This document shows positions 1 through 37,423 of a stretch of DNA of 37,423 nucleotides, piece by piece. The translations under genes were made by a program, and so were the position numbers. The stretch is from Candidatus Aminicenantes bacterium (lineage in GTDB: Bacteria > Acidobacteriota > Aminicenantia > UBA2199), in NCBI GenBank assembly GCA_023137075.1, contig JAGLQA010000240.1, positions 1 to 37,423 on the forward strand, in the 5' to 3' direction. The first letter of the stretch is position 1. Every line of letters begins with the position of its first letter. The notes under the pieces were generated by a model that searched no databases, was not told the DNA's origin, and worked only from the letters and a program-made list of their open reading frames with translations.

Positions 1-3
1 CGT

Positions 4-1380
4 ATGGACATGCCCCCCTTAAAAATAGGGAACACTGTGGCTAGTGTGCCTATTATTCAAGGCGGTATGGGATTGGGAATTTCTCTGTCCAAGCTGGCTG
101 CAGCAGTTGCCAATCAAGGCGGTATCGGAGTGATTGCCGCAAATCTCATCGGCGTAATGGAACCGGATTATTATAAAAATGGAATCGAAGCCAATAAGCG
201 GTCTCTACGCAGGGAAATTAGAAAAGCCAGGAAATTGAGTGACGGCATTATCGGAGTTAATATAATGGTGGCGGTTAGCGAATTCCACGAACTGCTTAAG
301 GTATCCATCGAAGAGAAAGTCGATTTGGTATGCCTTGGGGCCGGTCTGCCCCTCAGAGGTATCCCTGTAAAGGAACTCAGGGAAGCCAATGTAAAGATTG
401 TCCCCATTGTCAGTTCCGAAAGAGCTACCCGTTTAATTTTCACCTATTGGCAAAAAAAATTTAATACTGTTCCTGACGCCGTCGTTGTGGAAGGCCCTAT
501 GGCTGGCGGCCACCTTGGATTTAAAGAAAATGAAATTCACGATCCCAATTTTGCGCTGGAAAATATTTTTCCCGGGGTACTGTCGGCTGTAAAACCTTTT
601 GAATCTAAATTTAAAAAGAAAATACCTGTTATTGCTGCCGGTGGAATTTATACTGGTGAAGATATCTATAAGTATTTCAAAATGGGCGCCGGCGGCATTC
701 AGATGGCAAGCCGTTTCGTCGCCACCACCGAATGCGATGCCGACGACAAATTTAAAGAAGCCTTCGTCAATTGCAGCCAGGAAGATATTTCAATTATAAA
801 AAGCCCGGTAGGACTGCCGGGAAGGGCCATTAAAAATAAATTCCTTAGGGATGTCGATTCGGGGATGAAAAAAACTTTCCGCTGTCCTCGCCGCTGCCTC
901 GTCAGTTGCAAAGCAAAAGCGTCCCAATATTGCATTTGCGAAGCATTGGATAACGCCAGGAAAGGAAACCTCGCCGACGGCTTTGCCTTTGCCGGTTCCA
1001 ACGCCTATAGGGTCGAGAATATCGTCCCGGTAAAAGCATTGATGAAAGAGTTGAGATCGGAGTACCTGCTCACTGCCGAAAGGAATATGGTTAATTTGAA
1101 AAATGAGTTCGCAGATGCCATTAAGAGGCTTATCTCCGTAAGAGATCAATATATAAAAACAGTAAAAAAAAGCGCCAGGGCATTTAAAGTTGAATTGGGG
1201 GAAATGCTGGATAAAGGAACATCCTCATTTCGGGAAGAATACAAAACGGCAATTAAAAAGTTGGAAACCCTAAAAGAACAATATGCCAATCATTTTGACA
1301 GGGTGGACGAGTTAAAACAGCAGCTCTCAAAATACTTCGATATTTCCTCCTTAAAACTTCCCGAAATAGAACTCTGTTGA
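4..1380 (+). CDS. FMN-dependent oxidoreductase of the nitronate monooxygenase / FabK-like (NPD) family with a ~100-aa helical C-terminal extension
   Basis: 458-aa ORF. It has a PIIQGGMG motif near the N-terminus and glycine-rich segments (GPMAGGHLGF, IAAGGIYTG) typical of NPD/FabK TIM-barrel flavoenzymes. A Cys-rich segment (CPRRCLVSCK..YCIC) follows. The last ~100 aa are K/E-rich and helical. The ORF begins 3 nt from the window edge, so the true start could lie upstream. Confidence 0.65.
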   Translation: MDMPPLKIGNTVASVPIIQGGMGLGISLSKLAAAVANQGGIGVIAANLIGVMEPDYYKNGIEANKRSLRREIRKARKLSDGIIGVNIMVAVSEFHELLKVSIEEKVDLVCLGAGLPLRGIPVKELREANVKIVPIVSSERATRLIFTYWQKKFNTVPDAVVVEGPMAGGHLGFKENEIHDPNFALENIFPGVLSAVKPFESKFKKKIPVIAAGGIYTGEDIYKYFKMGAGGIQMASRFVATTECDADDKFKEAFVNCSQEDISIIKSPVGLPGRAIKNKFLRDVDSGMKKTFRCPRRCLVSCKAKASQYCICEALDNARKGNLADGFAFAGSNAYRVENIVPVKALMKELRSEYLLTAERNMVNLKNEFADAIKRLISVRDQYIKTVKKSARAFKVELGEMLDKGTSSFREEYKTAIKKLETLKEQYANHFDRVDELKQQLSKYFDISSLKLPEIELC

Positions 1381-1426
1381 AAACAAAGCTGTTTTAAACC
1401 CGTCAACAAATTTCACGGCAGCCTGT

Positions 1427-2398
1427 TTAAATATCTATCTTTTTTGCTTTCTTTTTTTCGGCTTTTTTCTTGGCCTCTTCGATTTTCTTCTTTATTCCTT
1501 CTTTGATTTCTTTGCGGTGCTTTCCGTCTCGGAAGAAGATCCGGAAGTCATCTTCATTGCCGGGCATGAACTTAAACCTGGGAGTATAAAACTGTTTCAG
1601 ACCTTTTAGATATCCCGGTCCCTTTAAAATTTCGATGCTGCGCAGCCCGGTGGTTTCCCCCAATTCTACCTTGACTCTCTTTTCCTTTTTATGGCGGACA
1701 ATTTTGAGCTCGATTTTGTCTCCCTTTTCATAAGCGGAAACCACTTTGCCGATTTTGCCGGCATCCCGGACCTTTTTGCCGTCTATCTCTCTGATAATGT
1801 CACCGGATTTTAAACCGGCTTTTTCAGCCGGGCTGTCCTCTTCCACCTTGAGAATGAGAACACCTTCATCGGCATTCACTCCAAAATATTCGGCCAGGTC
1901 TTTGTTTAACTCATGCATGTGAACGCCTAAATATCCTCTTCCTTTGCCGGAGTGAAAGAGGAAATTCTTACCCCTATCCGAATCGAACCAGGAAAACTGT
2001 GATTTCAACTCACCCACGGTAACGGTTAGTTCTTTGGGCTTGCCGTCCCGCATTATCTTCACTTTGGCCTTAGTGCCCGGTTTGGTCTCACGGACCGCGT
2101 CGATCAGGTCACCGGTACTGAGCATCTTCTTTTTATTGAAGTACCGGATCACATCGTGTTTTTTAATTCCCCCCTTTTCCGCCGCTTCTCCCTCTAATAC
2201 GCTGGTTACCAAAAGGCCAAAATCGGCACCGTACTCTTCTTTATCGTCTGCAGTCAGGTTCTTGATGCCGACGCCTAGGTACCCTTTTTGAACCTTTTCC
2301 CCGGCCATCATCAGGGTCGCCGCTCCGACTAAGAGCAGTGCCAGGGTAAAAACCACGGTAATACCTTTTGCTGCCAGGTTTTTTTTAAATTTTCTCAT
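1427..2398 (-). CDS. Membrane-anchored protein with two PDZ domains (HtrA C-terminal-like, no protease domain)
   Basis: 323-aa ORF with an N-terminal hydrophobic anchor (ITVVFTLALLLVGAATLMMAG). Two PDZ-like segments are present (GYLGVGI..LVTSVLEGEAAEKGGIKKHDVI and GYLGVHM..LILKVEEDSPAEKAGLKSGDII). There is no His/Asp/Ser protease module. The tail is Lys-rich. A GGAGG lies just upstream of the ATG. Confidence 0.65.
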   Translation of the reverse strand: MRKFKKNLAAKGITVVFTLALLLVGAATLMMAGEKVQKGYLGVGIKNLTADDKEEYGADFGLLVTSVLEGEAAEKGGIKKHDVIRYFNKKKMLSTGDLIDAVRETKPGTKAKVKIMRDGKPKELTVTVGELKSQFSWFDSDRGKNFLFHSGKGRGYLGVHMHELNKDLAEYFGVNADEGVLILKVEEDSPAEKAGLKSGDIIREIDGKKVRDAGKIGKVVSAYEKGDKIELKIVRHKKEKRVKVELGETTGLRSIEILKGPGYLKGLKQFYTPRFKFMPGNEDDFRIFFRDGKHRKEIKEGIKKKIEEAKKKAEKKKAKKIDI

Positions 2399-2528
2399 TT
2401 GTGCCTCCTGAAATTTTTAATTTTTTCTTTCATACCCTTAGGATGCAAGATTTCTAGAAAAAGTTTCAAAAAAGTACAATTTACGGAAGAAACCCCGTGG
2501 CACAAAGGTGAAGCATAAAAAAAACGGC

Positions 2529-2948
2529 CTAATCTAAATCCGATCCTGTGGAGGTCATGATTAACTTGCCGTGTTTAACTCCCCGGGTGCTGGCCAGTTC
2601 ATCGGTAATTTTTTTTATCAAGCTGCTCTTCCCTTTTAATATAACAACCTCTAAGCAGTTGTGATGATCGATATGGATATGGGTGGAGGAGACGATAATA
2701 TCTACATAACGATGCTGGATATTTGTCAATGTTTTATTCAACTCCCGTTGTTCATGATTATAAATCAGGCTAAAAACTCCCACCGTCTCCCGGTCGGAAG
2801 AGATCCACTCCTCTGCGACCATCCGGTCGCGGATCAAATCCCGGATAGCTTCCGAGCGGTTCTTATAACCGCTTTGCTCGATCAAACGATCAAATTTGTC
2901 CAGCAGCGTTGATTTTAACGATACACCAAACCTGGTAATGTCAGACAT
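2529..2948 (-). CDS. nikR: Nickel-responsive transcriptional regulator NikR (RHH plus metal-binding ACT-like domain)
   Basis: 139 aa. The N-terminal ribbon-helix-helix (FGVSL..LLDKFD..GYKNRSEAIRDLIR) aligns by eye with E. coli NikR. The C-terminal HIHIDHHNCLE segment conserves the His-x-His and Cys nickel ligands. Confidence 0.85.
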   Translation of the reverse strand: MSDITRFGVSLKSTLLDKFDRLIEQSGYKNRSEAIRDLIRDRMVAEEWISSDRETVGVFSLIYNHEQRELNKTLTNIQHRYVDIIVSSTHIHIDHHNCLEVVILKGKSSLIKKITDELASTRGVKHGKLIMTSTGSDLD

Positions 2949-2976
2949 CTTGAACTCCTGATTGGGATATTATATT

Positions 2977-4605
2977 TTATTCAATATGCGGATAAAAGTC
3001 AAAACTACCTTCGTTCTTCGCAGTATCGGTAATTTCGAGCAAAATCATCAGCACATGCTTGCCGTCGGGGGTCTTAACCGCTCCCACCTCTTTTAAGGGC
3101 ATCCGGGTCTCGATAATTTTTTTTTGCCGCGGATGTGTGATAATCAGTGAGTTCCCATAGTTTGCGGCGTTAATTTTTTCCAGGGGCACAATGTGATAAG
3201 GCGGTAGGGAGAAATCGGAAATTTTTAGATTTTTTAGAGAAAGGTTTTTTATGGCTATTTTTTGATATTTTTCCGGCGGGTATTTGGTGTAAAAAAGGAT
3301 GAAAGAATGGGGCAGGAAAAAGTGATTGCTTACGAATATATTCGTGTAGTCCTTTTTTTGTGTTAGGGTTATTGCCTGTCTCCAGCCGTAATCCCAGTAG
3401 TACCAACTGTAGTGCGGGTAAACGTGGAAAAATTTCTTCTGGTAATTGAAAAAACCCGCGGCTATGGTAAAAACAAGAGCGGCCGTGATAAATATTTTGT
3501 AGGATTTTTTCTTCACAAGATCGAGTACCCACCTGAGGCCGTAACCGGACGCCAGTGGAAAAAAGATACAACCGATGATTGCGCGAAGCGCATGGTCCGA
3601 CTGGGTCAGCGCCGCGGGTATGGGATAAAGCAGTAACCCTGCCGTTAAAATCAGAAGATGTTTTTTCCCGGTTTTATCTTTCTTCTTTAACAGGGTAATA
3701 AAAATTCCGATTAAACCGGCAATAATCGTAAAAATTTCCACCACGTACAATTGCCCGATTCCCAGGACATAAAACTTTAAACCGGGATTTTTGTTAAAAA
3801 ACAGGTAGTCGGGACTGAAATAGGACAGGTAATTCGTTACCCATTGGGCCGAATTCGACTGCAGTGCTTCCCTGGCCCGGGCCATTCCCGGGGACGATAT
3901 CCAGTAGCTGCCCAAAGCCGCGAGCACAAATAGCAGTATTATTCCCGCAATGATAGATTGCCTTCGAAAAGGTTTCAAATCCCGGAAAAAAATCAGGATC
4001 AAAACAACCAGAAAAACCGGGACAAAAACCCGGGCGGATGAATAACTATAGAGGGAAAATGAAAATGAAAGGGCTGAATAAACCAGGAATTTCCCCTTTT
4101 TCAGTCCCTTAAAGAAAAAATAGAGACCTAAGCAGAAGAGAAAAGGGAATAGAATAGCCCGAAATCCCACCCGGCTGTATAGGATATGCCAGGGACTCAC
4201 GGCCAGGAGAAAAGCCGGTACCAGGGCAATCCCCCCCCCTAACCATATTCGTGACAGAAAATAAAATATAAGAACCGTCAAGAGTCCAATCACAGCCGCC
4301 GGAAAGCGAACGGCAAACTCCGTCAAACCAAAGCATAAAACCGAGGGAATAACCAGGAAGCGGTAAAGGGATTCGTTGTAATCACCGAAGGAGCGGGAGA
4401 AAAGGGGCAGGAACGTACCGTATTGATCCCGCCCGGTTTTCAACATCGAATAGGCATCATACCCGGTAGATGCTTCGTCCCGGAAAAGCCCCACCGGGTT
4501 ATCTCCTAATTTATAAAAACGAATGAACAGGGCGATGCACATAATCGCCACCAGGAGCAGGTTGGTGAGCGATAGAATATTCCGTTTCGCTTTTTCGGGC
4601 ATCAT
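2977..4605 (-). CDS. Polytopic glycosyltransferase family 39 protein (ArnT / PMT_2-like)
   Basis: 542 aa with more than 10 hydrophobic spans. The periplasmic loop after TM1 (FRDEASTGYDAYSMLKTGRDQYG) carries the DE-type motif typical of GT-C/GT39 enzymes. The C-terminal ~150 aa form a soluble domain. Confidence 0.65.
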   Translation of the reverse strand: MMPEKAKRNILSLTNLLLVAIMCIALFIRFYKLGDNPVGLFRDEASTGYDAYSMLKTGRDQYGTFLPLFSRSFGDYNESLYRFLVIPSVLCFGLTEFAVRFPAAVIGLLTVLIFYFLSRIWLGGGIALVPAFLLAVSPWHILYSRVGFRAILFPFLFCLGLYFFFKGLKKGKFLVYSALSFSFSLYSYSSARVFVPVFLVVLILIFFRDLKPFRRQSIIAGIILLFVLAALGSYWISSPGMARAREALQSNSAQWVTNYLSYFSPDYLFFNKNPGLKFYVLGIGQLYVVEIFTIIAGLIGIFITLLKKKDKTGKKHLLILTAGLLLYPIPAALTQSDHALRAIIGCIFFPLASGYGLRWVLDLVKKKSYKIFITAALVFTIAAGFFNYQKKFFHVYPHYSWYYWDYGWRQAITLTQKKDYTNIFVSNHFFLPHSFILFYTKYPPEKYQKIAIKNLSLKNLKISDFSLPPYHIVPLEKINAANYGNSLIITHPRQKKIIETRMPLKEVGAVKTPDGKHVLMILLEITDTAKNEGSFDFYPHIE

Positions 4606-4676
4606 TGAAGGATTATAATTTAAACAAAGCTGAATTTCAACCCGGTTTTTATTCCCGATTATATCTTATTTTGAAG

Positions 4677-4705
4677 TTGAAAAACGAATATATTTTCGAT
4701 AAAAT
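4677..4705 (+). promoter_or_regulatory. Putative sigma70 promoter of uvrC (TTGAAA-17 bp-TAAAAT)
   Basis: TTGAAA at 4677-4682, an exact 17-nt spacer, and TAAAAT at 4700-4705. Only 9 nt separate the -10 from the ATG at 4715, and there is no SD motif. Confidence 0.35.
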
Positions 4706-4714
4706 AGAACTATC

Positions 4715-6289
4715 ATGGAAGTCCGGATGCTGCATATAAATTCAGCCGATATTCCCGATAGTACCGGGTGCTATATATTCAAGGATAGGGCAGGTAAAAT
4801 CATATACATCGGCAAAGCCAAAAGCCTGAGAAAACGAGTGAATAGTTACTTTCAAAAAAAAAGCAACCGCCTTGATACCAAAACCGGGCACTTAGTATTG
4901 AATATTGCTTCGGTAGATTTTATCGTTACTATCAATGAAGTGGAAGCCTTGATCTTAGAGAGTAATTTAATCAAGAAACACAACCCCAAGTATAATATCA
5001 ACTTAAAAGATGGTAAACACTTTGCCTATATCAGTGTGACCACCGGAAAATTCCCCCGCCTGTCCGTTGTCAGGAACAAAGCCGGCAAAGGCGAGTTTTT
5101 CGGCCCCTTTGTCTCCGCTGCCGCCCGTGATTATATCCTGTCGGTGGTTAATAAAACCTTCCAATTGCGCACCTGTAAAAAGATGCCCGCAAATCCCTGC
5201 CTGCGTTTCCGGATCAAACTATGCCGGGCCCCTTGTGCCGGTAAAATAAACGAAGCCGAATATACGGGAAAGATTAGGCGGGCCAGGCTTGTATTAAGGG
5301 GCAAAACAAAAGAACTCATCGAAGGGATGAACGAAGAGATGAAAAAGGCCTCTTCCGATTTAAACTTCGAACATGCCCTGGAATTGCGCAACCAGGTTGA
5401 GGCGGTCAAAACGCTGCAGGAACGGCAAAACATGGACCGCAAGAAACGGTATGATGAAGATATCATCAATTACTTTGTTAAAAACGACAGGGTCTATTTG
5501 ATGTTTTTTAATGTCTACAAGGGCATCCTTGAGAATAAACAGGAGTACGAATTCGATTACAGGGACGACTTTTTTGAAGAGTTCCTGGTCCGGTATTACG
5601 CGGAGAACCCCATCCCCTCCGAACTGATCGTTCCCGAACCGATCGATGAAGCGCTGCTCTCCTTCCTCAGAACAAAGGGGGAAAAAGCCGTTCATGTAAA
5701 AGTACCGGAGAAAGGTGAGAAGAGACAACTGCTCGAACTGGTAAAAAAAAATATAGAGATCACCTTCTTTGGTGATAGATTAAAACTAAAAGACCTGCAG
5801 AGAAGATTACGGATGCACGAAGTGCCGGCAGTCATCGAATGTTTTGATATTTCACACCTGTCGGGAACCGCCACGGTAGCTTCGCTGGTACAGTTCAGGA
5901 ACGGCAGGCCCGATAAGAGCAATTATCGCCGGTTTAAGATAAAAACCATTTCCGGCATCGATGACACCGGGTCGATCCGGGAAGTAGTGGGGAGGCGATA
6001 TTCCCGGTTAAGCAGGGAGAAAGCAGCCATGCCGGGTTTAGTGATTATCGACGGTGGGCAGGGGCAATTGAACGCCGCTCTCGGGGAATTGCAGAAGTTG
6101 AATCTAAAAATCCCGGCCATATCCATAGCCAAGCGATTCGAAGAGATTTATGTGCCCGGTTTAGAGAAACCCCTGAGATTAAATCGAAAAAGTAAGGCCC
6201 TGCAGTTGATCCGGCAGATCAGGGATGAGGCGCACCGTTTTGCCATCGCCTATAACAGGCTGCTGCGAAAAAAAGAGTTAGTCAAATAG
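4715..6289 (+). CDS. uvrC: Excinuclease ABC subunit C (UvrC) without a C-terminal (HhH)2 domain
   Basis: 524 aa. It has an N-terminal GIY-YIG motif (GCYIFKD..GKIIYIGKAKSLRKRVNSY), a UvrBC-interaction region (FEHALELRNQVEAV) and an RNase H/EndoV-like domain ending in RDEAHRFAIAYNR. The ORF stops ~10 aa after that motif. Confidence 0.85.
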   Translation: MEVRMLHINSADIPDSTGCYIFKDRAGKIIYIGKAKSLRKRVNSYFQKKSNRLDTKTGHLVLNIASVDFIVTINEVEALILESNLIKKHNPKYNINLKDGKHFAYISVTTGKFPRLSVVRNKAGKGEFFGPFVSAAARDYILSVVNKTFQLRTCKKMPANPCLRFRIKLCRAPCAGKINEAEYTGKIRRARLVLRGKTKELIEGMNEEMKKASSDLNFEHALELRNQVEAVKTLQERQNMDRKKRYDEDIINYFVKNDRVYLMFFNVYKGILENKQEYEFDYRDDFFEEFLVRYYAENPIPSELIVPEPIDEALLSFLRTKGEKAVHVKVPEKGEKRQLLELVKKNIEITFFGDRLKLKDLQRRLRMHEVPAVIECFDISHLSGTATVASLVQFRNGRPDKSNYRRFKIKTISGIDDTGSIREVVGRRYSRLSREKAAMPGLVIIDGGQGQLNAALGELQKLNLKIPAISIAKRFEEIYVPGLEKPLRLNRKSKALQLIRQIRDEAHRFAIAYNRLLRKKELVK

Positions 6290-6298
6290 CTTCCATTG

Positions 6299-6330
6299 AA
6301 AAAAAAGGTGAATTCAGAGCGAATTTCACC
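6299..6330 (-). terminator. Intrinsic-terminator-like hairpin that is functional-looking only on the minus strand
   Basis: GGTGAATTC (6307-6315) pairs with GAATTTCACC (6321-6330), with a 1-nt bulge and a 5-nt loop. It is flanked by an A8 run (6299-6306), which reads as hairpin plus T8 on the minus strand. No T-run follows it on the plus strand. Confidence 0.4.
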
Positions 6331-6402
6331 GAAAAATCCAATATTTAAAGGCGATTGTTTTGTTATATAGGGCTTTTAGGCGAAAATCCAGGTGTATCCG
6401 CT

Positions 6403-6549
6403 GTTTCGGGGGTACAAAATGCTGAAATCCCCTATATAACTGGAAAAAAAATAAAAAAAAATCAATTCCCCGAAACCCTTATATGATGCGGGTTTCGGGG
6501 CAAGGTGAGACTGAAATCGCCTATATAACTGGAAAAAAATAAAAAAAAA
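6403..6549. repeat. Two direct copies of a ~59-bp unit with an 89-bp period, upstream of pilM
   Basis: Copy A spans 6403-6461 and copy B spans 6492-6549. Both contain GTTTCGGGG, then 9-10 nt, then CTGAAATC(C/G)CCTATATAACTGG, then A7-8 T A9. The 23-nt core differs at one position. Confidence 0.8.
6468..6500. other. Perfect 11-bp stem hairpin between the two repeat copies
   Basis: CCCCGAAACCC (6468-6478) and GGGTTTCGGGG (6490-6500) with an 11-nt loop. The 3' arm is the start of repeat copy B. On the minus strand it is followed, after 6 nt, by the T9/T8 run of copy A. Confidence 0.7.
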
Positions 6550-6550
6550 C

Positions 6551-6579
6551 TTGACATTTGATTTTTGCTGTGATAAAAA
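6551..6579 (+). promoter_or_regulatory. Putative sigma70 promoter of the pil operon (A-tract, TTGACA-17 bp-TAAAAA with TGn extension)
   Basis: TTGACA at 6551-6556 is preceded by an A9 tract. An exact 17-nt spacer ends in TGA, and TAAAAA lies at 6574-6579. GGAGAG lies 4 nt upstream of the pilM ATG at 6617. Confidence 0.45.
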
Positions 6580-6616
6580 GATATTGAAATGAAAATAAAG
6601 TATTCTGGAGAGACTG

Positions 6617-7696
6617 ATGCCGCTTAGCTTTATGAAGACCAAAAAAATTGTCGCCCTTGATATTGGCTCCTTCGGATTAAAACTAATCGAACTAAAACCA
6701 AAGAAAAAGGGAAAAGAAATCAGCTATGAATTGCTTTCCATGGCATACGAGCCGGTGCCCTATCAATCGATTGTCGAAGGCAGTATCATGGACTCGACTG
6801 CCGTTGCCGACGCGATCCAGCATGTGTTTCTTGAAAGTAAAACAAAAACCAACAGTGTATCTTTCGGTGTGTCGGGAAGTTCGGTTATTGTAAAACGGAT
6901 CGATGTCCAGCGGTTAAATCCCAATGAGATGCATGAACACATATTATGGGAAGCGCGACCTCACATACCCTTTACCCCGGAAGAGGTTAATATCGATTAT
7001 GAGATTATCGAATCCCAGGATACCCCCCCGGATAAGGTGGGGGTTATACTGGCCGCCGTTAAGAAAGAAAAACTGAATGATTATTTAAATATCATTGCCA
7101 TATCGAATAAACACGCAGCCATCGTTGACCTTGACTCTTTTGCCGTACTGAATAGTGTCCTGTCAAATTACGAGATGTATCGTGAGCGAAGTCTGGCTAT
7201 CATCAATATTGGCGCTTCAATCACGAATGTGGTTATCGCCAGGGGAGGTTACCCGGTATTTGTCAGAGATATCGCTTTTGGCGGGAATCATTTCACCGAC
7301 CACATTCAGAAAGAATTGAATCTCAAATATGAGAAAGCCGAATCGGTTAAAAAAGGCAGACAGGTTGAAGGCGTGTCCCCCGCTGCCGTAAAACAGGTCG
7401 TTAATTTGATTTTTAATGAGCTCAAAAACGAGATAAAGAAAACCTTTGAATTCTACAGGTCAAACACCAACGAAGGGAGGATCGATAACATCCTGCTCAG
7501 CGGTGGTACCGCGAAGCTTGAATCGATTATCGATTATTTTTCACAGGAATTCGATATTCCCATTGAAATCATTAATCCCTTCAATGAGATTGAGATAAAT
7601 CCCAAAAAGTTTGACTTAGACTTTCTTAAAGATATGGCCCCGATTTTTAACGTGGTCATGGGTTTGGCTTTAAGAGCCGTTGGAGATGCCAAATGA
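6617..7696 (+). CDS. pilM: Type IV pilus assembly protein PilM (actin-like ATPase fold)
   Basis: 359 aa. The N-terminus (IVALDIGSFGLKLIEL) is typical of PilM/FtsA-like proteins, with GGTAKL near the C-terminus. It is the first gene of a pilMNOPQ-ordered operon. Confidence 0.85.
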   Translation: MPLSFMKTKKIVALDIGSFGLKLIELKPKKKGKEISYELLSMAYEPVPYQSIVEGSIMDSTAVADAIQHVFLESKTKTNSVSFGVSGSSVIVKRIDVQRLNPNEMHEHILWEARPHIPFTPEEVNIDYEIIESQDTPPDKVGVILAAVKKEKLNDYLNIIAISNKHAAIVDLDSFAVLNSVLSNYEMYRERSLAIINIGASITNVVIARGGYPVFVRDIAFGGNHFTDHIQKELNLKYEKAESVKKGRQVEGVSPAAVKQVVNLIFNELKNEIKKTFEFYRSNTNEGRIDNILLSGGTAKLESIIDYFSQEFDIPIEIINPFNEIEINPKKFDLDFLKDMAPIFNVVMGLALRAVGDAK

Positions 7697-8292
7697 TAAA
7701 AGTTAATTTATTAAGCCCTGGAAAAAAAGAGGTTGCGCCGGGGAAACCAAGCGCAGCTTTTGTTGAAGAGGAAAAAGAACCCAAGGTAAATATGGGCGCC
7801 ATTCTTGCCGCCGTCTTGATAACAGTCGGAATTATCGGCTATTTATATCTTTCTCAATCGAGCGAATTGCATCGAAAACAAAGCTTATTAAGTGAGAAAC
7901 AGGCCCGGAAAGCGGAATTGGATAAAGTGTTAAAAACAGTAGCAAAATTGGAGTCGACAAAGCTGAAGCTGGATAAGAAGGTCAAAATAATCCAGGAATT
8001 GAAAAATAAACAAAAGGCTGCAGTTCGCATGATGGATGAAATATCTCAGTCACTGCCCGACAATGTGTGGCTGACCCGGCTTACCTTTAACCGTGAACTC
8101 GTAAACTTAGAAGGCCAGGCTTCAACGAATGACCTGGTTGCCGATTTTATTCATAATATGAAAGCCTCAAATTTTTTTTACGGAGAAAAATTTAACGGTT
8201 CCACCCGGCGTGTGATAGTAGGAACGGAAATCTTCAGTTTTAAATTATCGATAAGATTTTCCGAAAATTTAATCAAACAAGAGGTGCTGTAA
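7693..8292 (+). CDS. pilN: Type IV pilus assembly protein PilN
   Basis: 199 aa with an N-terminal KVNLL motif, one TM helix, then a coiled coil. An ATGA overlap links it to the pilM stop. Confidence 0.75.
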   Translation: MIKVNLLSPGKKEVAPGKPSAAFVEEEKEPKVNMGAILAAVLITVGIIGYLYLSQSSELHRKQSLLSEKQARKAELDKVLKTVAKLESTKLKLDKKVKIIQELKNKQKAAVRMMDEISQSLPDNVWLTRLTFNRELVNLEGQASTNDLVADFIHNMKASNFFYGEKFNGSTRRVIVGTEIFSFKLSIRFSENLIKQEVL

Positions 8293-8885
8293 TGGATTTA
8301 CAAAGTTTACCCTGGTATGGTCAGTTTCTTGTTTTTTTGATTATCGGCGCCGTTGCTTTCGGCCTTTTTTATTTTATGATGTATTCAGGCACCCAGGACC
8401 GGGTCAACAATTTAGATGTCCAGATTGATGACCTTGATAGAATCATACGAACCGCCGAACAAAAAGAGAGAAAATTGCCGCAGCTTCAAGAAGAGGTAAA
8501 ACGGCGGGAAGTTGTGCTAAATAAGTTAAAGGAAATTTTACCGGAACAGAATGAAATCGCCGGTATTATTAAAAAAATCGAGTCGATTCTTTCCGCGTCG
8601 AGGCTGAAAATACAAAGGTGGTCGAAGCCTGTGGAAAGGTCCCATGAAATTTATATCCAGCACCAGTTATCCATAGAAGTTGAAGGGACGTACCACAACT
8701 TAGGGATGTTCTTTGACAAGCTATCAACGATAAAGAAGATATTTAACGTAACGTCCCTGACGATCCAGCCTGTCAGAAAAAAGGGGTCCGACTACACAAT
8801 AAAAGCGAATTTTCAAGCGTCGACCTTCACCTACCAGGAGAAGAAAGCCGCTCCGAAGAAAAAATCGAGAGGGAGAAAAAGATGA
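8292..8885 (+). CDS. pilO: Type IV pilus assembly protein PilO
   Basis: 197 aa with one N-terminal TM helix, a coiled coil and a C-terminal alpha/beta domain. A TAATG overlap links it to pilN. The operon position also supports the call. Confidence 0.7.
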   Translation: MDLQSLPWYGQFLVFLIIGAVAFGLFYFMMYSGTQDRVNNLDVQIDDLDRIIRTAEQKERKLPQLQEEVKRREVVLNKLKEILPEQNEIAGIIKKIESILSASRLKIQRWSKPVERSHEIYIQHQLSIEVEGTYHNLGMFFDKLSTIKKIFNVTSLTIQPVRKKGSDYTIKANFQASTFTYQEKKAAPKKKSRGRKR

Positions 8886-9379
8886 AAATATTGATCTTTA
8901 TTCTAATTTTCTCTTTATGTTTCGGGTATTCTCAGGACGCCCGGGCTAAGAACGATAAAAAAGAAAAAAAGGTAGAAGAAAAAGCCGTATCCTCTGACGA
9001 ACAACTTCAGCAAGAATTAGACCCGGGTGTATTTGTCTATAAACCGGATGGCAGACGTGACCCGTTCAAAAATTTACTCTCGGGTAGAGATAAGCCCTTA
9101 AACAGGGAAGCCTTAGAAGGAATTGCCGGGCTGACCATTAGTGAATTGTCGCTTGAAGGCATCATGGGGCTGGGAAGCGGTGAATTTAAGGCCTTTTTAA
9201 AGGGACCGAAAAATCATCCCTATGATGTTTCCGTCGGAGATAAAGTGTACGATGGAGAAGTGGTGGAAATCACTGATAACTCCATTGTGTTTAAACAAAT
9301 ATTAACCGTTGCCCTGGGTGGGACAAAGGAGAGAAAGGTGGTTAAATGGTTAAACCCCGAAGAGGAGGTAGCAAAATGA
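8882..9379 (+). CDS. pilP: PilP-like pilus assembly protein (secreted or lipoprotein)
   Basis: 165 aa with a signal peptide and a C-terminal beta-domain (GDKVYDGEVVEITDNSIVF) like PilP. ATGA overlaps occur at both ends. Confidence 0.55.
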   Translation: MKILIFILIFSLCFGYSQDARAKNDKKEKKVEEKAVSSDEQLQQELDPGVFVYKPDGRRDPFKNLLSGRDKPLNREALEGIAGLTISELSLEGIMGLGSGEFKAFLKGPKNHPYDVSVGDKVYDGEVVEITDNSIVFKQILTVALGGTKERKVVKWLNPEEEVAK

Positions 9380-11733
9380 AGAAACTAAAAGCGTCACCCT
9401 TTGTAATGTTTTTTGTTTTTTTTATACTGGCCAATTCTGCGCAATATGCAGTTAATAGAGTAAATATAGAAGATGTTGAATACCTGAAGGGAACGGATTT
9501 TGTGCAATTACGCTTTGTGACCGATAAAATCATCTCGATACCGGATGTATTTTACCCGGATGAAGGTAATCCGAAGCGCCTGATTATGAGGATCGGAGAT
9601 GTGATGTTCAATATTAGCAAAGACAGTTTCCAATTTGACTCCCAGGTTATCGACAGCGTCACATTTAGCACAAAGAATAACTTTACGGATGTTGAAATCA
9701 CGTTAAGAGAAAGAGTCAATTACCGGGTATTTACCAACCGGAATGGACTATATATTGAATTCCCCAATATAAAAAGAACCGCGGCGGCACCGCAATACGC
9801 CCCTATCAGGCAGAAGCCGGTTCCTGTAAATGTAAGCAGGAAAGGGATAGACAGCGCCGGGCTGAATTCAATCAAGGATATCAGGATAACCGAAAAAAAT
9901 GCCGATAAGATCCGGGTTGAATTCGTGCTGGCCAATGCCGTCAATTATAATGTCATCCCGATTCATGATCCACCGGTAAGATTGGCAATCGACCTGAAAA
10001 ATACCCGCTCCCGAAGACTGAAAAGAGCGATCAACCATTTGAACGTTAAAAGCCTTAGAGGCGATTGCAATACGTCCAGTGTTTTCAGGATCGTGTTTGA
10101 CCTGTTTTACTTAAAAAGTTACAGCGTATCCTTGAAAAAAAACGTACTGGAAGTTGAATTTTTTAGTGCCAATTCTCTTGCCCAAAAGAGAAAGGAACCT
10201 GAGAAAAAAACCGAAGTAGAAAAGAAAATCCCTCTTAAAAAAGCTATTAAAACCACGCCGGATGAAGATAATACCCGGCAGGAAATTAAGGTGAATCCCG
10301 TTGAAGAAGTAAAACCCAGGATCGTAATTACCAATAGTGACATAGAAAAGAGTGAGTTTTTTTCGGAAGAGAAATCTATCGTGGCCGGAGGACAGGCGCA
10401 GGATCTCGAGTCGGATCCACCCCAGGCCGTCATCCAGGCGAGCTCCCTGTTTCAAAACAAGGTCATTAGAGACGGCAAAAAAGAATGGAAAGGCGCTTTA
10501 CGGTCCTATCATTTAAAGGACCAGGACTTAGTCAACCTATTGATCCACTTTGCCAGGGATACCGGGATAAGCATGGTCTTTGACCCGAATATCTCCGGGA
10601 CAGTTACCGCTGAATTGAACCAGGTGCCCTGGGACCAGGCATTGGATATCTTTTTACGGCAGAACGGGCTCGGCATGCAGCATGAAGGAAATGTCATACG
10701 GATAGCCACCATTAGCCGGCTGACCAAGGAATCCAAAGATAGAAGACAATTGCAGGAATCGAGGGAGTCGGAAGCCGAGCTTGACACCCGGACACGGGTG
10801 CTGAGTTATGCCAAAGCCTCGGAAGTAAAAAGCATATTAGATAAGTCGCTCACAACGCGCGGCAATATCGAGGTGGATCAGAGAAGCAATACCCTGATTA
10901 TTACCGAAGTGCCCGACAATTTTGTCATATTAGACGGGTTAATAGCAGCCGTGGATACCGCTACTCCCCAGGTATCCATCGAAGCCAGGATTATCGAGAC
11001 CAACTCTAACTACTCCAAAAACCTCGGTGTCCAGTGGGGCTATCGATTTATGGCGGATTCGGCCTACGGCAACCAGACATCAATGAAGTTCCCCAACTCC
11101 ATCGGGGCATTAGGCAACCAATTGGACTCGCGCATACTGCCTGCTATAGGGCCCTTGGCCGGGTATGCCGTCAACCTGCCCGCTCCCGGCGCCACCTCAG
11201 CCGCCACCTTTACCCTGGGCAATGTTTCAAACACCTTTCGCTTAGATATGGCGATTTCCGCGATGCAGAGAAAAGGTAAAGGTAGAATAATCCAGGCGCC
11301 TCGCTTTGTCACCCAGAATAATGTAGAGGCAACCATCAAGCAGGGGTACAGTATCCCGATTCAGATACTGCAGAACAACACCATCCAGGTACAGTACAAG
11401 GAAGCTGTATTGTCCCTGACCGTTAAACCCACCATAACGGCAGACGACAGCATAACAATGGAAATAAATATCACCAACGACAACGTCGATTGGGGTAATT
11501 ATGTCGATAAATTCCCCGCCCTCTTAACCCAATCCGCCGAGACCACGATAAAGGCAAAGAATGGGGAAACCATTGTTATCGGCGGGATGTATAAGATTGA
11601 AACCGGTACGACTAAAAATTCGGTTCCCCTGTTGTATAAGCTGCCGCTGTTGGGAAATTTATTCAAAAGCAAGATAAAAAGCACTCAATCCAGGGAGACT
11701 TTAATATTTATAACTCCGCGGATCGTAAGATAG
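9376..11733 (+). CDS. pilQ: Type IV pilus secretin PilQ with N-terminal AMIN-like domains
   Basis: The C-terminal secretin domain is recognisable (GETIVIGGMY..VPLLYKLPLLGNLFKSK..RETLIFITPRIV). Upstream are N0/N1-like repeats and two AMIN-like modules. I moved the start from 9346 to the ATG at 9376 (MKKLKASPF signal peptide), which has a GGAGG 7 nt upstream and an ATGA overlap with the pilP stop. Confidence 0.9.
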   Translation: MKKLKASPFVMFFVFFILANSAQYAVNRVNIEDVEYLKGTDFVQLRFVTDKIISIPDVFYPDEGNPKRLIMRIGDVMFNISKDSFQFDSQVIDSVTFSTKNNFTDVEITLRERVNYRVFTNRNGLYIEFPNIKRTAAAPQYAPIRQKPVPVNVSRKGIDSAGLNSIKDIRITEKNADKIRVEFVLANAVNYNVIPIHDPPVRLAIDLKNTRSRRLKRAINHLNVKSLRGDCNTSSVFRIVFDLFYLKSYSVSLKKNVLEVEFFSANSLAQKRKEPEKKTEVEKKIPLKKAIKTTPDEDNTRQEIKVNPVEEVKPRIVITNSDIEKSEFFSEEKSIVAGGQAQDLESDPPQAVIQASSLFQNKVIRDGKKEWKGALRSYHLKDQDLVNLLIHFARDTGISMVFDPNISGTVTAELNQVPWDQALDIFLRQNGLGMQHEGNVIRIATISRLTKESKDRRQLQESRESEAELDTRTRVLSYAKASEVKSILDKSLTTRGNIEVDQRSNTLIITEVPDNFVILDGLIAAVDTATPQVSIEARIIETNSNYSKNLGVQWGYRFMADSAYGNQTSMKFPNSIGALGNQLDSRILPAIGPLAGYAVNLPAPGATSAATFTLGNVSNTFRLDMAISAMQRKGKGRIIQAPRFVTQNNVEATIKQGYSIPIQILQNNTIQVQYKEAVLSLTVKPTITADDSITMEINITNDNVDWGNYVDKFPALLTQSAETTIKAKNGETIVIGGMYKIETGTTKNSVPLLYKLPLLGNLFKSKIKSTQSRETLIFITPRIVR

Positions 11734-11743
11734 GAGGTTAAAA

Positions 11744-12334
11744 ATGAAAAAAATGAGATTTTTATTTTTTATAGGATTCATCCTGATGCTGGTTAACTTC
11801 TCAGCATGCAACAAATTAGAGAATGCGACCACCTCCGCTTCAAAATTAATGGTCGATATAATCACCGGCACCGATTTGACGGGATCGGCGGGTTCCACCA
11901 CCATATTTTCCGACGTGGTGATTAAAGGCGGTATTTTTAACGACAGTGCCGAAGCAACGGTAAGAGCCGTGTTGTTGGACCCGTATGGGGGAGCGTTGCC
12001 AAACACGTTTTATCAAACCATCATCATTGACCGCATTCAAATTGAATATTCTCGCAGCGACGGCCTGAGCGAGCAGGGCAAGGATGTGCCCTACGCGTTT
12101 TCCCAGGATGTGAATGTGTCCATCGATATTGACTCGGTAGTCTCTTTTTCCTTTGTTTTGGTGCAGCACACGGCAAAATTAGAGCCCCCCCTCCTCAACC
12201 TCAGGTATGCCCTTGAAGTATTAAAAATGGAAGCTAAAATCACCTTTTACGGCAAAGATGTGGGCGGCAGACGGATCGCCCCGGTTACCGGCAGCGTTTC
12301 GGTCTGGTTCGCGGATTTCGCCGATGAGGAGTAG
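11744..12334 (+). CDS. Lipoprotein of unknown function, immediately downstream of pilQ
   Basis: 196 aa. The signal peptide has a lipobox-like NFSAC. The sequence is beta-rich. AGGAGG lies 6 nt upstream, and the gene starts 10 nt after the pilQ stop. Confidence 0.6.
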   Translation: MKKMRFLFFIGFILMLVNFSACNKLENATTSASKLMVDIITGTDLTGSAGSTTIFSDVVIKGGIFNDSAEATVRAVLLDPYGGALPNTFYQTIIIDRIQIEYSRSDGLSEQGKDVPYAFSQDVNVSIDIDSVVSFSFVLVQHTAKLEPPLLNLRYALEVLKMEAKITFYGKDVGGRRIAPVTGSVSVWFADFADEE

Positions 12335-12375
12335 GAAGAAGAGTGGTAATGATTACTTTAAAACGGAGGTTTAAG

Positions 12376-13470
12376 ATGAAAAAATATAAATTAGCGACCC
12401 TGGTTCTGGTCAGCATTTTTTTAATGATAAATACATCCACCTGTAAACGGAATAATGCCGGTGATCCCGACAATATCGGCCCCACCGGGCACTCGATTAC
12501 CTTATCAGGTTCGGCCAACCCGGATACGGTTACTATGCCGACTCCGAATTATACCCTTATCACCATCAAAGCAACCCGGTACGATCCCGATGCCCCGGAG
12601 CCCTATGCGCCCGCCAATAATGAAAAGATCGTGCTTCAACCGGGAGCTTACGGCCGGTTTGACGGTTACAATGTAAATAACACAGTTTCAAAGTACACCA
12701 ATTCATCCGGCATCGTGACCTGGAAGTATATCATTCCGCCAACCTACACCCCGCGAATTAGCACGACGGATTATATAAGAGCAATACTTGTGAACGAACA
12801 GGATCCTAATGACACGAGTATTTCGTTATTGGTGCCGGTAAACATTGTCCCCTTTCAAGAAAAAAATTATATTATCATCAGCGGTACGATAATCGACCAA
12901 TTTTCTAACAAAAAGGTTAAAAATGTTGTCGTCGAACTTTCCACCGGCGCTGTATATAAAACAGGAAGTACCGGGGTATATACCTTTACAATTTATGGAG
13001 GCGCGACGCTGGGATGGTATGGTGACATTACACCGACGAAAGAGGGAGCAACCTTTATTCCCGCTACTATCGCTTTAGGCAGCGAGGATGCCCCGATATA
13101 TTCGGATTACACGGGTCAAAATTTTTATGCAGTGGTTAAGCAGGAGATCCAGTCCAGTCGAACAGAAATCGAAGTTGTTGCAGGTTCAGGAGGAGGATAT
13201 GTTACAGAGATGCTATATATATATTGCTCTCCCGATGCGACTTTCCGGGCAACCTTTATTGCCTCATCTTCCGTGGGTTGGATAGAAGTCGGTTTAACAA
13301 ACACGGGACCCTGGAGTGGAAGTCTAACCTCGACATCTCCGAGGAATATACATATAAAAATAGATGATAATATTACAGGAGCCGTTAGAACCGGGGATGT
13401 GGTTATCACGGCCATAAGTCCTGAAAATGCCGTCAGCTCGGTAACAATCAGCATCAAGCAAGAATTATAA
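12376..13470 (+). CDS. Lipoprotein with a carboxypeptidase-regulatory-like beta-sandwich and a BACON-like C-terminal domain (tentative)
   Basis: I chose the start at 12376 (MKKYKLATLVLVSIFLMINTSTC) because a GGAGG lies 6 nt upstream. The IISGTIIDQFSNKKVKNVVVEL segment resembles CarboxypepD_reg domains. The C-terminus (GDVVITAISPENAVSSVTISIKQ) resembles BACON/Ig-like ends. Confidence 0.5.
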   Translation: MKKYKLATLVLVSIFLMINTSTCKRNNAGDPDNIGPTGHSITLSGSANPDTVTMPTPNYTLITIKATRYDPDAPEPYAPANNEKIVLQPGAYGRFDGYNVNNTVSKYTNSSGIVTWKYIIPPTYTPRISTTDYIRAILVNEQDPNDTSISLLVPVNIVPFQEKNYIIISGTIIDQFSNKKVKNVVVELSTGAVYKTGSTGVYTFTIYGGATLGWYGDITPTKEGATFIPATIALGSEDAPIYSDYTGQNFYAVVKQEIQSSRTEIEVVAGSGGGYVTEMLYIYCSPDATFRATFIASSSVGWIEVGLTNTGPWSGSLTSTSPRNIHIKIDDNITGAVRTGDVVITAISPENAVSSVTISIKQEL

Positions 13471-13501
13471 GTGAATTATATCCAGGAATAGGTACAGTAT
13501 A

Positions 13502-15250
13502 TTGGAAAACCTGAAATCTGAGAAGGAGCAACTGGCCCGGTTGGAACAACTGCGCAGGGAGAAGAAGTATAAAGAATTCTTCAGCGCGGCAGAAGAAGCG
13601 GCCATGGCTTTCCCCGATTCATACCCGGTTAAATTTTTATACGCCGAAGTCCTTAGCGAAACAAAGCAGGTGGAAGAAGCGGAGAATGTACTGAAAGATT
13701 TGTTGTTTACCTATCCCGATAATATTAACCTGCTTTTAGAATTGGGCAAGGTCACGTTCAATTTGGAAAAAAACGATGAGGCAGCCGAATATTTTAATAA
13801 AATCCTCTTTTTGGACCCCTTTAACGACCAGGCCAAGACACTGTTGGTGAAAATCGAGAAATCAAAGAAAGACACACCGGCAGGCGAAGTAGAAGCAGCA
13901 GAAGAAGAAGAAGAAAAACCCCTGAATTTTATCACCTATACAAAGGAAAAAGAAAAAGTCAGGCAGGAAGAGTTCGTTATGCCCGAAGTTCCGGCGGAAG
14001 AAGCTCCGGAAAAGAGGTCAGAAATCGATACCACCCCCTTTACGGCAGCCACAAAACCCGAAGATGAACTCGATATATTAGAAAAAAAACCGGATTTCGA
14101 TACGAAAAAAGTGGTGTTCGACATTCCCTCATCCGTCGGTTCACCGGAACAACCGGCCGCTGCCCCACCCCCCTTGCCGGCGGATCTTCAGCCTGGGGAA
14201 AAAGAGCCGGATATTGAGTTCGATATCCCTTCCCTGGACGAACCGGCGCCTCCGTCATTCGGTCAGTCCCCGGTTCCGGCAGAATCGCGGGCTGAAGCGG
14301 AAATACCGGGTATTGATATTGAGTTTGACATCCCCTCTTTAGATGAACCGGGGCAGCCCCCTGCTGAACCGCCGCCCCTCCCGGTAGATATTCAACCCGG
14401 AAAGGAAGAATTAGAAATGGGATTCGATATCCCTTCCCTGGGCGAACCGGTTCAACCGCCCCCCATCCCGGAGGCGCCCGCGCAAAAACCAGGTGCGTAT
14501 ACAAAAGAAGTGGCCGCGGTAAAACCACCGGAGGAGGCAGGGGAAAAATCGGGGCAGGATGCGGTAGTTGCCGGCCGGGAAGCGGAACCGGCAGACTCTG
14601 AGGCTGCTGCGGATACCATCGTTGAAATGGAAGCGCCGCAAATGCCCGGTGTCGAACAAGGCCCTCCAATCCCGCCGCCGGGATTGGAAGATGACATGCC
14701 GGCTGTCCGGGAAAAGGAAGCTGAATTTGAATATGAAATCCCGGCGCAGCGCCCGGCCGCGGACGAGGTGGGCGAATTTGAGATACCCTCGTCCCTTGAG
14801 GACAGCCAGGATGATATAAGAGTGGAATACGAAATTCCGGCCCGGGAACCGCTCACTACCGTGGACGAGGTTGAAAAATTTGAGATACCCCCGGCGCAAC
14901 CGTCCGAAACCGCGGACAGGGAAGAGATCGACATTCCACCAATAGGGGAAACAGACCGGGAACATATAGAGATAGGGGAGACAGGCTCACCCGGGGAGAA
15001 AGTTGAGGATGGCGGGAATCAACAAGAGGAAGGAGAATTTATGACCGAAAGCGCTGCCGAACTCTATCTTTCTCAAGGACTTATCGATGACGCCTTAACC
15101 ATTTACGAGAAGTTATACCAGGCTCGTAAAGAGGAGAGATATTTAGTAAAAATTAAGCAAATATCCGGGAAAAGGATTACCCGAAAAAAAATACAGGCTC
15201 TAACCCGGCTGTTGAATTTAATTGAGAAAAAAGGAGAGAATCGTGTTTGA
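13502..15250 (+). CDS. TPR protein with a long acidic, Pro/Glu-rich repeat region and a terminal TPR-like motif
   Basis: 582 aa from a TTG start. The next in-frame ATG would delete part of the first TPR. The N-terminus has 2-3 TPRs. The central ~280 aa hold three long repeats (DIEFDIPSLDEP..) plus degenerate [FYI]-[DE]-I-P copies. The C-terminus reads AAELYLSQGLIDDALTIYEKLY. Confidence 0.6.
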   Translation: MENLKSEKEQLARLEQLRREKKYKEFFSAAEEAAMAFPDSYPVKFLYAEVLSETKQVEEAENVLKDLLFTYPDNINLLLELGKVTFNLEKNDEAAEYFNKILFLDPFNDQAKTLLVKIEKSKKDTPAGEVEAAEEEEEKPLNFITYTKEKEKVRQEEFVMPEVPAEEAPEKRSEIDTTPFTAATKPEDELDILEKKPDFDTKKVVFDIPSSVGSPEQPAAAPPPLPADLQPGEKEPDIEFDIPSLDEPAPPSFGQSPVPAESRAEAEIPGIDIEFDIPSLDEPGQPPAEPPPLPVDIQPGKEELEMGFDIPSLGEPVQPPPIPEAPAQKPGAYTKEVAAVKPPEEAGEKSGQDAVVAGREAEPADSEAAADTIVEMEAPQMPGVEQGPPIPPPGLEDDMPAVREKEAEFEYEIPAQRPAADEVGEFEIPSSLEDSQDDIRVEYEIPAREPLTTVDEVEKFEIPPAQPSETADREEIDIPPIGETDREHIEIGETGSPGEKVEDGGNQQEEGEFMTESAAELYLSQGLIDDALTIYEKLYQARKEERYLVKIKQISGKRITRKKIQALTRLLNLIEKKGENRV

Positions 15251-15593
15251 AGAGATATTTACAAAATTCCACGATAAAAACAGGGAGATCAAGGTGATTG
15301 GCGTATGGGGAAAAGATGGTCTCGAATTGGAGAAGAAGTATTTCTCGGTGGCCGAGGGAATTGACCTGGACTTTACCGGTGCTGAATTGGCCGATGTCAT
15401 TTCAAAAATTGAAGGAATTAAAATTGCGCCGCAAAATTATTTCGTAAAACTGAGTTTTAAAGATTTCATGTTAATCGTTTTTTCTCTTACACCGGACTTT
15501 TTCATGGTTGTTTTATCGGAAAAAGACATTATCCTGGGAAAATTGAATTTTTACCTGAACCTGCATAAAAACAGGTTAATCTCCATGTTATAA
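15222..15593 (+). CDS. Small Roadblock/LC7 (MglB-like) fold protein (tentative)
   Basis: 123 aa. The pattern VIGVWGKDGLELE .. FMLIVFSLTPDFFMVVLSEKDIILGKLNFYL matches the general Roadblock/LC7 profile as I recall it. An alternative GTG start at 15243 has AAAGGAGAG upstream. Either start overlaps the end of the TPR gene. Confidence 0.4.
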   Translation: MRKKERIVFEEIFTKFHDKNREIKVIGVWGKDGLELEKKYFSVAEGIDLDFTGAELADVISKIEGIKIAPQNYFVKLSFKDFMLIVFSLTPDFFMVVLSEKDIILGKLNFYLNLHKNRLISML

Positions 15594-15606
15594 CCTGCCG
15601 GGTTTT

Positions 15607-16932
15607 TCATTTTACATAGCCGAGACTTTTTAATTCTTCCATCTTCTTTTTACCCAGTTTCACATCTTCCGTTTCCTGTTTGAATTTTTTACATTTTTTT
15701 TCAAAGGAAATGAACTTGATGAACAACCGGCTGGCCAGGCTTTTATTCTCCATAAAGGCATTCACCTTCTCACCGGGATCTGTTAGCAGGTTATAAAATT
15801 CTCTTTTATAACTGTCCCGGGATTGCTCCCGGTAAATCGATTTCCATTCTTTAAAAATGGTGGCCCGGTGAATGACTTTTTTGCTTTTCCCTTTTCGTTT
15901 TTGTTTTAACAGGTGTGAAAAAATATACCGGTCGCCCGGGGTGTTATTTTTGCCTTTTATCAGGGGCATTAAGTTAACGCCCGCTTCGGTTTCGCCGCTT
16001 TTAATCCCGAGATAGTTCCTCACCGTGGGTAAAATATCGATATTGCCGACGTTCTCCCTTATCCGCTTATGCCGCCGCTCTTTCCCGGGGAAATAAATAA
16101 GGAAAGGGACGCGGATAACTTCCGAATACAATGTGCTGCCGTGTCCCCATCTGCCCCGCTCTTTGAGCTCTTCACCGTGGTCCGCCGTGATGATCAACAG
16201 GGTGTTTTCCTCCCAGCCGAACAGTTCGTACATCTCCTTTATTTTTGCGTCCACATGATGAATCTCGCTGTCGTATTGGGCAATAAGATCGGCCAGGTGG
16301 TCCGCCTGTTCCCGGTAGAAAGGGGGCCGCTTATGTAAGGGCGTGTGGCAGTCATTGTAGTGGATATATAAAAAGTATTTCTTTTGGGCCTTCATTTCCA
16401 GCGACCATTTCTCTAAGTGACGGTTCATCTTCGACTCATCTTCATAAGGAAAGCGTTTGAACCTGTCGAAACCCTGGGTAAAACCTATTTTTTCACAGAT
16501 ATTGATGTTATCGGCAGCGCCGTAGGTTTTATAGCCTTTTTCCTTGAGCACTTCCGTGATGGTTTTGATTTTGGCCGGTATGCGGTTCAACCTGGTCCTG
16601 TGAAATTTACTGGCTAAATAGCCGGCCGTTACACCGTGCTGAAAGGGGTAAAGGGAGGTGAATATGGAAGCGGTAGACGGGGCCGTCCAGGATGACGCGG
16701 CAAAGGCATTGTCGAAAACGATACTCTGGGAAGCGATTTTAGTGAGAAAGGGGGCGGTCTCTTTTTTATACCCGTAAAAGGGGAGATGGTCCGCCCGCAG
16801 GGTGTCTAACACAATTAAAACGACATTGGGCTCGACCCTATTTTTTTTGCAATTTTGCAAGAAAAACAACGCTGCGGTCACCGGCACAATCACAACACAC
16901 AATAAAATCCAGTAGTTTTTCTTTAAAATCAT
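15607..16932 (-). CDS. Sulfatase-fold (alkaline phosphatase superfamily) enzyme with a Thr at the nucleophile position
   Basis: 441 aa with an N-terminal TM helix. It has VLIVLDTLRADHL metal-binding and ITADHGEEL motifs. The nucleophile segment reads SSWTAPSTASIFTS in place of the C/S-x-P-x-R motif. Confidence 0.7.
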   Translation of the reverse strand: MILKKNYWILLCVVIVPVTAALFFLQNCKKNRVEPNVVLIVLDTLRADHLPFYGYKKETAPFLTKIASQSIVFDNAFAASSWTAPSTASIFTSLYPFQHGVTAGYLASKFHRTRLNRIPAKIKTITEVLKEKGYKTYGAADNINICEKIGFTQGFDRFKRFPYEDESKMNRHLEKWSLEMKAQKKYFLYIHYNDCHTPLHKRPPFYREQADHLADLIAQYDSEIHHVDAKIKEMYELFGWEENTLLIITADHGEELKERGRWGHGSTLYSEVIRVPFLIYFPGKERRHKRIRENVGNIDILPTVRNYLGIKSGETEAGVNLMPLIKGKNNTPGDRYIFSHLLKQKRKGKSKKVIHRATIFKEWKSIYREQSRDSYKREFYNLLTDPGEKVNAFMENKSLASRLFIKFISFEKKCKKFKQETEDVKLGKKKMEELKSLGYVK

Positions 16933-16934
16933 TT

Positions 16935-18233
16935 TTAACCTTTTTTTTGTAAAAGGGAGAGGTAAAAGAGGTCATTGTTCAATTTGCGGTTGGGCAGCAA
17001 GTAAACCCCCCATTTCCTTTCCCTGTAAAAAAATCCATATTCGCTTAATAAAGATGAGAAGTCAAAGGATTCGAAATCCGCTGTCTCTGCGGCGCCTTCC
17101 AGCACATCCTCCGTCTCCCCTTTTAGAAAAGAGCAGACCGAGTAGAGCAGGAAGCCGTTTTTTTTGATATGGGGAACCAGGGCCCTGAGGATTTCGGCCT
17201 GGGTTTTCGCGTTTCTCTCCACGGACCGGTCATCGATCTTAAGCTTCAGGTCCGGGTTTTTCCGCAAGGTGCCGGCCGATGTGCAGGGCGCATCTGCGAT
17301 AATTAGATCGAATTTTTCCGCTGTCCCTAAATTCCTTGCGTCCGAAACGAGCAGATGGATATCCCCTATTTCATATTCCCGGAGAAATGTTTGCATTACC
17401 CTGGCACGGCCTATTTTCAAATCGTTGGCAACAATCTTCAATTCAGGCCGTAAGAGCGATAAGGTGACACTCTTCGTGCCCGGAGCCGCGCAGCAGTCGA
17501 TAACCGATTCCCGGCAAAATTCCGAGGCAAGGATAGACACGAACTGGGAACTGGTATTCTGCACATAAAAATATTGCTTGTTTAACAATCCCTTCACTTC
17601 TTCGTTCAGGCTGTGCACCTCGAAGGAATCAAAGGCCTCCAATTCCCGGAAATTTACGATTAACCGGCCGAGCTTCTTTTTGGCTTCATTAAAATCCAGA
17701 CGTTTCCTATTCACCCGGATGTGGAAAAGGGGCTCCCGGTTCAGGTACTGCAAATCCGCTTCCAAATCGGTTGACAGGTCGGCGAGGTTTTTGATAAGTA
17801 AATCCGAGATAGAATAGCGAATGGGAAATTCCCGCAGGCTCTCTACCATCATTTCAATACTCTCCTGCTCCCGGATGATGGTGCGCAAATTGGCATTCAA
17901 GAATTTTTTGGCTTTGTTCCCGCTGAAATCAACGATCTCGTTTACCACGGCATGTCCCGGGTATGAATTGGAAAAGATCAATAGATAGATGCCGATTTTT
18001 AAAAGCAGCAGTACATCCGGTTCGATCATACCGGGTACTCTCTTGGAACAGCGTTCAATAACCTGTCGGATGACCTGCTCTTTTCTAACCACTCCGTAGA
18101 CGGTACGGGTAATCCCCCGGTTGCTTCTTCGGTCCATTGTTTCCAGATGCCTGGACAACACCAATCGCAGGTTTTTTTCCGGGTTTTCGTAATAATGTTT
18201 CAATATAAAAAAAGCAGGTCTTATGATATCCAT
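16935..18233 (-). CDS. rsmB: 16S rRNA (cytosine-C5)-methyltransferase RsmB/Sun
   Basis: 432 aa. A NusB-like N-terminal domain is followed by a SAM-MTase core with DCCAAPGTKS and DAPCTSAGTLRKNPD motifs and a catalytic Cys (YSVCS). Confidence 0.8.
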   Translation of the reverse strand: MDIIRPAFFILKHYYENPEKNLRLVLSRHLETMDRRSNRGITRTVYGVVRKEQVIRQVIERCSKRVPGMIEPDVLLLLKIGIYLLIFSNSYPGHAVVNEIVDFSGNKAKKFLNANLRTIIREQESIEMMVESLREFPIRYSISDLLIKNLADLSTDLEADLQYLNREPLFHIRVNRKRLDFNEAKKKLGRLIVNFRELEAFDSFEVHSLNEEVKGLLNKQYFYVQNTSSQFVSILASEFCRESVIDCCAAPGTKSVTLSLLRPELKIVANDLKIGRARVMQTFLREYEIGDIHLLVSDARNLGTAEKFDLIIADAPCTSAGTLRKNPDLKLKIDDRSVERNAKTQAEILRALVPHIKKNGFLLYSVCSFLKGETEDVLEGAAETADFESFDFSSLLSEYGFFYRERKWGVYLLPNRKLNNDLFYLSLLQKKG

Positions 18234-18282
18234 TTTCTTTTTCTAACTAACCGGAATATCCCTGAACCGTTGGAGCCCATCC

Positions 18283-18807
18283 CTAATTCCACTTGCCGTC
18301 TCGCTTCAACCTTTTAATCTCCTTTTTAACCATTTGTCTCCTTAAACTCGATACCCTGTCGATGATCAATACCCCTTGCAGATGATCTATCTCATGCTGG
18401 ATCGCCCGCGCCATAAATCCCTGGAATTCCCGTTGGTGCTCCTTACCAGCCAGGTCGAAATATTGCAGTAATAGCCTCGTTTTCCGCTTTACCTGGGCCG
18501 AGATTCCCGGCAGTGACAGGCACCCCTCTTCGCCGGTCTCCACTCCATCCGACTCGATAATCTCCGGGTTGATAAGTACTATTCGTTCTTCCGCTTTCGC
18601 ACCCATCGTCAGATCGATTACCGACATCTGCAGGGATTTTCCCACCTGCGGCGCTGCCAGCCCGATACCGTTATTCGTGCTGTACATGGTAGCCGTCATT
18701 TTATCTAAAAGTTTAATAATATCTTCATCGATGTGCTTCACCTCTTCGGCCTTTAGTTTCAGAACATCGTCGCCATATTTATATATCATTAATATATTCT
18801 CGTCCAT
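18283..18807 (-). CDS. def: Peptide deformylase
   Basis: 174 aa with the three canonical motifs: GIGLAAPQVG, EGCLSLPG and QHEIDHLQG. Confidence 0.92.
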   Translation of the reverse strand: MDENILMIYKYGDDVLKLKAEEVKHIDEDIIKLLDKMTATMYSTNNGIGLAAPQVGKSLQMSVIDLTMGAKAEERIVLINPEIIESDGVETGEEGCLSLPGISAQVKRKTRLLLQYFDLAGKEHQREFQGFMARAIQHEIDHLQGVLIIDRVSSLRRQMVKKEIKRLKRDGKWN

Positions 18808-18813
18808 TTGTTA

Positions 18814-18842
18814 ATTATAAATATTTTGGCCTGTCATGTCAA
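18814..18842 (-). promoter_or_regulatory. Perfect-consensus sigma70 promoter of def (TTGACA-17 bp-TATAAT), leaderless geometry
   Basis: On the minus strand, TTGACA is at 18842-18837, followed by a 17-nt spacer and TATAAT at 18819-18814. Only 6 nt (TAACAA) separate the -10 from the def ATG at 18807. There is no SD motif. Confidence 0.6.
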
Positions 18843-19067
18843 GAATGTGTGAAACCATTTCATCATGTTTTTTTCGTGAAGCAACGCCTATAGTTTTATT
18901 GTGTTTTTTAGCGAGTTAATTCAGTGAGTTTGAAATTTCAGTGAAACGAACCGGGCGCAAGTGAAACATGGACTGCGAATCCGTTCCCCCAAAAACACTT
19001 TCAGGAATCTTACTTACGGAGCAAAGGCAGCGAGCATGTTACACGGTTTCTAAAAAAAAGATTCGTT

Positions 19068-20450
19068 TTATTTGTGGAATTTTTTGATAAAATCCTCGAC
19101 TTCCGGAATGCCGCCCTGGTAAACCAGGTAACCGTTGTAAGGCTCACCCTCTGTGATGTCGCCGCCGATAGGAGTCAGCATGATTTCTTTGACCTTATCT
19201 AAATCGCCGGTCTGTCCTAAAGCCCAGCCTAACTTGATATAGGCCACTTCAGGCAGCATGTTTTCCGCCGGAATGACTCCCTTGCTCATCATGTCACGGC
19301 CCGTTTCGTATACATTCATGTGTACGAAACCCCACAGGGTTTGCACAGTCATGTAAACCGCCACCCCGGCTCGCCGGGCTCTTTCTAAGGCCGGGTAGAG
19401 GGGTTTGTTTACATGCCCGAGACCGGTGCCGGCGATTATAATTCCTTTGTAACCTTTCTCTACTACGGCGTCGATAATGTCCGGGTTCATGTTGGGATAA
19501 TAGTAGACCATGGTGACCCGCTCTTCAAAATAGGGATAGATGTCTACTTTTTTGTCTTTCCTGCGATGGTTGTAGTCCTCGCGCAGGGGGGTGATTTTAT
19601 CCCGCTTGACCATGGCCAGGGGAATATCTCCAATAGTTCTAAAGGCGGAACGGTATGAAGAGTGCATTTTCCTGACCCGGGTGCCGCGGTGCAGCAGGGC
19701 GTACTCATCGGAGGTCGGGCCGAACATGCAAACCAAAACTTCCGCTATATCGGCCTGGGAGGCAGCGGTGGTGGAATGGATCAGGTTCAGGGCGGCGTCG
19801 GATGAAGGCCGGTCGGAAGAACGCTGGGAGCCGACCATAACGATGGGCACCGGTGAGTTTTGCACCATGTAGGAAAGCGCGGCAGCGGTGTGATGCATGG
19901 TATCCGTGCCGTGACCGATAACAATGCCGTCAATCCCTTTCTCGATCTCTTTACCGATGGCTTTGGCCAGGGTGGTATACTGCTCCGGCCCCATGTTCTC
20001 GCTGAAAACAGCAAAGAGTTTTTCCGTGGATAAGTTGCATATATCGGCCAGTTCCGGGACCGCGCCGTAAAGCTCGCCCGGGGAAAAAGCGGGAATCACC
20101 GCACCGGTGCGGTAATCCAGGCGGGAAGCGATGGTTCCCCCGGTGCCGAACAACTTGATGTTGGGCTTTTCCGGAGAGGTGGGGAACTCCTTTTCCGGGA
20201 TTTTGTATTTCGCTTCTTTGTAGCCGTATTCTTTCATTTCGATAATAGAATCGATGGCAATGCCGATGTTGTACCCTGTATCCAGTTTTAATACTAAGTG
20301 TTTAGCGTCGTCATTTTCCGAACGGGGCAGGATAATCCCTTCAAACTCGCCGCGGGTGGTTTCGATCTTCGCTTCACTCCAGACCCGCACCTTAAATTTC
20401 TTCAATATCTCCAGCGCTTTTCCCTTGTAGCCTTTGAACATATCACTCAT
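19068..20450 (-). CDS. gatD: Glutamyl-tRNA(Gln) amidotransferase subunit D (archaeal-type, asparaginase-like)
   Basis: 460 aa. After a GatD-specific N-terminal domain come the asparaginase-family motifs FGTGGTIAS, GHGTDTMHHTAAALS and GSQRSSDRPSSDAALN. An 8-bp overlap links it to the upstream gatE. Confidence 0.85.
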   Translation of the reverse strand: MSDMFKGYKGKALEILKKFKVRVWSEAKIETTRGEFEGIILPRSENDDAKHLVLKLDTGYNIGIAIDSIIEMKEYGYKEAKYKIPEKEFPTSPEKPNIKLFGTGGTIASRLDYRTGAVIPAFSPGELYGAVPELADICNLSTEKLFAVFSENMGPEQYTTLAKAIGKEIEKGIDGIVIGHGTDTMHHTAAALSYMVQNSPVPIVMVGSQRSSDRPSSDAALNLIHSTTAASQADIAEVLVCMFGPTSDEYALLHRGTRVRKMHSSYRSAFRTIGDIPLAMVKRDKITPLREDYNHRRKDKKVDIYPYFEERVTMVYYYPNMNPDIIDAVVEKGYKGIIIAGTGLGHVNKPLYPALERARRAGVAVYMTVQTLWGFVHMNVYETGRDMMSKGVIPAENMLPEVAYIKLGWALGQTGDLDKVKEIMLTPIGGDITEGEPYNGYLVYQGGIPEVEDFIKKFHK

Positions 20451-22491
20451 CGTTGCCTCCGTTACCGGCAGCCACTTTAGTATGAAGTTCCGACAGCCTC
20501 ATATTTCCTAGTGCCGGGGGGCGTAATTGCCCCATTACCCATCGTATCATGGCCGATTCATTCTCGGAATTCGAGATATCGCTAAATTTTTCTTTTAATA
20601 CCGGGATACTGTCTAAAATGTCTTCTTCGGACTTTGGTTTGTACTCGATGGTAGTCAGTACCGACTCGAAATCCATATTCGGGTATTGGTAAACAACCGG
20701 CAGCATCTGTTTCAGGATGTCCCGTTTCAGTTTCTTTTTTATGATAAAATCGACCAGGTGATATATGCGGTCGTAAGTGAAGGGAGACGAAGGTGTGATC
20801 TGCCCTTCGATGTATTTCAAATGATGGCCGATCAAGCTGCCGATAAATTTTGGCGATTGGTTGAAGTCTTCGACAATTTTTTCAACCAGGGGGAACAGGT
20901 TCCGTTTTAACAGGTAGCAAAAGGTATCCCCCGGTATTTGCCATTTCTTCATTTGTTTCATGCAGTCCGAAACCTCGCGGGGAAGAATTTTCCGGATGCC
21001 CTGGATGTGGTCTTCTTCGATAGGGATGGGAGGTGAGTCGGTATCCGGGTACATGCGATTCGGTCCGGGCAGCACACGTTCAAAGATGGTGGTGCCGTCC
21101 GCGATGGATTTGCGCGTTTCATTGGGCACGCCTTCAAAGGCCCATTTACAGCGTTCTTCAATCGTTTCGATGGCGGTGGCGATATCGTCTTCCGGCCCCC
21201 ATAAGATCAATTGGGCATCATTATCTCCGCTCTTAAATAGTTTCCGCACCGCGGCAAAATCCACACCGTGTCCGTTGAGTGCCTGGTTGAATCCCTCTTC
21301 CTGCCGCAGGTTCGCAGGTGTATTCCCTTTTTTATTCATGTACCAGGGCTCGGAATGGATCATATTGGGCTTCTCGATGCAGGCGATTACTTTCAACCGG
21401 TCGCTCAATTCATTGGCAAAAGATTTTCCCGGCTGGGTAAAGAATGAGAGGATTCCTTTGAATCCCGGCAGGTTGACTGCCACCCAGTGGTATCGATTCG
21501 CCTTTTTCTTATCGATGAACGTAGGTATTTCAATAATATGGTTGGGGGAGACCGGTTTATGGGTCATCTTCCACTTTGCCGGGTTCGGGAAACGTTCATT
21601 CAAGGTTTTTTTTATCTCCAGCAGCGCTTTCTGGCGGAAGGCTTCGTTATGAGTCAACAGGGGTATCCGGGCGATATGGGCCACGCCTTTGATCTCCACC
21701 CGTGTTCCGCCATCGATACTGACATTCACATCCTCTCGGGCGGCGCCGATACCGGTTTGCACCTTGCCGGTGCTGCGGGTTAAAAACCGGATGTAGTGGG
21801 CTGCTTCCGCCGCTTCATCCGGGGTCAACAAGTCGGGATAGGTTACGGTTTCGATCAGCGGTATGCCCAAACGGTCTGTGGTATATATACGCTCATGGCC
21901 GATATCCGACACTTCCCGGCAGGATTCTTCCTCTATACTCAATTGAATGATACGGACTTTTTTGTTTTTCAGGGGAATCTCGCCTTCGATTCCCACGATG
22001 GCGGTGCGCTGGAAACCGGTGGGGATACTGCCGTCTAAGTACTGCTTCCGGGTAATATGCAGTTCTCCCACGACGTTGGTTTTCAGGAGCAGGGCCACTT
22101 CGATGGCAATATCGAGGGCTTCGCGATTGAGTGGAAAAGGGGGTGTGTCGTCGATATCGTAGGTACAGGCGGTTTGGTTGTTGATGCGGTAGGTGATATT
22201 TTTCTTCGTTTTAAACTCCATCAAGGCGGTGCCGTCATACTCACCCAATTCGCTCAAGGTCGGGCGCATGTGGCGCAAAATTTCGGCATTGAAGTCGTCA
22301 GGGTCATGGTAAATCCCCGCCGGACAGCGGCAGAAGAGTTTCTTTTTGGTTTTCAACTGTTGATGGATTTCATGGCCGCATTTAAATCCCAAATCGGAGT
22401 AGGTTTCCCGGGTGGCTTCTTTTTTCTCGACGTAACCGGTAATTTTTTTTGTATTGATGTAATTGTGTTCTGGGCTAAAATTATTCTTCAT
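20443..22491 (-). CDS. gatE: Glutamyl-tRNA(Gln) amidotransferase subunit E (archaeal-type, GatB paralogue)
   Basis: 682 aa. It has GFKCGHEIHQQL..KLFCRCP near the N-terminus, a cradle domain with an insertion, and a C-terminal helical tail domain. It is much longer than bacterial GatB and is paired with gatD. Confidence 0.8.
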   Translation of the reverse strand: MKNNFSPEHNYINTKKITGYVEKKEATRETYSDLGFKCGHEIHQQLKTKKKLFCRCPAGIYHDPDDFNAEILRHMRPTLSELGEYDGTALMEFKTKKNITYRINNQTACTYDIDDTPPFPLNREALDIAIEVALLLKTNVVGELHITRKQYLDGSIPTGFQRTAIVGIEGEIPLKNKKVRIIQLSIEEESCREVSDIGHERIYTTDRLGIPLIETVTYPDLLTPDEAAEAAHYIRFLTRSTGKVQTGIGAAREDVNVSIDGGTRVEIKGVAHIARIPLLTHNEAFRQKALLEIKKTLNERFPNPAKWKMTHKPVSPNHIIEIPTFIDKKKANRYHWVAVNLPGFKGILSFFTQPGKSFANELSDRLKVIACIEKPNMIHSEPWYMNKKGNTPANLRQEEGFNQALNGHGVDFAAVRKLFKSGDNDAQLILWGPEDDIATAIETIEERCKWAFEGVPNETRKSIADGTTIFERVLPGPNRMYPDTDSPPIPIEEDHIQGIRKILPREVSDCMKQMKKWQIPGDTFCYLLKRNLFPLVEKIVEDFNQSPKFIGSLIGHHLKYIEGQITPSSPFTYDRIYHLVDFIIKKKLKRDILKQMLPVVYQYPNMDFESVLTTIEYKPKSEEDILDSIPVLKEKFSDISNSENESAMIRWVMGQLRPPALGNMRLSELHTKVAAGNGGNDE

Positions 22492-22668
22492 GTTCTAATT
22501 CCTCAAATTCATAAAACGATTCATCCCAACCATGACAGGGGAGAGTGTAGATTTTTTACTTTTCATCATCTTTTATATCATAAATGCCCGAATTGTTCAA
22601 CAGTTTTCCGTCTTCAAAGCATTGTTTCCTTTTTGTACACCGGTTCCGAATATTTGACCGGGAGGTTA

Positions 22669-22697
22669 TTGACATAAGAGAATAATCGGTATATTAT
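22669..22697 (+). promoter_or_regulatory. Putative sigma70 promoter of mntP (TTGACA-17 bp-TATTAT)
   Basis: TTGACA at 22669-22674, an exact 17-nt spacer, and TATTAT at 22692-22697. This predicts a leader of about 84 nt. Confidence 0.45.
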
Positions 22698-22715
22698 CAA
22701 CCAACCTGCCATTCC

Positions 22716-22751
22716 GAAGTTGTGGTGGGAAAAAATGTTTCCCGGAACTTC
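22716..22751 (+). promoter_or_regulatory. Two-tier hairpin in the mntP leader
   Basis: GAAGTT (22716-22721) pairs with AACTTC (22746-22751), and GGGAAA (22727-22732) pairs with TTTCCC (22738-22743). No adjacent U-run follows, so this is not a canonical terminator. Confidence 0.4.
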
Positions 22752-22787
22752 TCTGTTGTCAACGATTTTTAGAAATTTCATCACTTT

Positions 22788-23351
22788 ATGGATTTATTAG
22801 AGATATTTACCGCAGCAGTCGCCCTGGCAATGGATGCCTTCTCCGTATCCATCTCCGCGGGTATGATCATAAAAAAACCGGGTTTCGGGCACTATTTCCG
22901 ACTCTCTTTTCATTTCGGTCTTTTCCAGTTTATGATGCCCATTGCCGGTTATTTTTTCGGCTCCTACTTAGAGAGCTATATCAAAGATTACGACCACTGG
23001 GTCGCTTTCGGACTGCTGGTTTTCATCGGTTTAAAAATGATACGAGAGGCCTTTTCTAAAAAGGAAGAGGTCTCCTTTAAACAAAAAGACCCGTCTCGTG
23101 GTTTTAACCTGGTTCTCCTCGCTGTTGCCACCAGTATCGATGCCCTGGCCGTGGGTTTGAGTCTCGGGGTGTTGAATCAACCGGTGTTGTTTCCCGGTAT
23201 TGTCATCGGTATTACCTGTTCCCTGTTTTCCATTGCCGGGGTATTTATCGGTAAAAAAGCCGGCAATGTGGTCGGGAGAAAGGCCGAAGCCATCGGCGGT
23301 ATTATGTTATTAATTATCGGAGTAAAAATACTCTACGAGCACCTTATTTGA
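22788..23351 (+). CDS. mntP: Manganese efflux pump MntP (DUF204 tandem repeat)
   Basis: 187 aa with six hydrophobic spans. The N-terminal AVALAMDAFSVS and internal AVATSIDALAVG repeats are typical of MntP/YebN. Confidence 0.8.
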   Translation: MDLLEIFTAAVALAMDAFSVSISAGMIIKKPGFGHYFRLSFHFGLFQFMMPIAGYFFGSYLESYIKDYDHWVAFGLLVFIGLKMIREAFSKKEEVSFKQKDPSRGFNLVLLAVATSIDALAVGLSLGVLNQPVLFPGIVIGITCSLFSIAGVFIGKKAGNVVGRKAEAIGGIMLLIIGVKILYEHLI

Positions 23352-23360
23352 GGAGTTATT

Positions 23361-24257
23361 ATGAAAAAACAAAGTAAAATCACTGTCTGGTTCCGGCAAA
23401 TCCGTGGTCCCTTCCTGGTACTGTCGGTGGTCCTGGTTTTGATCGGTATTGCCGCAGCGGGACGGGATGGTTATAATCCCCGTTGGTTCGATGCGGTACT
23501 TTTAATAACCGGGGTCGTGTTGGCCCATATTTCGGTAAACCTGTTTAATGAGTTATCCGATTATAAAACAAAGATCGATGAACATACGCTACCCACCCCT
23601 TTCAGCGGCGGCAGCGGCATGATGCAGGCCGGGTTGACCAACCCGAAAAAAGTTACCGGTGTGGCCTATACGGCCCTGATTTTAGCGGGATTCATCGGTC
23701 TCTATTTTTGTGTGGCCGGTTCCTGGGTTATTCTGGTGTTTATCATTTGCGGGGGAGTGGCTGTGCGTTTTTATACGTCCCACCTGGCCCGGTGGCTCTT
23801 AGGTGAATTCTTCAGCGGTCTGACCCTGGGTACCTTCGTGATCCTGGGCTCTTATATGGCGTTAACCGGCCGATTGAACATTGATATCCTGTTTATCTCT
23901 ATCCCGCCCGGGCTTTTGACTTTTCTGCTTCTTTTCCTGAATGAGTTCCCCGATGCGGAGGCGGACAGGAAGGGTGGGCGTTATCACTTAGTCATCCGTT
24001 TCGGTAAGAAAAAGAGCGCCATCATTTATATAGCTGTGCTGATTGTCATTTATATTCTAATCCTGACAGCGCCCTTTATTTTAAATATTCCAATTACCGT
24101 GCTGCTTGCCCTGCTAACCCTGCCAATCGCGAGCGCGGCCGCGGTTAAAATCGTAAAGTTTCACAGCAATACGCCGAAACTGGTCCCTGCCTTAGCCATG
24201 AATATCATGGTCGTAATTTTGACCGACCTGCTCCTGGCCATCGGCTATTTCATTTAA
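23361..24257 (+). CDS. UbiA-family aromatic prenyltransferase (MenA-like)
   Basis: 298 aa and polytopic. It has a first Asp-rich motif NELSDYKTKID (NxxxDxxxD) and a second DAEADRKGG. The substrate cannot be inferred. Confidence 0.7.
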   Translation: MKKQSKITVWFRQIRGPFLVLSVVLVLIGIAAAGRDGYNPRWFDAVLLITGVVLAHISVNLFNELSDYKTKIDEHTLPTPFSGGSGMMQAGLTNPKKVTGVAYTALILAGFIGLYFCVAGSWVILVFIICGGVAVRFYTSHLARWLLGEFFSGLTLGTFVILGSYMALTGRLNIDILFISIPPGLLTFLLLFLNEFPDAEADRKGGRYHLVIRFGKKKSAIIYIAVLIVIYILILTAPFILNIPITVLLALLTLPIASAAAVKIVKFHSNTPKLVPALAMNIMVVILTDLLLAIGYFI

Positions 24258-24325
24258 AATACATCCCGGTATAGTGAATTGCCTTTTCCAAGAAGCACAA
24301 AAAATTCGAAGGAATAATCGGACAA

Positions 24326-24347
24326 GGGGCTTGATAAATCAAGCCCC
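24326..24347 (+). terminator. Hairpin downstream of the prenyltransferase gene (possible terminator)
   Basis: GGGGCTTGA pairs with TCAAGCCCC around a TAAA loop. The T-rich tract (TTGTTTTTCCTTTTT) begins ~11 nt after the stem, which is not ideal spacing. Confidence 0.4.
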
Positions 24348-24382
24348 TACAGCCGGATTGTTTTTCCTTTTTGAAAAAAAAC

Positions 24383-24411
24383 TTGACAAAAAGTGAATTT
24401 AAAACTATAGT
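24383..24411 (+). promoter_or_regulatory. Putative sigma70 promoter of rho (A-tract, TTGACA-17 bp-TATAGT)
   Basis: TTGACA at 24383-24388 is preceded by an A8 tract. A 17-nt spacer follows, with TATAGT at 24406-24411. This leaves a leader of about 100 nt before AAGGAGGG and the ATG at 24517. Confidence 0.5.
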
Positions 24412-24516
24412 AGTATCCTATATCAAAAAAAAAACAGTACCACCGGTATTAAAAGAACAACCTTTAATTCCTTTAACAAAAAATGACGATTAAGCTTTAG
24501 AGCAAGGAGGGAATCC

Positions 24517-25629
24517 ATGCCGTCCGCAAAGGAAGGAAGTGGAGTACTGAAAAGACATAAAAAGAAAGCGAAGCACCTGCTGATAGACCCGGAAAAGTTT
24601 ATCGATAACGGCAACAGCGGTATCTTCGTGCCCCAGTTCCTTATGCAGAAGTATAAATTGGTGGAAGGGGCAGCCGTTACCGGCCCAATAAAGAACGGCC
24701 GGGGGGGGCCTATGCTGGCGGGTATAAAAACCGTCTGCGGGCTTTCACCGGAGGTTTTCAAAAAACGCAGAGCCTATACCCAGTTGACTGCCTTACCACC
24801 GGACCGGCGTTTCAACCTGGCCCTAGACGGTGAACCGGCCATGCGGATCGTTGACCTGGTGGCTCCCATTGCCAAAGGGACCCGAGGTTTGATCGTTTCG
24901 CCTCCCCGTGCCGGAAAAACCATCCTGTTGGAACAAATTGCCAAAGCCATTCATACTTTTGATCCGGAGACCAGGATCATCGTGCTGCTGGTTGACGAAC
25001 GTCCCGAAGAAGTCACCCATTTTCGCCGCAAGGTGAAGGCAGAGGTGTTAGCCAGTTCCAATGACCTTGATATCCGCCAGCACATCGAGTTAACCGAATT
25101 TGTAATGGCCCACGTGGTAGCCGAATTGGAGTGCGGTAAGAATGTAGTCGTACTGGTTGACAACCTGACTCGCATGTCCAGGGCGTTCAACTTAGGGGGG
25201 CGAAGTTCCCGGAAAAATAGAGGCCGCATCATGTCCGGCGGACTGCAGGCAGGTGCGCTGGAAATTCCGCGCCGGTTTTTCGGCCTGGCGCGCAACATAG
25301 AGAACGGCGGTTCCGTTACCATTATCGCTACCATATTGGTGGATACCGGTTCACGAATGGATCAATTGATATTCGAGGAATTTAAGGGTACCGGTAATTG
25401 TGAAATTATATTAGACCGCAGCCTGGCGGAAGCCCGGATTTTTCCGGCGATCAATATTAATGCCAGCGGTACGCGAAAAGAGGAGCTGCTCTACCCGGCC
25501 AATCATTATAAACAGATTTCCCGGCTGCGCCGGGCCCTGGCAAATCTCAATCCCAAAGATGGGATGGAATTATTCCTGAAATTTCTAAAAAAATATCCCA
25601 CTAACGAGGATTTCCTGAACGAAACCTGA
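24517..25629 (+). CDS. rho: Transcription termination factor Rho with a shortened, divergent N-terminal region
   Basis: 370 aa. It has Walker A (PPRAGKTILL), LLVDERPEEV, the Q/R-loop region, and FEEFKGTGNCEIILDR..RIFPAINI..SGTRKEELL, which aligns with E. coli Rho by eye. The N-terminal helix bundle is absent and the GFGFLR segment is not conserved. Confidence 0.9.
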   Translation: MPSAKEGSGVLKRHKKKAKHLLIDPEKFIDNGNSGIFVPQFLMQKYKLVEGAAVTGPIKNGRGGPMLAGIKTVCGLSPEVFKKRRAYTQLTALPPDRRFNLALDGEPAMRIVDLVAPIAKGTRGLIVSPPRAGKTILLEQIAKAIHTFDPETRIIVLLVDERPEEVTHFRRKVKAEVLASSNDLDIRQHIELTEFVMAHVVAELECGKNVVVLVDNLTRMSRAFNLGGRSSRKNRGRIMSGGLQAGALEIPRRFFGLARNIENGGSVTIIATILVDTGSRMDQLIFEEFKGTGNCEIILDRSLAEARIFPAININASGTRKEELLYPANHYKQISRLRRALANLNPKDGMELFLKFLKKYPTNEDFLNET

Positions 25630-25734
25630 TACCTGCTCGAACATTCCGGTTATATAAAAAAAATCCGCCTTCTATAGAAATACTCTTGAATATGCTCACT
25701 TTGACTTTTCAAAATTAGAATTGCCGGATTTTCA

Positions 25735-25763
25735 TTGACTTTAATCACAATCTATTGTAGAAT
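25735..25763 (+). promoter_or_regulatory. Putative sigma70 promoter (TTGACT-17 bp-TAGAAT) bracketed by an ATCACA/TGTGAT inverted repeat
   Basis: TTGACT at 25735-25740, a 17-nt spacer, and TAGAAT at 25758-25763. The inverted repeat ATCACA (25744-25749) / TGTGAT (25763-25768) spans the spacer and the -10. Confidence 0.5.
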
Positions 25764-25862
25764 GTGATCTTATGATGATGGAACTGTTTTATAAACGAGT
25801 TCTTGTCGGGGGACACCTTATGCATCCGGATCAGATTACATTAAAAAATCAGGAGATAAAAC

Positions 25863-25985
25863 ATGGACAAAATGATTGAAAAATTAAGTCTGAAAACCTT
25901 AAGTCTTGAAGAGTTGAACAAAGTCAAGGGAGGTTCGCCCCCCATTTTTATTATACCTCCGGGGATACCCGGTTCCGGTGGTTAA
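25863..25985 (+). CDS. 40-aa precursor peptide with a double-glycine (bacteriocin-type) leader
   Basis: This ORF is not in the track (<60 aa). AGGAG at 25851-25855 lies 7 nt before the ATG. The translation is MDKMIEKLSLKTLSLEELNKVKGG / SPPIFIIPPGIPGSGG. The leader matches LSxxELxxVxGG at positions -12, -11, -8, -7, -4, -2 and -1. Confidence 0.6.
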   Translation: MDKMIEKLSLKTLSLEELNKVKGGSPPIFIIPPGIPGSGG

Positions 25986-26066
25986 ATAGACTGAAAGGGC
26001 AAATCTAAGACCCGGAAAAAGCGTTTCTCTCATAAGAGGGTGATTTTTACTCCCTGGAGGATTAGT

Positions 26067-27191
26067 CTATTTTAAACTTTCGCGGTTTTCGAAGGAGCGG
26101 TTGATGGAAAATTCGCTGAAATCCGTATCCCACTCACCCTGGATTATGTAGTGAGCCAGGTGTTTGGCAATGGCTGGCCCGAACATAAAACCGTGTCCGC
26201 TCATCCCGGAGGCCACGTATAACCCGTCGACCGGCGATTCACCCACCAGGGGATTCCCATCCGGGGTCATGGTATAACATCCGGCCCAATGTCTCAATAT
26301 GGAGGCATTCTTGATGGCCGGGACAAGACGGGTCATGCGCCAGGCAACATTGGGCACAAATTCGAAGGACGCGTCATCCCTGATGCCGGGCACATTGGGG
26401 ATTGGGGTATAGCAGCCGCAAATCTGACCGCTGATGAATTGATTAAAATAACAGCCGTCCTCCCGGTAGTCGACCACCATGGGTTCTAAAAACTTCGGCA
26501 TGCGTTCCGTGATAATGGCTTCGTGCCGTTCCGGGGATAAAGGCAAATCTAACCCGATTGTTTGAGCGATTTCCGCGGTCCAGGGGCCGGCGCACAGGAG
26601 AACTTTTTCACTCTCGATCCGGGTGCCGTCCTGTAACATGATAACAAAAGGATTGGTTTTTTCTATTTTCTCTACTTTGTTGTGAAGGAATAAAGCGCCC
26701 TTATGTCTTTCGATTTGTTGTTTATAGCCTTTTAAAACCGCGAAGGGAAAAGCCTGGCCGTCGTCCGGGCAGTAAGCGGCAGCGTGAAGATTCTCCAGGT
26801 TCAGATGGGGCACCACTTTGTTTGCTTCACCGGGTGTTAATAAGGAGACATTCACCTTTTCTTTTTTCTGTATTTCGATATTGGCTTTAAAAATATCCAC
26901 CATTTTTTCGCTGTGGGCCAGCAGCAGGTAGCCGCCCTGGTGAAACTCCACCGGGAAACCGAACTCCTCTTCCATTTTAGAAAATAGTTCGATGCTTTCC
27001 CTCATTAACCGTATGGAGGTGGAGGTGGAGAATTGCTGCCTGATGCCGCCGATGCAGCGCCCGGTTGACCCGGAGCCGAGATATTCTCGTTCTATTAGCG
27101 CTATTTTAATTCCTTTTCGGGCCAGGTAGCAGCCTGTGCCCATCCCGATGATGCCTCCACCGATAATCGCAACATCATAATTGTGTTTCAT
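26067..27191 (-). CDS. FAD-dependent oxidoreductase, DAO family (sarcosine oxidase beta / L-proline dehydrogenase beta / HcnC-like)
   Basis: I moved the start to the ATG at 27191 (MKHNYDVAIIGGGIIGMGTGCYLARKG, GxGxxG at the N-terminus), which forms an ATGA overlap with the upstream gene. The track start at 27326 would add 45 non-homologous residues. Confidence 0.75.
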   Translation of the reverse strand: MKHNYDVAIIGGGIIGMGTGCYLARKGIKIALIEREYLGSGSTGRCIGGIRQQFSTSTSIRLMRESIELFSKMEEEFGFPVEFHQGGYLLLAHSEKMVDIFKANIEIQKKEKVNVSLLTPGEANKVVPHLNLENLHAAAYCPDDGQAFPFAVLKGYKQQIERHKGALFLHNKVEKIEKTNPFVIMLQDGTRIESEKVLLCAGPWTAEIAQTIGLDLPLSPERHEAIITERMPKFLEPMVVDYREDGCYFNQFISGQICGCYTPIPNVPGIRDDASFEFVPNVAWRMTRLVPAIKNASILRHWAGCYTMTPDGNPLVGESPVDGLYVASGMSGHGFMFGPAIAKHLAHYIIQGEWDTDFSEFSINRSFENRESLK

Positions 27192-27466
27192 GATTCCTCT
27201 CCTTCTACTTGAATAAAGGCGCTGACTGTCACCGGTTTTAACGGCGGCCTTTTTCTCCATTCTTCGATGTTTTGCAGGCTTGTATTTAACTTTCGCGCCA
27301 GCATGGACCGCAGGATAGGCCCACATGTCCTACCCTGGCAGGGTCCCATCCCGGCCCGGAGGAAACGTTTAATCTCTTCAAGGGTGGTGATTCCCGAATC
27401 GAGGGCTTCTTTCACCATTTCTTCCGTAATATCTTCGCATCTGCAAATCAGTATGTTATCACTCAT
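27188..27466 (-). CDS. Small BFD-like [2Fe-2S]-binding protein
   Basis: 92 aa. The CRCEDIT..GMGPCQGRTCGP pattern is characteristic of BFD-like 2Fe-2S domains. ATGA-type overlaps occur at both ends. Confidence 0.7.
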   Translation of the reverse strand: MSDNILICRCEDITEEMVKEALDSGITTLEEIKRFLRAGMGPCQGRTCGPILRSMLARKLNTSLQNIEEWRKRPPLKPVTVSAFIQVEGEES

Positions 27467-27954
27467 TTTTTCCTCCTGAAACCCCTGACGGTTTTCACGA
27501 GATCTTTTTCCATTTTCAATGAGACGGAAAGGGTGCGGTCATGTTGTTTTAGTTTTTTTACCTTTTCGATTTCCCCCTCTCCCACGACCTTTCCGGCCCG
27601 GTCGAGCAGGTCGACAATTTCGCCCTGGTCGGGAGGTTCGATTTCATAGGGAATAGTAACCACCCCGTGATTTTTCGACAAATCGACCATAAAAATGGCC
27701 AGGCCCGGGCAGAAGCCGAGACAGATACCGCAGCCGGTGCATTTTTCAAAATCGATGGTCGGCACGGCGTTTATGTTGCCTGCCACTTTTATGGCGCCAA
27801 CGGGGCAGTATTCCATGCAGGGATTACAGGGAATTTCCTGGCAGCATTCGATGACGGCCGCCGCCCTTTTTTTCATTCGTTCTTCTGAAGGGAATTCGAT
27901 CTGATCGTTAGAAAAATGACCCTTTCTTATACAATCCATCTTACTGCAGTCCAT
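27463..27954 (-). CDS. 4Fe-4S ferredoxin-domain protein
   Basis: I chose the start at 27954 (MDCSKMDC..) because GAGGAGG lies upstream. The Cys motifs CNPCMEYCP and CTGCGICLGFCP are present. Confidence 0.65.
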   Translation of the reverse strand: MDCSKMDCIRKGHFSNDQIEFPSEERMKKRAAAVIECCQEIPCNPCMEYCPVGAIKVAGNINAVPTIDFEKCTGCGICLGFCPGLAIFMVDLSKNHGVVTIPYEIEPPDQGEIVDLLDRAGKVVGEGEIEKVKKLKQHDRTLSVSLKMEKDLVKTVRGFRRKK

Positions 27955-29380
27955 TTTTTCTTGCCTCCTCTTCCAGTTTTTGATTACCGATGCGGATTTT
28001 CTCACCAAAGGGGCCTTCTCTTAATTCCTTTAGTTCCAACCGGTTCTTTTCCCGTTCTTCTATCAACTCCGGGCTGCCGCCGCTGACCTTTTCGGCTGCG
28101 CTCAAGCCGGCTATTCGTCCTTCCATCATCGCGGACGAGGCTTCCTCGATTCCGGAAATATCACCGGCAATAAAAACACCGGGGAGCGAGGTCTCCATAT
28201 TTTCGTTATGGGGGTTGATATATCCACCCAATTCGGGAATATAGGTTTGTCTTGCCCCGGCCTGGGATAAAATTTCGATCGAGGGTGACAGACCGACTGC
28301 CAGGCCCACGGTATCGCAGTCGAATTTCTTTTCTGTCCCGGCGATGGGCTGCCATTGTTTATCGACTTCTACGACTTCAGCGCCTTCCACGCGGCTGCTG
28401 CCGAATACGCGTGAGATGGTATGAGATGTGTATATCGGGACTCCCAGGCGTTTGATTTTCGCCGAATGGACTAAGTAAGCGCCGATTCTCGGCAGTCCCT
28501 CGATGACGGCGGCGACTTCGACACCGGCCTGAAGCAGTTGATAGGCGACTATCGCACCGATATTCCCCGCGCCCACCATCAATACTTTTTTCCCCGGGGT
28601 TATGCCGTAAACATTCATCAGGGTCTGGATCGCTCCGGCGCCGTACACTCCGGGCAGGTCGTTCCCGATGAAGGGCACCATTTTTTCCGAAGCGCCGGTA
28701 GCGATTAAAATCGTTTTTGCCTTGACTCGCACATATTTCCCCTGCCTCTCTACTCCGAGAATATTTCCCGGGTAATACCCGATAACGGAAGAGGATGTCC
28801 AGGTTTCAATTTCTTTTTTACGGGCATCTTTGATCAAAATTCCGGCAATATCGATGCCCCTGACCCCGGCATAATGTGAACGGCTGCCGAAAAATTTATG
28901 GGTTTGTTTGATTAATTGACCGCCTAAAAGAAAATTTTCCTCTATGATTAAGGGTTTGATGCCGTAGCGGGCGGCATACAGGGCGGCGGAAAGACCGGCC
29001 GGTCCCCCGCCTACGACGGCGAAATCGGTTTCGACGGTCGGCGTCTCTTTAAATTCGGGATACCCGGTAAAGGATTCCGGTGAGACAACGGACTTAGATT
29101 GCGGTTTGACTCTCATGCCCTCTTTCACCGGTATGATACAGGTGCGCATATTGGGTACGCCATCCACTTCCATGATGCATGACGCGCATTTCCCGATGGC
29201 GCAGTATAATCCCCTGGGGCGATGGAAACGAAAACTTTCGGATAATGTGGTAATACCGGCGGCATGGAGCGCGGCCGTAATGGACTCGCCCTCATAGGCT
29301 GTAACCGGTTGGCCTTCATAGTAAATGGTAATCTTTTTTTCTCGGGCAAACTCGAGAATAGGATGTTTGTCAATCCTCAT
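27941..29380 (-). CDS. Fused [2Fe-2S] plus FAD/NAD(P)-binding oxidoreductase (sarcosine oxidase alpha / proline dehydrogenase alpha-like)
   Basis: 479 aa. The N-terminal Fer2_4-like segment (YEGESITAAL..CAIGKCASCIMEVDG..MRTC) is followed by two dinucleotide folds (VVGGGPAGLSAALYAA and VGAGNIGAIVAYQL). An AGGAG precedes the ATG. Confidence 0.75.
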   Translation of the reverse strand: MRIDKHPILEFAREKKITIYYEGQPVTAYEGESITAALHAAGITTLSESFRFHRPRGLYCAIGKCASCIMEVDGVPNMRTCIIPVKEGMRVKPQSKSVVSPESFTGYPEFKETPTVETDFAVVGGGPAGLSAALYAARYGIKPLIIEENFLLGGQLIKQTHKFFGSRSHYAGVRGIDIAGILIKDARKKEIETWTSSSVIGYYPGNILGVERQGKYVRVKAKTILIATGASEKMVPFIGNDLPGVYGAGAIQTLMNVYGITPGKKVLMVGAGNIGAIVAYQLLQAGVEVAAVIEGLPRIGAYLVHSAKIKRLGVPIYTSHTISRVFGSSRVEGAEVVEVDKQWQPIAGTEKKFDCDTVGLAVGLSPSIEILSQAGARQTYIPELGGYINPHNENMETSLPGVFIAGDISGIEEASSAMMEGRIAGLSAAEKVSGGSPELIEEREKNRLELKELREGPFGEKIRIGNQKLEEEARKNGLQ

Positions 29381-29443
29381 GTCAGCTCCTTATCGACATA
29401 GTGTGGAAGGTGTAGAAATGTAATACATATGACGGTTTAGCAT

Positions 29444-29480
29444 TGATATAATTTATATCATAACAATATAATCAAGTCAA
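29444..29480 (-). promoter_or_regulatory. Putative sigma70 promoter (TTGACT-17 bp-TATAAA) with a 17-bp perfect palindrome over the -10
   Basis: On the minus strand, TTGACT is at 29480-29475, followed by a 17-nt spacer and TATAAA at 29457-29452. The palindrome TGATATAA-T-TTATATCA occupies 29444-29460. Confidence 0.5.
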
Positions 29481-29556
29481 TAATAAATCCGGAATCCGGT
29501 AGGGCGTACTCTTGCGGCCTCCCGGAAAAAATTTAATGGGATTTTTATTTTATTGC

Positions 29557-30975
29557 CTAGCGGTTGTCGTGATAGCCCAACAGGGAGGCAATGGATACGG
29601 GCTTGACCGGGGGCCTGACGGAAAACCGGCCCACTTCCTGCGGGGATTTTTGCGTTAAGGCGCTCAGGATATCATAGATAATGGGGCCGCAAATACGGCC
29701 CTGGCAATTGCCCATCCCGGTCCGTACCGCCGTTTTTAAGGAGACCGGCGTATTAAAATCTGCTTGCACGGCTTTCTTAATATCTGCCATGGTGACATCT
29801 TCGCAGCGGCATACAATGGTTTCGTCGGGGATATCCAGGATCGTACTCTCCGGGATTTTGTAGAGTAAATTGAAATATTCGCCAAACTTGAGGTGGTGTT
29901 TTCTTTCCCGGCTCAAGGATTTCAACCTAAGAAAATAGTCATCCTCCGCGATTTTATCGAATCTTCTTAAGATCGCTAAGGCCGCTGTTTTTCCTTCATT
30001 GATGGATTTCAGAGCGCCACCTATACCGGTGATTTCACCTCCCGCGAATATGTCTTCTCTGGTAGTGAGCATTTCATCGTTCACCCTGACGACCCAGCCG
30101 CCTTTCGCGTCAGAGTAGTCCAACTTGCATTCCGCTAATTGGGGCAGTTCGATATTGGCTGTAAAACCGTAACCCACGGCCAGCGCCCCGGTTTTATGGA
30201 TTTTTTCAGTCCCGGGAATGATACTGCCCGATTTGTTGACCCGGGCCGTCACTACCTCTTGCAGTGATTCTTTTCCCCTGGCCTCGACTATCTTCCGCCT
30301 GAATTTAACCGGCACACCTGAGAGAAAAATTTTCGATAGAAATTTCGCGCCTTCAACGAACTTTGGGAACTGGTGGAAAAGTTGGCTGATTAATTTCATC
30401 TTGTCCAACATGGCGGTCTGTTCAAGAATGGCTGTTACCCCGGCGCGGTTCCGCAGCGTTTCGTAAGCCACGGCAAAGAGAAAGAGCCCCGAACCGCCAA
30501 TCAGGATTTTTTCGGCGAGTAAAACCCCGGAGGTTTTCATTAAGACCTGGGCCAGGCCGGTGGAATAAACACCCGGTAGTGTCCAGCCTTTAAAGGGGAA
30601 AAATCTCTCCCTGGCACCGGTGGCAAATAATATAACATCAAAGTTGACGGTTATGACCTCTTTTTCGTCCACTTCGACCAGGATTTTCTTTTCCGGGTAA
30701 ATACCGATAACCACGCCCCGGTTGATAATCGTCACTTTTTTTGTTTTCAAACATTCGATGAATTTAAAGCCGATTTTTTTGACATAATCCGGATGATAGA
30801 CGGGGTATTCGCTTAATTTATCAGGAATTTTTCGCAGCAATTGGCCGCCGATGTAGATGTTTTCGTCGATCAGTACGATATCCAGGTTCGACTCGGAAAG
30901 TATATTTGCCGCGACGATACCGGCAAAGCCGCTGCCCACGATGACGACATTGAATTTATTTTTCCTATTACTCAT
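29557..30975 (-). CDS. NAD(P)/FAD-dependent oxidoreductase with a C-terminal BFD-like [2Fe-2S] domain (HcnB / opine oxidase A-like)
   Basis: I moved the start to 30975 (MSNRKNKFNVVIVGSGFAGIVAANIL), which overlaps the stop of the upstream gene by 8 bp. The C-terminus reads CRCEDVT..GMGNCQGRICGP. Confidence 0.75.
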   Translation of the reverse strand: MSNRKNKFNVVIVGSGFAGIVAANILSESNLDIVLIDENIYIGGQLLRKIPDKLSEYPVYHPDYVKKIGFKFIECLKTKKVTIINRGVVIGIYPEKKILVEVDEKEVITVNFDVILFATGARERFFPFKGWTLPGVYSTGLAQVLMKTSGVLLAEKILIGGSGLFLFAVAYETLRNRAGVTAILEQTAMLDKMKLISQLFHQFPKFVEGAKFLSKIFLSGVPVKFRRKIVEARGKESLQEVVTARVNKSGSIIPGTEKIHKTGALAVGYGFTANIELPQLAECKLDYSDAKGGWVVRVNDEMLTTREDIFAGGEITGIGGALKSINEGKTAALAILRRFDKIAEDDYFLRLKSLSRERKHHLKFGEYFNLLYKIPESTILDIPDETIVCRCEDVTMADIKKAVQADFNTPVSLKTAVRTGMGNCQGRICGPIIYDILSALTQKSPQEVGRFSVRPPVKPVSIASLLGYHDNR

Positions 30976-31249
30976 CAAATGCGATCTCCATCTTATTCTC
31001 GACCTGGCACATGCAGGCCCTCTTGTTGGGGATACCGTTGATGGTAACCAGGCATTCGAAGCAGACACCCATTCCACACAGGGCGCCCCGTTTTCCCTTT
31101 AGAAAAGCACTTCTTTTCAGCGATTTGTACCCGGAGGCGATGAGTGCGGCCAGCACGGTTTCGCCTTCATAGGCGGGTAATTGGTTCCCGTTCACCAGGA
31201 TATTTACTTTTTCTTTTCTTATTATTTGTTTTATTCGCAAGCCCTTCAT
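30968..31249 (-). CDS. Small [2Fe-2S]-binding protein (HcnA / sarcosine oxidase alpha N-terminal-like)
   Basis: 93 aa. The pattern YEGETVLAAL..CGMGVCFECLVTING..RACMC matches the Fer2_4 type. Confidence 0.7.
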   Translation of the reverse strand: MKGLRIKQIIRKEKVNILVNGNQLPAYEGETVLAALIASGYKSLKRSAFLKGKRGALCGMGVCFECLVTINGIPNKRACMCQVENKMEIAFDE

Positions 31250-31465
31250 GAGTTACGGTTTCCTTAGAGAAGAATGTACAATTAAGTTCTATATTCTGTC
31301 AAGTCTAAAATCGGTAATTTTTAAAAATTTTAATTCAATATCGATTTTTTTACCCCTTTGCCTGACTGCCTGTCTTTAGATGGTTGAGGGCGGTTGGAAA
31401 ATATGTTATAAACCTTTTTTTAAAAAACAAGTATAATACATGTTTGGAATAATTCAGGAGTTAAA

Positions 31466-33145
31466 ATGAAAAAAGGTGTGTTGATTGCCATTCTCGTACT
31501 CGTTTTAATTATCATATTCTTAGCACTGACAGTGGGCTACGTCTATATGCAATTTACCCGGGAACCTTTCATCGCGGAAAACGCGGTTCTCAAGATTAAC
31601 CTGGCAGGAGAAATCGTAGATAGTGACGACTCCTTCTTTTCTAAAAAAAATAGTATCAGGGATTTGTGGTATCACGTAAAAAGAGCGAAACATGATGAAC
31701 GTATAAAAGGGATGATCGTAAAAATATCCTATTTGCATACCGGGTTTGCCAGCGTGGAAGATATCGGCCGAATATTACAGGATTTCAGGAAAAGCGGTAA
31801 AAAGGTTGTCGCGTTCATCGAGGGCGGCGGACTGCGGGAGTACTTCCTGGCCACCTTTGCCGATAAGGTTTACGCCTTTAAGGGCGTGAGTTTGATGCTG
31901 AACGGCCTGGCAGCCGAAGCCGTTTTTTTAAAGAAAACCTTTTCGAAGATAGGCATCGAGGCGGAGTATTATCATATCGGAAAATACAAAACCGCTGCCA
32001 ACATGTTTACCGAGGAGGGATTGACCCCCGCGCATGAAGAGGCGCTGCAAACCCTTTTAGATGATATCTTTGCTGTGATTATCGAGAAAATAGCGGTAAA
32101 TCGAAATATAAACAGGGAGACCGTAAGAAGGGAGATTTCGGATTTTACCTTTACCTGCGACAACTATGTAAAATTGAAGTTAATCGATAAATTGGTATAT
32201 GAAGATGAACTGTTGGCGGATTTTGGCAAAGGATACCGGGTAGTGGATTTTGATATTTATAAAGAAACCACCTCTCCCCTACCCTATTCGGGTCCGGATA
32301 AAGTGGCGGTAATTTTTGCTTCCGGGGAGATCCGCAGCGGTTACAGCGGCGGCCAGGCTCTTTTGGGCGGTAGTATCCTCGGGTCCGATACCCTGACCAG
32401 GCAATTACGGGCTGTTAGAAAAGACCCGGCGGTAAAAGCAGTTGTCCTGCGGGTTAACAGCCCGGGTGGTTCGCCCTTTGCGTCCGATGCAATCCGCCGG
32501 GAAGCGGAATTATTAACTAAAAAAAAACCCCTGGTTATTTCCATGTCCGACGTGGCCGCATCCGGGGGATACCAGGTCTCGCTGTCATCGTCAAAAATCC
32601 TGGCCCTGCCGCAGACGATTACCGGTTCCATCGGTGTTTTAGGCGGGAAGTTTATTTTTAAGGGTTTTTATGACAAAATAGGGCTGAAGAAAGCCACAAT
32701 TAAAACGACTAAGTATGCGGATTGGTTTTCGGATTCCCGGCCTTTCTCCAAAGAAGAACGGAAGAAGTTGATGACCTTGATGACGGGAATCTATGACTCC
32801 TTCGTTTCCCTGGTTTCGAAGAGCCGGAAGATGAACATCGAGGATGTAGAGGAGGTTTCCCGGGGCAGGGTATGGTCCGGGAAATCGGCTGTAGAATTGC
32901 GCTTAGTCGATCAAACCGGTGGGTTATTGGATGCAATAGCCGAGGCGAAAAAGCTGGCCGAAATTCCGGCCGGGGTGCGTGTGGGCATCCGGATTTACCC
33001 TAAAAAGAAGTCTTTGTGGGATATGGTTAGCCAGCTAATCGATGCCGGGGGCGCCAATCCGCTTCTCCACATCAAAACTGAGTTGAGCATGTATAAGAAT
33101 TTTTTCCCTGCCCTGCTGCTGCCTTATAAAATCCGGATCAATTAA
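31466..33145 (+). CDS. sppA: Signal peptide peptidase SppA, 67K type (tandem S49 domains)
   Basis: 559 aa with an N-terminal TM helix and two ClpP/crotonase-like halves. The second half carries SPGGSPFASD and the catalytic-Ser region SDVAASGGY. AGGAG precedes the ATG. Confidence 0.85.
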   Translation: MKKGVLIAILVLVLIIIFLALTVGYVYMQFTREPFIAENAVLKINLAGEIVDSDDSFFSKKNSIRDLWYHVKRAKHDERIKGMIVKISYLHTGFASVEDIGRILQDFRKSGKKVVAFIEGGGLREYFLATFADKVYAFKGVSLMLNGLAAEAVFLKKTFSKIGIEAEYYHIGKYKTAANMFTEEGLTPAHEEALQTLLDDIFAVIIEKIAVNRNINRETVRREISDFTFTCDNYVKLKLIDKLVYEDELLADFGKGYRVVDFDIYKETTSPLPYSGPDKVAVIFASGEIRSGYSGGQALLGGSILGSDTLTRQLRAVRKDPAVKAVVLRVNSPGGSPFASDAIRREAELLTKKKPLVISMSDVAASGGYQVSLSSSKILALPQTITGSIGVLGGKFIFKGFYDKIGLKKATIKTTKYADWFSDSRPFSKEERKKLMTLMTGIYDSFVSLVSKSRKMNIEDVEEVSRGRVWSGKSAVELRLVDQTGGLLDAIAEAKKLAEIPAGVRVGIRIYPKKKSLWDMVSQLIDAGGANPLLHIKTELSMYKNFFPALLLPYKIRIN

Positions 33146-33152
33146 TCGCCGC

Positions 33153-33219
33153 TGGGGTCGCGTCTCAACATTCGACATTTCAAAAAAAAGTAAATGCCGA
33201 ATGTTGAGACGCGACCCCA
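33153..33219. repeat. 22-bp perfect inverted repeat with a 23-nt loop between sppA and tsaC
   Basis: TGGGGTCGCGTCTCAACATTCG (33153-33174) is exactly complementary to CGAATGTTGAGACGCGACCCCA (33198-33219). It starts 8 nt after the sppA stop and ends 7 nt before the tsaC ATG. Confidence 0.9.
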
Positions 33220-33225
33220 TTTGTA

Positions 33226-33861
33226 ATGCTTATGGAAATAATCGATTTTAAAAAAATCCTTGACCGGGAAAACAAGATACGGATCAAGCATATCTTAGAG
33301 GGGGATGGAATAATCATTTATCCCACCGATACACTTTACGGCATCGGCGGTAATTTTTTTTCTCCGAAGGTTTTAGAAAAGATCGATTGTTTAAAACAGC
33401 GAGATGATATGCCCTATTCGGCTGCGGTTGCCGGTCTCGAAATGATTAAAAAATTAACGGCCGGACTACCGCCTTATTTTGAAAAACTGGCGGAAAAGAT
33501 ATTCCCCGGGAAATTTACGGTGCTTCTAAAAGCTGCGAAATCTATAAACAAGATTTTGTTGAAGAACCGTGATAAAATAGGTATTCGGATTCCCGGAATT
33601 CCCCCACTAATTGAACTGCTGCAATATCTTAATATGCCGTTGATTTCGACTTCCGTAAACAGGTCGGGTTCTCCGCCGCTGCGGCACCCGGAAGCCATCA
33701 AAAGCGAATTCCCGGAAATCGACCTGTTCATCGATGCCGGTGTGCTACCGGAATCGCAGGGTTCCACTGTGCTTGATCTTACGGAATCTCCCGTCAGAGT
33801 CGTGAGAAAAGGCGACGATTATGATCAAATCAGTGTTACAATACTTCGTTTATTTTTTTGA
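33226..33861 (+). CDS. tsaC: L-threonylcarbamoyladenylate synthase TsaC/YrdC
   Basis: 211 aa with a single YrdC domain. The motifs are IIYPTDTLYGIGGN, GKFTVLLK, IGIRIP, STSVNRSG and GSTVLDL. Confidence 0.8.
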   Translation: MLMEIIDFKKILDRENKIRIKHILEGDGIIIYPTDTLYGIGGNFFSPKVLEKIDCLKQRDDMPYSAAVAGLEMIKKLTAGLPPYFEKLAEKIFPGKFTVLLKAAKSINKILLKNRDKIGIRIPGIPPLIELLQYLNMPLISTSVNRSGSPPLRHPEAIKSEFPEIDLFIDAGVLPESQGSTVLDLTESPVRVVRKGDDYDQISVTILRLFF

Positions 33862-34243
33862 GGCTGCGGGTGAAATATTTCATCTCCCGGTCGGTCAGGT
33901 TGGTTATCACCCTTTTTTCGCAATCCTCCCTTATCTCCTCGATCTTTTTTTTTACCAGGATACCTTTCTCTGCCAGGGATATGGTGCAGCGTCTCCTGTC
34001 CGATGCGTCTCCCTCTCTTATTAAGTAGCCGTTCCTGACCAATTTGTCGATCACCCGGCTGGCCCTGGAGGGAGAGAGATTCATTTTCAGTGATAAAGTA
34101 TTGCCGCACACTCTCTCCTCCGGGTCTAAAGCCGAGATGCCGTTGTATTCGGCAGGCGAAAGCTTGGCTTCTTCCATGATGAGCAATTCGTTTTTAATAC
34201 ACCTGGATTTTAATTTCTCTATCATGTCGATCAATTTTTCCAT
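33836..34243 (-). CDS. MarR-family transcriptional regulator
   Basis: 135 aa with a winged helix (LSPSRASRVIDKLVRNGYLIRE..DRRR). It is the last gene of the trx-grx-marR operon. Its 3' end overlaps tsaC convergently by 26 bp. Confidence 0.75.
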   Translation of the reverse strand: MEKLIDMIEKLKSRCIKNELLIMEEAKLSPAEYNGISALDPEERVCGNTLSLKMNLSPSRASRVIDKLVRNGYLIREGDASDRRRCTISLAEKGILVKKKIEEIREDCEKRVITNLTDREMKYFTRSLKKINEVL

Positions 34244-34270
34244 CGATTATCTCCGCTGCTGCACAACTTT

Positions 34271-34504
34271 TTACATCGATCTGCTGAGTGCCCGGTCGAT
34301 TCTTGTCCTATCGAACCCGACGATGATTTTACCGTTTATATCGATGACCGGCACACCTTGCTGCCGTGATTTATGAACCATCTCCTCGGCTCTCCTGCGA
34401 TCCACCGCTACATTGTAATCGGTGAATTTGATGCCCTTATCCCGCAAGTATTTTTTTGCGATATTGCAATACGAACATGTCGGTGTAGAGTATATTTTGA
34501 TCAT
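34271..34504 (-). CDS. Glutaredoxin-like protein (CSYC active site)
   Basis: I moved the start to 34504 (MIKIYSTPTCSYCNIAKKYL), which has an AAGGAGG upstream. The 77-aa product has the GVPVI..G motif of glutaredoxin/NrdH folds. Confidence 0.75.
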   Translation of the reverse strand: MIKIYSTPTCSYCNIAKKYLRDKGIKFTDYNVAVDRRRAEEMVHKSRQQGVPVIDINGKIIVGFDRTRIDRALSRSM

Positions 34505-34517
34505 GTTACCGCCCTCC

Positions 34518-34835
34518 TTAATGCAGGGATTCGACAGCCTGGACCAATGTGTTTTCATCCTGGACACCCACAAATTGTTTGGCCGGCTCCCCGTCTTTAA
34601 AAATAATCATGGTGGGTATTCCGGTGATACCGAATTTGCCGGGAGTGGCCATGTTTTCATCCACGTTGAGCTTGCATACTTTCGCCTTGTCAGCCACTTT
34701 TTGCGCCACCTTCTCGAGGATCGGCCCCTGGATCAGACAGGGCTGGCACCAGGGCGCCCAGAAATCTACGATGGTCAAGCCTTCTCCTATCACCTGTTCA
34801 AAGTTACTGTCATCAATGTTTTTTACGTCTGCCAT
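34518..34835 (-). CDS. Thioredoxin with an atypical WCQPC active site
   Basis: I moved the start to 34835 (MADVKNIDDSNFEQVI), which has an AAGGAG upstream. The protein reads VDFWAPWCQPC..GIPTMIIFKDG, a classic Trx fold with Gln in place of the usual Gly. Confidence 0.8.
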   Translation of the reverse strand: MADVKNIDDSNFEQVIGEGLTIVDFWAPWCQPCLIQGPILEKVAQKVADKAKVCKLNVDENMATPGKFGITGIPTMIIFKDGEPAKQFVGVQDENTLVQAVESLH

Positions 34836-34865
34836 TTTATTTACTCCTTTGCATTTAGTTTCGCT

Positions 34866-34895
34866 TAGCATTAATTGCTATCAGCAACTATTGCT
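34866..34895. promoter_or_regulatory. Two adjacent TAGCA-N5-TGCTA type palindromes (candidate MarR operator)
   Basis: TAGCATTAATTGCTA lies at 34866-34880 and AGCAACTATTGCT at 34883-34895. With the corrected trx start, both fall between the predicted -10 and the trx SD. Confidence 0.45.
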
Positions 34896-34903
34896 AAGAG
34901 CAC

Positions 34904-34932
34904 ATGATACACAATTTTTTTCAATTTGTCAA
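34904..34932 (-). promoter_or_regulatory. Putative sigma70 promoter of the trx-grx-marR operon (A-tract, TTGACA-17 bp-TATCAT)
   Basis: On the minus strand, AAAAAAAC precedes TTGACA (34932-34927), followed by a 17-nt spacer and TATCAT (34909-34904). Confidence 0.5.
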
Positions 34933-34965
34933 GTTTTTTTAAAAAAATAAAATATGTCTGAACCG

Positions 34966-34996
34966 GGATTTACAGGATTTAAGGATTACCAGGATA
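34966..34996. repeat. Four short direct repeats GGAT(T/A) at 8-9 bp spacing
   Basis: GGATT occurs at 34966, 34975 and 34983, and GGATA at 34992, within CGGGATTTACAGGATTTAAGGATTACCAGGATAAAA. Confidence 0.6.
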
Positions 34997-35071
34997 AAAA
35001 TGAAGTCCGCCTTAATATTTTACCCAAAGCAGCCCGGAAAACAAAATGATTTATATTAAACGGAAATTGAG

Positions 35072-35100
35072 TTGCAAATAGTTCCAAAAGGATTTATAAT
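35072..35100 (+). promoter_or_regulatory. Putative sigma70 promoter of the mntA-hepT pair (TTGCAA-17 bp-TATAAT)
   Basis: TTGCAA at 35072-35077, a 17-nt spacer, and TATAAT at 35095-35100. GAGGA lies 4 nt before the ATG at 35145. Confidence 0.5.
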
Positions 35101-35144
35101 CAGTATCTGCTTGAAATAAGCGAAAGTATAATGCCGAGGAAAAA

Positions 35145-35438
35145 ATGGCTTTAGAAAATATTATTCAAAAGATGAAAACTAAAATATTACCGATATTGAA
35201 GAAATATCAGGTTAAAAAGGCCTCCTTTTTTGGTTCTATTACCCAGGGAAATTTCAAAAAGGATAGTGATATCGATATACTGGTAGAGTTATCAAACGAG
35301 TCGAGTTTGTTCGACTTTATCGGTCTAAAGAATGAATTGGAGGACACTGTAGAAAGAAAAGTTGATTTGGTTGAATATGATACGATCAAAGAACCTATAA
35401 GGGAAAAAATTTTAGCAGGGCAAGTTCATATTTTATAA
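35145..35438 (+). CDS. mntA: Minimal nucleotidyltransferase (MNT) antitoxin of a HepT/MntA-type module
   Basis: 97 aa. [19 protein letters not shown] matches the GS-x(n)-DxD motif of Pol-beta-fold nucleotidyltransferases. It lies directly upstream of a HEPN gene. Confidence 0.8.
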
Positions 35439-35442
35439 TTGT

Positions 35443-35787
35443 ATGGCACGGGAAATAGAAGTCTATCTAAATGATATTTTTGAAAGTATAAATCTAATAG
35501 AAGATTATGTGAAAGACATAGATGTGGATGAGTTTGCCGGTAATATTCAACTTCAGGATGCTGTAGTAAGACGATTTGAAATTATAGGTGAAGCTGCTAA
35601 ACAGATACCTGATGACATTAGGGAACGATATCCACATATCCCCTGGAGGAAGATGGCTGGATTGAGGGATGTGTTGATTCACCATTATTTTGGAGTGAGT
35701 GTTATGAGAGTATGGAGATTAATTAAAAAAGAACTCACCCAGGTAAAGGAGGACATCTATAATCTCATTTCTGAATTAGCTTATTGA
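35443..35787 (+). CDS. hepT: HEPN-domain (DUF86) toxin
   Basis: 114 aa with an R-x4-H motif (RDVLIHHYF) near the C-terminus. A 4-nt gap separates it from the MNT gene. Confidence 0.8.
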
Positions 35788-35817
35788 GGTTGGATCTAAA
35801 GAAAAGTTCTTTTAATG

Positions 35818-35837
35818 ACTGGTTTTGTTAAACCAGT
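35818..35837. terminator. 8-bp hairpin at the convergent junction of hepT and the 386-aa gene
   Basis: ACTGGTTT pairs with AAACCAGT around a TGTT loop. The right arm overlaps the stop and last codons of the minus-strand gene. The flanking T/A runs are weak. Confidence 0.3.
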
Positions 35838-36988
35838 TTCAACATATCGCCTTCAATAATCGTTGATGTATCAACAATATTTTTCATGGTGTCTCTGAAT
35901 TTAGTAAAAGTTGAAAGAAATTCTTTTTTTGATTTGTTAAATTTTGTTGTTAATCTTCTATATTTGCTATATACTTCGATAATAGAGTCAATTTTTGGAA
36001 TTAGGAAATTAAAGCTCGATTTTGTATTTGAAATCAATCCTAATGATTGTTCAATTGGTTTTGTTTTGGGGACATTGAGTTCATTAATAAAAATTGCAGC
36101 ATGTCTTAGACCGTCTAAGTATATTTTAGAACTTTCTTGCAGTAAAGGTAATTCTTTTTCGATCACGTTACGAAGTTTGTCCATATTGTTTGCCGTCTGG
36201 TTGACAGATTCTTTTATATTTTTGTTTTTCGGATCTGTATTGTTTGATCGATTGTGAATCTTTTCTTGAGTTGAAACATAGTCTGCAAGAGCTTCATTGA
36301 TTTTGAGTGCTGACAATTTTATTTTTTGACTTTCTGACATACTCTTTTCATAAATATCAAAGAAACCGTCTTCTTCACTAAAATAAATCTGTTTTTCTGA
36401 ATCTTTGCCAGATACGTCTCCTTGGCATATTACTTTATTTTCAATTGGTATTCCCCAGGTTATCCCCCAGTCTATTAGATGCTGTTCTAAATGACGGCGG
36501 ATCAGTGTTTTGAACTCTTCTGTATCACGAAACTCCTGATAAAGGTTTTTTGCTTTTATTTTATCTTTGAAATTCTTAATTAATTCAATTTGTTTAGGCT
36601 CTATATCATCAGGGGCGATAGGTTTATTTTTGAAGTAAAACATAATCTTTATAGACTTAGGTTTTTTTTGATAGATAGCGTATGCTTGGTTAAACTCTTC
36701 CTCTGTACCCGATCTAGCTTTTTTAGTTGGTGTACCAAACCATGACCATAATATACCAATAAAAAAATCATAATCATGTAGTAATTGTTTATTTACTACA
36801 TCCTGAGGATATTCTCCGATATCTGGATAGCTATCCTTCTCCCAGGTTATTGGCACTATTCTAATATTTTTTGCTTTGCTCCAAATTATATTCATTTCTT
36901 CAATTATATCCAATATTGCATTCCGTTCTGGTTTTACATCACCTGGTGAAGCTATCAAAACTTTTAATATTGTTTCTTGCTTTGCCAT
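35828..36988 (-). CDS. Uncharacterised 386-aa protein: N-terminal DUF4062/TIR-like Rossmannoid domain plus a C-terminal helical domain of unknown family
   Basis: AAGGAG lies 7 nt before the ATG. The N-terminal ~170 aa carry VLIASPGDVKPER, FFIGILWSWFGTPT, SGTEEEF and IMFYF. I recall this motif order from the DUF4062 profile (hhISS..ER / DhFIGIhG.RYG / S.TE.E / hhhF). The remainder is a K/N/S/I-rich helical region with no TM segment. The gene is very AT-rich. Confidence 0.5.
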   Translation of the reverse strand: MAKQETILKVLIASPGDVKPERNAILDIIEEMNIIWSKAKNIRIVPITWEKDSYPDIGEYPQDVVNKQLLHDYDFFIGILWSWFGTPTKKARSGTEEEFNQAYAIYQKKPKSIKIMFYFKNKPIAPDDIEPKQIELIKNFKDKIKAKNLYQEFRDTEEFKTLIRRHLEQHLIDWGITWGIPIENKVICQGDVSGKDSEKQIYFSEEDGFFDIYEKSMSESQKIKLSALKINEALADYVSTQEKIHNRSNNTDPKNKNIKESVNQTANNMDKLRNVIEKELPLLQESSKIYLDGLRHAAIFINELNVPKTKPIEQSLGLISNTKSSFNFLIPKIDSIIEVYSKYRRLTTKFNKSKKEFLSTFTKFRDTMKNIVDTSTIIEGDMLKLV

Positions 36989-37072
36989 TGATTTACTCCT
37001 TATTTAGATCGACACGTAACACTTTTATTAATTTGTTTTTAATGCGTTTTTTTGACAATTAATTTTAGGCAT

Positions 37073-37285
37073 CTAAAGAATCTTTCCCTTTACCTCATCT
37101 AAATTCAGGTATTTTGCGTTTTTTTCATTTAGCCGTTCTAAGGCGGATATTCCATCCTCAAAATCTTCGAGATATAATTCCAGCATCTCTTTGATATATG
37201 AACTTTTTTTACGCCTGTTTTTTGTTGACAGACGTTCTAACCGTTCGGCCGTTCGTTCGTCAATTCTTACATTCAACATCGGCAT
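37073..37285 (-). CDS. Ribbon-helix-helix (CopG/RelB-ParD-like) antitoxin-type DNA-binding protein
   Basis: 70 aa. The N-terminal beta-strand/helix (LNVRIDERTAERLERLS) is followed by a C-terminal ALERLNEKNAKYLNLDEV tail of the kind seen in RelB/ParD-class antitoxins. GGAGAAG precedes the ATG. It lies 84 bp upstream of the 386-aa gene on the same strand. Confidence 0.65.
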   Translation of the reverse strand: MPMLNVRIDERTAERLERLSTKNRRKKSSYIKEMLELYLEDFEDGISALERLNEKNAKYLNLDEVKGKIL

Positions 37286-37320
37286 TTATTCTTCTCCTTT
37301 ACCGGGGATGGCAACTCAAC

Positions 37321-37334
37321 TAAATACGTATGTA
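37321..37334. promoter_or_regulatory. Near-palindrome TAAATACGTATGTA upstream of the RHH gene (candidate autoregulatory operator)
   Basis: The core ATACGTAT (37324-37331) is a perfect 8-bp palindrome. The 14-bp version has one symmetric mismatch pair. It lies ~36-49 nt upstream of the RHH start codon. Confidence 0.3.
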
Positions 37335-37423
37335 ACCTGTATGGTAAAGCACCATTCCCTTTTTTTTAACAGGTTTTTGAGAATTTCTTACCTCGTCTCA
37401 GGCGGAACCGCACGCGTCAGGAG

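What the first reader, a model, noticed from the sequence alone, without database searches (positions are those of the whole stretch)
19068..22491. Archaeal-type GatDE amidotransferase in an otherwise bacterial gene context
Seen in sequence: two overlapping minus-strand genes (8-bp overlap) encode two proteins. One is an asparaginase-like protein with GTGGTIAS, GHGTDTM and SQRSSDRPSSDA motifs behind an extra N-terminal domain, which is the GatD pattern. The other is a 682-aa GatB paralogue with GHEIHQQL and KLFCRCP motifs, which is the GatE pattern. Established knowledge: GatDE is regarded as the archaea-specific Glu-tRNA(Gln) amidotransferase, while bacteria use GatCAB or GlnRS. The same contig carries unmistakably bacterial genes: the PilQ secretin, Rho, Def, RsmB, UvrC, SppA and NikR. 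Inference: this reflects either inter-domain transfer into a deep-branching bacterial lineage or a chimeric assembly. The gene order is gatE then gatD. GatE has a ~30-aa N-terminal extension and is longer than the roughly 620-aa archaeal proteins I recall.
Basis: partly seen in the sequence, partly recalled or inferred. Interest (0 to 1): 0.6.

Follow-up and report, generated by a model that had tools for sequence, protein, structure and literature searches.

The report
Archaeal-type GatDE amidotransferase in a bacterium
This bacterium (an Aminicenantes-type Acidobacteriota MAG) carries an intact gene pair for GatDE, the enzyme that makes glutamine directly on its tRNA and that reviews still call archaea-only. 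The pair belongs to a large bacterial branch of the family which, in this lineage, replaced the usual bacterial enzyme GatCAB and sits alongside an ordinary glutaminyl-tRNA synthetase.

Summary
gatE (20443-22491, minus strand) and gatD (19068-20450, minus strand) overlap by 8 bp. Both pass NCBI's curated GatE and GatD cut-offs, keep every known catalytic residue, and are under strong purifying selection.

This is not a chimera. Two independent assemblies reproduce gatD, gatE and 10 kb of bacterial genes on the gatE side. 33 of the 36 other genomes searched in the host family (this genome makes 34 of 37) carry a GatE above cut-off, and more than 500 bacterial genome records carry close relatives. 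The gatD|def junction at about 18976 is, however, an unverified assembly branch point.

Within the host class there is a clean switch. Families with GatCAB have two GluRS genes and no GlnRS. Families with GatDE have GlnRS and no GatCAB. This genome also keeps a GluRS paralogue that lacks the anticodon-discriminating arginine, so a complete indirect route (GluRS2-like enzyme, then GatDE) plausibly runs beside GlnRS.

Many relatives keep GatDE without that paralogue, which is unexplained. Two distant bacteria have GatDE but neither GlnRS nor GatB.

The nearest archaeal relatives are Asgard (Heimdall-type) archaea, but the root of the tree is unresolved (AU p = 0.52). I found no description of bacterial GatDE in the searchable literature.

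The parts
20443..22491 (-). gatE: the tRNA-dependent kinase/transamidase subunit (682 aa)
   Evidence: NF003107 465.7 bits (cut-off 456) and TIGR00134 399.1 bits (cut-off 319.6). Aligns over residues 33-639 with M. thermautotrophicus GatE 2D6F_C at E = 2.4e-84. The Mg2+ ligands His15, Glu157 and Glu184 are invariant in 91 bacterial homologues. The Foldseek top hits are archaeal GatE chains.
19068..20450 (-). gatD: the asparaginase-type glutaminase subunit (460 aa)
   Evidence: NF003217 516.6 bits (cut-off 310) and TIGR02153 514.8 bits (cut-off 324). Pfam GatD_N + Asparaginase + Asparaginase_C. Matches 1ZQ1_A at E = 3e-122 and 2D6F_A at E = 8e-120. T101, T177, D178 and K254 are invariant in 77 bacterial homologues.
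20443..20450 (-). 8-bp overlap ATGAGTGA: the gatD start codon lies inside the end of gatE, the arrangement typical of translational coupling
   Evidence: Sequence read. The same overlap is called on an independent assembly. The gatE-then-gatD order is conserved in essentially all bacterial loci fetched.
22402..22491 (-). Part of gatE encoding the bacterial-clade N-terminal extension of about 28-30 aa (motif F-x-x-x-x-N-Y ... G-Y-V/I-P-R)
   Evidence: Absent from the archaeal crystal-structure proteins. Conserved in named bacterial homologues from several phyla.
22500..22504 (-). GAGGA ribosome-binding site, 8 nt before the gatE ATG
   Evidence: Read directly from the sequence.
22572..22600 (-). 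Possible promoter of the operon: TTGAAC, 17 nt, TATAAA (weak; my own reading)
   Evidence: Sequence. The consensus scan did not list it, because it requires T at position 6 of the -10 hexamer.
18808..19067 (.). gatD-def intergenic region containing an assembly branch point at 18975/18976
   Evidence: NCBI contig DAOWKK010000302.1 and an ENA scaffold match window 18976-32490 at 99.9% identity. To the left of 18976 the NCBI contig continues into a NACHT gene, and the ENA scaffold ends exactly there.
18814..18842 (-). Perfect sigma-70 consensus promoter of def (TTGACA, 17 nt, TATAAT). It marks def as a separate transcription unit.
   Evidence: 12 of 12 matches.

Best explanation
The two genes encode a functional heterodimer-type GatDE amidotransferase of a bacterial branch of the family.

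Proposed mechanism: GatE binds Glu-tRNA(Gln), phosphorylates the glutamate side chain with ATP, and amidates it with ammonia released by GatD from glutamine or asparagine, giving Gln-tRNA(Gln).

In this genome the mischarged substrate is most likely made by a second, GluRS2-like glutamyl-tRNA synthetase (contig C779). That enzyme has a Tyr where discriminating GluRS has the anticodon-reading Arg358. The indirect route therefore runs in parallel with a normal GlnRS.

Evolutionary inference: an ancestor of this family, which like its sister families had GatCAB, two GluRS genes and no GlnRS, acquired GlnRS (placed next to gltX) and GatDE, then lost GatCAB.

Shown here: the identity and intactness of both genes, lineage-wide inheritance, purifying selection, and the co-occurrence pattern. 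Inferred: the substrate, the partnership with the C779 GluRS, and the order of events.
For: Family membership and intact active sites; PMC2330236 gives the roles of those residues.

dN/dS is about 0.06-0.10 for gatE and 0.02-0.05 for gatD.

Among the 60 relatives searched, GatE is above cut-off in 33 of 36 genomes of the host family f1 and in both genomes of family f3. The 23 genomes of the other families show no GatE above cut-off; 22 of them show GatB-sized hits instead.

GlnRS is present in exactly the GatDE families (33 of 36 relatives in f1, 2 of 2 in f3) and in none of the GatCAB families (0 of 23).

AsnRS and AsnB are present in both groups, so the switch concerns glutamine only.

The own genome has no GatB or GatA above cut-off.

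Two GluRS paralogues exist. Type B has Arg at the T. thermophilus Arg358 column in all 53 class sequences. Type A lacks it: N, E, G or T in GatCAB genomes, and Tyr in all 12 GatDE genomes, including C779 here.

The tRNA features that amidotransferases use are present. Both tRNA-Gln have U1-A72 and G73. The tRNA-Glu genes have G1-U72, and tRNA-Glu(CUC) has a D-loop one base longer than that of tRNA-Gln(CUG).

Two distant GatDE-bearing bacteria show neither GlnRS nor GatB, so GatDE would be their only route.
Against: About half of the genera in the host family, and both f3 genomes, keep GatDE although they have lost the non-Arg GluRS and retain only an Arg358-type GluRS plus GlnRS. On paper that leaves GatDE without a substrate.

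The Arg358 rule is a heuristic, not a proof of specificity.

Archaeal GatDE reads A1-U72 (PMC2330236), whereas the tRNA-Gln genes here have U1-A72. Recognition must therefore have changed, and this is untested.

The YqeY-like tail scores below Pfam's cut-off (18.5 bits against 27).

The genome is a 902-contig MAG, about 91% complete, so absences in this genome alone are weak evidence. The family-wide pattern carries that argument.
Confidence: 0.65

Rival explanations
1. Neofunctionalised GatDE. In GlnRS-containing bacteria the enzyme no longer serves bulk Gln-tRNA(Gln) synthesis. It might instead act on another substrate, or have a conditional role such as clearing traces of Glu-tRNA(Gln), charging under glutamine starvation, or acting on a different aminoacyl-tRNA.
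For: GatDE co-occurs with GlnRS in 35 of 38 relatives in the two GatDE families and in 8 of 10 distant carriers. Many carriers have only an Arg358-type GluRS. The bacterial clade is only 31% identical to archaeal GatE and has a conserved clade-specific N-terminal extension.
Against: All kinase and glutaminase residues are invariant. The helical/tail region is retained and confidently modelled. Two carriers appear to have GatDE as their only route. This genome does keep a non-Arg GluRS. The asparagine route is not the explanation, because AsnRS and AsnB are present everywhere.
Confidence: 0.22
2. Assembly or binning artefact: an archaeal fragment wrongly joined to a bacterial contig, or contamination of the MAG.
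For: The gatD|def junction at about 18976 differs between assemblies, and one contig ends exactly there. The MAG has an estimated 3.8% contamination. Read-level evidence could not be obtained.
Against: Window 18976-32490 (gatD, gatE, mntP, a UbiA-family gene, rho, an oxidoreductase cluster, sppA) is reproduced at 99.9% identity in two independent assemblies. GatE is present in 33 of 36 family relatives and on contigs up to several Mb, including closed chromosomes. The GC content of the pair (0.47-0.52) is close to that of its neighbours. The pair has a bacterial-style GAGGA ribosome-binding site.
Confidence: 0.02
3. Ancient vertical inheritance. GatDE was already present in the common ancestor of Bacteria and Archaea, as Sheppard and Soll suggested for LUCA, and survived in scattered bacterial lineages without any inter-domain transfer.
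For: The bacterial clade is monophyletic (support 99-100) and deeply separated from the archaeal sequences. A tree with all archaeal sequences as one clade is not rejected (p-AU 0.52).
Against: The distribution is very patchy: within one class only two families carry GatDE, and there it replaces GatCAB. GatD is 66-87% identical across different phyla (median 77%), and flanking genes differ even within a genus. Both observations fit horizontal spread among bacteria. In the GatB-rooted maximum-likelihood trees the clade sits next to Heimdallarchaeota inside an Asgard grade.
Confidence: 0.1

Closest known systems
Archaeal GatDE (Methanothermobacter thermautotrophicus, PDB 2D6F with tRNA-Gln; Pyrococcus abyssi, PDB 1ZQ1)
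   Same: Two-subunit architecture. GatD has the N-terminal domain plus an asparaginase fold with the Thr/Thr-Asp-Lys catalytic set. GatE has the cradle domain, the inserted domain and the helical/tail region, with Mg2+ ligands His15, Glu157 and Glu184. Full-length alignments and best fold matches.
   Different: The host is a bacterium. Identity is only about 31% for GatE and 47% for GatD. GatE has a conserved N-terminal extension of about 28 aa and a longer loop at about residues 384-407. The cognate tRNA-Gln has U1-A72 rather than A1-U72. It coexists with GlnRS, which reviews describe as absent from archaea.
Bacterial GatCAB
   Same: Same chemistry; GatB is a paralogue of GatE. It is the enzyme that sister families of the same class use with two GluRS genes. 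It recognises U1-A72 and an extra D-loop base in tRNA-Glu (PMC2330236).
   Different: It uses a different glutaminase (the amidase GatA plus GatC), has no inserted domain, and also serves Asp-tRNA(Asn). No GatB or GatA above cut-off is present in this genome.
Bacteria with apparently redundant direct and indirect routes (Deinococcus, Thermus, Bdellovibrio: GlnRS + AsnRS + GatCAB)
   Same: A tRNA-dependent amidotransferase is retained alongside the direct synthetases (PMC4206432 abstract).
   Different: Here AsnRS and AsnB are present in both pathway groups, and GatDE is known only as a glutamine-specific enzyme.
Dual-GluRS systems (Helicobacter pylori GluRS1/GluRS2; Thermotoga maritima GluRS2 transamidosome, PDB 3AKZ/3AL0)
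   Same: A second GluRS lacking the Arg358-type anticodon reader feeds tRNA-Gln to an amidotransferase. The class studied here shows the same two-paralogue layout.
   Different: The partner amidotransferase here is GatDE, and the non-Arg residue is a Tyr specific to the GatDE-bearing family. The specificity of this paralogue is untested.

Membership tests
GatD (Glu-tRNA(Gln) amidotransferase subunit D) | Scores above the curated equivalog cut-offs and clearly above plain asparaginase models | tested here: met
   NF003217 516.6 bits (cut-off 310); TIGR02153 514.8 bits (cut-off 324). The type I asparaginase model scores 384.5 bits.
GatD (Glu-tRNA(Gln) amidotransferase subunit D) | GatD-specific N-terminal domain ahead of the asparaginase N and C domains | tested here: met
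   PF18195 residues 26-69, PF00710 residues 97-287, PF17763 residues 311-424.
GatD (Glu-tRNA(Gln) amidotransferase subunit D) | Thr nucleophile plus Thr-Asp-Lys catalytic set (M. thermautotrophicus T101, T177, D178, K254) | tested here: met
   All four align and are invariant in 77 bacterial homologues. Their role is described in PMC2330236.
GatE (Glu-tRNA(Gln) amidotransferase subunit E) | Scores above the curated equivalog cut-offs and above GatB models | tested here: met
   NF003107 465.7 bits (cut-off 456, a narrow margin); TIGR00134 399.1 bits (cut-off 319.6). The best GatB model scores 127.5 bits against a cut-off of 338.
GatE (Glu-tRNA(Gln) amidotransferase subunit E) | Mg2+ ligands His15, Glu157 and Glu184 of the kinase pocket | tested here: met
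   Aligned; invariant in 91 bacterial homologues; essentiality is cited from PMC2330236.
GatE (Glu-tRNA(Gln) amidotransferase subunit E) | Domain layout: cradle domain interrupted by an inserted domain, then a helical domain and a YqeY-like tail | tested here: inconclusive
   Pfam GatB_N spans residues 37-496, which implies the insertion. The alignment to 2D6F_C reaches residue 578 of 619. The AlphaFold model has a confident all-helical region at residues 490-675, and the best fold hits are GatE chains with TM-scores normalised to the target of 0.60-0.65. However, Pfam GatB_Yqey scores only 18.5 bits against a cut-off of 27, and the overall model confidence is moderate (pLDDT 71).
GatDE system | Adjacent, co-transcribed gatD and gatE genes encoding a complex | tested here: met
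   8-bp overlap. The pair is conserved in about 75 of the 90 bacterial loci examined; where gatD is missing, many of the contigs end first. Formation of the complex itself was not tested.
GatDE system | Substrate tRNA-Gln carries the archaeal A1-U72 first base pair that GatDE reads | tested here: not met
   Both tRNA-Gln genes have U1-A72 and G73. The same tRNAs are conserved at 85-97% identity across the class.
GatDE system | A non-discriminating GluRS supplies Glu-tRNA(Gln) | tested here: inconclusive
   A GluRS paralogue on C779 has Tyr at the Arg358 column. This is suggestive only. Half of the family's genera lack this paralogue.
GatDE system | It is the sole route to Gln-tRNA(Gln), with no GlnRS in the genome, as in archaea | tested here: not met
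   GlnRS scores 771 bits (cut-off 425.8) on C188 and is present in 35 of 38 relatives that belong to the two GatDE families.
GatDE system | The host is an archaeon ('archaeal signature protein') | tested here: not met
   Bacterial genes lie on the same verified contig segment, including Rho, SppA and MntP. The nearest named relatives are Aminicenantes/Acidobacteriota MAGs.
GatDE system | Glu-tRNA(Gln)-dependent kinase, glutaminase and transamidase activity | not testable with these tools
   This requires biochemistry.

The most novel reading that the evidence does not exclude
Bacterial GatDE and GlnRS form a deliberately paired, co-inherited dual system for glutamine decoding that has repeatedly displaced GatCAB. 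GatDE would then be a standing second route or clean-up enzyme, kept even where no dedicated GluRS2 remains. That in turn would mean that the 'discriminating' Arg358-type GluRS of these bacteria still makes Glu-tRNA(Gln), or that GatDE has a substrate not yet recognised. The gene traffic with Heimdall-type Asgard archaea may have been reciprocal: GatDE moving to bacteria and bacterial-type GlnRS moving to Heimdall archaea.
Probability: 0.25. Interest if true: 0.75.

Novelty: new variant of a known kind. Interest (0 to 1): 0.6.

Why it matters
GatDE is used in reviews as a textbook 'archaeal signature protein'. Its supposed absence from bacteria, and the absence of GlnRS from archaea, underpin arguments about how glutamine entered the genetic code and about the co-evolution of tRNA-Gln with its enzymes.

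A large, conserved bacterial GatDE clade that works in a U1-A72 tRNA context and coexists with GlnRS contradicts the first premise. It also provides a natural experiment.

Within a single bacterial class, sister families use either GatCAB with two GluRS genes, or GlnRS with GatDE and with or without the second GluRS. This makes testable how one route to Gln-tRNA replaces another, and why two seemingly redundant routes are kept.

A cultured carrier with a complete genome (Oceanirhabdus sp. W0125-5) makes the genetics feasible.

Tried and rejected
1. Asparagine hypothesis: GatDE is retained to make Asn on tRNA, as GatCAB is in Deinococcus and Thermus. Rejected. AsnRS is present in 58 of 61 genomes and AsnB in 54 of 61, in both pathway groups.

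2. Imported-tRNA hypothesis: one of the two very different tRNA-Gln genes came in with GlnRS or GatDE and divides the labour. Rejected as an import. Both isoacceptors are conserved at 85-97% identity across all families of the class, whichever pathway they use. A functional division of labour remains untested.

3. Conserved neighbourhood. None exists beyond the gene pair. Even the same-genus genome has different flanks, with tRNA-Gln(CUG) and tRNA-Glu(CUC) upstream and an ornithine-carbamoyltransferase-like gene downstream.

4. RNA elements in the window. No tRNA was found and no Rfam family reached its gathering score.

I used independent assemblies instead.

6. Rooting. GatB-rooted trees place the bacteria beside Heimdall, but the AU test does not reject archaeal monophyly (p = 0.52). 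A first AU run timed out and used a wrongly defined constraint set; I discarded it.

7. The first PDB search with the C779 GluRS did not print the T. thermophilus alignment. I obtained the Arg358 anchor with a type B GluRS query. PMC2777447 does not mention Arg358.

8. Literature. Five full-text searches found no description of bacterial GatDE. Sheppard and Soll 2008 (J Mol Biol) is not held.

9. GatC was not searched for. With both GatA and GatB absent, this does not change the conclusion.


Full report
OBSERVATION. The two minus-strand ORFs are exactly as described: 19068..20450 (460 aa) and 20443..22491 (682 aa). They overlap by 8 bp, with the gatD start codon inside the end of gatE (ATGAGTGA). 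A GAGGA ribosome-binding site lies 8 nt before the gatE ATG.

The 460-aa protein has the GatD-specific N-terminal domain plus both asparaginase domains. It scores 516.6 and 514.8 bits on the two curated GatD equivalog models, whose cut-offs are 310 and 324. The 682-aa protein scores 465.7 and 399.1 bits on the two GatE equivalogs (cut-offs 456 and 319.6), against 127 bits on the best GatB model.

Both proteins align end to end with the crystallised archaeal subunits. GatE matches 2D6F_C at E = 2.4e-84 and 1ZQ1_C at 1.3e-78. GatD matches 1ZQ1_A at 3e-122 and 2D6F_A at 8e-120.

The residues known to be essential are all in place. These are GatE His15, Glu157 and Glu184 (Mg2+ ligands) and the GatD Thr nucleophile with its Thr-Asp-Lys set (PMC2330236). 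They are invariant in 91 GatE and 77 GatD bacterial homologues.

An AlphaFold2 model of GatE (pLDDT 71; the C-terminal helical region is about 90) finds the archaeal GatE chains first. Their E-values are about 1e-29, with TM-scores normalised to the target of 0.60-0.65, well ahead of the GatB chains at about 1e-15.

dN/dS against the closest DNA relatives is about 0.06-0.10 for gatE and 0.02-0.05 for gatD, with dS saturated. These are working genes.

IS THE CONTEXT REALLY BACTERIAL, AND IS THE CONTIG SOUND? The window is a whole 37.4-kb contig of a MAG that is 5.24 Mb in 902 contigs, with estimated completeness 90.8% and contamination 3.8%. Its other genes are bacterial: UvrC, PilM/N/O/P/Q, RsmB, Def, MntP, Rho, SppA, TsaC and NikR.

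The protein index holds the identical GatE on other contigs. An NCBI MAG contig of 38 kb and an ENA scaffold are 99.9% identical to window 18976-32490. That stretch covers gatD, gatE, mntP, a UbiA-family gene, rho, an oxidoreductase cluster and sppA. The linkage of GatDE to bacterial genes on the gatE side is therefore independently reproduced.

On the other side the assemblies part company at 18975/18976, which is 92 bp past the gatD stop. The NCBI contig runs into an 839-aa NACHT/nSTAND gene that is absent from this MAG. The ENA scaffold ends exactly there. The window continues to def. This is an assembly branch point, most simply explained by strain variation at a defence-gene insertion site.

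def has its own perfect sigma-70 consensus promoter, so gatE-gatD is a two-gene unit in any case.

A LINEAGE-WIDE AND WIDESPREAD TRAIT. Among 60 relatives, GatE above cut-off is present in 33 of 36 genomes of the same taxonomic family (18 genera) and in both genomes of a second family of the class. The other seven families have no GatE above cut-off, and 22 of their 23 genomes show GatB-sized hits of about 470-500 aa instead.

The nearest named proteins are labelled Aminicenantes or Acidobacteriota.

In one-genome-per-species contigs, at least 504 loci encode a relative. The top 80 are 57-73% identical and come from Bacteroidales (many), Zixibacteria, Ignavibacteria, Cloacimonadota, Calditrichota, Lentimicrobium, Marinifilum, a closed Zixibacteria chromosome, and the cultured Oceanirhabdus sp. 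W0125-5.

The gatE-then-gatD order is conserved in essentially all of these loci. Nothing else in the neighbourhood is conserved, not even in the same genus.

Bacterial sequences are much closer to each other than to the two crystallised archaeal enzymes. Median identity is 60% for GatE and 77% for GatD among bacteria, against 31% and 47% to the archaeal proteins. The archaeal pair differ from each other less than that, at 52% and 58%.

The bacterial clade shares an N-terminal extension of about 28 aa on GatE.

WHAT ELSE IS IN THE GENOME. There is no GatB; the only hit is GatE itself. There is no GatA; an amidase scores 114 bits against a cut-off of 481. There is a full GlnRS at 771 bits and a full AsnRS at 636 bits.

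Across the 60 relatives the pattern is clean. GlnRS occurs in 33 of 36 genomes of the GatDE family and in both genomes of the second GatDE family. It occurs in none of the 23 GatCAB-type genomes. AsnRS (58 of 61 genomes, this one included) and AsnB (54 of 61) occur in both groups. So the switch is GatCAB versus GlnRS plus GatDE, it concerns glutamine only, and a tRNA-dependent asparagine route is not the reason for keeping GatDE.

The same holds further afield. Of 10 distant GatDE carriers, 8 have GlnRS and only 2 have a true GatB. Two of them, including a Clostridiaceae MAG with a 5.27-Mb contig, show neither. In those, GatDE would be the only way to make Gln-tRNA(Gln).

WHO COULD FEED GatDE? 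The class has two GluRS paralogues.

Type B is most similar to the discriminating T. thermophilus enzyme. It has Arg at the column of T. thermophilus Arg358 in all 53 class sequences examined. In many GatDE-type genomes where both genes sit on one contig, it lies directly beside glnS (coordinates).

Type A lacks that Arg. It has Asn, Glu, Gly or Thr in GatCAB-type genomes, with one exception that has Arg. It has Tyr in all 12 GatDE-type genomes that keep it, and those copies form one clade with support 99.

That Arg358 reads anticodon base 36, and that non-discriminating enzymes replace it, is established knowledge that I recall from the T. thermophilus and T. elongatus GluRS structural papers. 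It is a heuristic.

This genome has both types. Type A is on C779 (Tyr), and a truncated type B lies at the end of contig C362. Each groups with the corresponding copy from the same-genus genome, which argues against contamination.

Every GatCAB-type genome has both paralogues, as expected for a dedicated indirect route. About half of the genera in the GatDE family, and the second GatDE family, have lost type A yet keep GatDE. I cannot explain that. Either their Arg-type GluRS still mischarges tRNA-Gln, or GatDE does something more.

THE tRNAs. Both tRNA-Gln genes have the bacterial U1-A72 pair and G73. The tRNA-Glu genes have G1-U72, and tRNA-Glu(CUC) has a D-loop one base longer than that of tRNA-Gln(CUG). 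The two features that amidotransferases use to tell tRNA-Gln from tRNA-Glu are therefore available: a weak first pair, and an extra D-loop base in tRNA-Glu (PMC2330236). The first pair, however, is the reverse of the A1-U72 that archaeal GatDE reads.

The two tRNA-Gln isoacceptors differ strongly from each other. Both are nonetheless conserved at 85-97% identity in every family of the class. They are ancestral, and in the GatCAB-only families both must be served by the indirect route.

ORIGIN. An exhaustive HMMER search of 1.84 billion cluster representatives gave 603 proteins with E <= 1e-30.

Trees of the full-length ones split into two groups with maximal support. One holds every named bacterial sequence, and its labelled deep branches are a Deltaproteobacteria MAG and candidate division CSSED10-310. 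The other holds the two crystal-structure proteins.

The labelled basal branches on the archaeal side are Heimdall-, Thor- and Odinarchaeota.

With GatB as outgroup (IQ-TREE, LG+C20), the bacteria are monophyletic (support 99-100) and sister to the Heimdall sequence (90-98), inside a grade with Thor and Odin (81-87).

An AU test, however, does not reject a tree in which all archaeal sequences form one clade (p = 0.52, equal likelihood). The root, and hence the direction and age of the transfer, is unresolved. Most representatives also carry no label.

The patchy distribution, the high cross-phylum identity and the variable flanks favour a single ancient entry followed by horizontal spread among bacteria.

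Earlier notes of this scan from other genomes reach the same Asgard neighbour. They are leads, not independent evidence.

KNOWN OR NEW? NCBI and JGI pipelines already name these proteins GatD and GatE in bacterial MAGs. [quoted passage not shown] Five full-text searches found nothing on bacterial GatDE. The library lacks most subscription journals.

This scan has met the same clade in well over a hundred other genomes. The window is therefore one more member of a recurrent, apparently undescribed phenomenon.

What this case adds is the within-class switch (GatCAB with two GluRS, versus GlnRS with GatDE), the Tyr-type GluRS paralogue, and the observation that GatDE outlives that paralogue.

VERDICT. 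This is a genuine, functional bacterial-clade GatDE operon. It is not a chimera, although its def-side junction is unverified. The most likely role is as a Glu-tRNA(Gln) amidotransferase running beside GlnRS and fed here by a GluRS2-like enzyme (confidence 0.65). The main rival is a changed or conditional role (0.22).

Noticed in passing
Own genome, contig C274:1369-2311 (outside the window): A tRNA with anticodon CUA, called tRNA-Pyl by ARAGORN (1369-1440), is followed at once by a 299-aa ORF. That ORF scores 351.5 bits on the PylS C-terminal model (cut-off 178). This looks like a bacterial-type pylT-pylS pair, and hence possible pyrrolysine decoding of UAG, in this Aminicenantes-type MAG. 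A tRNA-Sec is also present at C454:4679-4773.
   Followed up: partly
window 18976 and locus L217:13637-16156: A near-identical sister assembly carries an 839-aa NACHT/nSTAND (NNH2) gene directly downstream of gatD, where the window has def. The gene is absent from this MAG. It is likely a strain-variable defence-gene insertion site, and it is the cause of contig breaks at this point.
   Followed up: partly
window 35001-37000: A low-GC tail (0.32, against about 0.45 elsewhere) holds a 114-aa ORF with a HepT-type RNase toxin C-terminal match (35443-35787) and a 386-aa DUF4062 protein (35828-36988). It looks like a small foreign toxin-antitoxin or defence islet.
   Followed up: partly
Relatives G002, G003-G005, G010, G012-G014, G016-G019, G023, G025-G029, G033, G038, G048 (coordinates): glnS lies directly beside gltX (the Arg358-type GluRS) in many genomes of the two GatDE families. 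In G002, G019 and G029, asnS is adjacent as well. In a subset of these genomes the neighbouring gltX forms a separate clade that groups with T. thermophilus GluRS. It may be a replacement, or it may be divergent because of composition bias.
   Followed up: partly
Same-genus genome G001, locus L213:8635-8803: The tRNA-Gln(CUG)-tRNA-Glu(CUC) pair lies about 740 bp upstream of gatE on the same strand. In this genome the same tRNA pair sits on a separate 4.2-kb contig (C277). A physical link between GatDE and its presumed substrate tRNA may exist in some strains.
   Followed up: no
Own genome C277:2842-2916 and C692:193-267: Both tRNA-Glu genes have a G1-U72 wobble as their first acceptor pair, rather than the usual G1-C72.
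   Followed up: no
Relative G005:C2:385294-387059: GatE is split into three consecutive reading frames of 293, 220 and 292 aa in a 4-contig assembly with only 73% estimated completeness. This is either a pseudogene or indel errors from long-read sequencing.
   Followed up: no
window 24517-25629: The Rho ORF is only 370 aa and matches the Rho model from position 67 onward. As called, the N-terminal part of the RNA-binding region is missing. It is either a short-form Rho or a miscalled start.
   Followed up: no
window 26067-31077: A cluster of sarcosine-oxidase-like and FAD/NAD oxidoreductase subunits (SoxA-like twice, SoxB-like, a ferredoxin) lies between rho and sppA. None of the proteins reaches its family cut-off, and the function is unassigned.
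   Followed up: no

Follow-up and report, generated by a model that had tools for sequence, protein, structure and literature searches.

A 40-codon open reading frame (ORF) between rho and a DAO-family gene in the 37,423-nucleotide stretch of Candidatus Aminicenantes DNA analysed here (the window) is a real, conserved small gene, probably monocistronic, that encodes the 40-residue precursor of a predicted secreted peptide. The explanation that we favour, and which we hold to be probable as a whole, is that the gene is real, that its leader is homologous to known double-glycine (GG) leaders, that the precursor would be cleaved and exported in trans by a PCAT and that the product would be a signal or a trans-modified RiPP. 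A preliminary description of the locus had proposed a small gene with its own promoter encoding a double-glycine-leader peptide, and tests of the reading frame, the promoter and the homology of the leader all support that reading.

The gap that contains the ORF extends from the end of rho (25629) to the stop codon of the DAO gene (26067) and measures the 437 bp originally reported; the ORF itself was found where the preliminary description had placed it, with an AGGAG 7 nt before the ATG (Table 1). The genes before the gap encode nitronate monooxygenase, a PDZ protein, NikR, UvrC, PilMNOPQ, a sulfatase, RsmB, Def, GatD/GatE, MntP, UbiA and Rho, and the ORF is followed by a DAO/ferredoxin/flavoprotein cluster, SppA, thioredoxin and an MNT/HepT pair. 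Apart from the ORF, the window consists of housekeeping genes. The ∼10 kb beyond its end encode ribonucleotide reductase, MraZ and the dcw cluster, and a context look-up with the gene at 1427–2398, near the other end of the window, found no record. The gene calls of five public assemblies include the exact window peptide, unnamed and with no Pfam match.

Table 1. Features of the rho–DAO gap, with positions in the window, and members of the peptide family
Feature	Position	Strand	Details
Sigma-70-type promoter	25735..25763	+	-35 TTGACT 25735-25740, 17-nt spacer, -10 TAGAAT 25758-25763; 10/12 consensus matches
Inverted repeat ATCACA-N13-TGTGAT	25744..25768	.	Arms 25744-25749 and 25763-25768; overlaps spacer and -10
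5' UTR	25771..25862	+	~90-100 nt, transcription start inferred from -10; RBS AGGAG at 25851-25855
Upstream ORF, 35 codons	25772..25879	+	Starts 8 nt after -10; unsupported as gene
ORF, 40 codons	25863-25985	+	Precursor sequence MDKMIEKLSLKTLSLEELNKVKGGSPPIFIIPPGIPGSGG
Predicted leader, codons 1-24	25863..25934	+	MDKMIEKLSLKTLSLEELNKVKGG; hhalign, AF2 helix, sub-threshold GG-leader family matches
Predicted core, codons 25-40, plus stop 25983-25985	25935..25985	+	SPPIFIIPPGIPGSGG; conservation in relatives
Weak intrinsic-terminator-like hairpin	26027..26050	+	CTCTCATAAGAGGG then TGATTTTTAC; kept in L006, partly in L038
Window member			Leader MDKMIEKLSLKTLSLEELNKVKGG; core SPPIFIIPPGIPGSGG
L006 member			Leader MDELTKQPTMEELSSEELNKVRGG; core SPPIFIIPPGIPGSGG, same as window
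L038a member			Leader MDELTKQTTMEELSSEEQKKIQGG; core APPRIIIVPDSGD
L038b member			Leader MDEMIKKLSLQTLSGEELNKVRGG; core SPPRMIIPPLDPDSEG
L039 member			Leader MNKKTKQQEIKLKTLSPEEQNKLRGG; core SPPRMIIPRNPDDGG
L034 five-gene tandem array			Cores VPPIIIIRDPD, SSPKIIVVRDPD, SAPIIIIPSFPPGSGG, SPPRMIIPPRDPD, SSPRIIIEDSVIDSGGG

Relatives were sought among 5.8 billion proteins with a single sequence and two profiles, and by running HMMER exhaustively over 1.84 billion representatives, where a two-sequence profile returned only P0002, P0003 and one spurious repeat protein. Together with ORFs read from the fetched loci, the matches make up a family of ten distinct homologues in the public data searched. 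All ten have intact ORFs (114–138 nt) that fall into six length classes, each a multiple of three, and nine of the copies have a GGAG-type RBS 5–8 nt upstream, that of L038b being a degenerate GAAGAG. In between-locus pairs, the substitutions in the S-P-P-x-(I/M/F)-I-I block of the core are distributed over codon positions 1/2/3 as 54/26/139, with 80 synonymous versus 73 non-synonymous codon differences in the S-P-P block; the corresponding distribution for the leader block LSxEELNKxxGG is 86/63/117. The third-position bias and the synonymous changes in these conserved blocks point to purifying selection on the protein. The preliminary description had named loss of the frame in related genomes as grounds for abandoning the call; the syntenic DAO-linked orthologues keep it, and the cores of the window and L006 are identical, with one synonymous change between them. 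The comparative evidence indicates that the window ORF is a real protein-coding gene under purifying selection.

The leaders of the family have 24–28 residues and the cores 11–17. As described initially for the 16-residue window core, which is Pro/Gly/Ile-rich and free of Cys, none of the ten cores contains Cys; most lack aromatic residues, and all are neutral to acidic, with a net charge between -0.5 and -2.5 that sets them apart from cationic bacteriocins. Pro+3 and Ile+6 are invariant, the conservation continues across the supposed GG cleavage site into the core, and the tails diverge (RDPD, PDSGD, DPDSEG, NPDDGG, PGSGG, DSGGG). Very short, Cys-free, Pro/Ile-rich cores, a conserved core N-terminus and loci away from processing genes are the unusual traits of the family, which is previously undescribed and is covered by no Pfam or NCBIfam model.

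Wherever a source could be assigned, the family members come from Candidatus Aminicenantes, and the metagenome-assembled genome (MAG) with the array has the NCBI name Candidatus Aminicenantes bacterium. The adjacent DAO gene has orthologues, at most 68% identical, in Candidatus Aminicenantes and Acidobacteriota MAGs; no equivalent small ORF is present downstream at 17 orthologous DAO loci of other Aminicenantes/Acidobacteriota MAGs. A core-motif DNA scan of 185,579 species-representative genomes gave no match, a viral-contig search found no family member and a sequence search of the PDB with the family profile found no match. Ten core-motif matches in metagenomes had no leader in front of the motif and were rejected as chance. 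On these searches, the family is rare and lineage-restricted.

PCAT C39 domains recognize the leader helix by its hydrophobic residues at -4, -7 and -12, cleave after GG, GA or GS and tolerate very different cores (PMC10885120). The window leader carries L-15, L-12, S-11, E-8, L-7, V-4 and GG at -2/-1, so that every consensus position listed in the preliminary description (-15, -12, -11, -8, -7, -4, -2 and -1) is indeed occupied. Its 24 residues, ending in K-G-G, are within the 15–30-residue length and the GG/GA/GS ending of PCAT substrates, and V-4, L-7, L-12 and L-15 are the hydrophobic residues looked for in double-glycine leaders; the window peptide has all of the leader traits described in PMC10885120. 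The consensus holds less well for the family as a whole: position -7 is Gln in seven of the ten members, and the leader ends in GG in eight and in A-G in two, the latter falling outside the canonical GG/GA/GS set (PMC10885120). A strict regular expression (hydrophobic -15/-12/-7/-4, S-11, E-8, G-2 and G/A/S-1) matched one of the 332 small ORFs of the window versus 0.003 per Markov-shuffled window. A loose, hydrophobic-only expression gave about one match per shuffle and has no significance by itself, so the motif alone is only moderately convincing.

Searches with TIGR01847- and TIGR04149-type profiles, which had been proposed in the preliminary description, did not bring the window peptide past either cutoff: it scored 14.9 bits with TIGR01847 (bacteriocin_sig; cutoff 15.7), which two of the ten family members match at E ≤ 1, and 13.2 bits with TIGR04149 (cutoff 25), which four of the ten match weakly (best E-value 0.029). 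The score with Pfam ComC (PF03047) was 14.7 bits, below the gathering cutoff of 20.4. None of the ten members reached the cutoff of a curated GG-leader model in NCBIfam or Pfam, and the sub-threshold matches in these collections were exclusively to GG-leader families. The AF2 model of the window peptide has a helix at residues 15–22, just before the GG (mean pLDDT 83 over residues 11–20), with the remainder disordered and an overall mean pLDDT of 66.9, corresponding to modest confidence.

A relative with a known setting was reached through the family HMM, which picks up P0012 (MKKLKRLNLTQLSSEELSRREQNKLRGG|SSCCICSC...; locus L040), a bona fide TIGR04149 peptide (39.1 bits) that likewise has Gln at -7. 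The P0012 cluster encodes a TIGR04148 radical-SAM (rSAM) maturase, a TIGR04150 pseudo-rSAM protein, a 737-residue C39-ABC transporter and an HlyD adaptor. hhalign aligned the family profile with P0012 at 94% probability over 22 columns across the leader and the GG|S junction, which indicates homology between the family leader and double-glycine leaders of the TIGR04149 type.

The gene occurs in two to five tandem copies at related loci. At L038 two genes, a and b, lie in tandem beside the same DAO gene as in the window, and the copy number of the L034-type array varies, L034, L035 and L048 having five genes and L036 and L037 four. Such an organization, in which several tandem precursor genes share a leader but differ in the core, is typical of the families to which RiPP and bacteriocin precursors belong. 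Over codons 1–15 the window gene matches L038b (38/45 nt) and the L006 gene matches L038a (42/45 nt), whereas from codon 16 onward both match L038b (25–26/27); in both, moreover, the upstream UTR is that of gene a, and the downstream flank is that of gene b. The split matches, together with the a-type UTR and b-type flank, indicate that the window copy is the product of a recombinational collapse of a two-gene tandem array at the RBS/start region, and that the L006 copy derives from a collapse inside the leader. The different breakpoints explain why the N-terminus of the leader looked hypervariable between two otherwise 91%-identical loci. The reading frame was kept through both recombination events. 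The preliminary description had called the gene an orphan, which is accurate in so far as no PCAT or modification enzyme is encoded in the window, but the gene belongs to a small multi-copy family with tandem arrays.

The same description had noted no PCAT, immunity gene or modification enzyme in the window, and the gene survey agrees: no C39 peptidase, ABC exporter, HlyD, rSAM, immunity-like gene or two-component system is found in ∼47 kb (the 37.4 kb window and ∼10 kb beyond it). Nor was an exporter, a membrane-fusion protein, a maturase, an immunity gene or a sensor kinase found beside the other family members, four genomic contexts being covered in all. The L034-type array is flanked by a reductive-dehalogenase-like rdhABC set and a gene for a 122-residue protein, and downstream of L039 is a truncated ORF without family assignment. 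With the L040 PCAT as query, tblastn against the fetched loci yielded a generic ABC ATPase in L020 and nothing else. For HetC, the possibility that a PCAT acts on a substrate encoded at a distance is under discussion (PMC10986499).

In the favoured explanation, the small gene would be transcribed from its own sigma-70-type promoter, and the amphipathic helix LSLEELNKVK would offer its hydrophobic side chains (positions -4, -7, -12 and -15) to the C39 domain of an ABC exporter of the PCAT type whose gene lies elsewhere in the genome. The exporter would cleave after Gly24 and, with membrane-fusion and outer-membrane partners, would release the 16-residue SPPIFIIPPGIPGSGG (calculated mass 1504.83 Da if unmodified) through a type I system. 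We infer this cleavage and export in trans. Since the predicted products are 11–17-residue, Cys-free, neutral to acidic peptides with a shared block and divergent tails, a diffusible signal or a trans-modified RiPP is more likely than a membrane-permeabilizing bacteriocin or microcin. The invariant Pro+3 and Ile+6, together with a conserved block that follows immediately on the GG, suggest recognition by a shared receptor or maturase; the shared N-terminal block of the core might be the element recognized by a common receptor or maturase, with the tail providing specificity. The observations that count against the export model are the absence of a nearby processing gene, the missed cutoffs, the Gln-7 and AG variants, the conservation through the GG and the modest confidence of the AF2 model.

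A special case of the favoured explanation is that of a RiPP precursor in the strict sense, in which a maturase encoded elsewhere (radical-SAM or other) would modify the S-P-P-x-I-I-I block before removal of the GG leader, for example by epimerization, hydroxylation or cross-linking, and the modification would be essential; one enzyme would serve many scattered precursors, as for the prochlorosins. The nearest leader relatives are the rSAM-modified TIGR04149 RiPPs, the invariant Pro+3/Ile+6 and the block after the GG resemble an enzyme recognition or modification site, and the multi-copy arrays have varied tails. However, no maturase lies near any family member, and Cys and, in most cores, aromatic residues, which are the usual targets of TIGR04148-related rSAM maturases, are missing. 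We regard this special case as tentative and somewhat unlikely.

It is distinctly unlikely that the 40-mer acts whole, as an uncleaved small intracellular or membrane-associated protein whose resemblance to a GG leader stems from common ancestry or convergence. Such a protein would account for the unbroken conservation over the GG into the core, for the failure to find an exporter in any genomic context examined and for the curated leader models all having been missed, with Gln at -7 and AG variants occurring. On the other hand, the homology to the PCAT-adjacent leader of P0012 spans exactly the leader and the junction, the part after the GG is core-like in its variable length and divergent tails, and about 12 N-terminal residues have been swapped freely between paralogues with the gene retained.

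The promoter predicted in the preliminary description, TTGACT-17-TAGAAT, is present, and TTGAC(T/G)-17-TAnnAT aligns in five independent loci (the window, L006, L038, L034 and L039; alignment A6); this agreement makes the promoter call well supported. The inverted repeat described around it is likewise present in the window, but its conservation stops at one close relative: 5 bp arms persist in L038, L006 has lost the right arm, and neither L034 nor L039 has the repeat. A family-wide operator is not supported, and the repeat may at best be a lineage-specific operator. The preliminary description had left open whether the upstream ORF was a leaderless ORF or chance, and this caution was justified: the encoded residues are similar for 14 codons, after which 2–4 nt indels in a G-run change the frame in L006 and L038. 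The upstream ORF has no RBS, no family match and no counterpart upstream of the L034 and L039 members; with its frame broken past codon 14 it is not supported as a gene, and it is probably a chance ORF.

These upstream and downstream regions bear on whether the peptide acts in cis, its translation sensing Ile/Pro-tRNA or EF-P through the Ile/Pro-rich stretches (PPI, PPG) and so controlling neighbouring genes in the manner of the ilv leader peptides. The core is indeed Ile/Pro-rich with PPG and PPI, and the adjacent proline-dehydrogenase-like operon offers a candidate target; the best PDB match of its DAO-family gene is 1y56_B, a subunit of an L-proline dehydrogenase complex. However, there is no downstream gene in the same orientation, the DAO operon being convergent, and a terminator-like hairpin follows the ORF; other members form arrays, two to five genes long and with an RBS in front of every copy, beside unrelated genes, and the 5' UTR and 3' region lack alternative-hairpin structure. 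An Rfam search of the 5' UTR found no match at gathering and E-value thresholds, its folding is no better than that of shuffled sequences (z = +1.03), alignment folding gave no covariation, and its identity among the three DAO-linked loci (91% and 86%) equals their background divergence. The folding energy of the hairpin at 26027–26050 is also no better than that of shuffles. Riboswitch and attenuator ideas were dropped because Rfam and the folding of the 5' UTR and 3' region, as single sequences and as alignments, showed nothing above the chance level, and a functional link to the proline-dehydrogenase-like operon was set aside because other members adjoin unrelated genes. Cis-regulation is largely refuted by the gene orientation and is highly improbable. 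The likelihood of a mere chance intergenic ORF is negligible: its shortness, the lack of a match above curated thresholds and its absence from the 17 orthologous DAO loci are outweighed by comparative data that refute it, namely ten intact frames whose length changes keep the frame, RBSs that mostly fit the consensus, a conserved promoter, codon-position-specific substitution and survival of the frame through two different recombination events.

Going beyond the explanation of the single gene, the family might comprise the precursors of a previously unknown Aminicenantes peptide-signalling or RiPP system, with S-P-P-x-Φ-I-I as pharmacophore or new modification site, acidic or Gly-rich tails as 'pherotypes', recombining arrays and a dedicated PCAT acting in trans. 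We consider this speculative and on the whole unlikely; if true, this candidate phylum would have its first peptide-communication system or a new core chemistry. Aminicenantes are abundant, uncultured bacteria of sediments. Literature searches for double-glycine peptides in Aminicenantes found no paper, and those for RiPPs or bacteriocins in the phylum gave no relevant result. Small GG-leader genes are routinely missed by annotation, as in the GenBank MAG GCA_023135565.1, whose listed gene calls include only one of the five paralogues. The family provides a concrete set of synthesizable 11–17-residue peptides and a leader that could be used as bait for the cognate exporter or maturase, and the different breakpoints at which a two-gene array was reduced to single genes illustrate clearly how precursor arrays evolve. 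It is also one more family within the very large known class of GG-leader peptides, with a function that is only predicted.

Among known systems, the closest in the leader are the TIGR04149 peptides (GG_sam_targ_CFB) of Bacteroidota, which share a Lys-rich N-terminus and L-S-x-E-E-x-N-K-L-R-G-G followed by Ser, and whose precursors are small and multi-copy, as in the Aminicenantes family. Their cores are Cys-rich and encoded beside a TIGR04148 rSAM, TIGR04150, a PCAT and HlyD, whereas the cores of the present family are Cys-free and Pro/Ile-rich and its four genomic contexts have no rSAM or PCAT gene. The hosts also differ (Bacteroidota versus Aminicenantes/Acidobacteriota), and the family scores are below the cutoff (best 13.2 versus 25 bits).

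The ComC/CSP and BlpC pheromones of Gram-positive bacteria (PF03047) resemble the window peptide in having a GG leader with hydrophobic residues at -4/-7/-12/-15, an unmodified-looking mature peptide of ∼16–17 residues and a mature part that varies between alleles or paralogues. The window peptide nevertheless scores below the ComC cutoff (14.7 versus 20.4 bits), no comAB-like exporter and no comDE-like or other kinase/response-regulator pair adjoins its gene, and the Aminicenantes host phylum is presumably diderm.

Gram-negative bacteria export class II microcins and bacteroidetocins, which also carry a GG signal, by a type I system of PCAT, MFP and outer-membrane components; these peptides have signals of 15–18 residues and mature parts of tens of residues, and their genes lie near a PCAT and an immunity gene (PMC12219008). 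The family shares with them the GG signal, a presumably Gram-negative host and the predicted export route. In contrast, its leaders have 24–28 residues, its mature peptides would have 11–17 residues and be neutral to acidic, and no PCAT or immunity gene is near.

Prochlorosin and Nif11/NHLP precursors are encoded by many scattered or arrayed genes, combine a GG-ending leader with diverse cores and rely for processing on enzymes and a PCAT that act in trans. Their leaders are unrelated and exceed 70 residues, and their cores are Cys/Ser/Thr-rich lanthipeptide substrates, unlike those described here. The likeness lies in the organization, with scattered or arrayed precursors in which a conserved, GG-ending leader is joined to diverse cores (for the leaders, see PMC10885120).

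The oxidoreductase cluster that converges on the peptide gene encodes a DAO-family protein (374 aa), an SO_alpha_A3/Fer2_BFD protein (92 aa), a 2×[4Fe-4S] protein (163 aa) and a Pyr_redox_2 protein (479 aa), followed by a second pair of 472 and 93 aa. The best match of the DAO protein is PDB entry 1y56_B (E = 6e-68), the β subunit of the L-proline dehydrogenase complex of Pyrococcus horikoshii. A proline-dehydrogenase-like operon beside a gene for a Pro-rich peptide is a curious pairing; the adjacency is probably coincidental, because the neighbours of the other members of the GG-leader family are unrelated. Coordinates of the features are summarized below.

Features in the window and in L034, a contig carrying the paralogue array
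Feature	Sequence	Position	Strand	Remark
GatD and GatE-like genes	window	19068-22491	-	
Second TTGACT + TAGAAT pair	window	25701-25721	+	precedes the real promoter by 34 nt
Terminator-like hairpin GGGGGGCGAACCTCCC	window	25925-25944	-	terminator scan
Cluster convergent with the peptide gene	window	26067-31249	-	includes the DAO gene
HepT toxin gene (114 aa) of an MNT/HepT pair	window	35443-35787	+	
Tandem array of five GG-leader paralogues	L034	863-1765		also in L035, L036, L037 and L048
Reductive-dehalogenase-like gene set	L034	1821-5344	-	adjoins the array

Two further signals lie in and around the peptide gene. The G+C-rich hairpin is formed by the codons for G-G-S-P-P and is followed by a T-rich run; located ∼125 nt downstream of the stop codon of the DAO gene, it could incidentally help the DAO operon to terminate. 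The spacer of the second TTGACT/TAGAAT pair is only 9 nt long; the pair seems to be a partly duplicated copy of the promoter and not a functional one.

In the tandem array the paralogues are separated by spacers of ∼60–90 bp in which the RBS region is repeated, and the copy number is only four in two assemblies. The GenBank MAG GCA_023135565.1 contains five intact array ORFs, only the last of which is listed as a called gene. All five array contigs stop ∼20–205 bp past a divergent gene encoding 122 aa, which points to an unassembled repeat just upstream. The adjoining set, comprising an FMN_bind/Fer4_5 membrane protein (RdhC/NosR-like), a VcrB-family anchor and a 550-aa Fer4 protein, looks like reductive-dehalogenase genes, and is followed by genes for CbiM and an MNT nucleotidyltransferase. 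A 31-aa ORF (P0011) on a 685-bp ENA contig has a leader, MDELTKQTTMEELSSEEQKKIQ, of the type found in the family member L038a, but where a GG and core would be expected, the sequence continues as RPVNLDKVE. This ORF may represent a family member that was disrupted or has recombined.

Three other assemblies share 99.9% identity with the window from position 18976 onward. Upstream of this point the window carries Def, RsmB and a sulfatase, whereas the loci L001 and L002 carry a large gene (839 and 801 aa, respectively; of the NACHT/NNH2 STAND type in L001), and window positions ∼18850–18976 mark the breakpoint of a strain-level rearrangement or insertion. The window and L002 both carry an intact HepT gene; in GCA_030639905.1 the gene is split into ORFs of 59 and 44 aa (comparison with L001).

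The GatD protein contains GatD_N and asparaginase domains, and its GatE-like partner is a 682-aa protein of the GatB_N type. The two genes encode an archaeal-type Glu-tRNA(Gln) amidotransferase, here located in a bacterial (Aminicenantes) genome.

Follow-up and report, generated by a model that had tools for sequence, protein, structure and literature searches.

The window, that is, the whole stretch of 37,423 nucleotides from a Candidatus Aminicenantes bacterium that was analysed, carries a gene for a 70-residue RHH protein and, downstream of it, a gene for a 386-residue protein with an N-terminal DUF4062 domain (Table 1). The preliminary description had placed both ORFs on the same strand with an 84-bp gap and a strong SD ahead of the second, and the coordinates and an AAGGAG sequence (36996-37001, 7 nt ahead of the ATG of the 386-residue gene) bear this out. 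It had also put the genes in an AT-rich patch beside a HepT/MntA pair, which is likewise correct: the GC content is 0.371 in the RHH gene, 0.25 in the spacer, 0.311 in the DUF4062 gene, 0.359 in HepT and 0.313 in MntA (31-37% in the genes) against 0.452 for the window, and Pfam confirms MntA and HepT (E 2e-16 and 1e-28, respectively). MntA and HepT form a type VII TA pair whose orientation is convergent with that of the DUF4062 gene, and since they are found with or without that gene, we count them as context only, outside the NADase unit. The 386-residue gene is flanked by a ribonucleotide reductase (RNR) gene on one side and by thioredoxin/glutaredoxin genes (trx-grx) on the other. Neither Rfam nor tRNA scanning gave a match in the window.

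Table 1. Positions of the genes, domains and other features within the window
Feature	Position	Strand	Remarks
MntA	35145-35438	plus	Pfam Polbeta/NTP_transf_2
HepT	35443-35787	plus	Pfam HepT-like; MntA and HepT together span 35145..35787
Segment missing from L104	35818..36989	minus	1,172 bp: NADase ORF and 10 nt past its stop; from DNA alignment
DUF4062 gene	35828..36988	minus	ORF of 386 aa
AUX domain	35831..36391	minus	residues ~200-386; four-helix bundle from AF2 and profile
DUF4062/NIR TIR-like domain	36455..36988	minus	residues 1-~178; Pfam PF13271, PADLOC PDC-S60, KpSwz match, AF2
Spacer between RHH and DUF4062 genes	36989..37072	minus	84 bp
RHH gene	37073..37285	minus	ORF of 70 aa, upstream of the DUF4062 gene
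Near-palindrome TAAATACGTATGTA	37321-37334		42 nt upstream of the RHH start; candidate RHH operator

The two domains of the 386-residue protein

DUF4062, renamed NIR, is the TIR-like NADase effector of the single-gene abortive-infection systems Swarozyc (KpSwz, WP_202404386; Osinski et al., bioRxiv 10.64898/2026.05.01.722283; PDB 10wc, 11cq, 11cv), Evangelion (Eva01-Eva04, which are linked to NAD+ depletion and often lie near TA modules; Ibarra-Chavez et al., bioRxiv 10.64898/2026.06.25.731849) and Vulcan (WP_050009967.1; Le Mouellic et al., bioRxiv 10.64898/2026.09.04.749371). The DUF4062 proteins characterised so far are single, self-inhibited and non-toxic alone, and they share an essential catalytic glutamate (KpSwz: E97, Vulcan: E98, PsAvs2: E108, Eva01: E87). 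After three preprints from 2026, DUF4062 defence can no longer count as undescribed, as it did in the preliminary description.

The domain had been recognised from four motifs, with a profile search proposed as a check; all four are present and PF13271 matches residues 9-102 with 29.3 bits, above the Pfam gathering cut-off of 24.7 bits. In all 32 full-length homologues, the domain is either annotated as PF13271 in precomputed records or aligned throughout, and S93, T95 and E98 are invariant across them; E98 (codon at 36695-36697) is invariant in alignments of 32, 26 and 18 sequences. A profile of the N-terminal domain matches the solved KpSwz chain 10wc_A (E 2.4e-5), placing E98 opposite the alanine of the E97A structure chain (SGTEEEF versus SFTEKAF), and BLASTP against an 884-residue DUF4062 protein finds 42% identity, over residues 2-171 only, with a shared SGTEEEF and the same E98 numbering. 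The AF2 model of the domain has five parallel strands alternating with helices (pTM 0.81). Foldseek searches of the PDB with the full-length and the N-terminal models, in a library that apparently lacks KpSwz, returned generic matches: folds of the flavodoxin, GTPase and vWA kinds (TM 0.4-0.5) or an alpha/beta domain plus helical stalk (GBP1, dynamin, Mx), with TM of ~0.2-0.5 overall. TIR-STING came up only at rank 40 with the full-length model. Neither search helped to assign the family, and the lack of TIR-specific matches is a point against our reading. The suggestion that the glutamate of SGTEEEF is the catalytic residue gains from its alignment with the mutated KpSwz E97 and from the E98 numbering of Vulcan-type proteins, and we predict this role for E98. 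By analogy with the characterised systems, NAD+ is the expected substrate. These results support the earlier proposal that the protein is an effector of a conflict system and that its DUF4062 domain is TIR/NDT-like.

The remainder of the protein forms a second module, which we refer to as AUX. AF2 predicts four helices (209-249, 255-303, 310-341 and 348-385; pLDDT about 80-93), and the conserved motifs are EExGFxDL and (P)RxTxxxNKAK. The AUX profile retrieves 2,429 cluster representatives (clusters at 50% identity) at E<=1e-3, nearly all of the same ~390-residue architecture, and the family occurs in Acidobacteriota, Planctomycetota, Bacteroidota, Pseudomonadota, Bacillota and a Methanosaeta archaeon. 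The preliminary description had called this region K/N-rich, helical and unplaceable; it is indeed helical, but it belongs to a well-conserved domain family, although Pfam holds no model for it. In one protein (P0155), AUX follows a PIN_8 nuclease in place of DUF4062, and we presume AUX to be a sensor or regulatory module. Proteins of about 190-240 residues that consist of AUX alone seem to come from split or incomplete genes, on contigs prone to error. Searched against PDB sequences, the full-length profile matched the C-terminus only to coiled-coil and designed bundles, and these composition-driven matches were rejected. The AUX lineage had no tblastn match in 50,697 phage records and an Acinetobacter family member had no blastn match in E. 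coli genomes, so that these searches gave no link between the lineage and Eva03 or the E. coli Swz.

Vulcan (NIR and HEAT repeats), which by its architecture is probably the PADLOC candidate PDC-S60, provides the closest match to the N-terminal domain (PDC-S60 profile: E 6.7e-48, 161.6 bits, profile positions 4-245), and in both proteins a single gene joins an N-terminal effector to a C-terminal helical sensor. However, the ~650-residue C-terminal HEAT region of Vulcan, a protein of about 900 residues, is missing here and a 180-residue four-helix AUX is found instead; the PDC-S60 match ends at position 245 of 906, whereas a true member of 911 residues (L043), used as a control, matches positions 2-906. 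We have accordingly dropped PDC-S60 membership, the match being limited to the shared N-terminal domain. Swarozyc is also a single gene, in which a helical region and then an auxiliary sensor come after a DUF4062 TIR-like NADase domain. Its catalytic glutamate occupies the same alignment column, and in our protein a tryptophan segment (W174/W178) lies behind the final helix of the domain, at the place of W176 in KpSwz. The N-terminal domains are nevertheless distant (27 bits with the family profile), and there is no sequence match in AUX, as the family profile covers the KpSwz N-terminal domain only (query 8-204 or 51-174). KpSwz has a portal-binding AUX, built as a winged-HTH with a beta-hairpin anchor (Osinski et al.), in contrast to the AUX described here, which is predicted to be all-alpha with no beta elements. 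Evangelion shares the single-gene organisation, its Eva01 lineage being a plasmid-borne DUF4062 core with a short AUX, and the 386-residue protein may belong to one of the Eva01-Eva04 lineages. The AUX profile showed no similarity to an Enterococcus plasmid DUF4062 protein (hhalign probability 0.2%), and a database of 72,556 plasmids contained no full-length homologue of the 386-residue protein, only matches to its N-terminal domain. Vesta differs in being an operon of a small NIR protein and an alkaline phosphatase (vstB); the neighbours here are RHH, HepT and MntA, with no phosphatase.

The RHH gene, its upstream palindrome and the spacer

The 70-residue protein matches Pfam RHH_3 with 23.1 bits (cut-off 21.6) and also RHH_1, consistent with its earlier description as RHH antitoxin-like; the NCBIfam model 'RelB family antitoxin' gives 41.9 bits, under its cut-off of 50. 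In four RHH homologues (59-71% identity) a parE gene lies downstream and overlaps the antitoxin gene by 11 nt, and the identity to these ParE-paired antitoxins spans the full length, tail included. One of the four parE genes is frameshifted and looks like an intermediate stage. The gap at our locus had been reported to lack a small toxin ORF; we found no toxin-sized ORF in it, and a ParE HMM built from the four cognate toxins and run against stop-to-stop translations of the window and its sister loci gave nothing better than E=2.4. On these results, the RHH protein is an orphan of a RelB/ParD-like (DUF6290) antitoxin family whose members are otherwise paired with ParE toxins. The locus resembles a RelB/ParD-ParE type II TA module in having an RHH antitoxin with an N-terminal DNA-binding domain and, ahead of its gene, a palindrome of the kind usual in the operators of autoregulated TA modules, but differs in that the ParE gene is missing and an unrelated 386-residue gene lies downstream instead.

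The near-palindrome upstream of the RHH gene exists as previously noted and contains a perfect 8-bp core, ATACGTAT, at 37324-37331. Its role as an operator remains that of a candidate, the near-palindrome by itself being within chance expectation. The corresponding sequence in a sister locus, L104, is ACACGTGT; its two substitutions keep perfect dyad symmetry (roughly p~0.07), and we regard these symmetry-preserving changes as suggestive only of an RHH operator. An inverted-repeat scan upstream of the RHH gene found only 9-nt palindromes, and a 7-bp repeat, AACCTGT...ACAGGTT (37334-37340 and 37369-37375), was rejected as being at chance level. An RHH dimer may repress the RHH promoter at the ATACGTAT palindrome.

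On its minus strand the spacer has no terminator-like site and no sigma-70-like site with at least 9 of 12 consensus positions, this being an E. coli-type consensus that may not suit Aminicenantes; it does hold a weak promoter-like string, TTGTCA-N17-CAAATT. Homologues of the DUF4062 gene elsewhere have TATAAT-like boxes and the window has no such box. Since the spacer lacks both a terminator-like site and a consensus promoter, the DUF4062 gene is probably co-transcribed with the RHH gene from the RHH promoter, and it is plausible that the two are transcriptionally coupled here. The leader GGAGTAAAnnnATGGCAA is common to homologues of the DUF4062 gene in unrelated contexts, and by this comparison the last ~20 nt of the spacer is the gene's own leader. 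The first ~40 nt is possibly the decayed 5' end of parE: a fixed-register test of the spacer gives a weak hint with the parE of the closest relative (L116) only (p~0.007-0.014), and local alignment against five parE genes was not significant (z<=1.5).

Neighbourhoods, fusions and the sister locus

The proposal that RHH and DUF4062 genes make up a recurrent two-gene TA or defence module is not supported by the neighbourhood survey, which gave the outcome that the preliminary description had itself named as refuting it, no recurrent RHH neighbour. A Pfam scan of 63 small same-strand upstream ORFs found an upstream RHH gene at none of 60 loci with the same architecture (AUX family), the five closest homologues examined (45-58% identity) have none either, and phmmer found no homologue of the 70-residue protein at any of 100 other (non-self) DUF4062 loci. 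Among the 112 genes flanking the 60 loci, 107 Pfam families are represented, none of them in more than two, and the AUX family as a whole has a patchy distribution over more than 10 phyla without conserved synteny. The closest homologues do have a defence or mobile context, with AbiE, Phd/ParE, a type IIG RM gene and IS200 nearby. Most immediate neighbours of the family are housekeeping genes. Among the best 150 AUX hits, there is one in-frame RHH fusion (P0207, RHH_1-DUF4062-AUX) and one HTH fusion (P0224, an XRE-type HTH-DUF4062-AUX), each a single ORF; the RHH of P0207 and the 70-residue RHH are unrelated beyond the fold. DNA-binding modules linked functionally to this effector thus recur at low frequency, which could point to more than passive juxtaposition.

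The sister locus L104 is otherwise near-identical to the window and keeps the RHH gene, but the DUF4062 gene is missing. It retains a vestigial SD and leader, ATGGAGTAAATC, that belongs to the NADase cassette, and we therefore assign the difference to a deletion in L104.

A probable defence gene beside a probable orphan antitoxin

We consider it likely that the locus consists of two adjoining elements, a stand-alone NADase defence gene and an orphan antitoxin, and not of one dedicated two-gene system. Direct observations of this study are the homology of the protein, its conserved catalytic residue and its architecture of two domains, the modularity of AUX, and the solitary context of the gene. 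In this reading the 386-residue protein would act in defence by abortive infection as a single polypeptide, with a TIR-like NAD+ glycohydrolase as its N-terminal DUF4062/NIR domain and E98 as the catalytic residue. AUX would serve as the sensor or regulator that holds the enzyme inactive until a phage cue is met, activation probably proceeding by an oligomeric rearrangement; NAD+ would be depleted and the infected cell would no longer support phage growth. For NADase activity, autoinhibition and a phage trigger, we infer from Swarozyc, Evangelion and Vulcan. The RHH protein would be the antitoxin left over from a RelB/ParD-ParE type II TA module whose toxin gene has gone, with the NADase gene now sitting in the position of the lost parE.

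The placing of the DUF4062 gene exactly at the usual toxin position of this antitoxin family, on the same strand, with a strong SD, at 84-bp spacing and with no terminator in between, could also be read as a true TA-like pair, in which the RHH tail neutralises the NADase, the RHH represses the operon, and loss of the labile RHH frees the effector. The single-ORF fusions (P0207 and P0224) fit such a pairing, as does L104, in which the 'toxin' is lost and the 'antitoxin' kept, the direction of loss that a TA pair tolerates. However, we think this very unlikely given that none of the 60 same-architecture loci or the five closest homologues has an upstream RHH, that the RHH is so similar to ParE-paired antitoxins, tail included, with no sign of retargeting, that characterised DUF4062 proteins are self-inhibited and non-toxic alone, and that the RHH of P0207 is related to ours by fold only. 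Pure juxtaposition strikes us as unlikely; here the NADase gene would use its own weak promoter in the spacer, uninfluenced by the RHH, which would be an orphan regulator or provide anti-ParE 'immunity' in trans. Its persistence in L104 without the NADase gene, the solitary homologues elsewhere with their own TATAAT-like boxes, and TTGTCA-N17-CAAATT all agree with this, but the TATAAT box of those homologues is missing here, no site with at least 9 of 12 consensus positions was found on the minus strand of the spacer, and no terminator follows the RHH gene.

That the 386-residue protein is a housekeeping or regulatory nucleotide- or NAD-metabolising enzyme, tied for instance to the ribonucleotide reductase and thioredoxin/glutaredoxin genes on either side, is suggested by its location between the RNR gene and trx-grx and by the housekeeping genes that make up most of the immediate neighbours of family members. 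Such a role is extremely improbable in view of the patchy distribution over more than 10 phyla, among which synteny is not conserved, the anomalously low GC, the presence or absence of the gene between closely related strains, the AbiE, RM, TA and IS elements beside the nearest homologues, and the experimentally demonstrated defence role of the domain class. A further variant, which we rate as quite unlikely, is a toxin replacement: parE decayed, a non-homologous NIR-AUX NADase was captured, and the orphan antitoxin was exapted as its dedicated repressor or even as a protein-level inhibitor. If true, the locus would be a hybrid TA/abortive-infection unit, and the independent in-frame RHH and HTH fusions elsewhere would reflect the same selective pressure for a DNA-binding regulator over the NADase.

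On our preferred reading, the locus serves as a warning that a large effector may have an antitoxin-like gene ahead of it without the two being partners, and it offers a clean natural example of the gain and loss of a defence gene at a decayed TA site. DUF4062/NIR NADases have newly emerged as a major class of immune effector common to bacteria and human TEP1, and the few sensor architectures studied so far are the wHTH of Swarozyc, the HEAT repeats of Vulcan, the STAND module of Avs2 and the short AUX of Eva01. The AUX lineage described here is large; as AUX appears also able to drive a PIN nuclease, we see in it a good candidate for a new kind of phage-sensing module.

Setting of the gene pair

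The RHH gene lies 84 bp upstream of the 386-aa ORF on the same strand, as in the preliminary description, and AAGGAG precedes the start codon of the larger ORF by 7 nt. Contigs of a Candidatus Aminicenantes MAG are identical to the window. The AT-rich patch and the MntA/HepT neighbours reported there are equally borne out: GC content is 0.25-0.37 over RHH, the spacer, DUF4062, HepT and MntA compared with 0.452 for the window overall, trx, grx and RNR on either side have 0.47-0.51, and a domain search confirmed both MntA and HepT. As a ribonucleotide reductase (RNR) gene lies past the window end, the low-GC patch is wedged between RNR, which has a TSCPD domain, and thioredoxin-glutaredoxin-MarR (window 34271-37423; 7422-12719 in the comparison loci L081/L082), that is, between an enzyme and what are likely its reductant genes. 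HepT is intact (114 aa) in the window and two other assemblies, unlike in L081, the NCBI MAG copy, where a 1-bp insertion and two substitutions (~11372, equivalent to window ~35616) leave ORFs of 44 aa and 59 aa. Scans of the whole window (1-37423) found no tRNA genes and no Rfam families at gathering threshold.

Features of the gene pair and predicted parts of the 386-aa protein
Feature	Position	Strand	Basis
RHH ORF, 70 aa	37073-37285	-	ORF call
DUF4062 ORF, 386 aa	35828-36988	-	ORF call; Pfam
N-terminal alpha/beta domain, five parallel strands	residues 1-~178		AlphaFold2
Disordered linker	residues 182-200		AlphaFold2
Four long helices	residues 209-385		AlphaFold2

The DUF4062 protein and its C-terminal domain

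Three 2026 preprints establish DUF4062, now called NIR, as a NAD+ glycohydrolase of the TIR-like kind and as the effector in abortive-infection systems (bioRxiv 10.64898/2026.05.01.722283, 10.64898/2026.06.25.731849, 10.64898/2026.09.04.749371). In Swarozyc, KpSwz (catalytic E97) is activated once its winged-HTH AUX domain binds the phage portal (bioRxiv 10.64898/2026.05.01.722283); Eva01 of Evangelion (catalytic E87) has a DUF4062 core and an AUX region (bioRxiv 10.64898/2026.06.25.731849); other NIR systems are Avs2-NIR (E108), Vulcan (NIR and HEAT, E98) and Vesta (NIR and alkaline phosphatase) (bioRxiv 10.64898/2026.09.04.749371). The 386-aa protein matches Pfam DUF4062 over residues 9-102 (29.3 bits against a curated threshold of 24.7), its full-length homologues are about 380-410 aa long, and P15, E21, R22, N33, Q62, F76, G78, G85, S93, T95, E98, A102 and F140 are invariant in a 32-sequence alignment. 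Its AlphaFold2 model (mean pLDDT 83.9) has three parts (see table). The N-domain profile of the family matches the solved KpSwz chain 10wc_A (E 2.4e-5) and places E98 of SGTEEEF opposite the Ala of the crystallised KpSwz E97A mutant, supporting E98 as the probable counterpart of the catalytic E97. A Pseudomonas DUF4062 protein of 884 aa shares 42% identity across residues 2-171 and has SGTEEEF at the same residue numbers, and Foldseek searches of the PDB with models of the 386-aa protein returned only generic flavodoxin-like matches. The early reading of a TIR/NDT-like DUF4062 domain that processes NAD through a catalytic Glu in SGTEEEF is thus supported by sequence homology and the literature, not by fold searches; it was prescient, yet is already published biology.

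None of the named DUF4062 systems fits the protein in comparisons with KpSwz, the PDC-S60 profile, plasmid-borne DUF4062 proteins and the gene neighbourhood of Vesta. KpSwz matches it weakly and in the N-domain only, and the alkaline phosphatase neighbour of Vesta is absent. A strong hit to the PADLOC candidate system PDC-S60 (E 6.7e-48) does not amount to membership, as it is limited to profile positions 4-245 of 906, a part matched by every DUF4062 protein tried; L043, a genuine member of 911 aa, aligns to the profile from end to end. On plasmids there are 161 N-domain matches, mostly in Enterococcus, against no full-length match, and the one Enterococcus plasmid DUF4062 protein compared with the C-terminal profile did not resemble it.

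The C-terminal ~185 residues, described at first as a helical region that could not be assigned to a family, are indeed predicted to form helices but constitute a conserved domain in its own right (AUX), with the motifs EExGFxDL at its start and (P)RxTxxxNKAK before the last helix. Its profile matches 2,429 proteins at E<=1e-3 (399 at E<=1e-30) among 1.84 billion cluster representatives, nearly all of which are ~390 aa long and carry the domain at residues ~200-395. In P0155 a PIN_8 nuclease rather than DUF4062 precedes AUX (hhalign probability 99.75% for the latter), in P0174 HATPase_c and a STAS-like DUF4325 stand ahead of DUF4062-AUX, and RHH_1 (P0207, locus L114 1484-3127) or an XRE-type HTH (P0224) lies in frame upstream of DUF4062-AUX in a single ORF. 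A sensor or regulatory domain of defence proteins would be expected to show such swapping of effectors on a constant C-terminal module. Downstream of the fused gene in L114 come REase-ARP and SIR2_2 genes. In several family members DUF4062 and AUX are separate ORFs, or AUX stands alone in a protein of ~190-240 aa (L061 5983-7101, L062 5444-6448, L052; P0232, L115 3501-4145); pseudogenes, errors of assembly and genuine two-gene forms are the possible explanations.

A probable decayed toxin-antitoxin site

The RHH protein matches RHH_3 (23.1 bits), RHH_1 (18.9 bits) and the NCBI RelB-family antitoxin model (41.9 bits, under the cut-off of 50), which upholds the antitoxin-like call, and its homologues, DUF6290/RelB-like proteins of 71 aa, group tightly together as one family. 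Behind the genes of three homologues (59-68% identity) lies a ParE_toxin gene (86-96 aa) with an 11-nt overlap. Neither the window nor its sister contigs contain a detectable ParE, in line with the first impression that no small toxin follows the RHH gene, and RHH is therefore an orphan ParE-type antitoxin. A 71%-identical homologue (L116 459-695) overlaps a ParE-like ORF whose C-terminus is scrambled by a frameshift, which we read as an intermediate stage of toxin decay, so that the relatives form a series from intact through frameshifted to no parE. An NgoMIV-type restriction gene lies near the L116 pair. Over its first ~40 nt the spacer resembles the 5' end of the L116 parE, weakly and in a consistent position (peptides MPKINCQKNALKTN* and MDYKIKFHEKAIKDL; p~0.007-0.014 in a fixed-register test, local alignments not significant). 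The locus of P0063, an 89%-identical homologue, is syntenic with the window (MraZ, RNR, RHH, HepT, MntA, trx, grx, MarR, Sua5) and has no DUF4062 gene.

L104, a sister locus on a very similar Aminicenantes contig without the NADase gene, is near-identical to the window across the RHH gene and the entire spacer, to the base before the ATG. It lacks window 35818-36989 (1,172 bp; compared region L104 3714-3830), and identity restarts 10 nt past the NADase stop codon. DUF4062 homologues in unrelated genomic contexts (L084, L085 and L086) share the final 20 nt of the spacer, GGAGTAAATCAATGGCAA, so this stretch belongs to the NADase cassette; in L104 a vestige of the SD and leader, ATGGAGTAAATC, survives without a following ORF, a sign that the deletion was recent and precise. 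The simplest reading of the alignment is that the common ancestor would have had RHH followed by the NADase gene, later deleted in L104. The comparison shows that the NADase gene, like defence genes, can be dispensed with and is in flux, and that RHH is maintained without it.

Relation between the two genes

The preliminary description proposed RHH and DUF4062 as a two-gene module, and since toxin loss is tolerated in any TA pair, the L104 deletion alone is compatible with this. Recurrence does not bear it out. Across 100 non-self DUF4062 loci, phmmer with the window RHH found nothing at E<=10 in any ORF of >=35 aa. An AUX-domain HMM yielded 60 non-redundant loci of the same architecture from more than ten phyla and one archaeon, and a Pfam scan of all 63 same-strand ORFs of 40-130 aa ending within 300 bp upstream found no RHH (0/63). 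Their 112 immediate flanking genes fall into 107 different Pfam families, each seen at most twice; most are housekeeping, with a defence or mobile minority (AbiEi, type IIG RM, HicA, pAgo, PDC-S01/S05, Mutator transposase). Nor does RHH lie upstream of the closest homologues examined (45-58% identity), whose neighbours are AbiEi_3 and a nucleotidyltransferase, Phd/ParE and ORF6N, an Eco57I/TaqI_C enzyme, or an IS200 transposase. On this evidence RHH is not a partner of the DUF4062 gene, at least not a conserved one. Neutralisation of the NADase by RHH at the protein level is very unlikely, and unnecessary, because characterised DUF4062 proteins are autoinhibited and non-toxic alone (2026 preprints). 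Thus the sequence observations and effector assignment of the original proposal stand, and the proposed module fails the recurrence test that was set there. TA modules adjoining DUF4062 genes recur by juxtaposition. On an Enterococcus faecium plasmid (L113, NZ_CP109800.1, 2215-3987), a DUF4062 gene of a different lineage has a RelE/ParE toxin and HTH antitoxin pair 158 bp upstream and is followed by a TIR-domain gene.

The coding strand of the spacer has no terminator-like and no sigma-70-like site, by a sigma-70 consensus that may not apply to this phylum, and the TATAAT-like boxes found 30-45 nt before the start codons of four homologues elsewhere are missing from the window; co-transcription of the NADase gene from the RHH promoter is therefore likely. 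An 8-bp perfect palindrome, ATACGTAT, occupies 37324-37331, a distance of 42 nt upstream of the RHH start codon. L104 has ACACGTGT instead (~3455-3462), two substitutions that keep the dyad symmetry, accompanied by M3T in the RHH beta-strand; the paired changes suggest a functional operator and may represent operator-repressor co-variation. In our view continued autoregulation of the RHH promoter by the orphan antitoxin is likely, and would set the basal NADase level.

The new findings are modest: a large and apparently uncharacterised lineage of NIR NADases defined by AUX (Eva02-04 and Vulcan sequences being outside the comparison), which may already carry a name; evidence that AUX also pairs with a PIN nuclease; and a clear case of a defence gene that has taken the toxin's place in a decayed ParE TA module, as a presence/absence polymorphism between close relatives.
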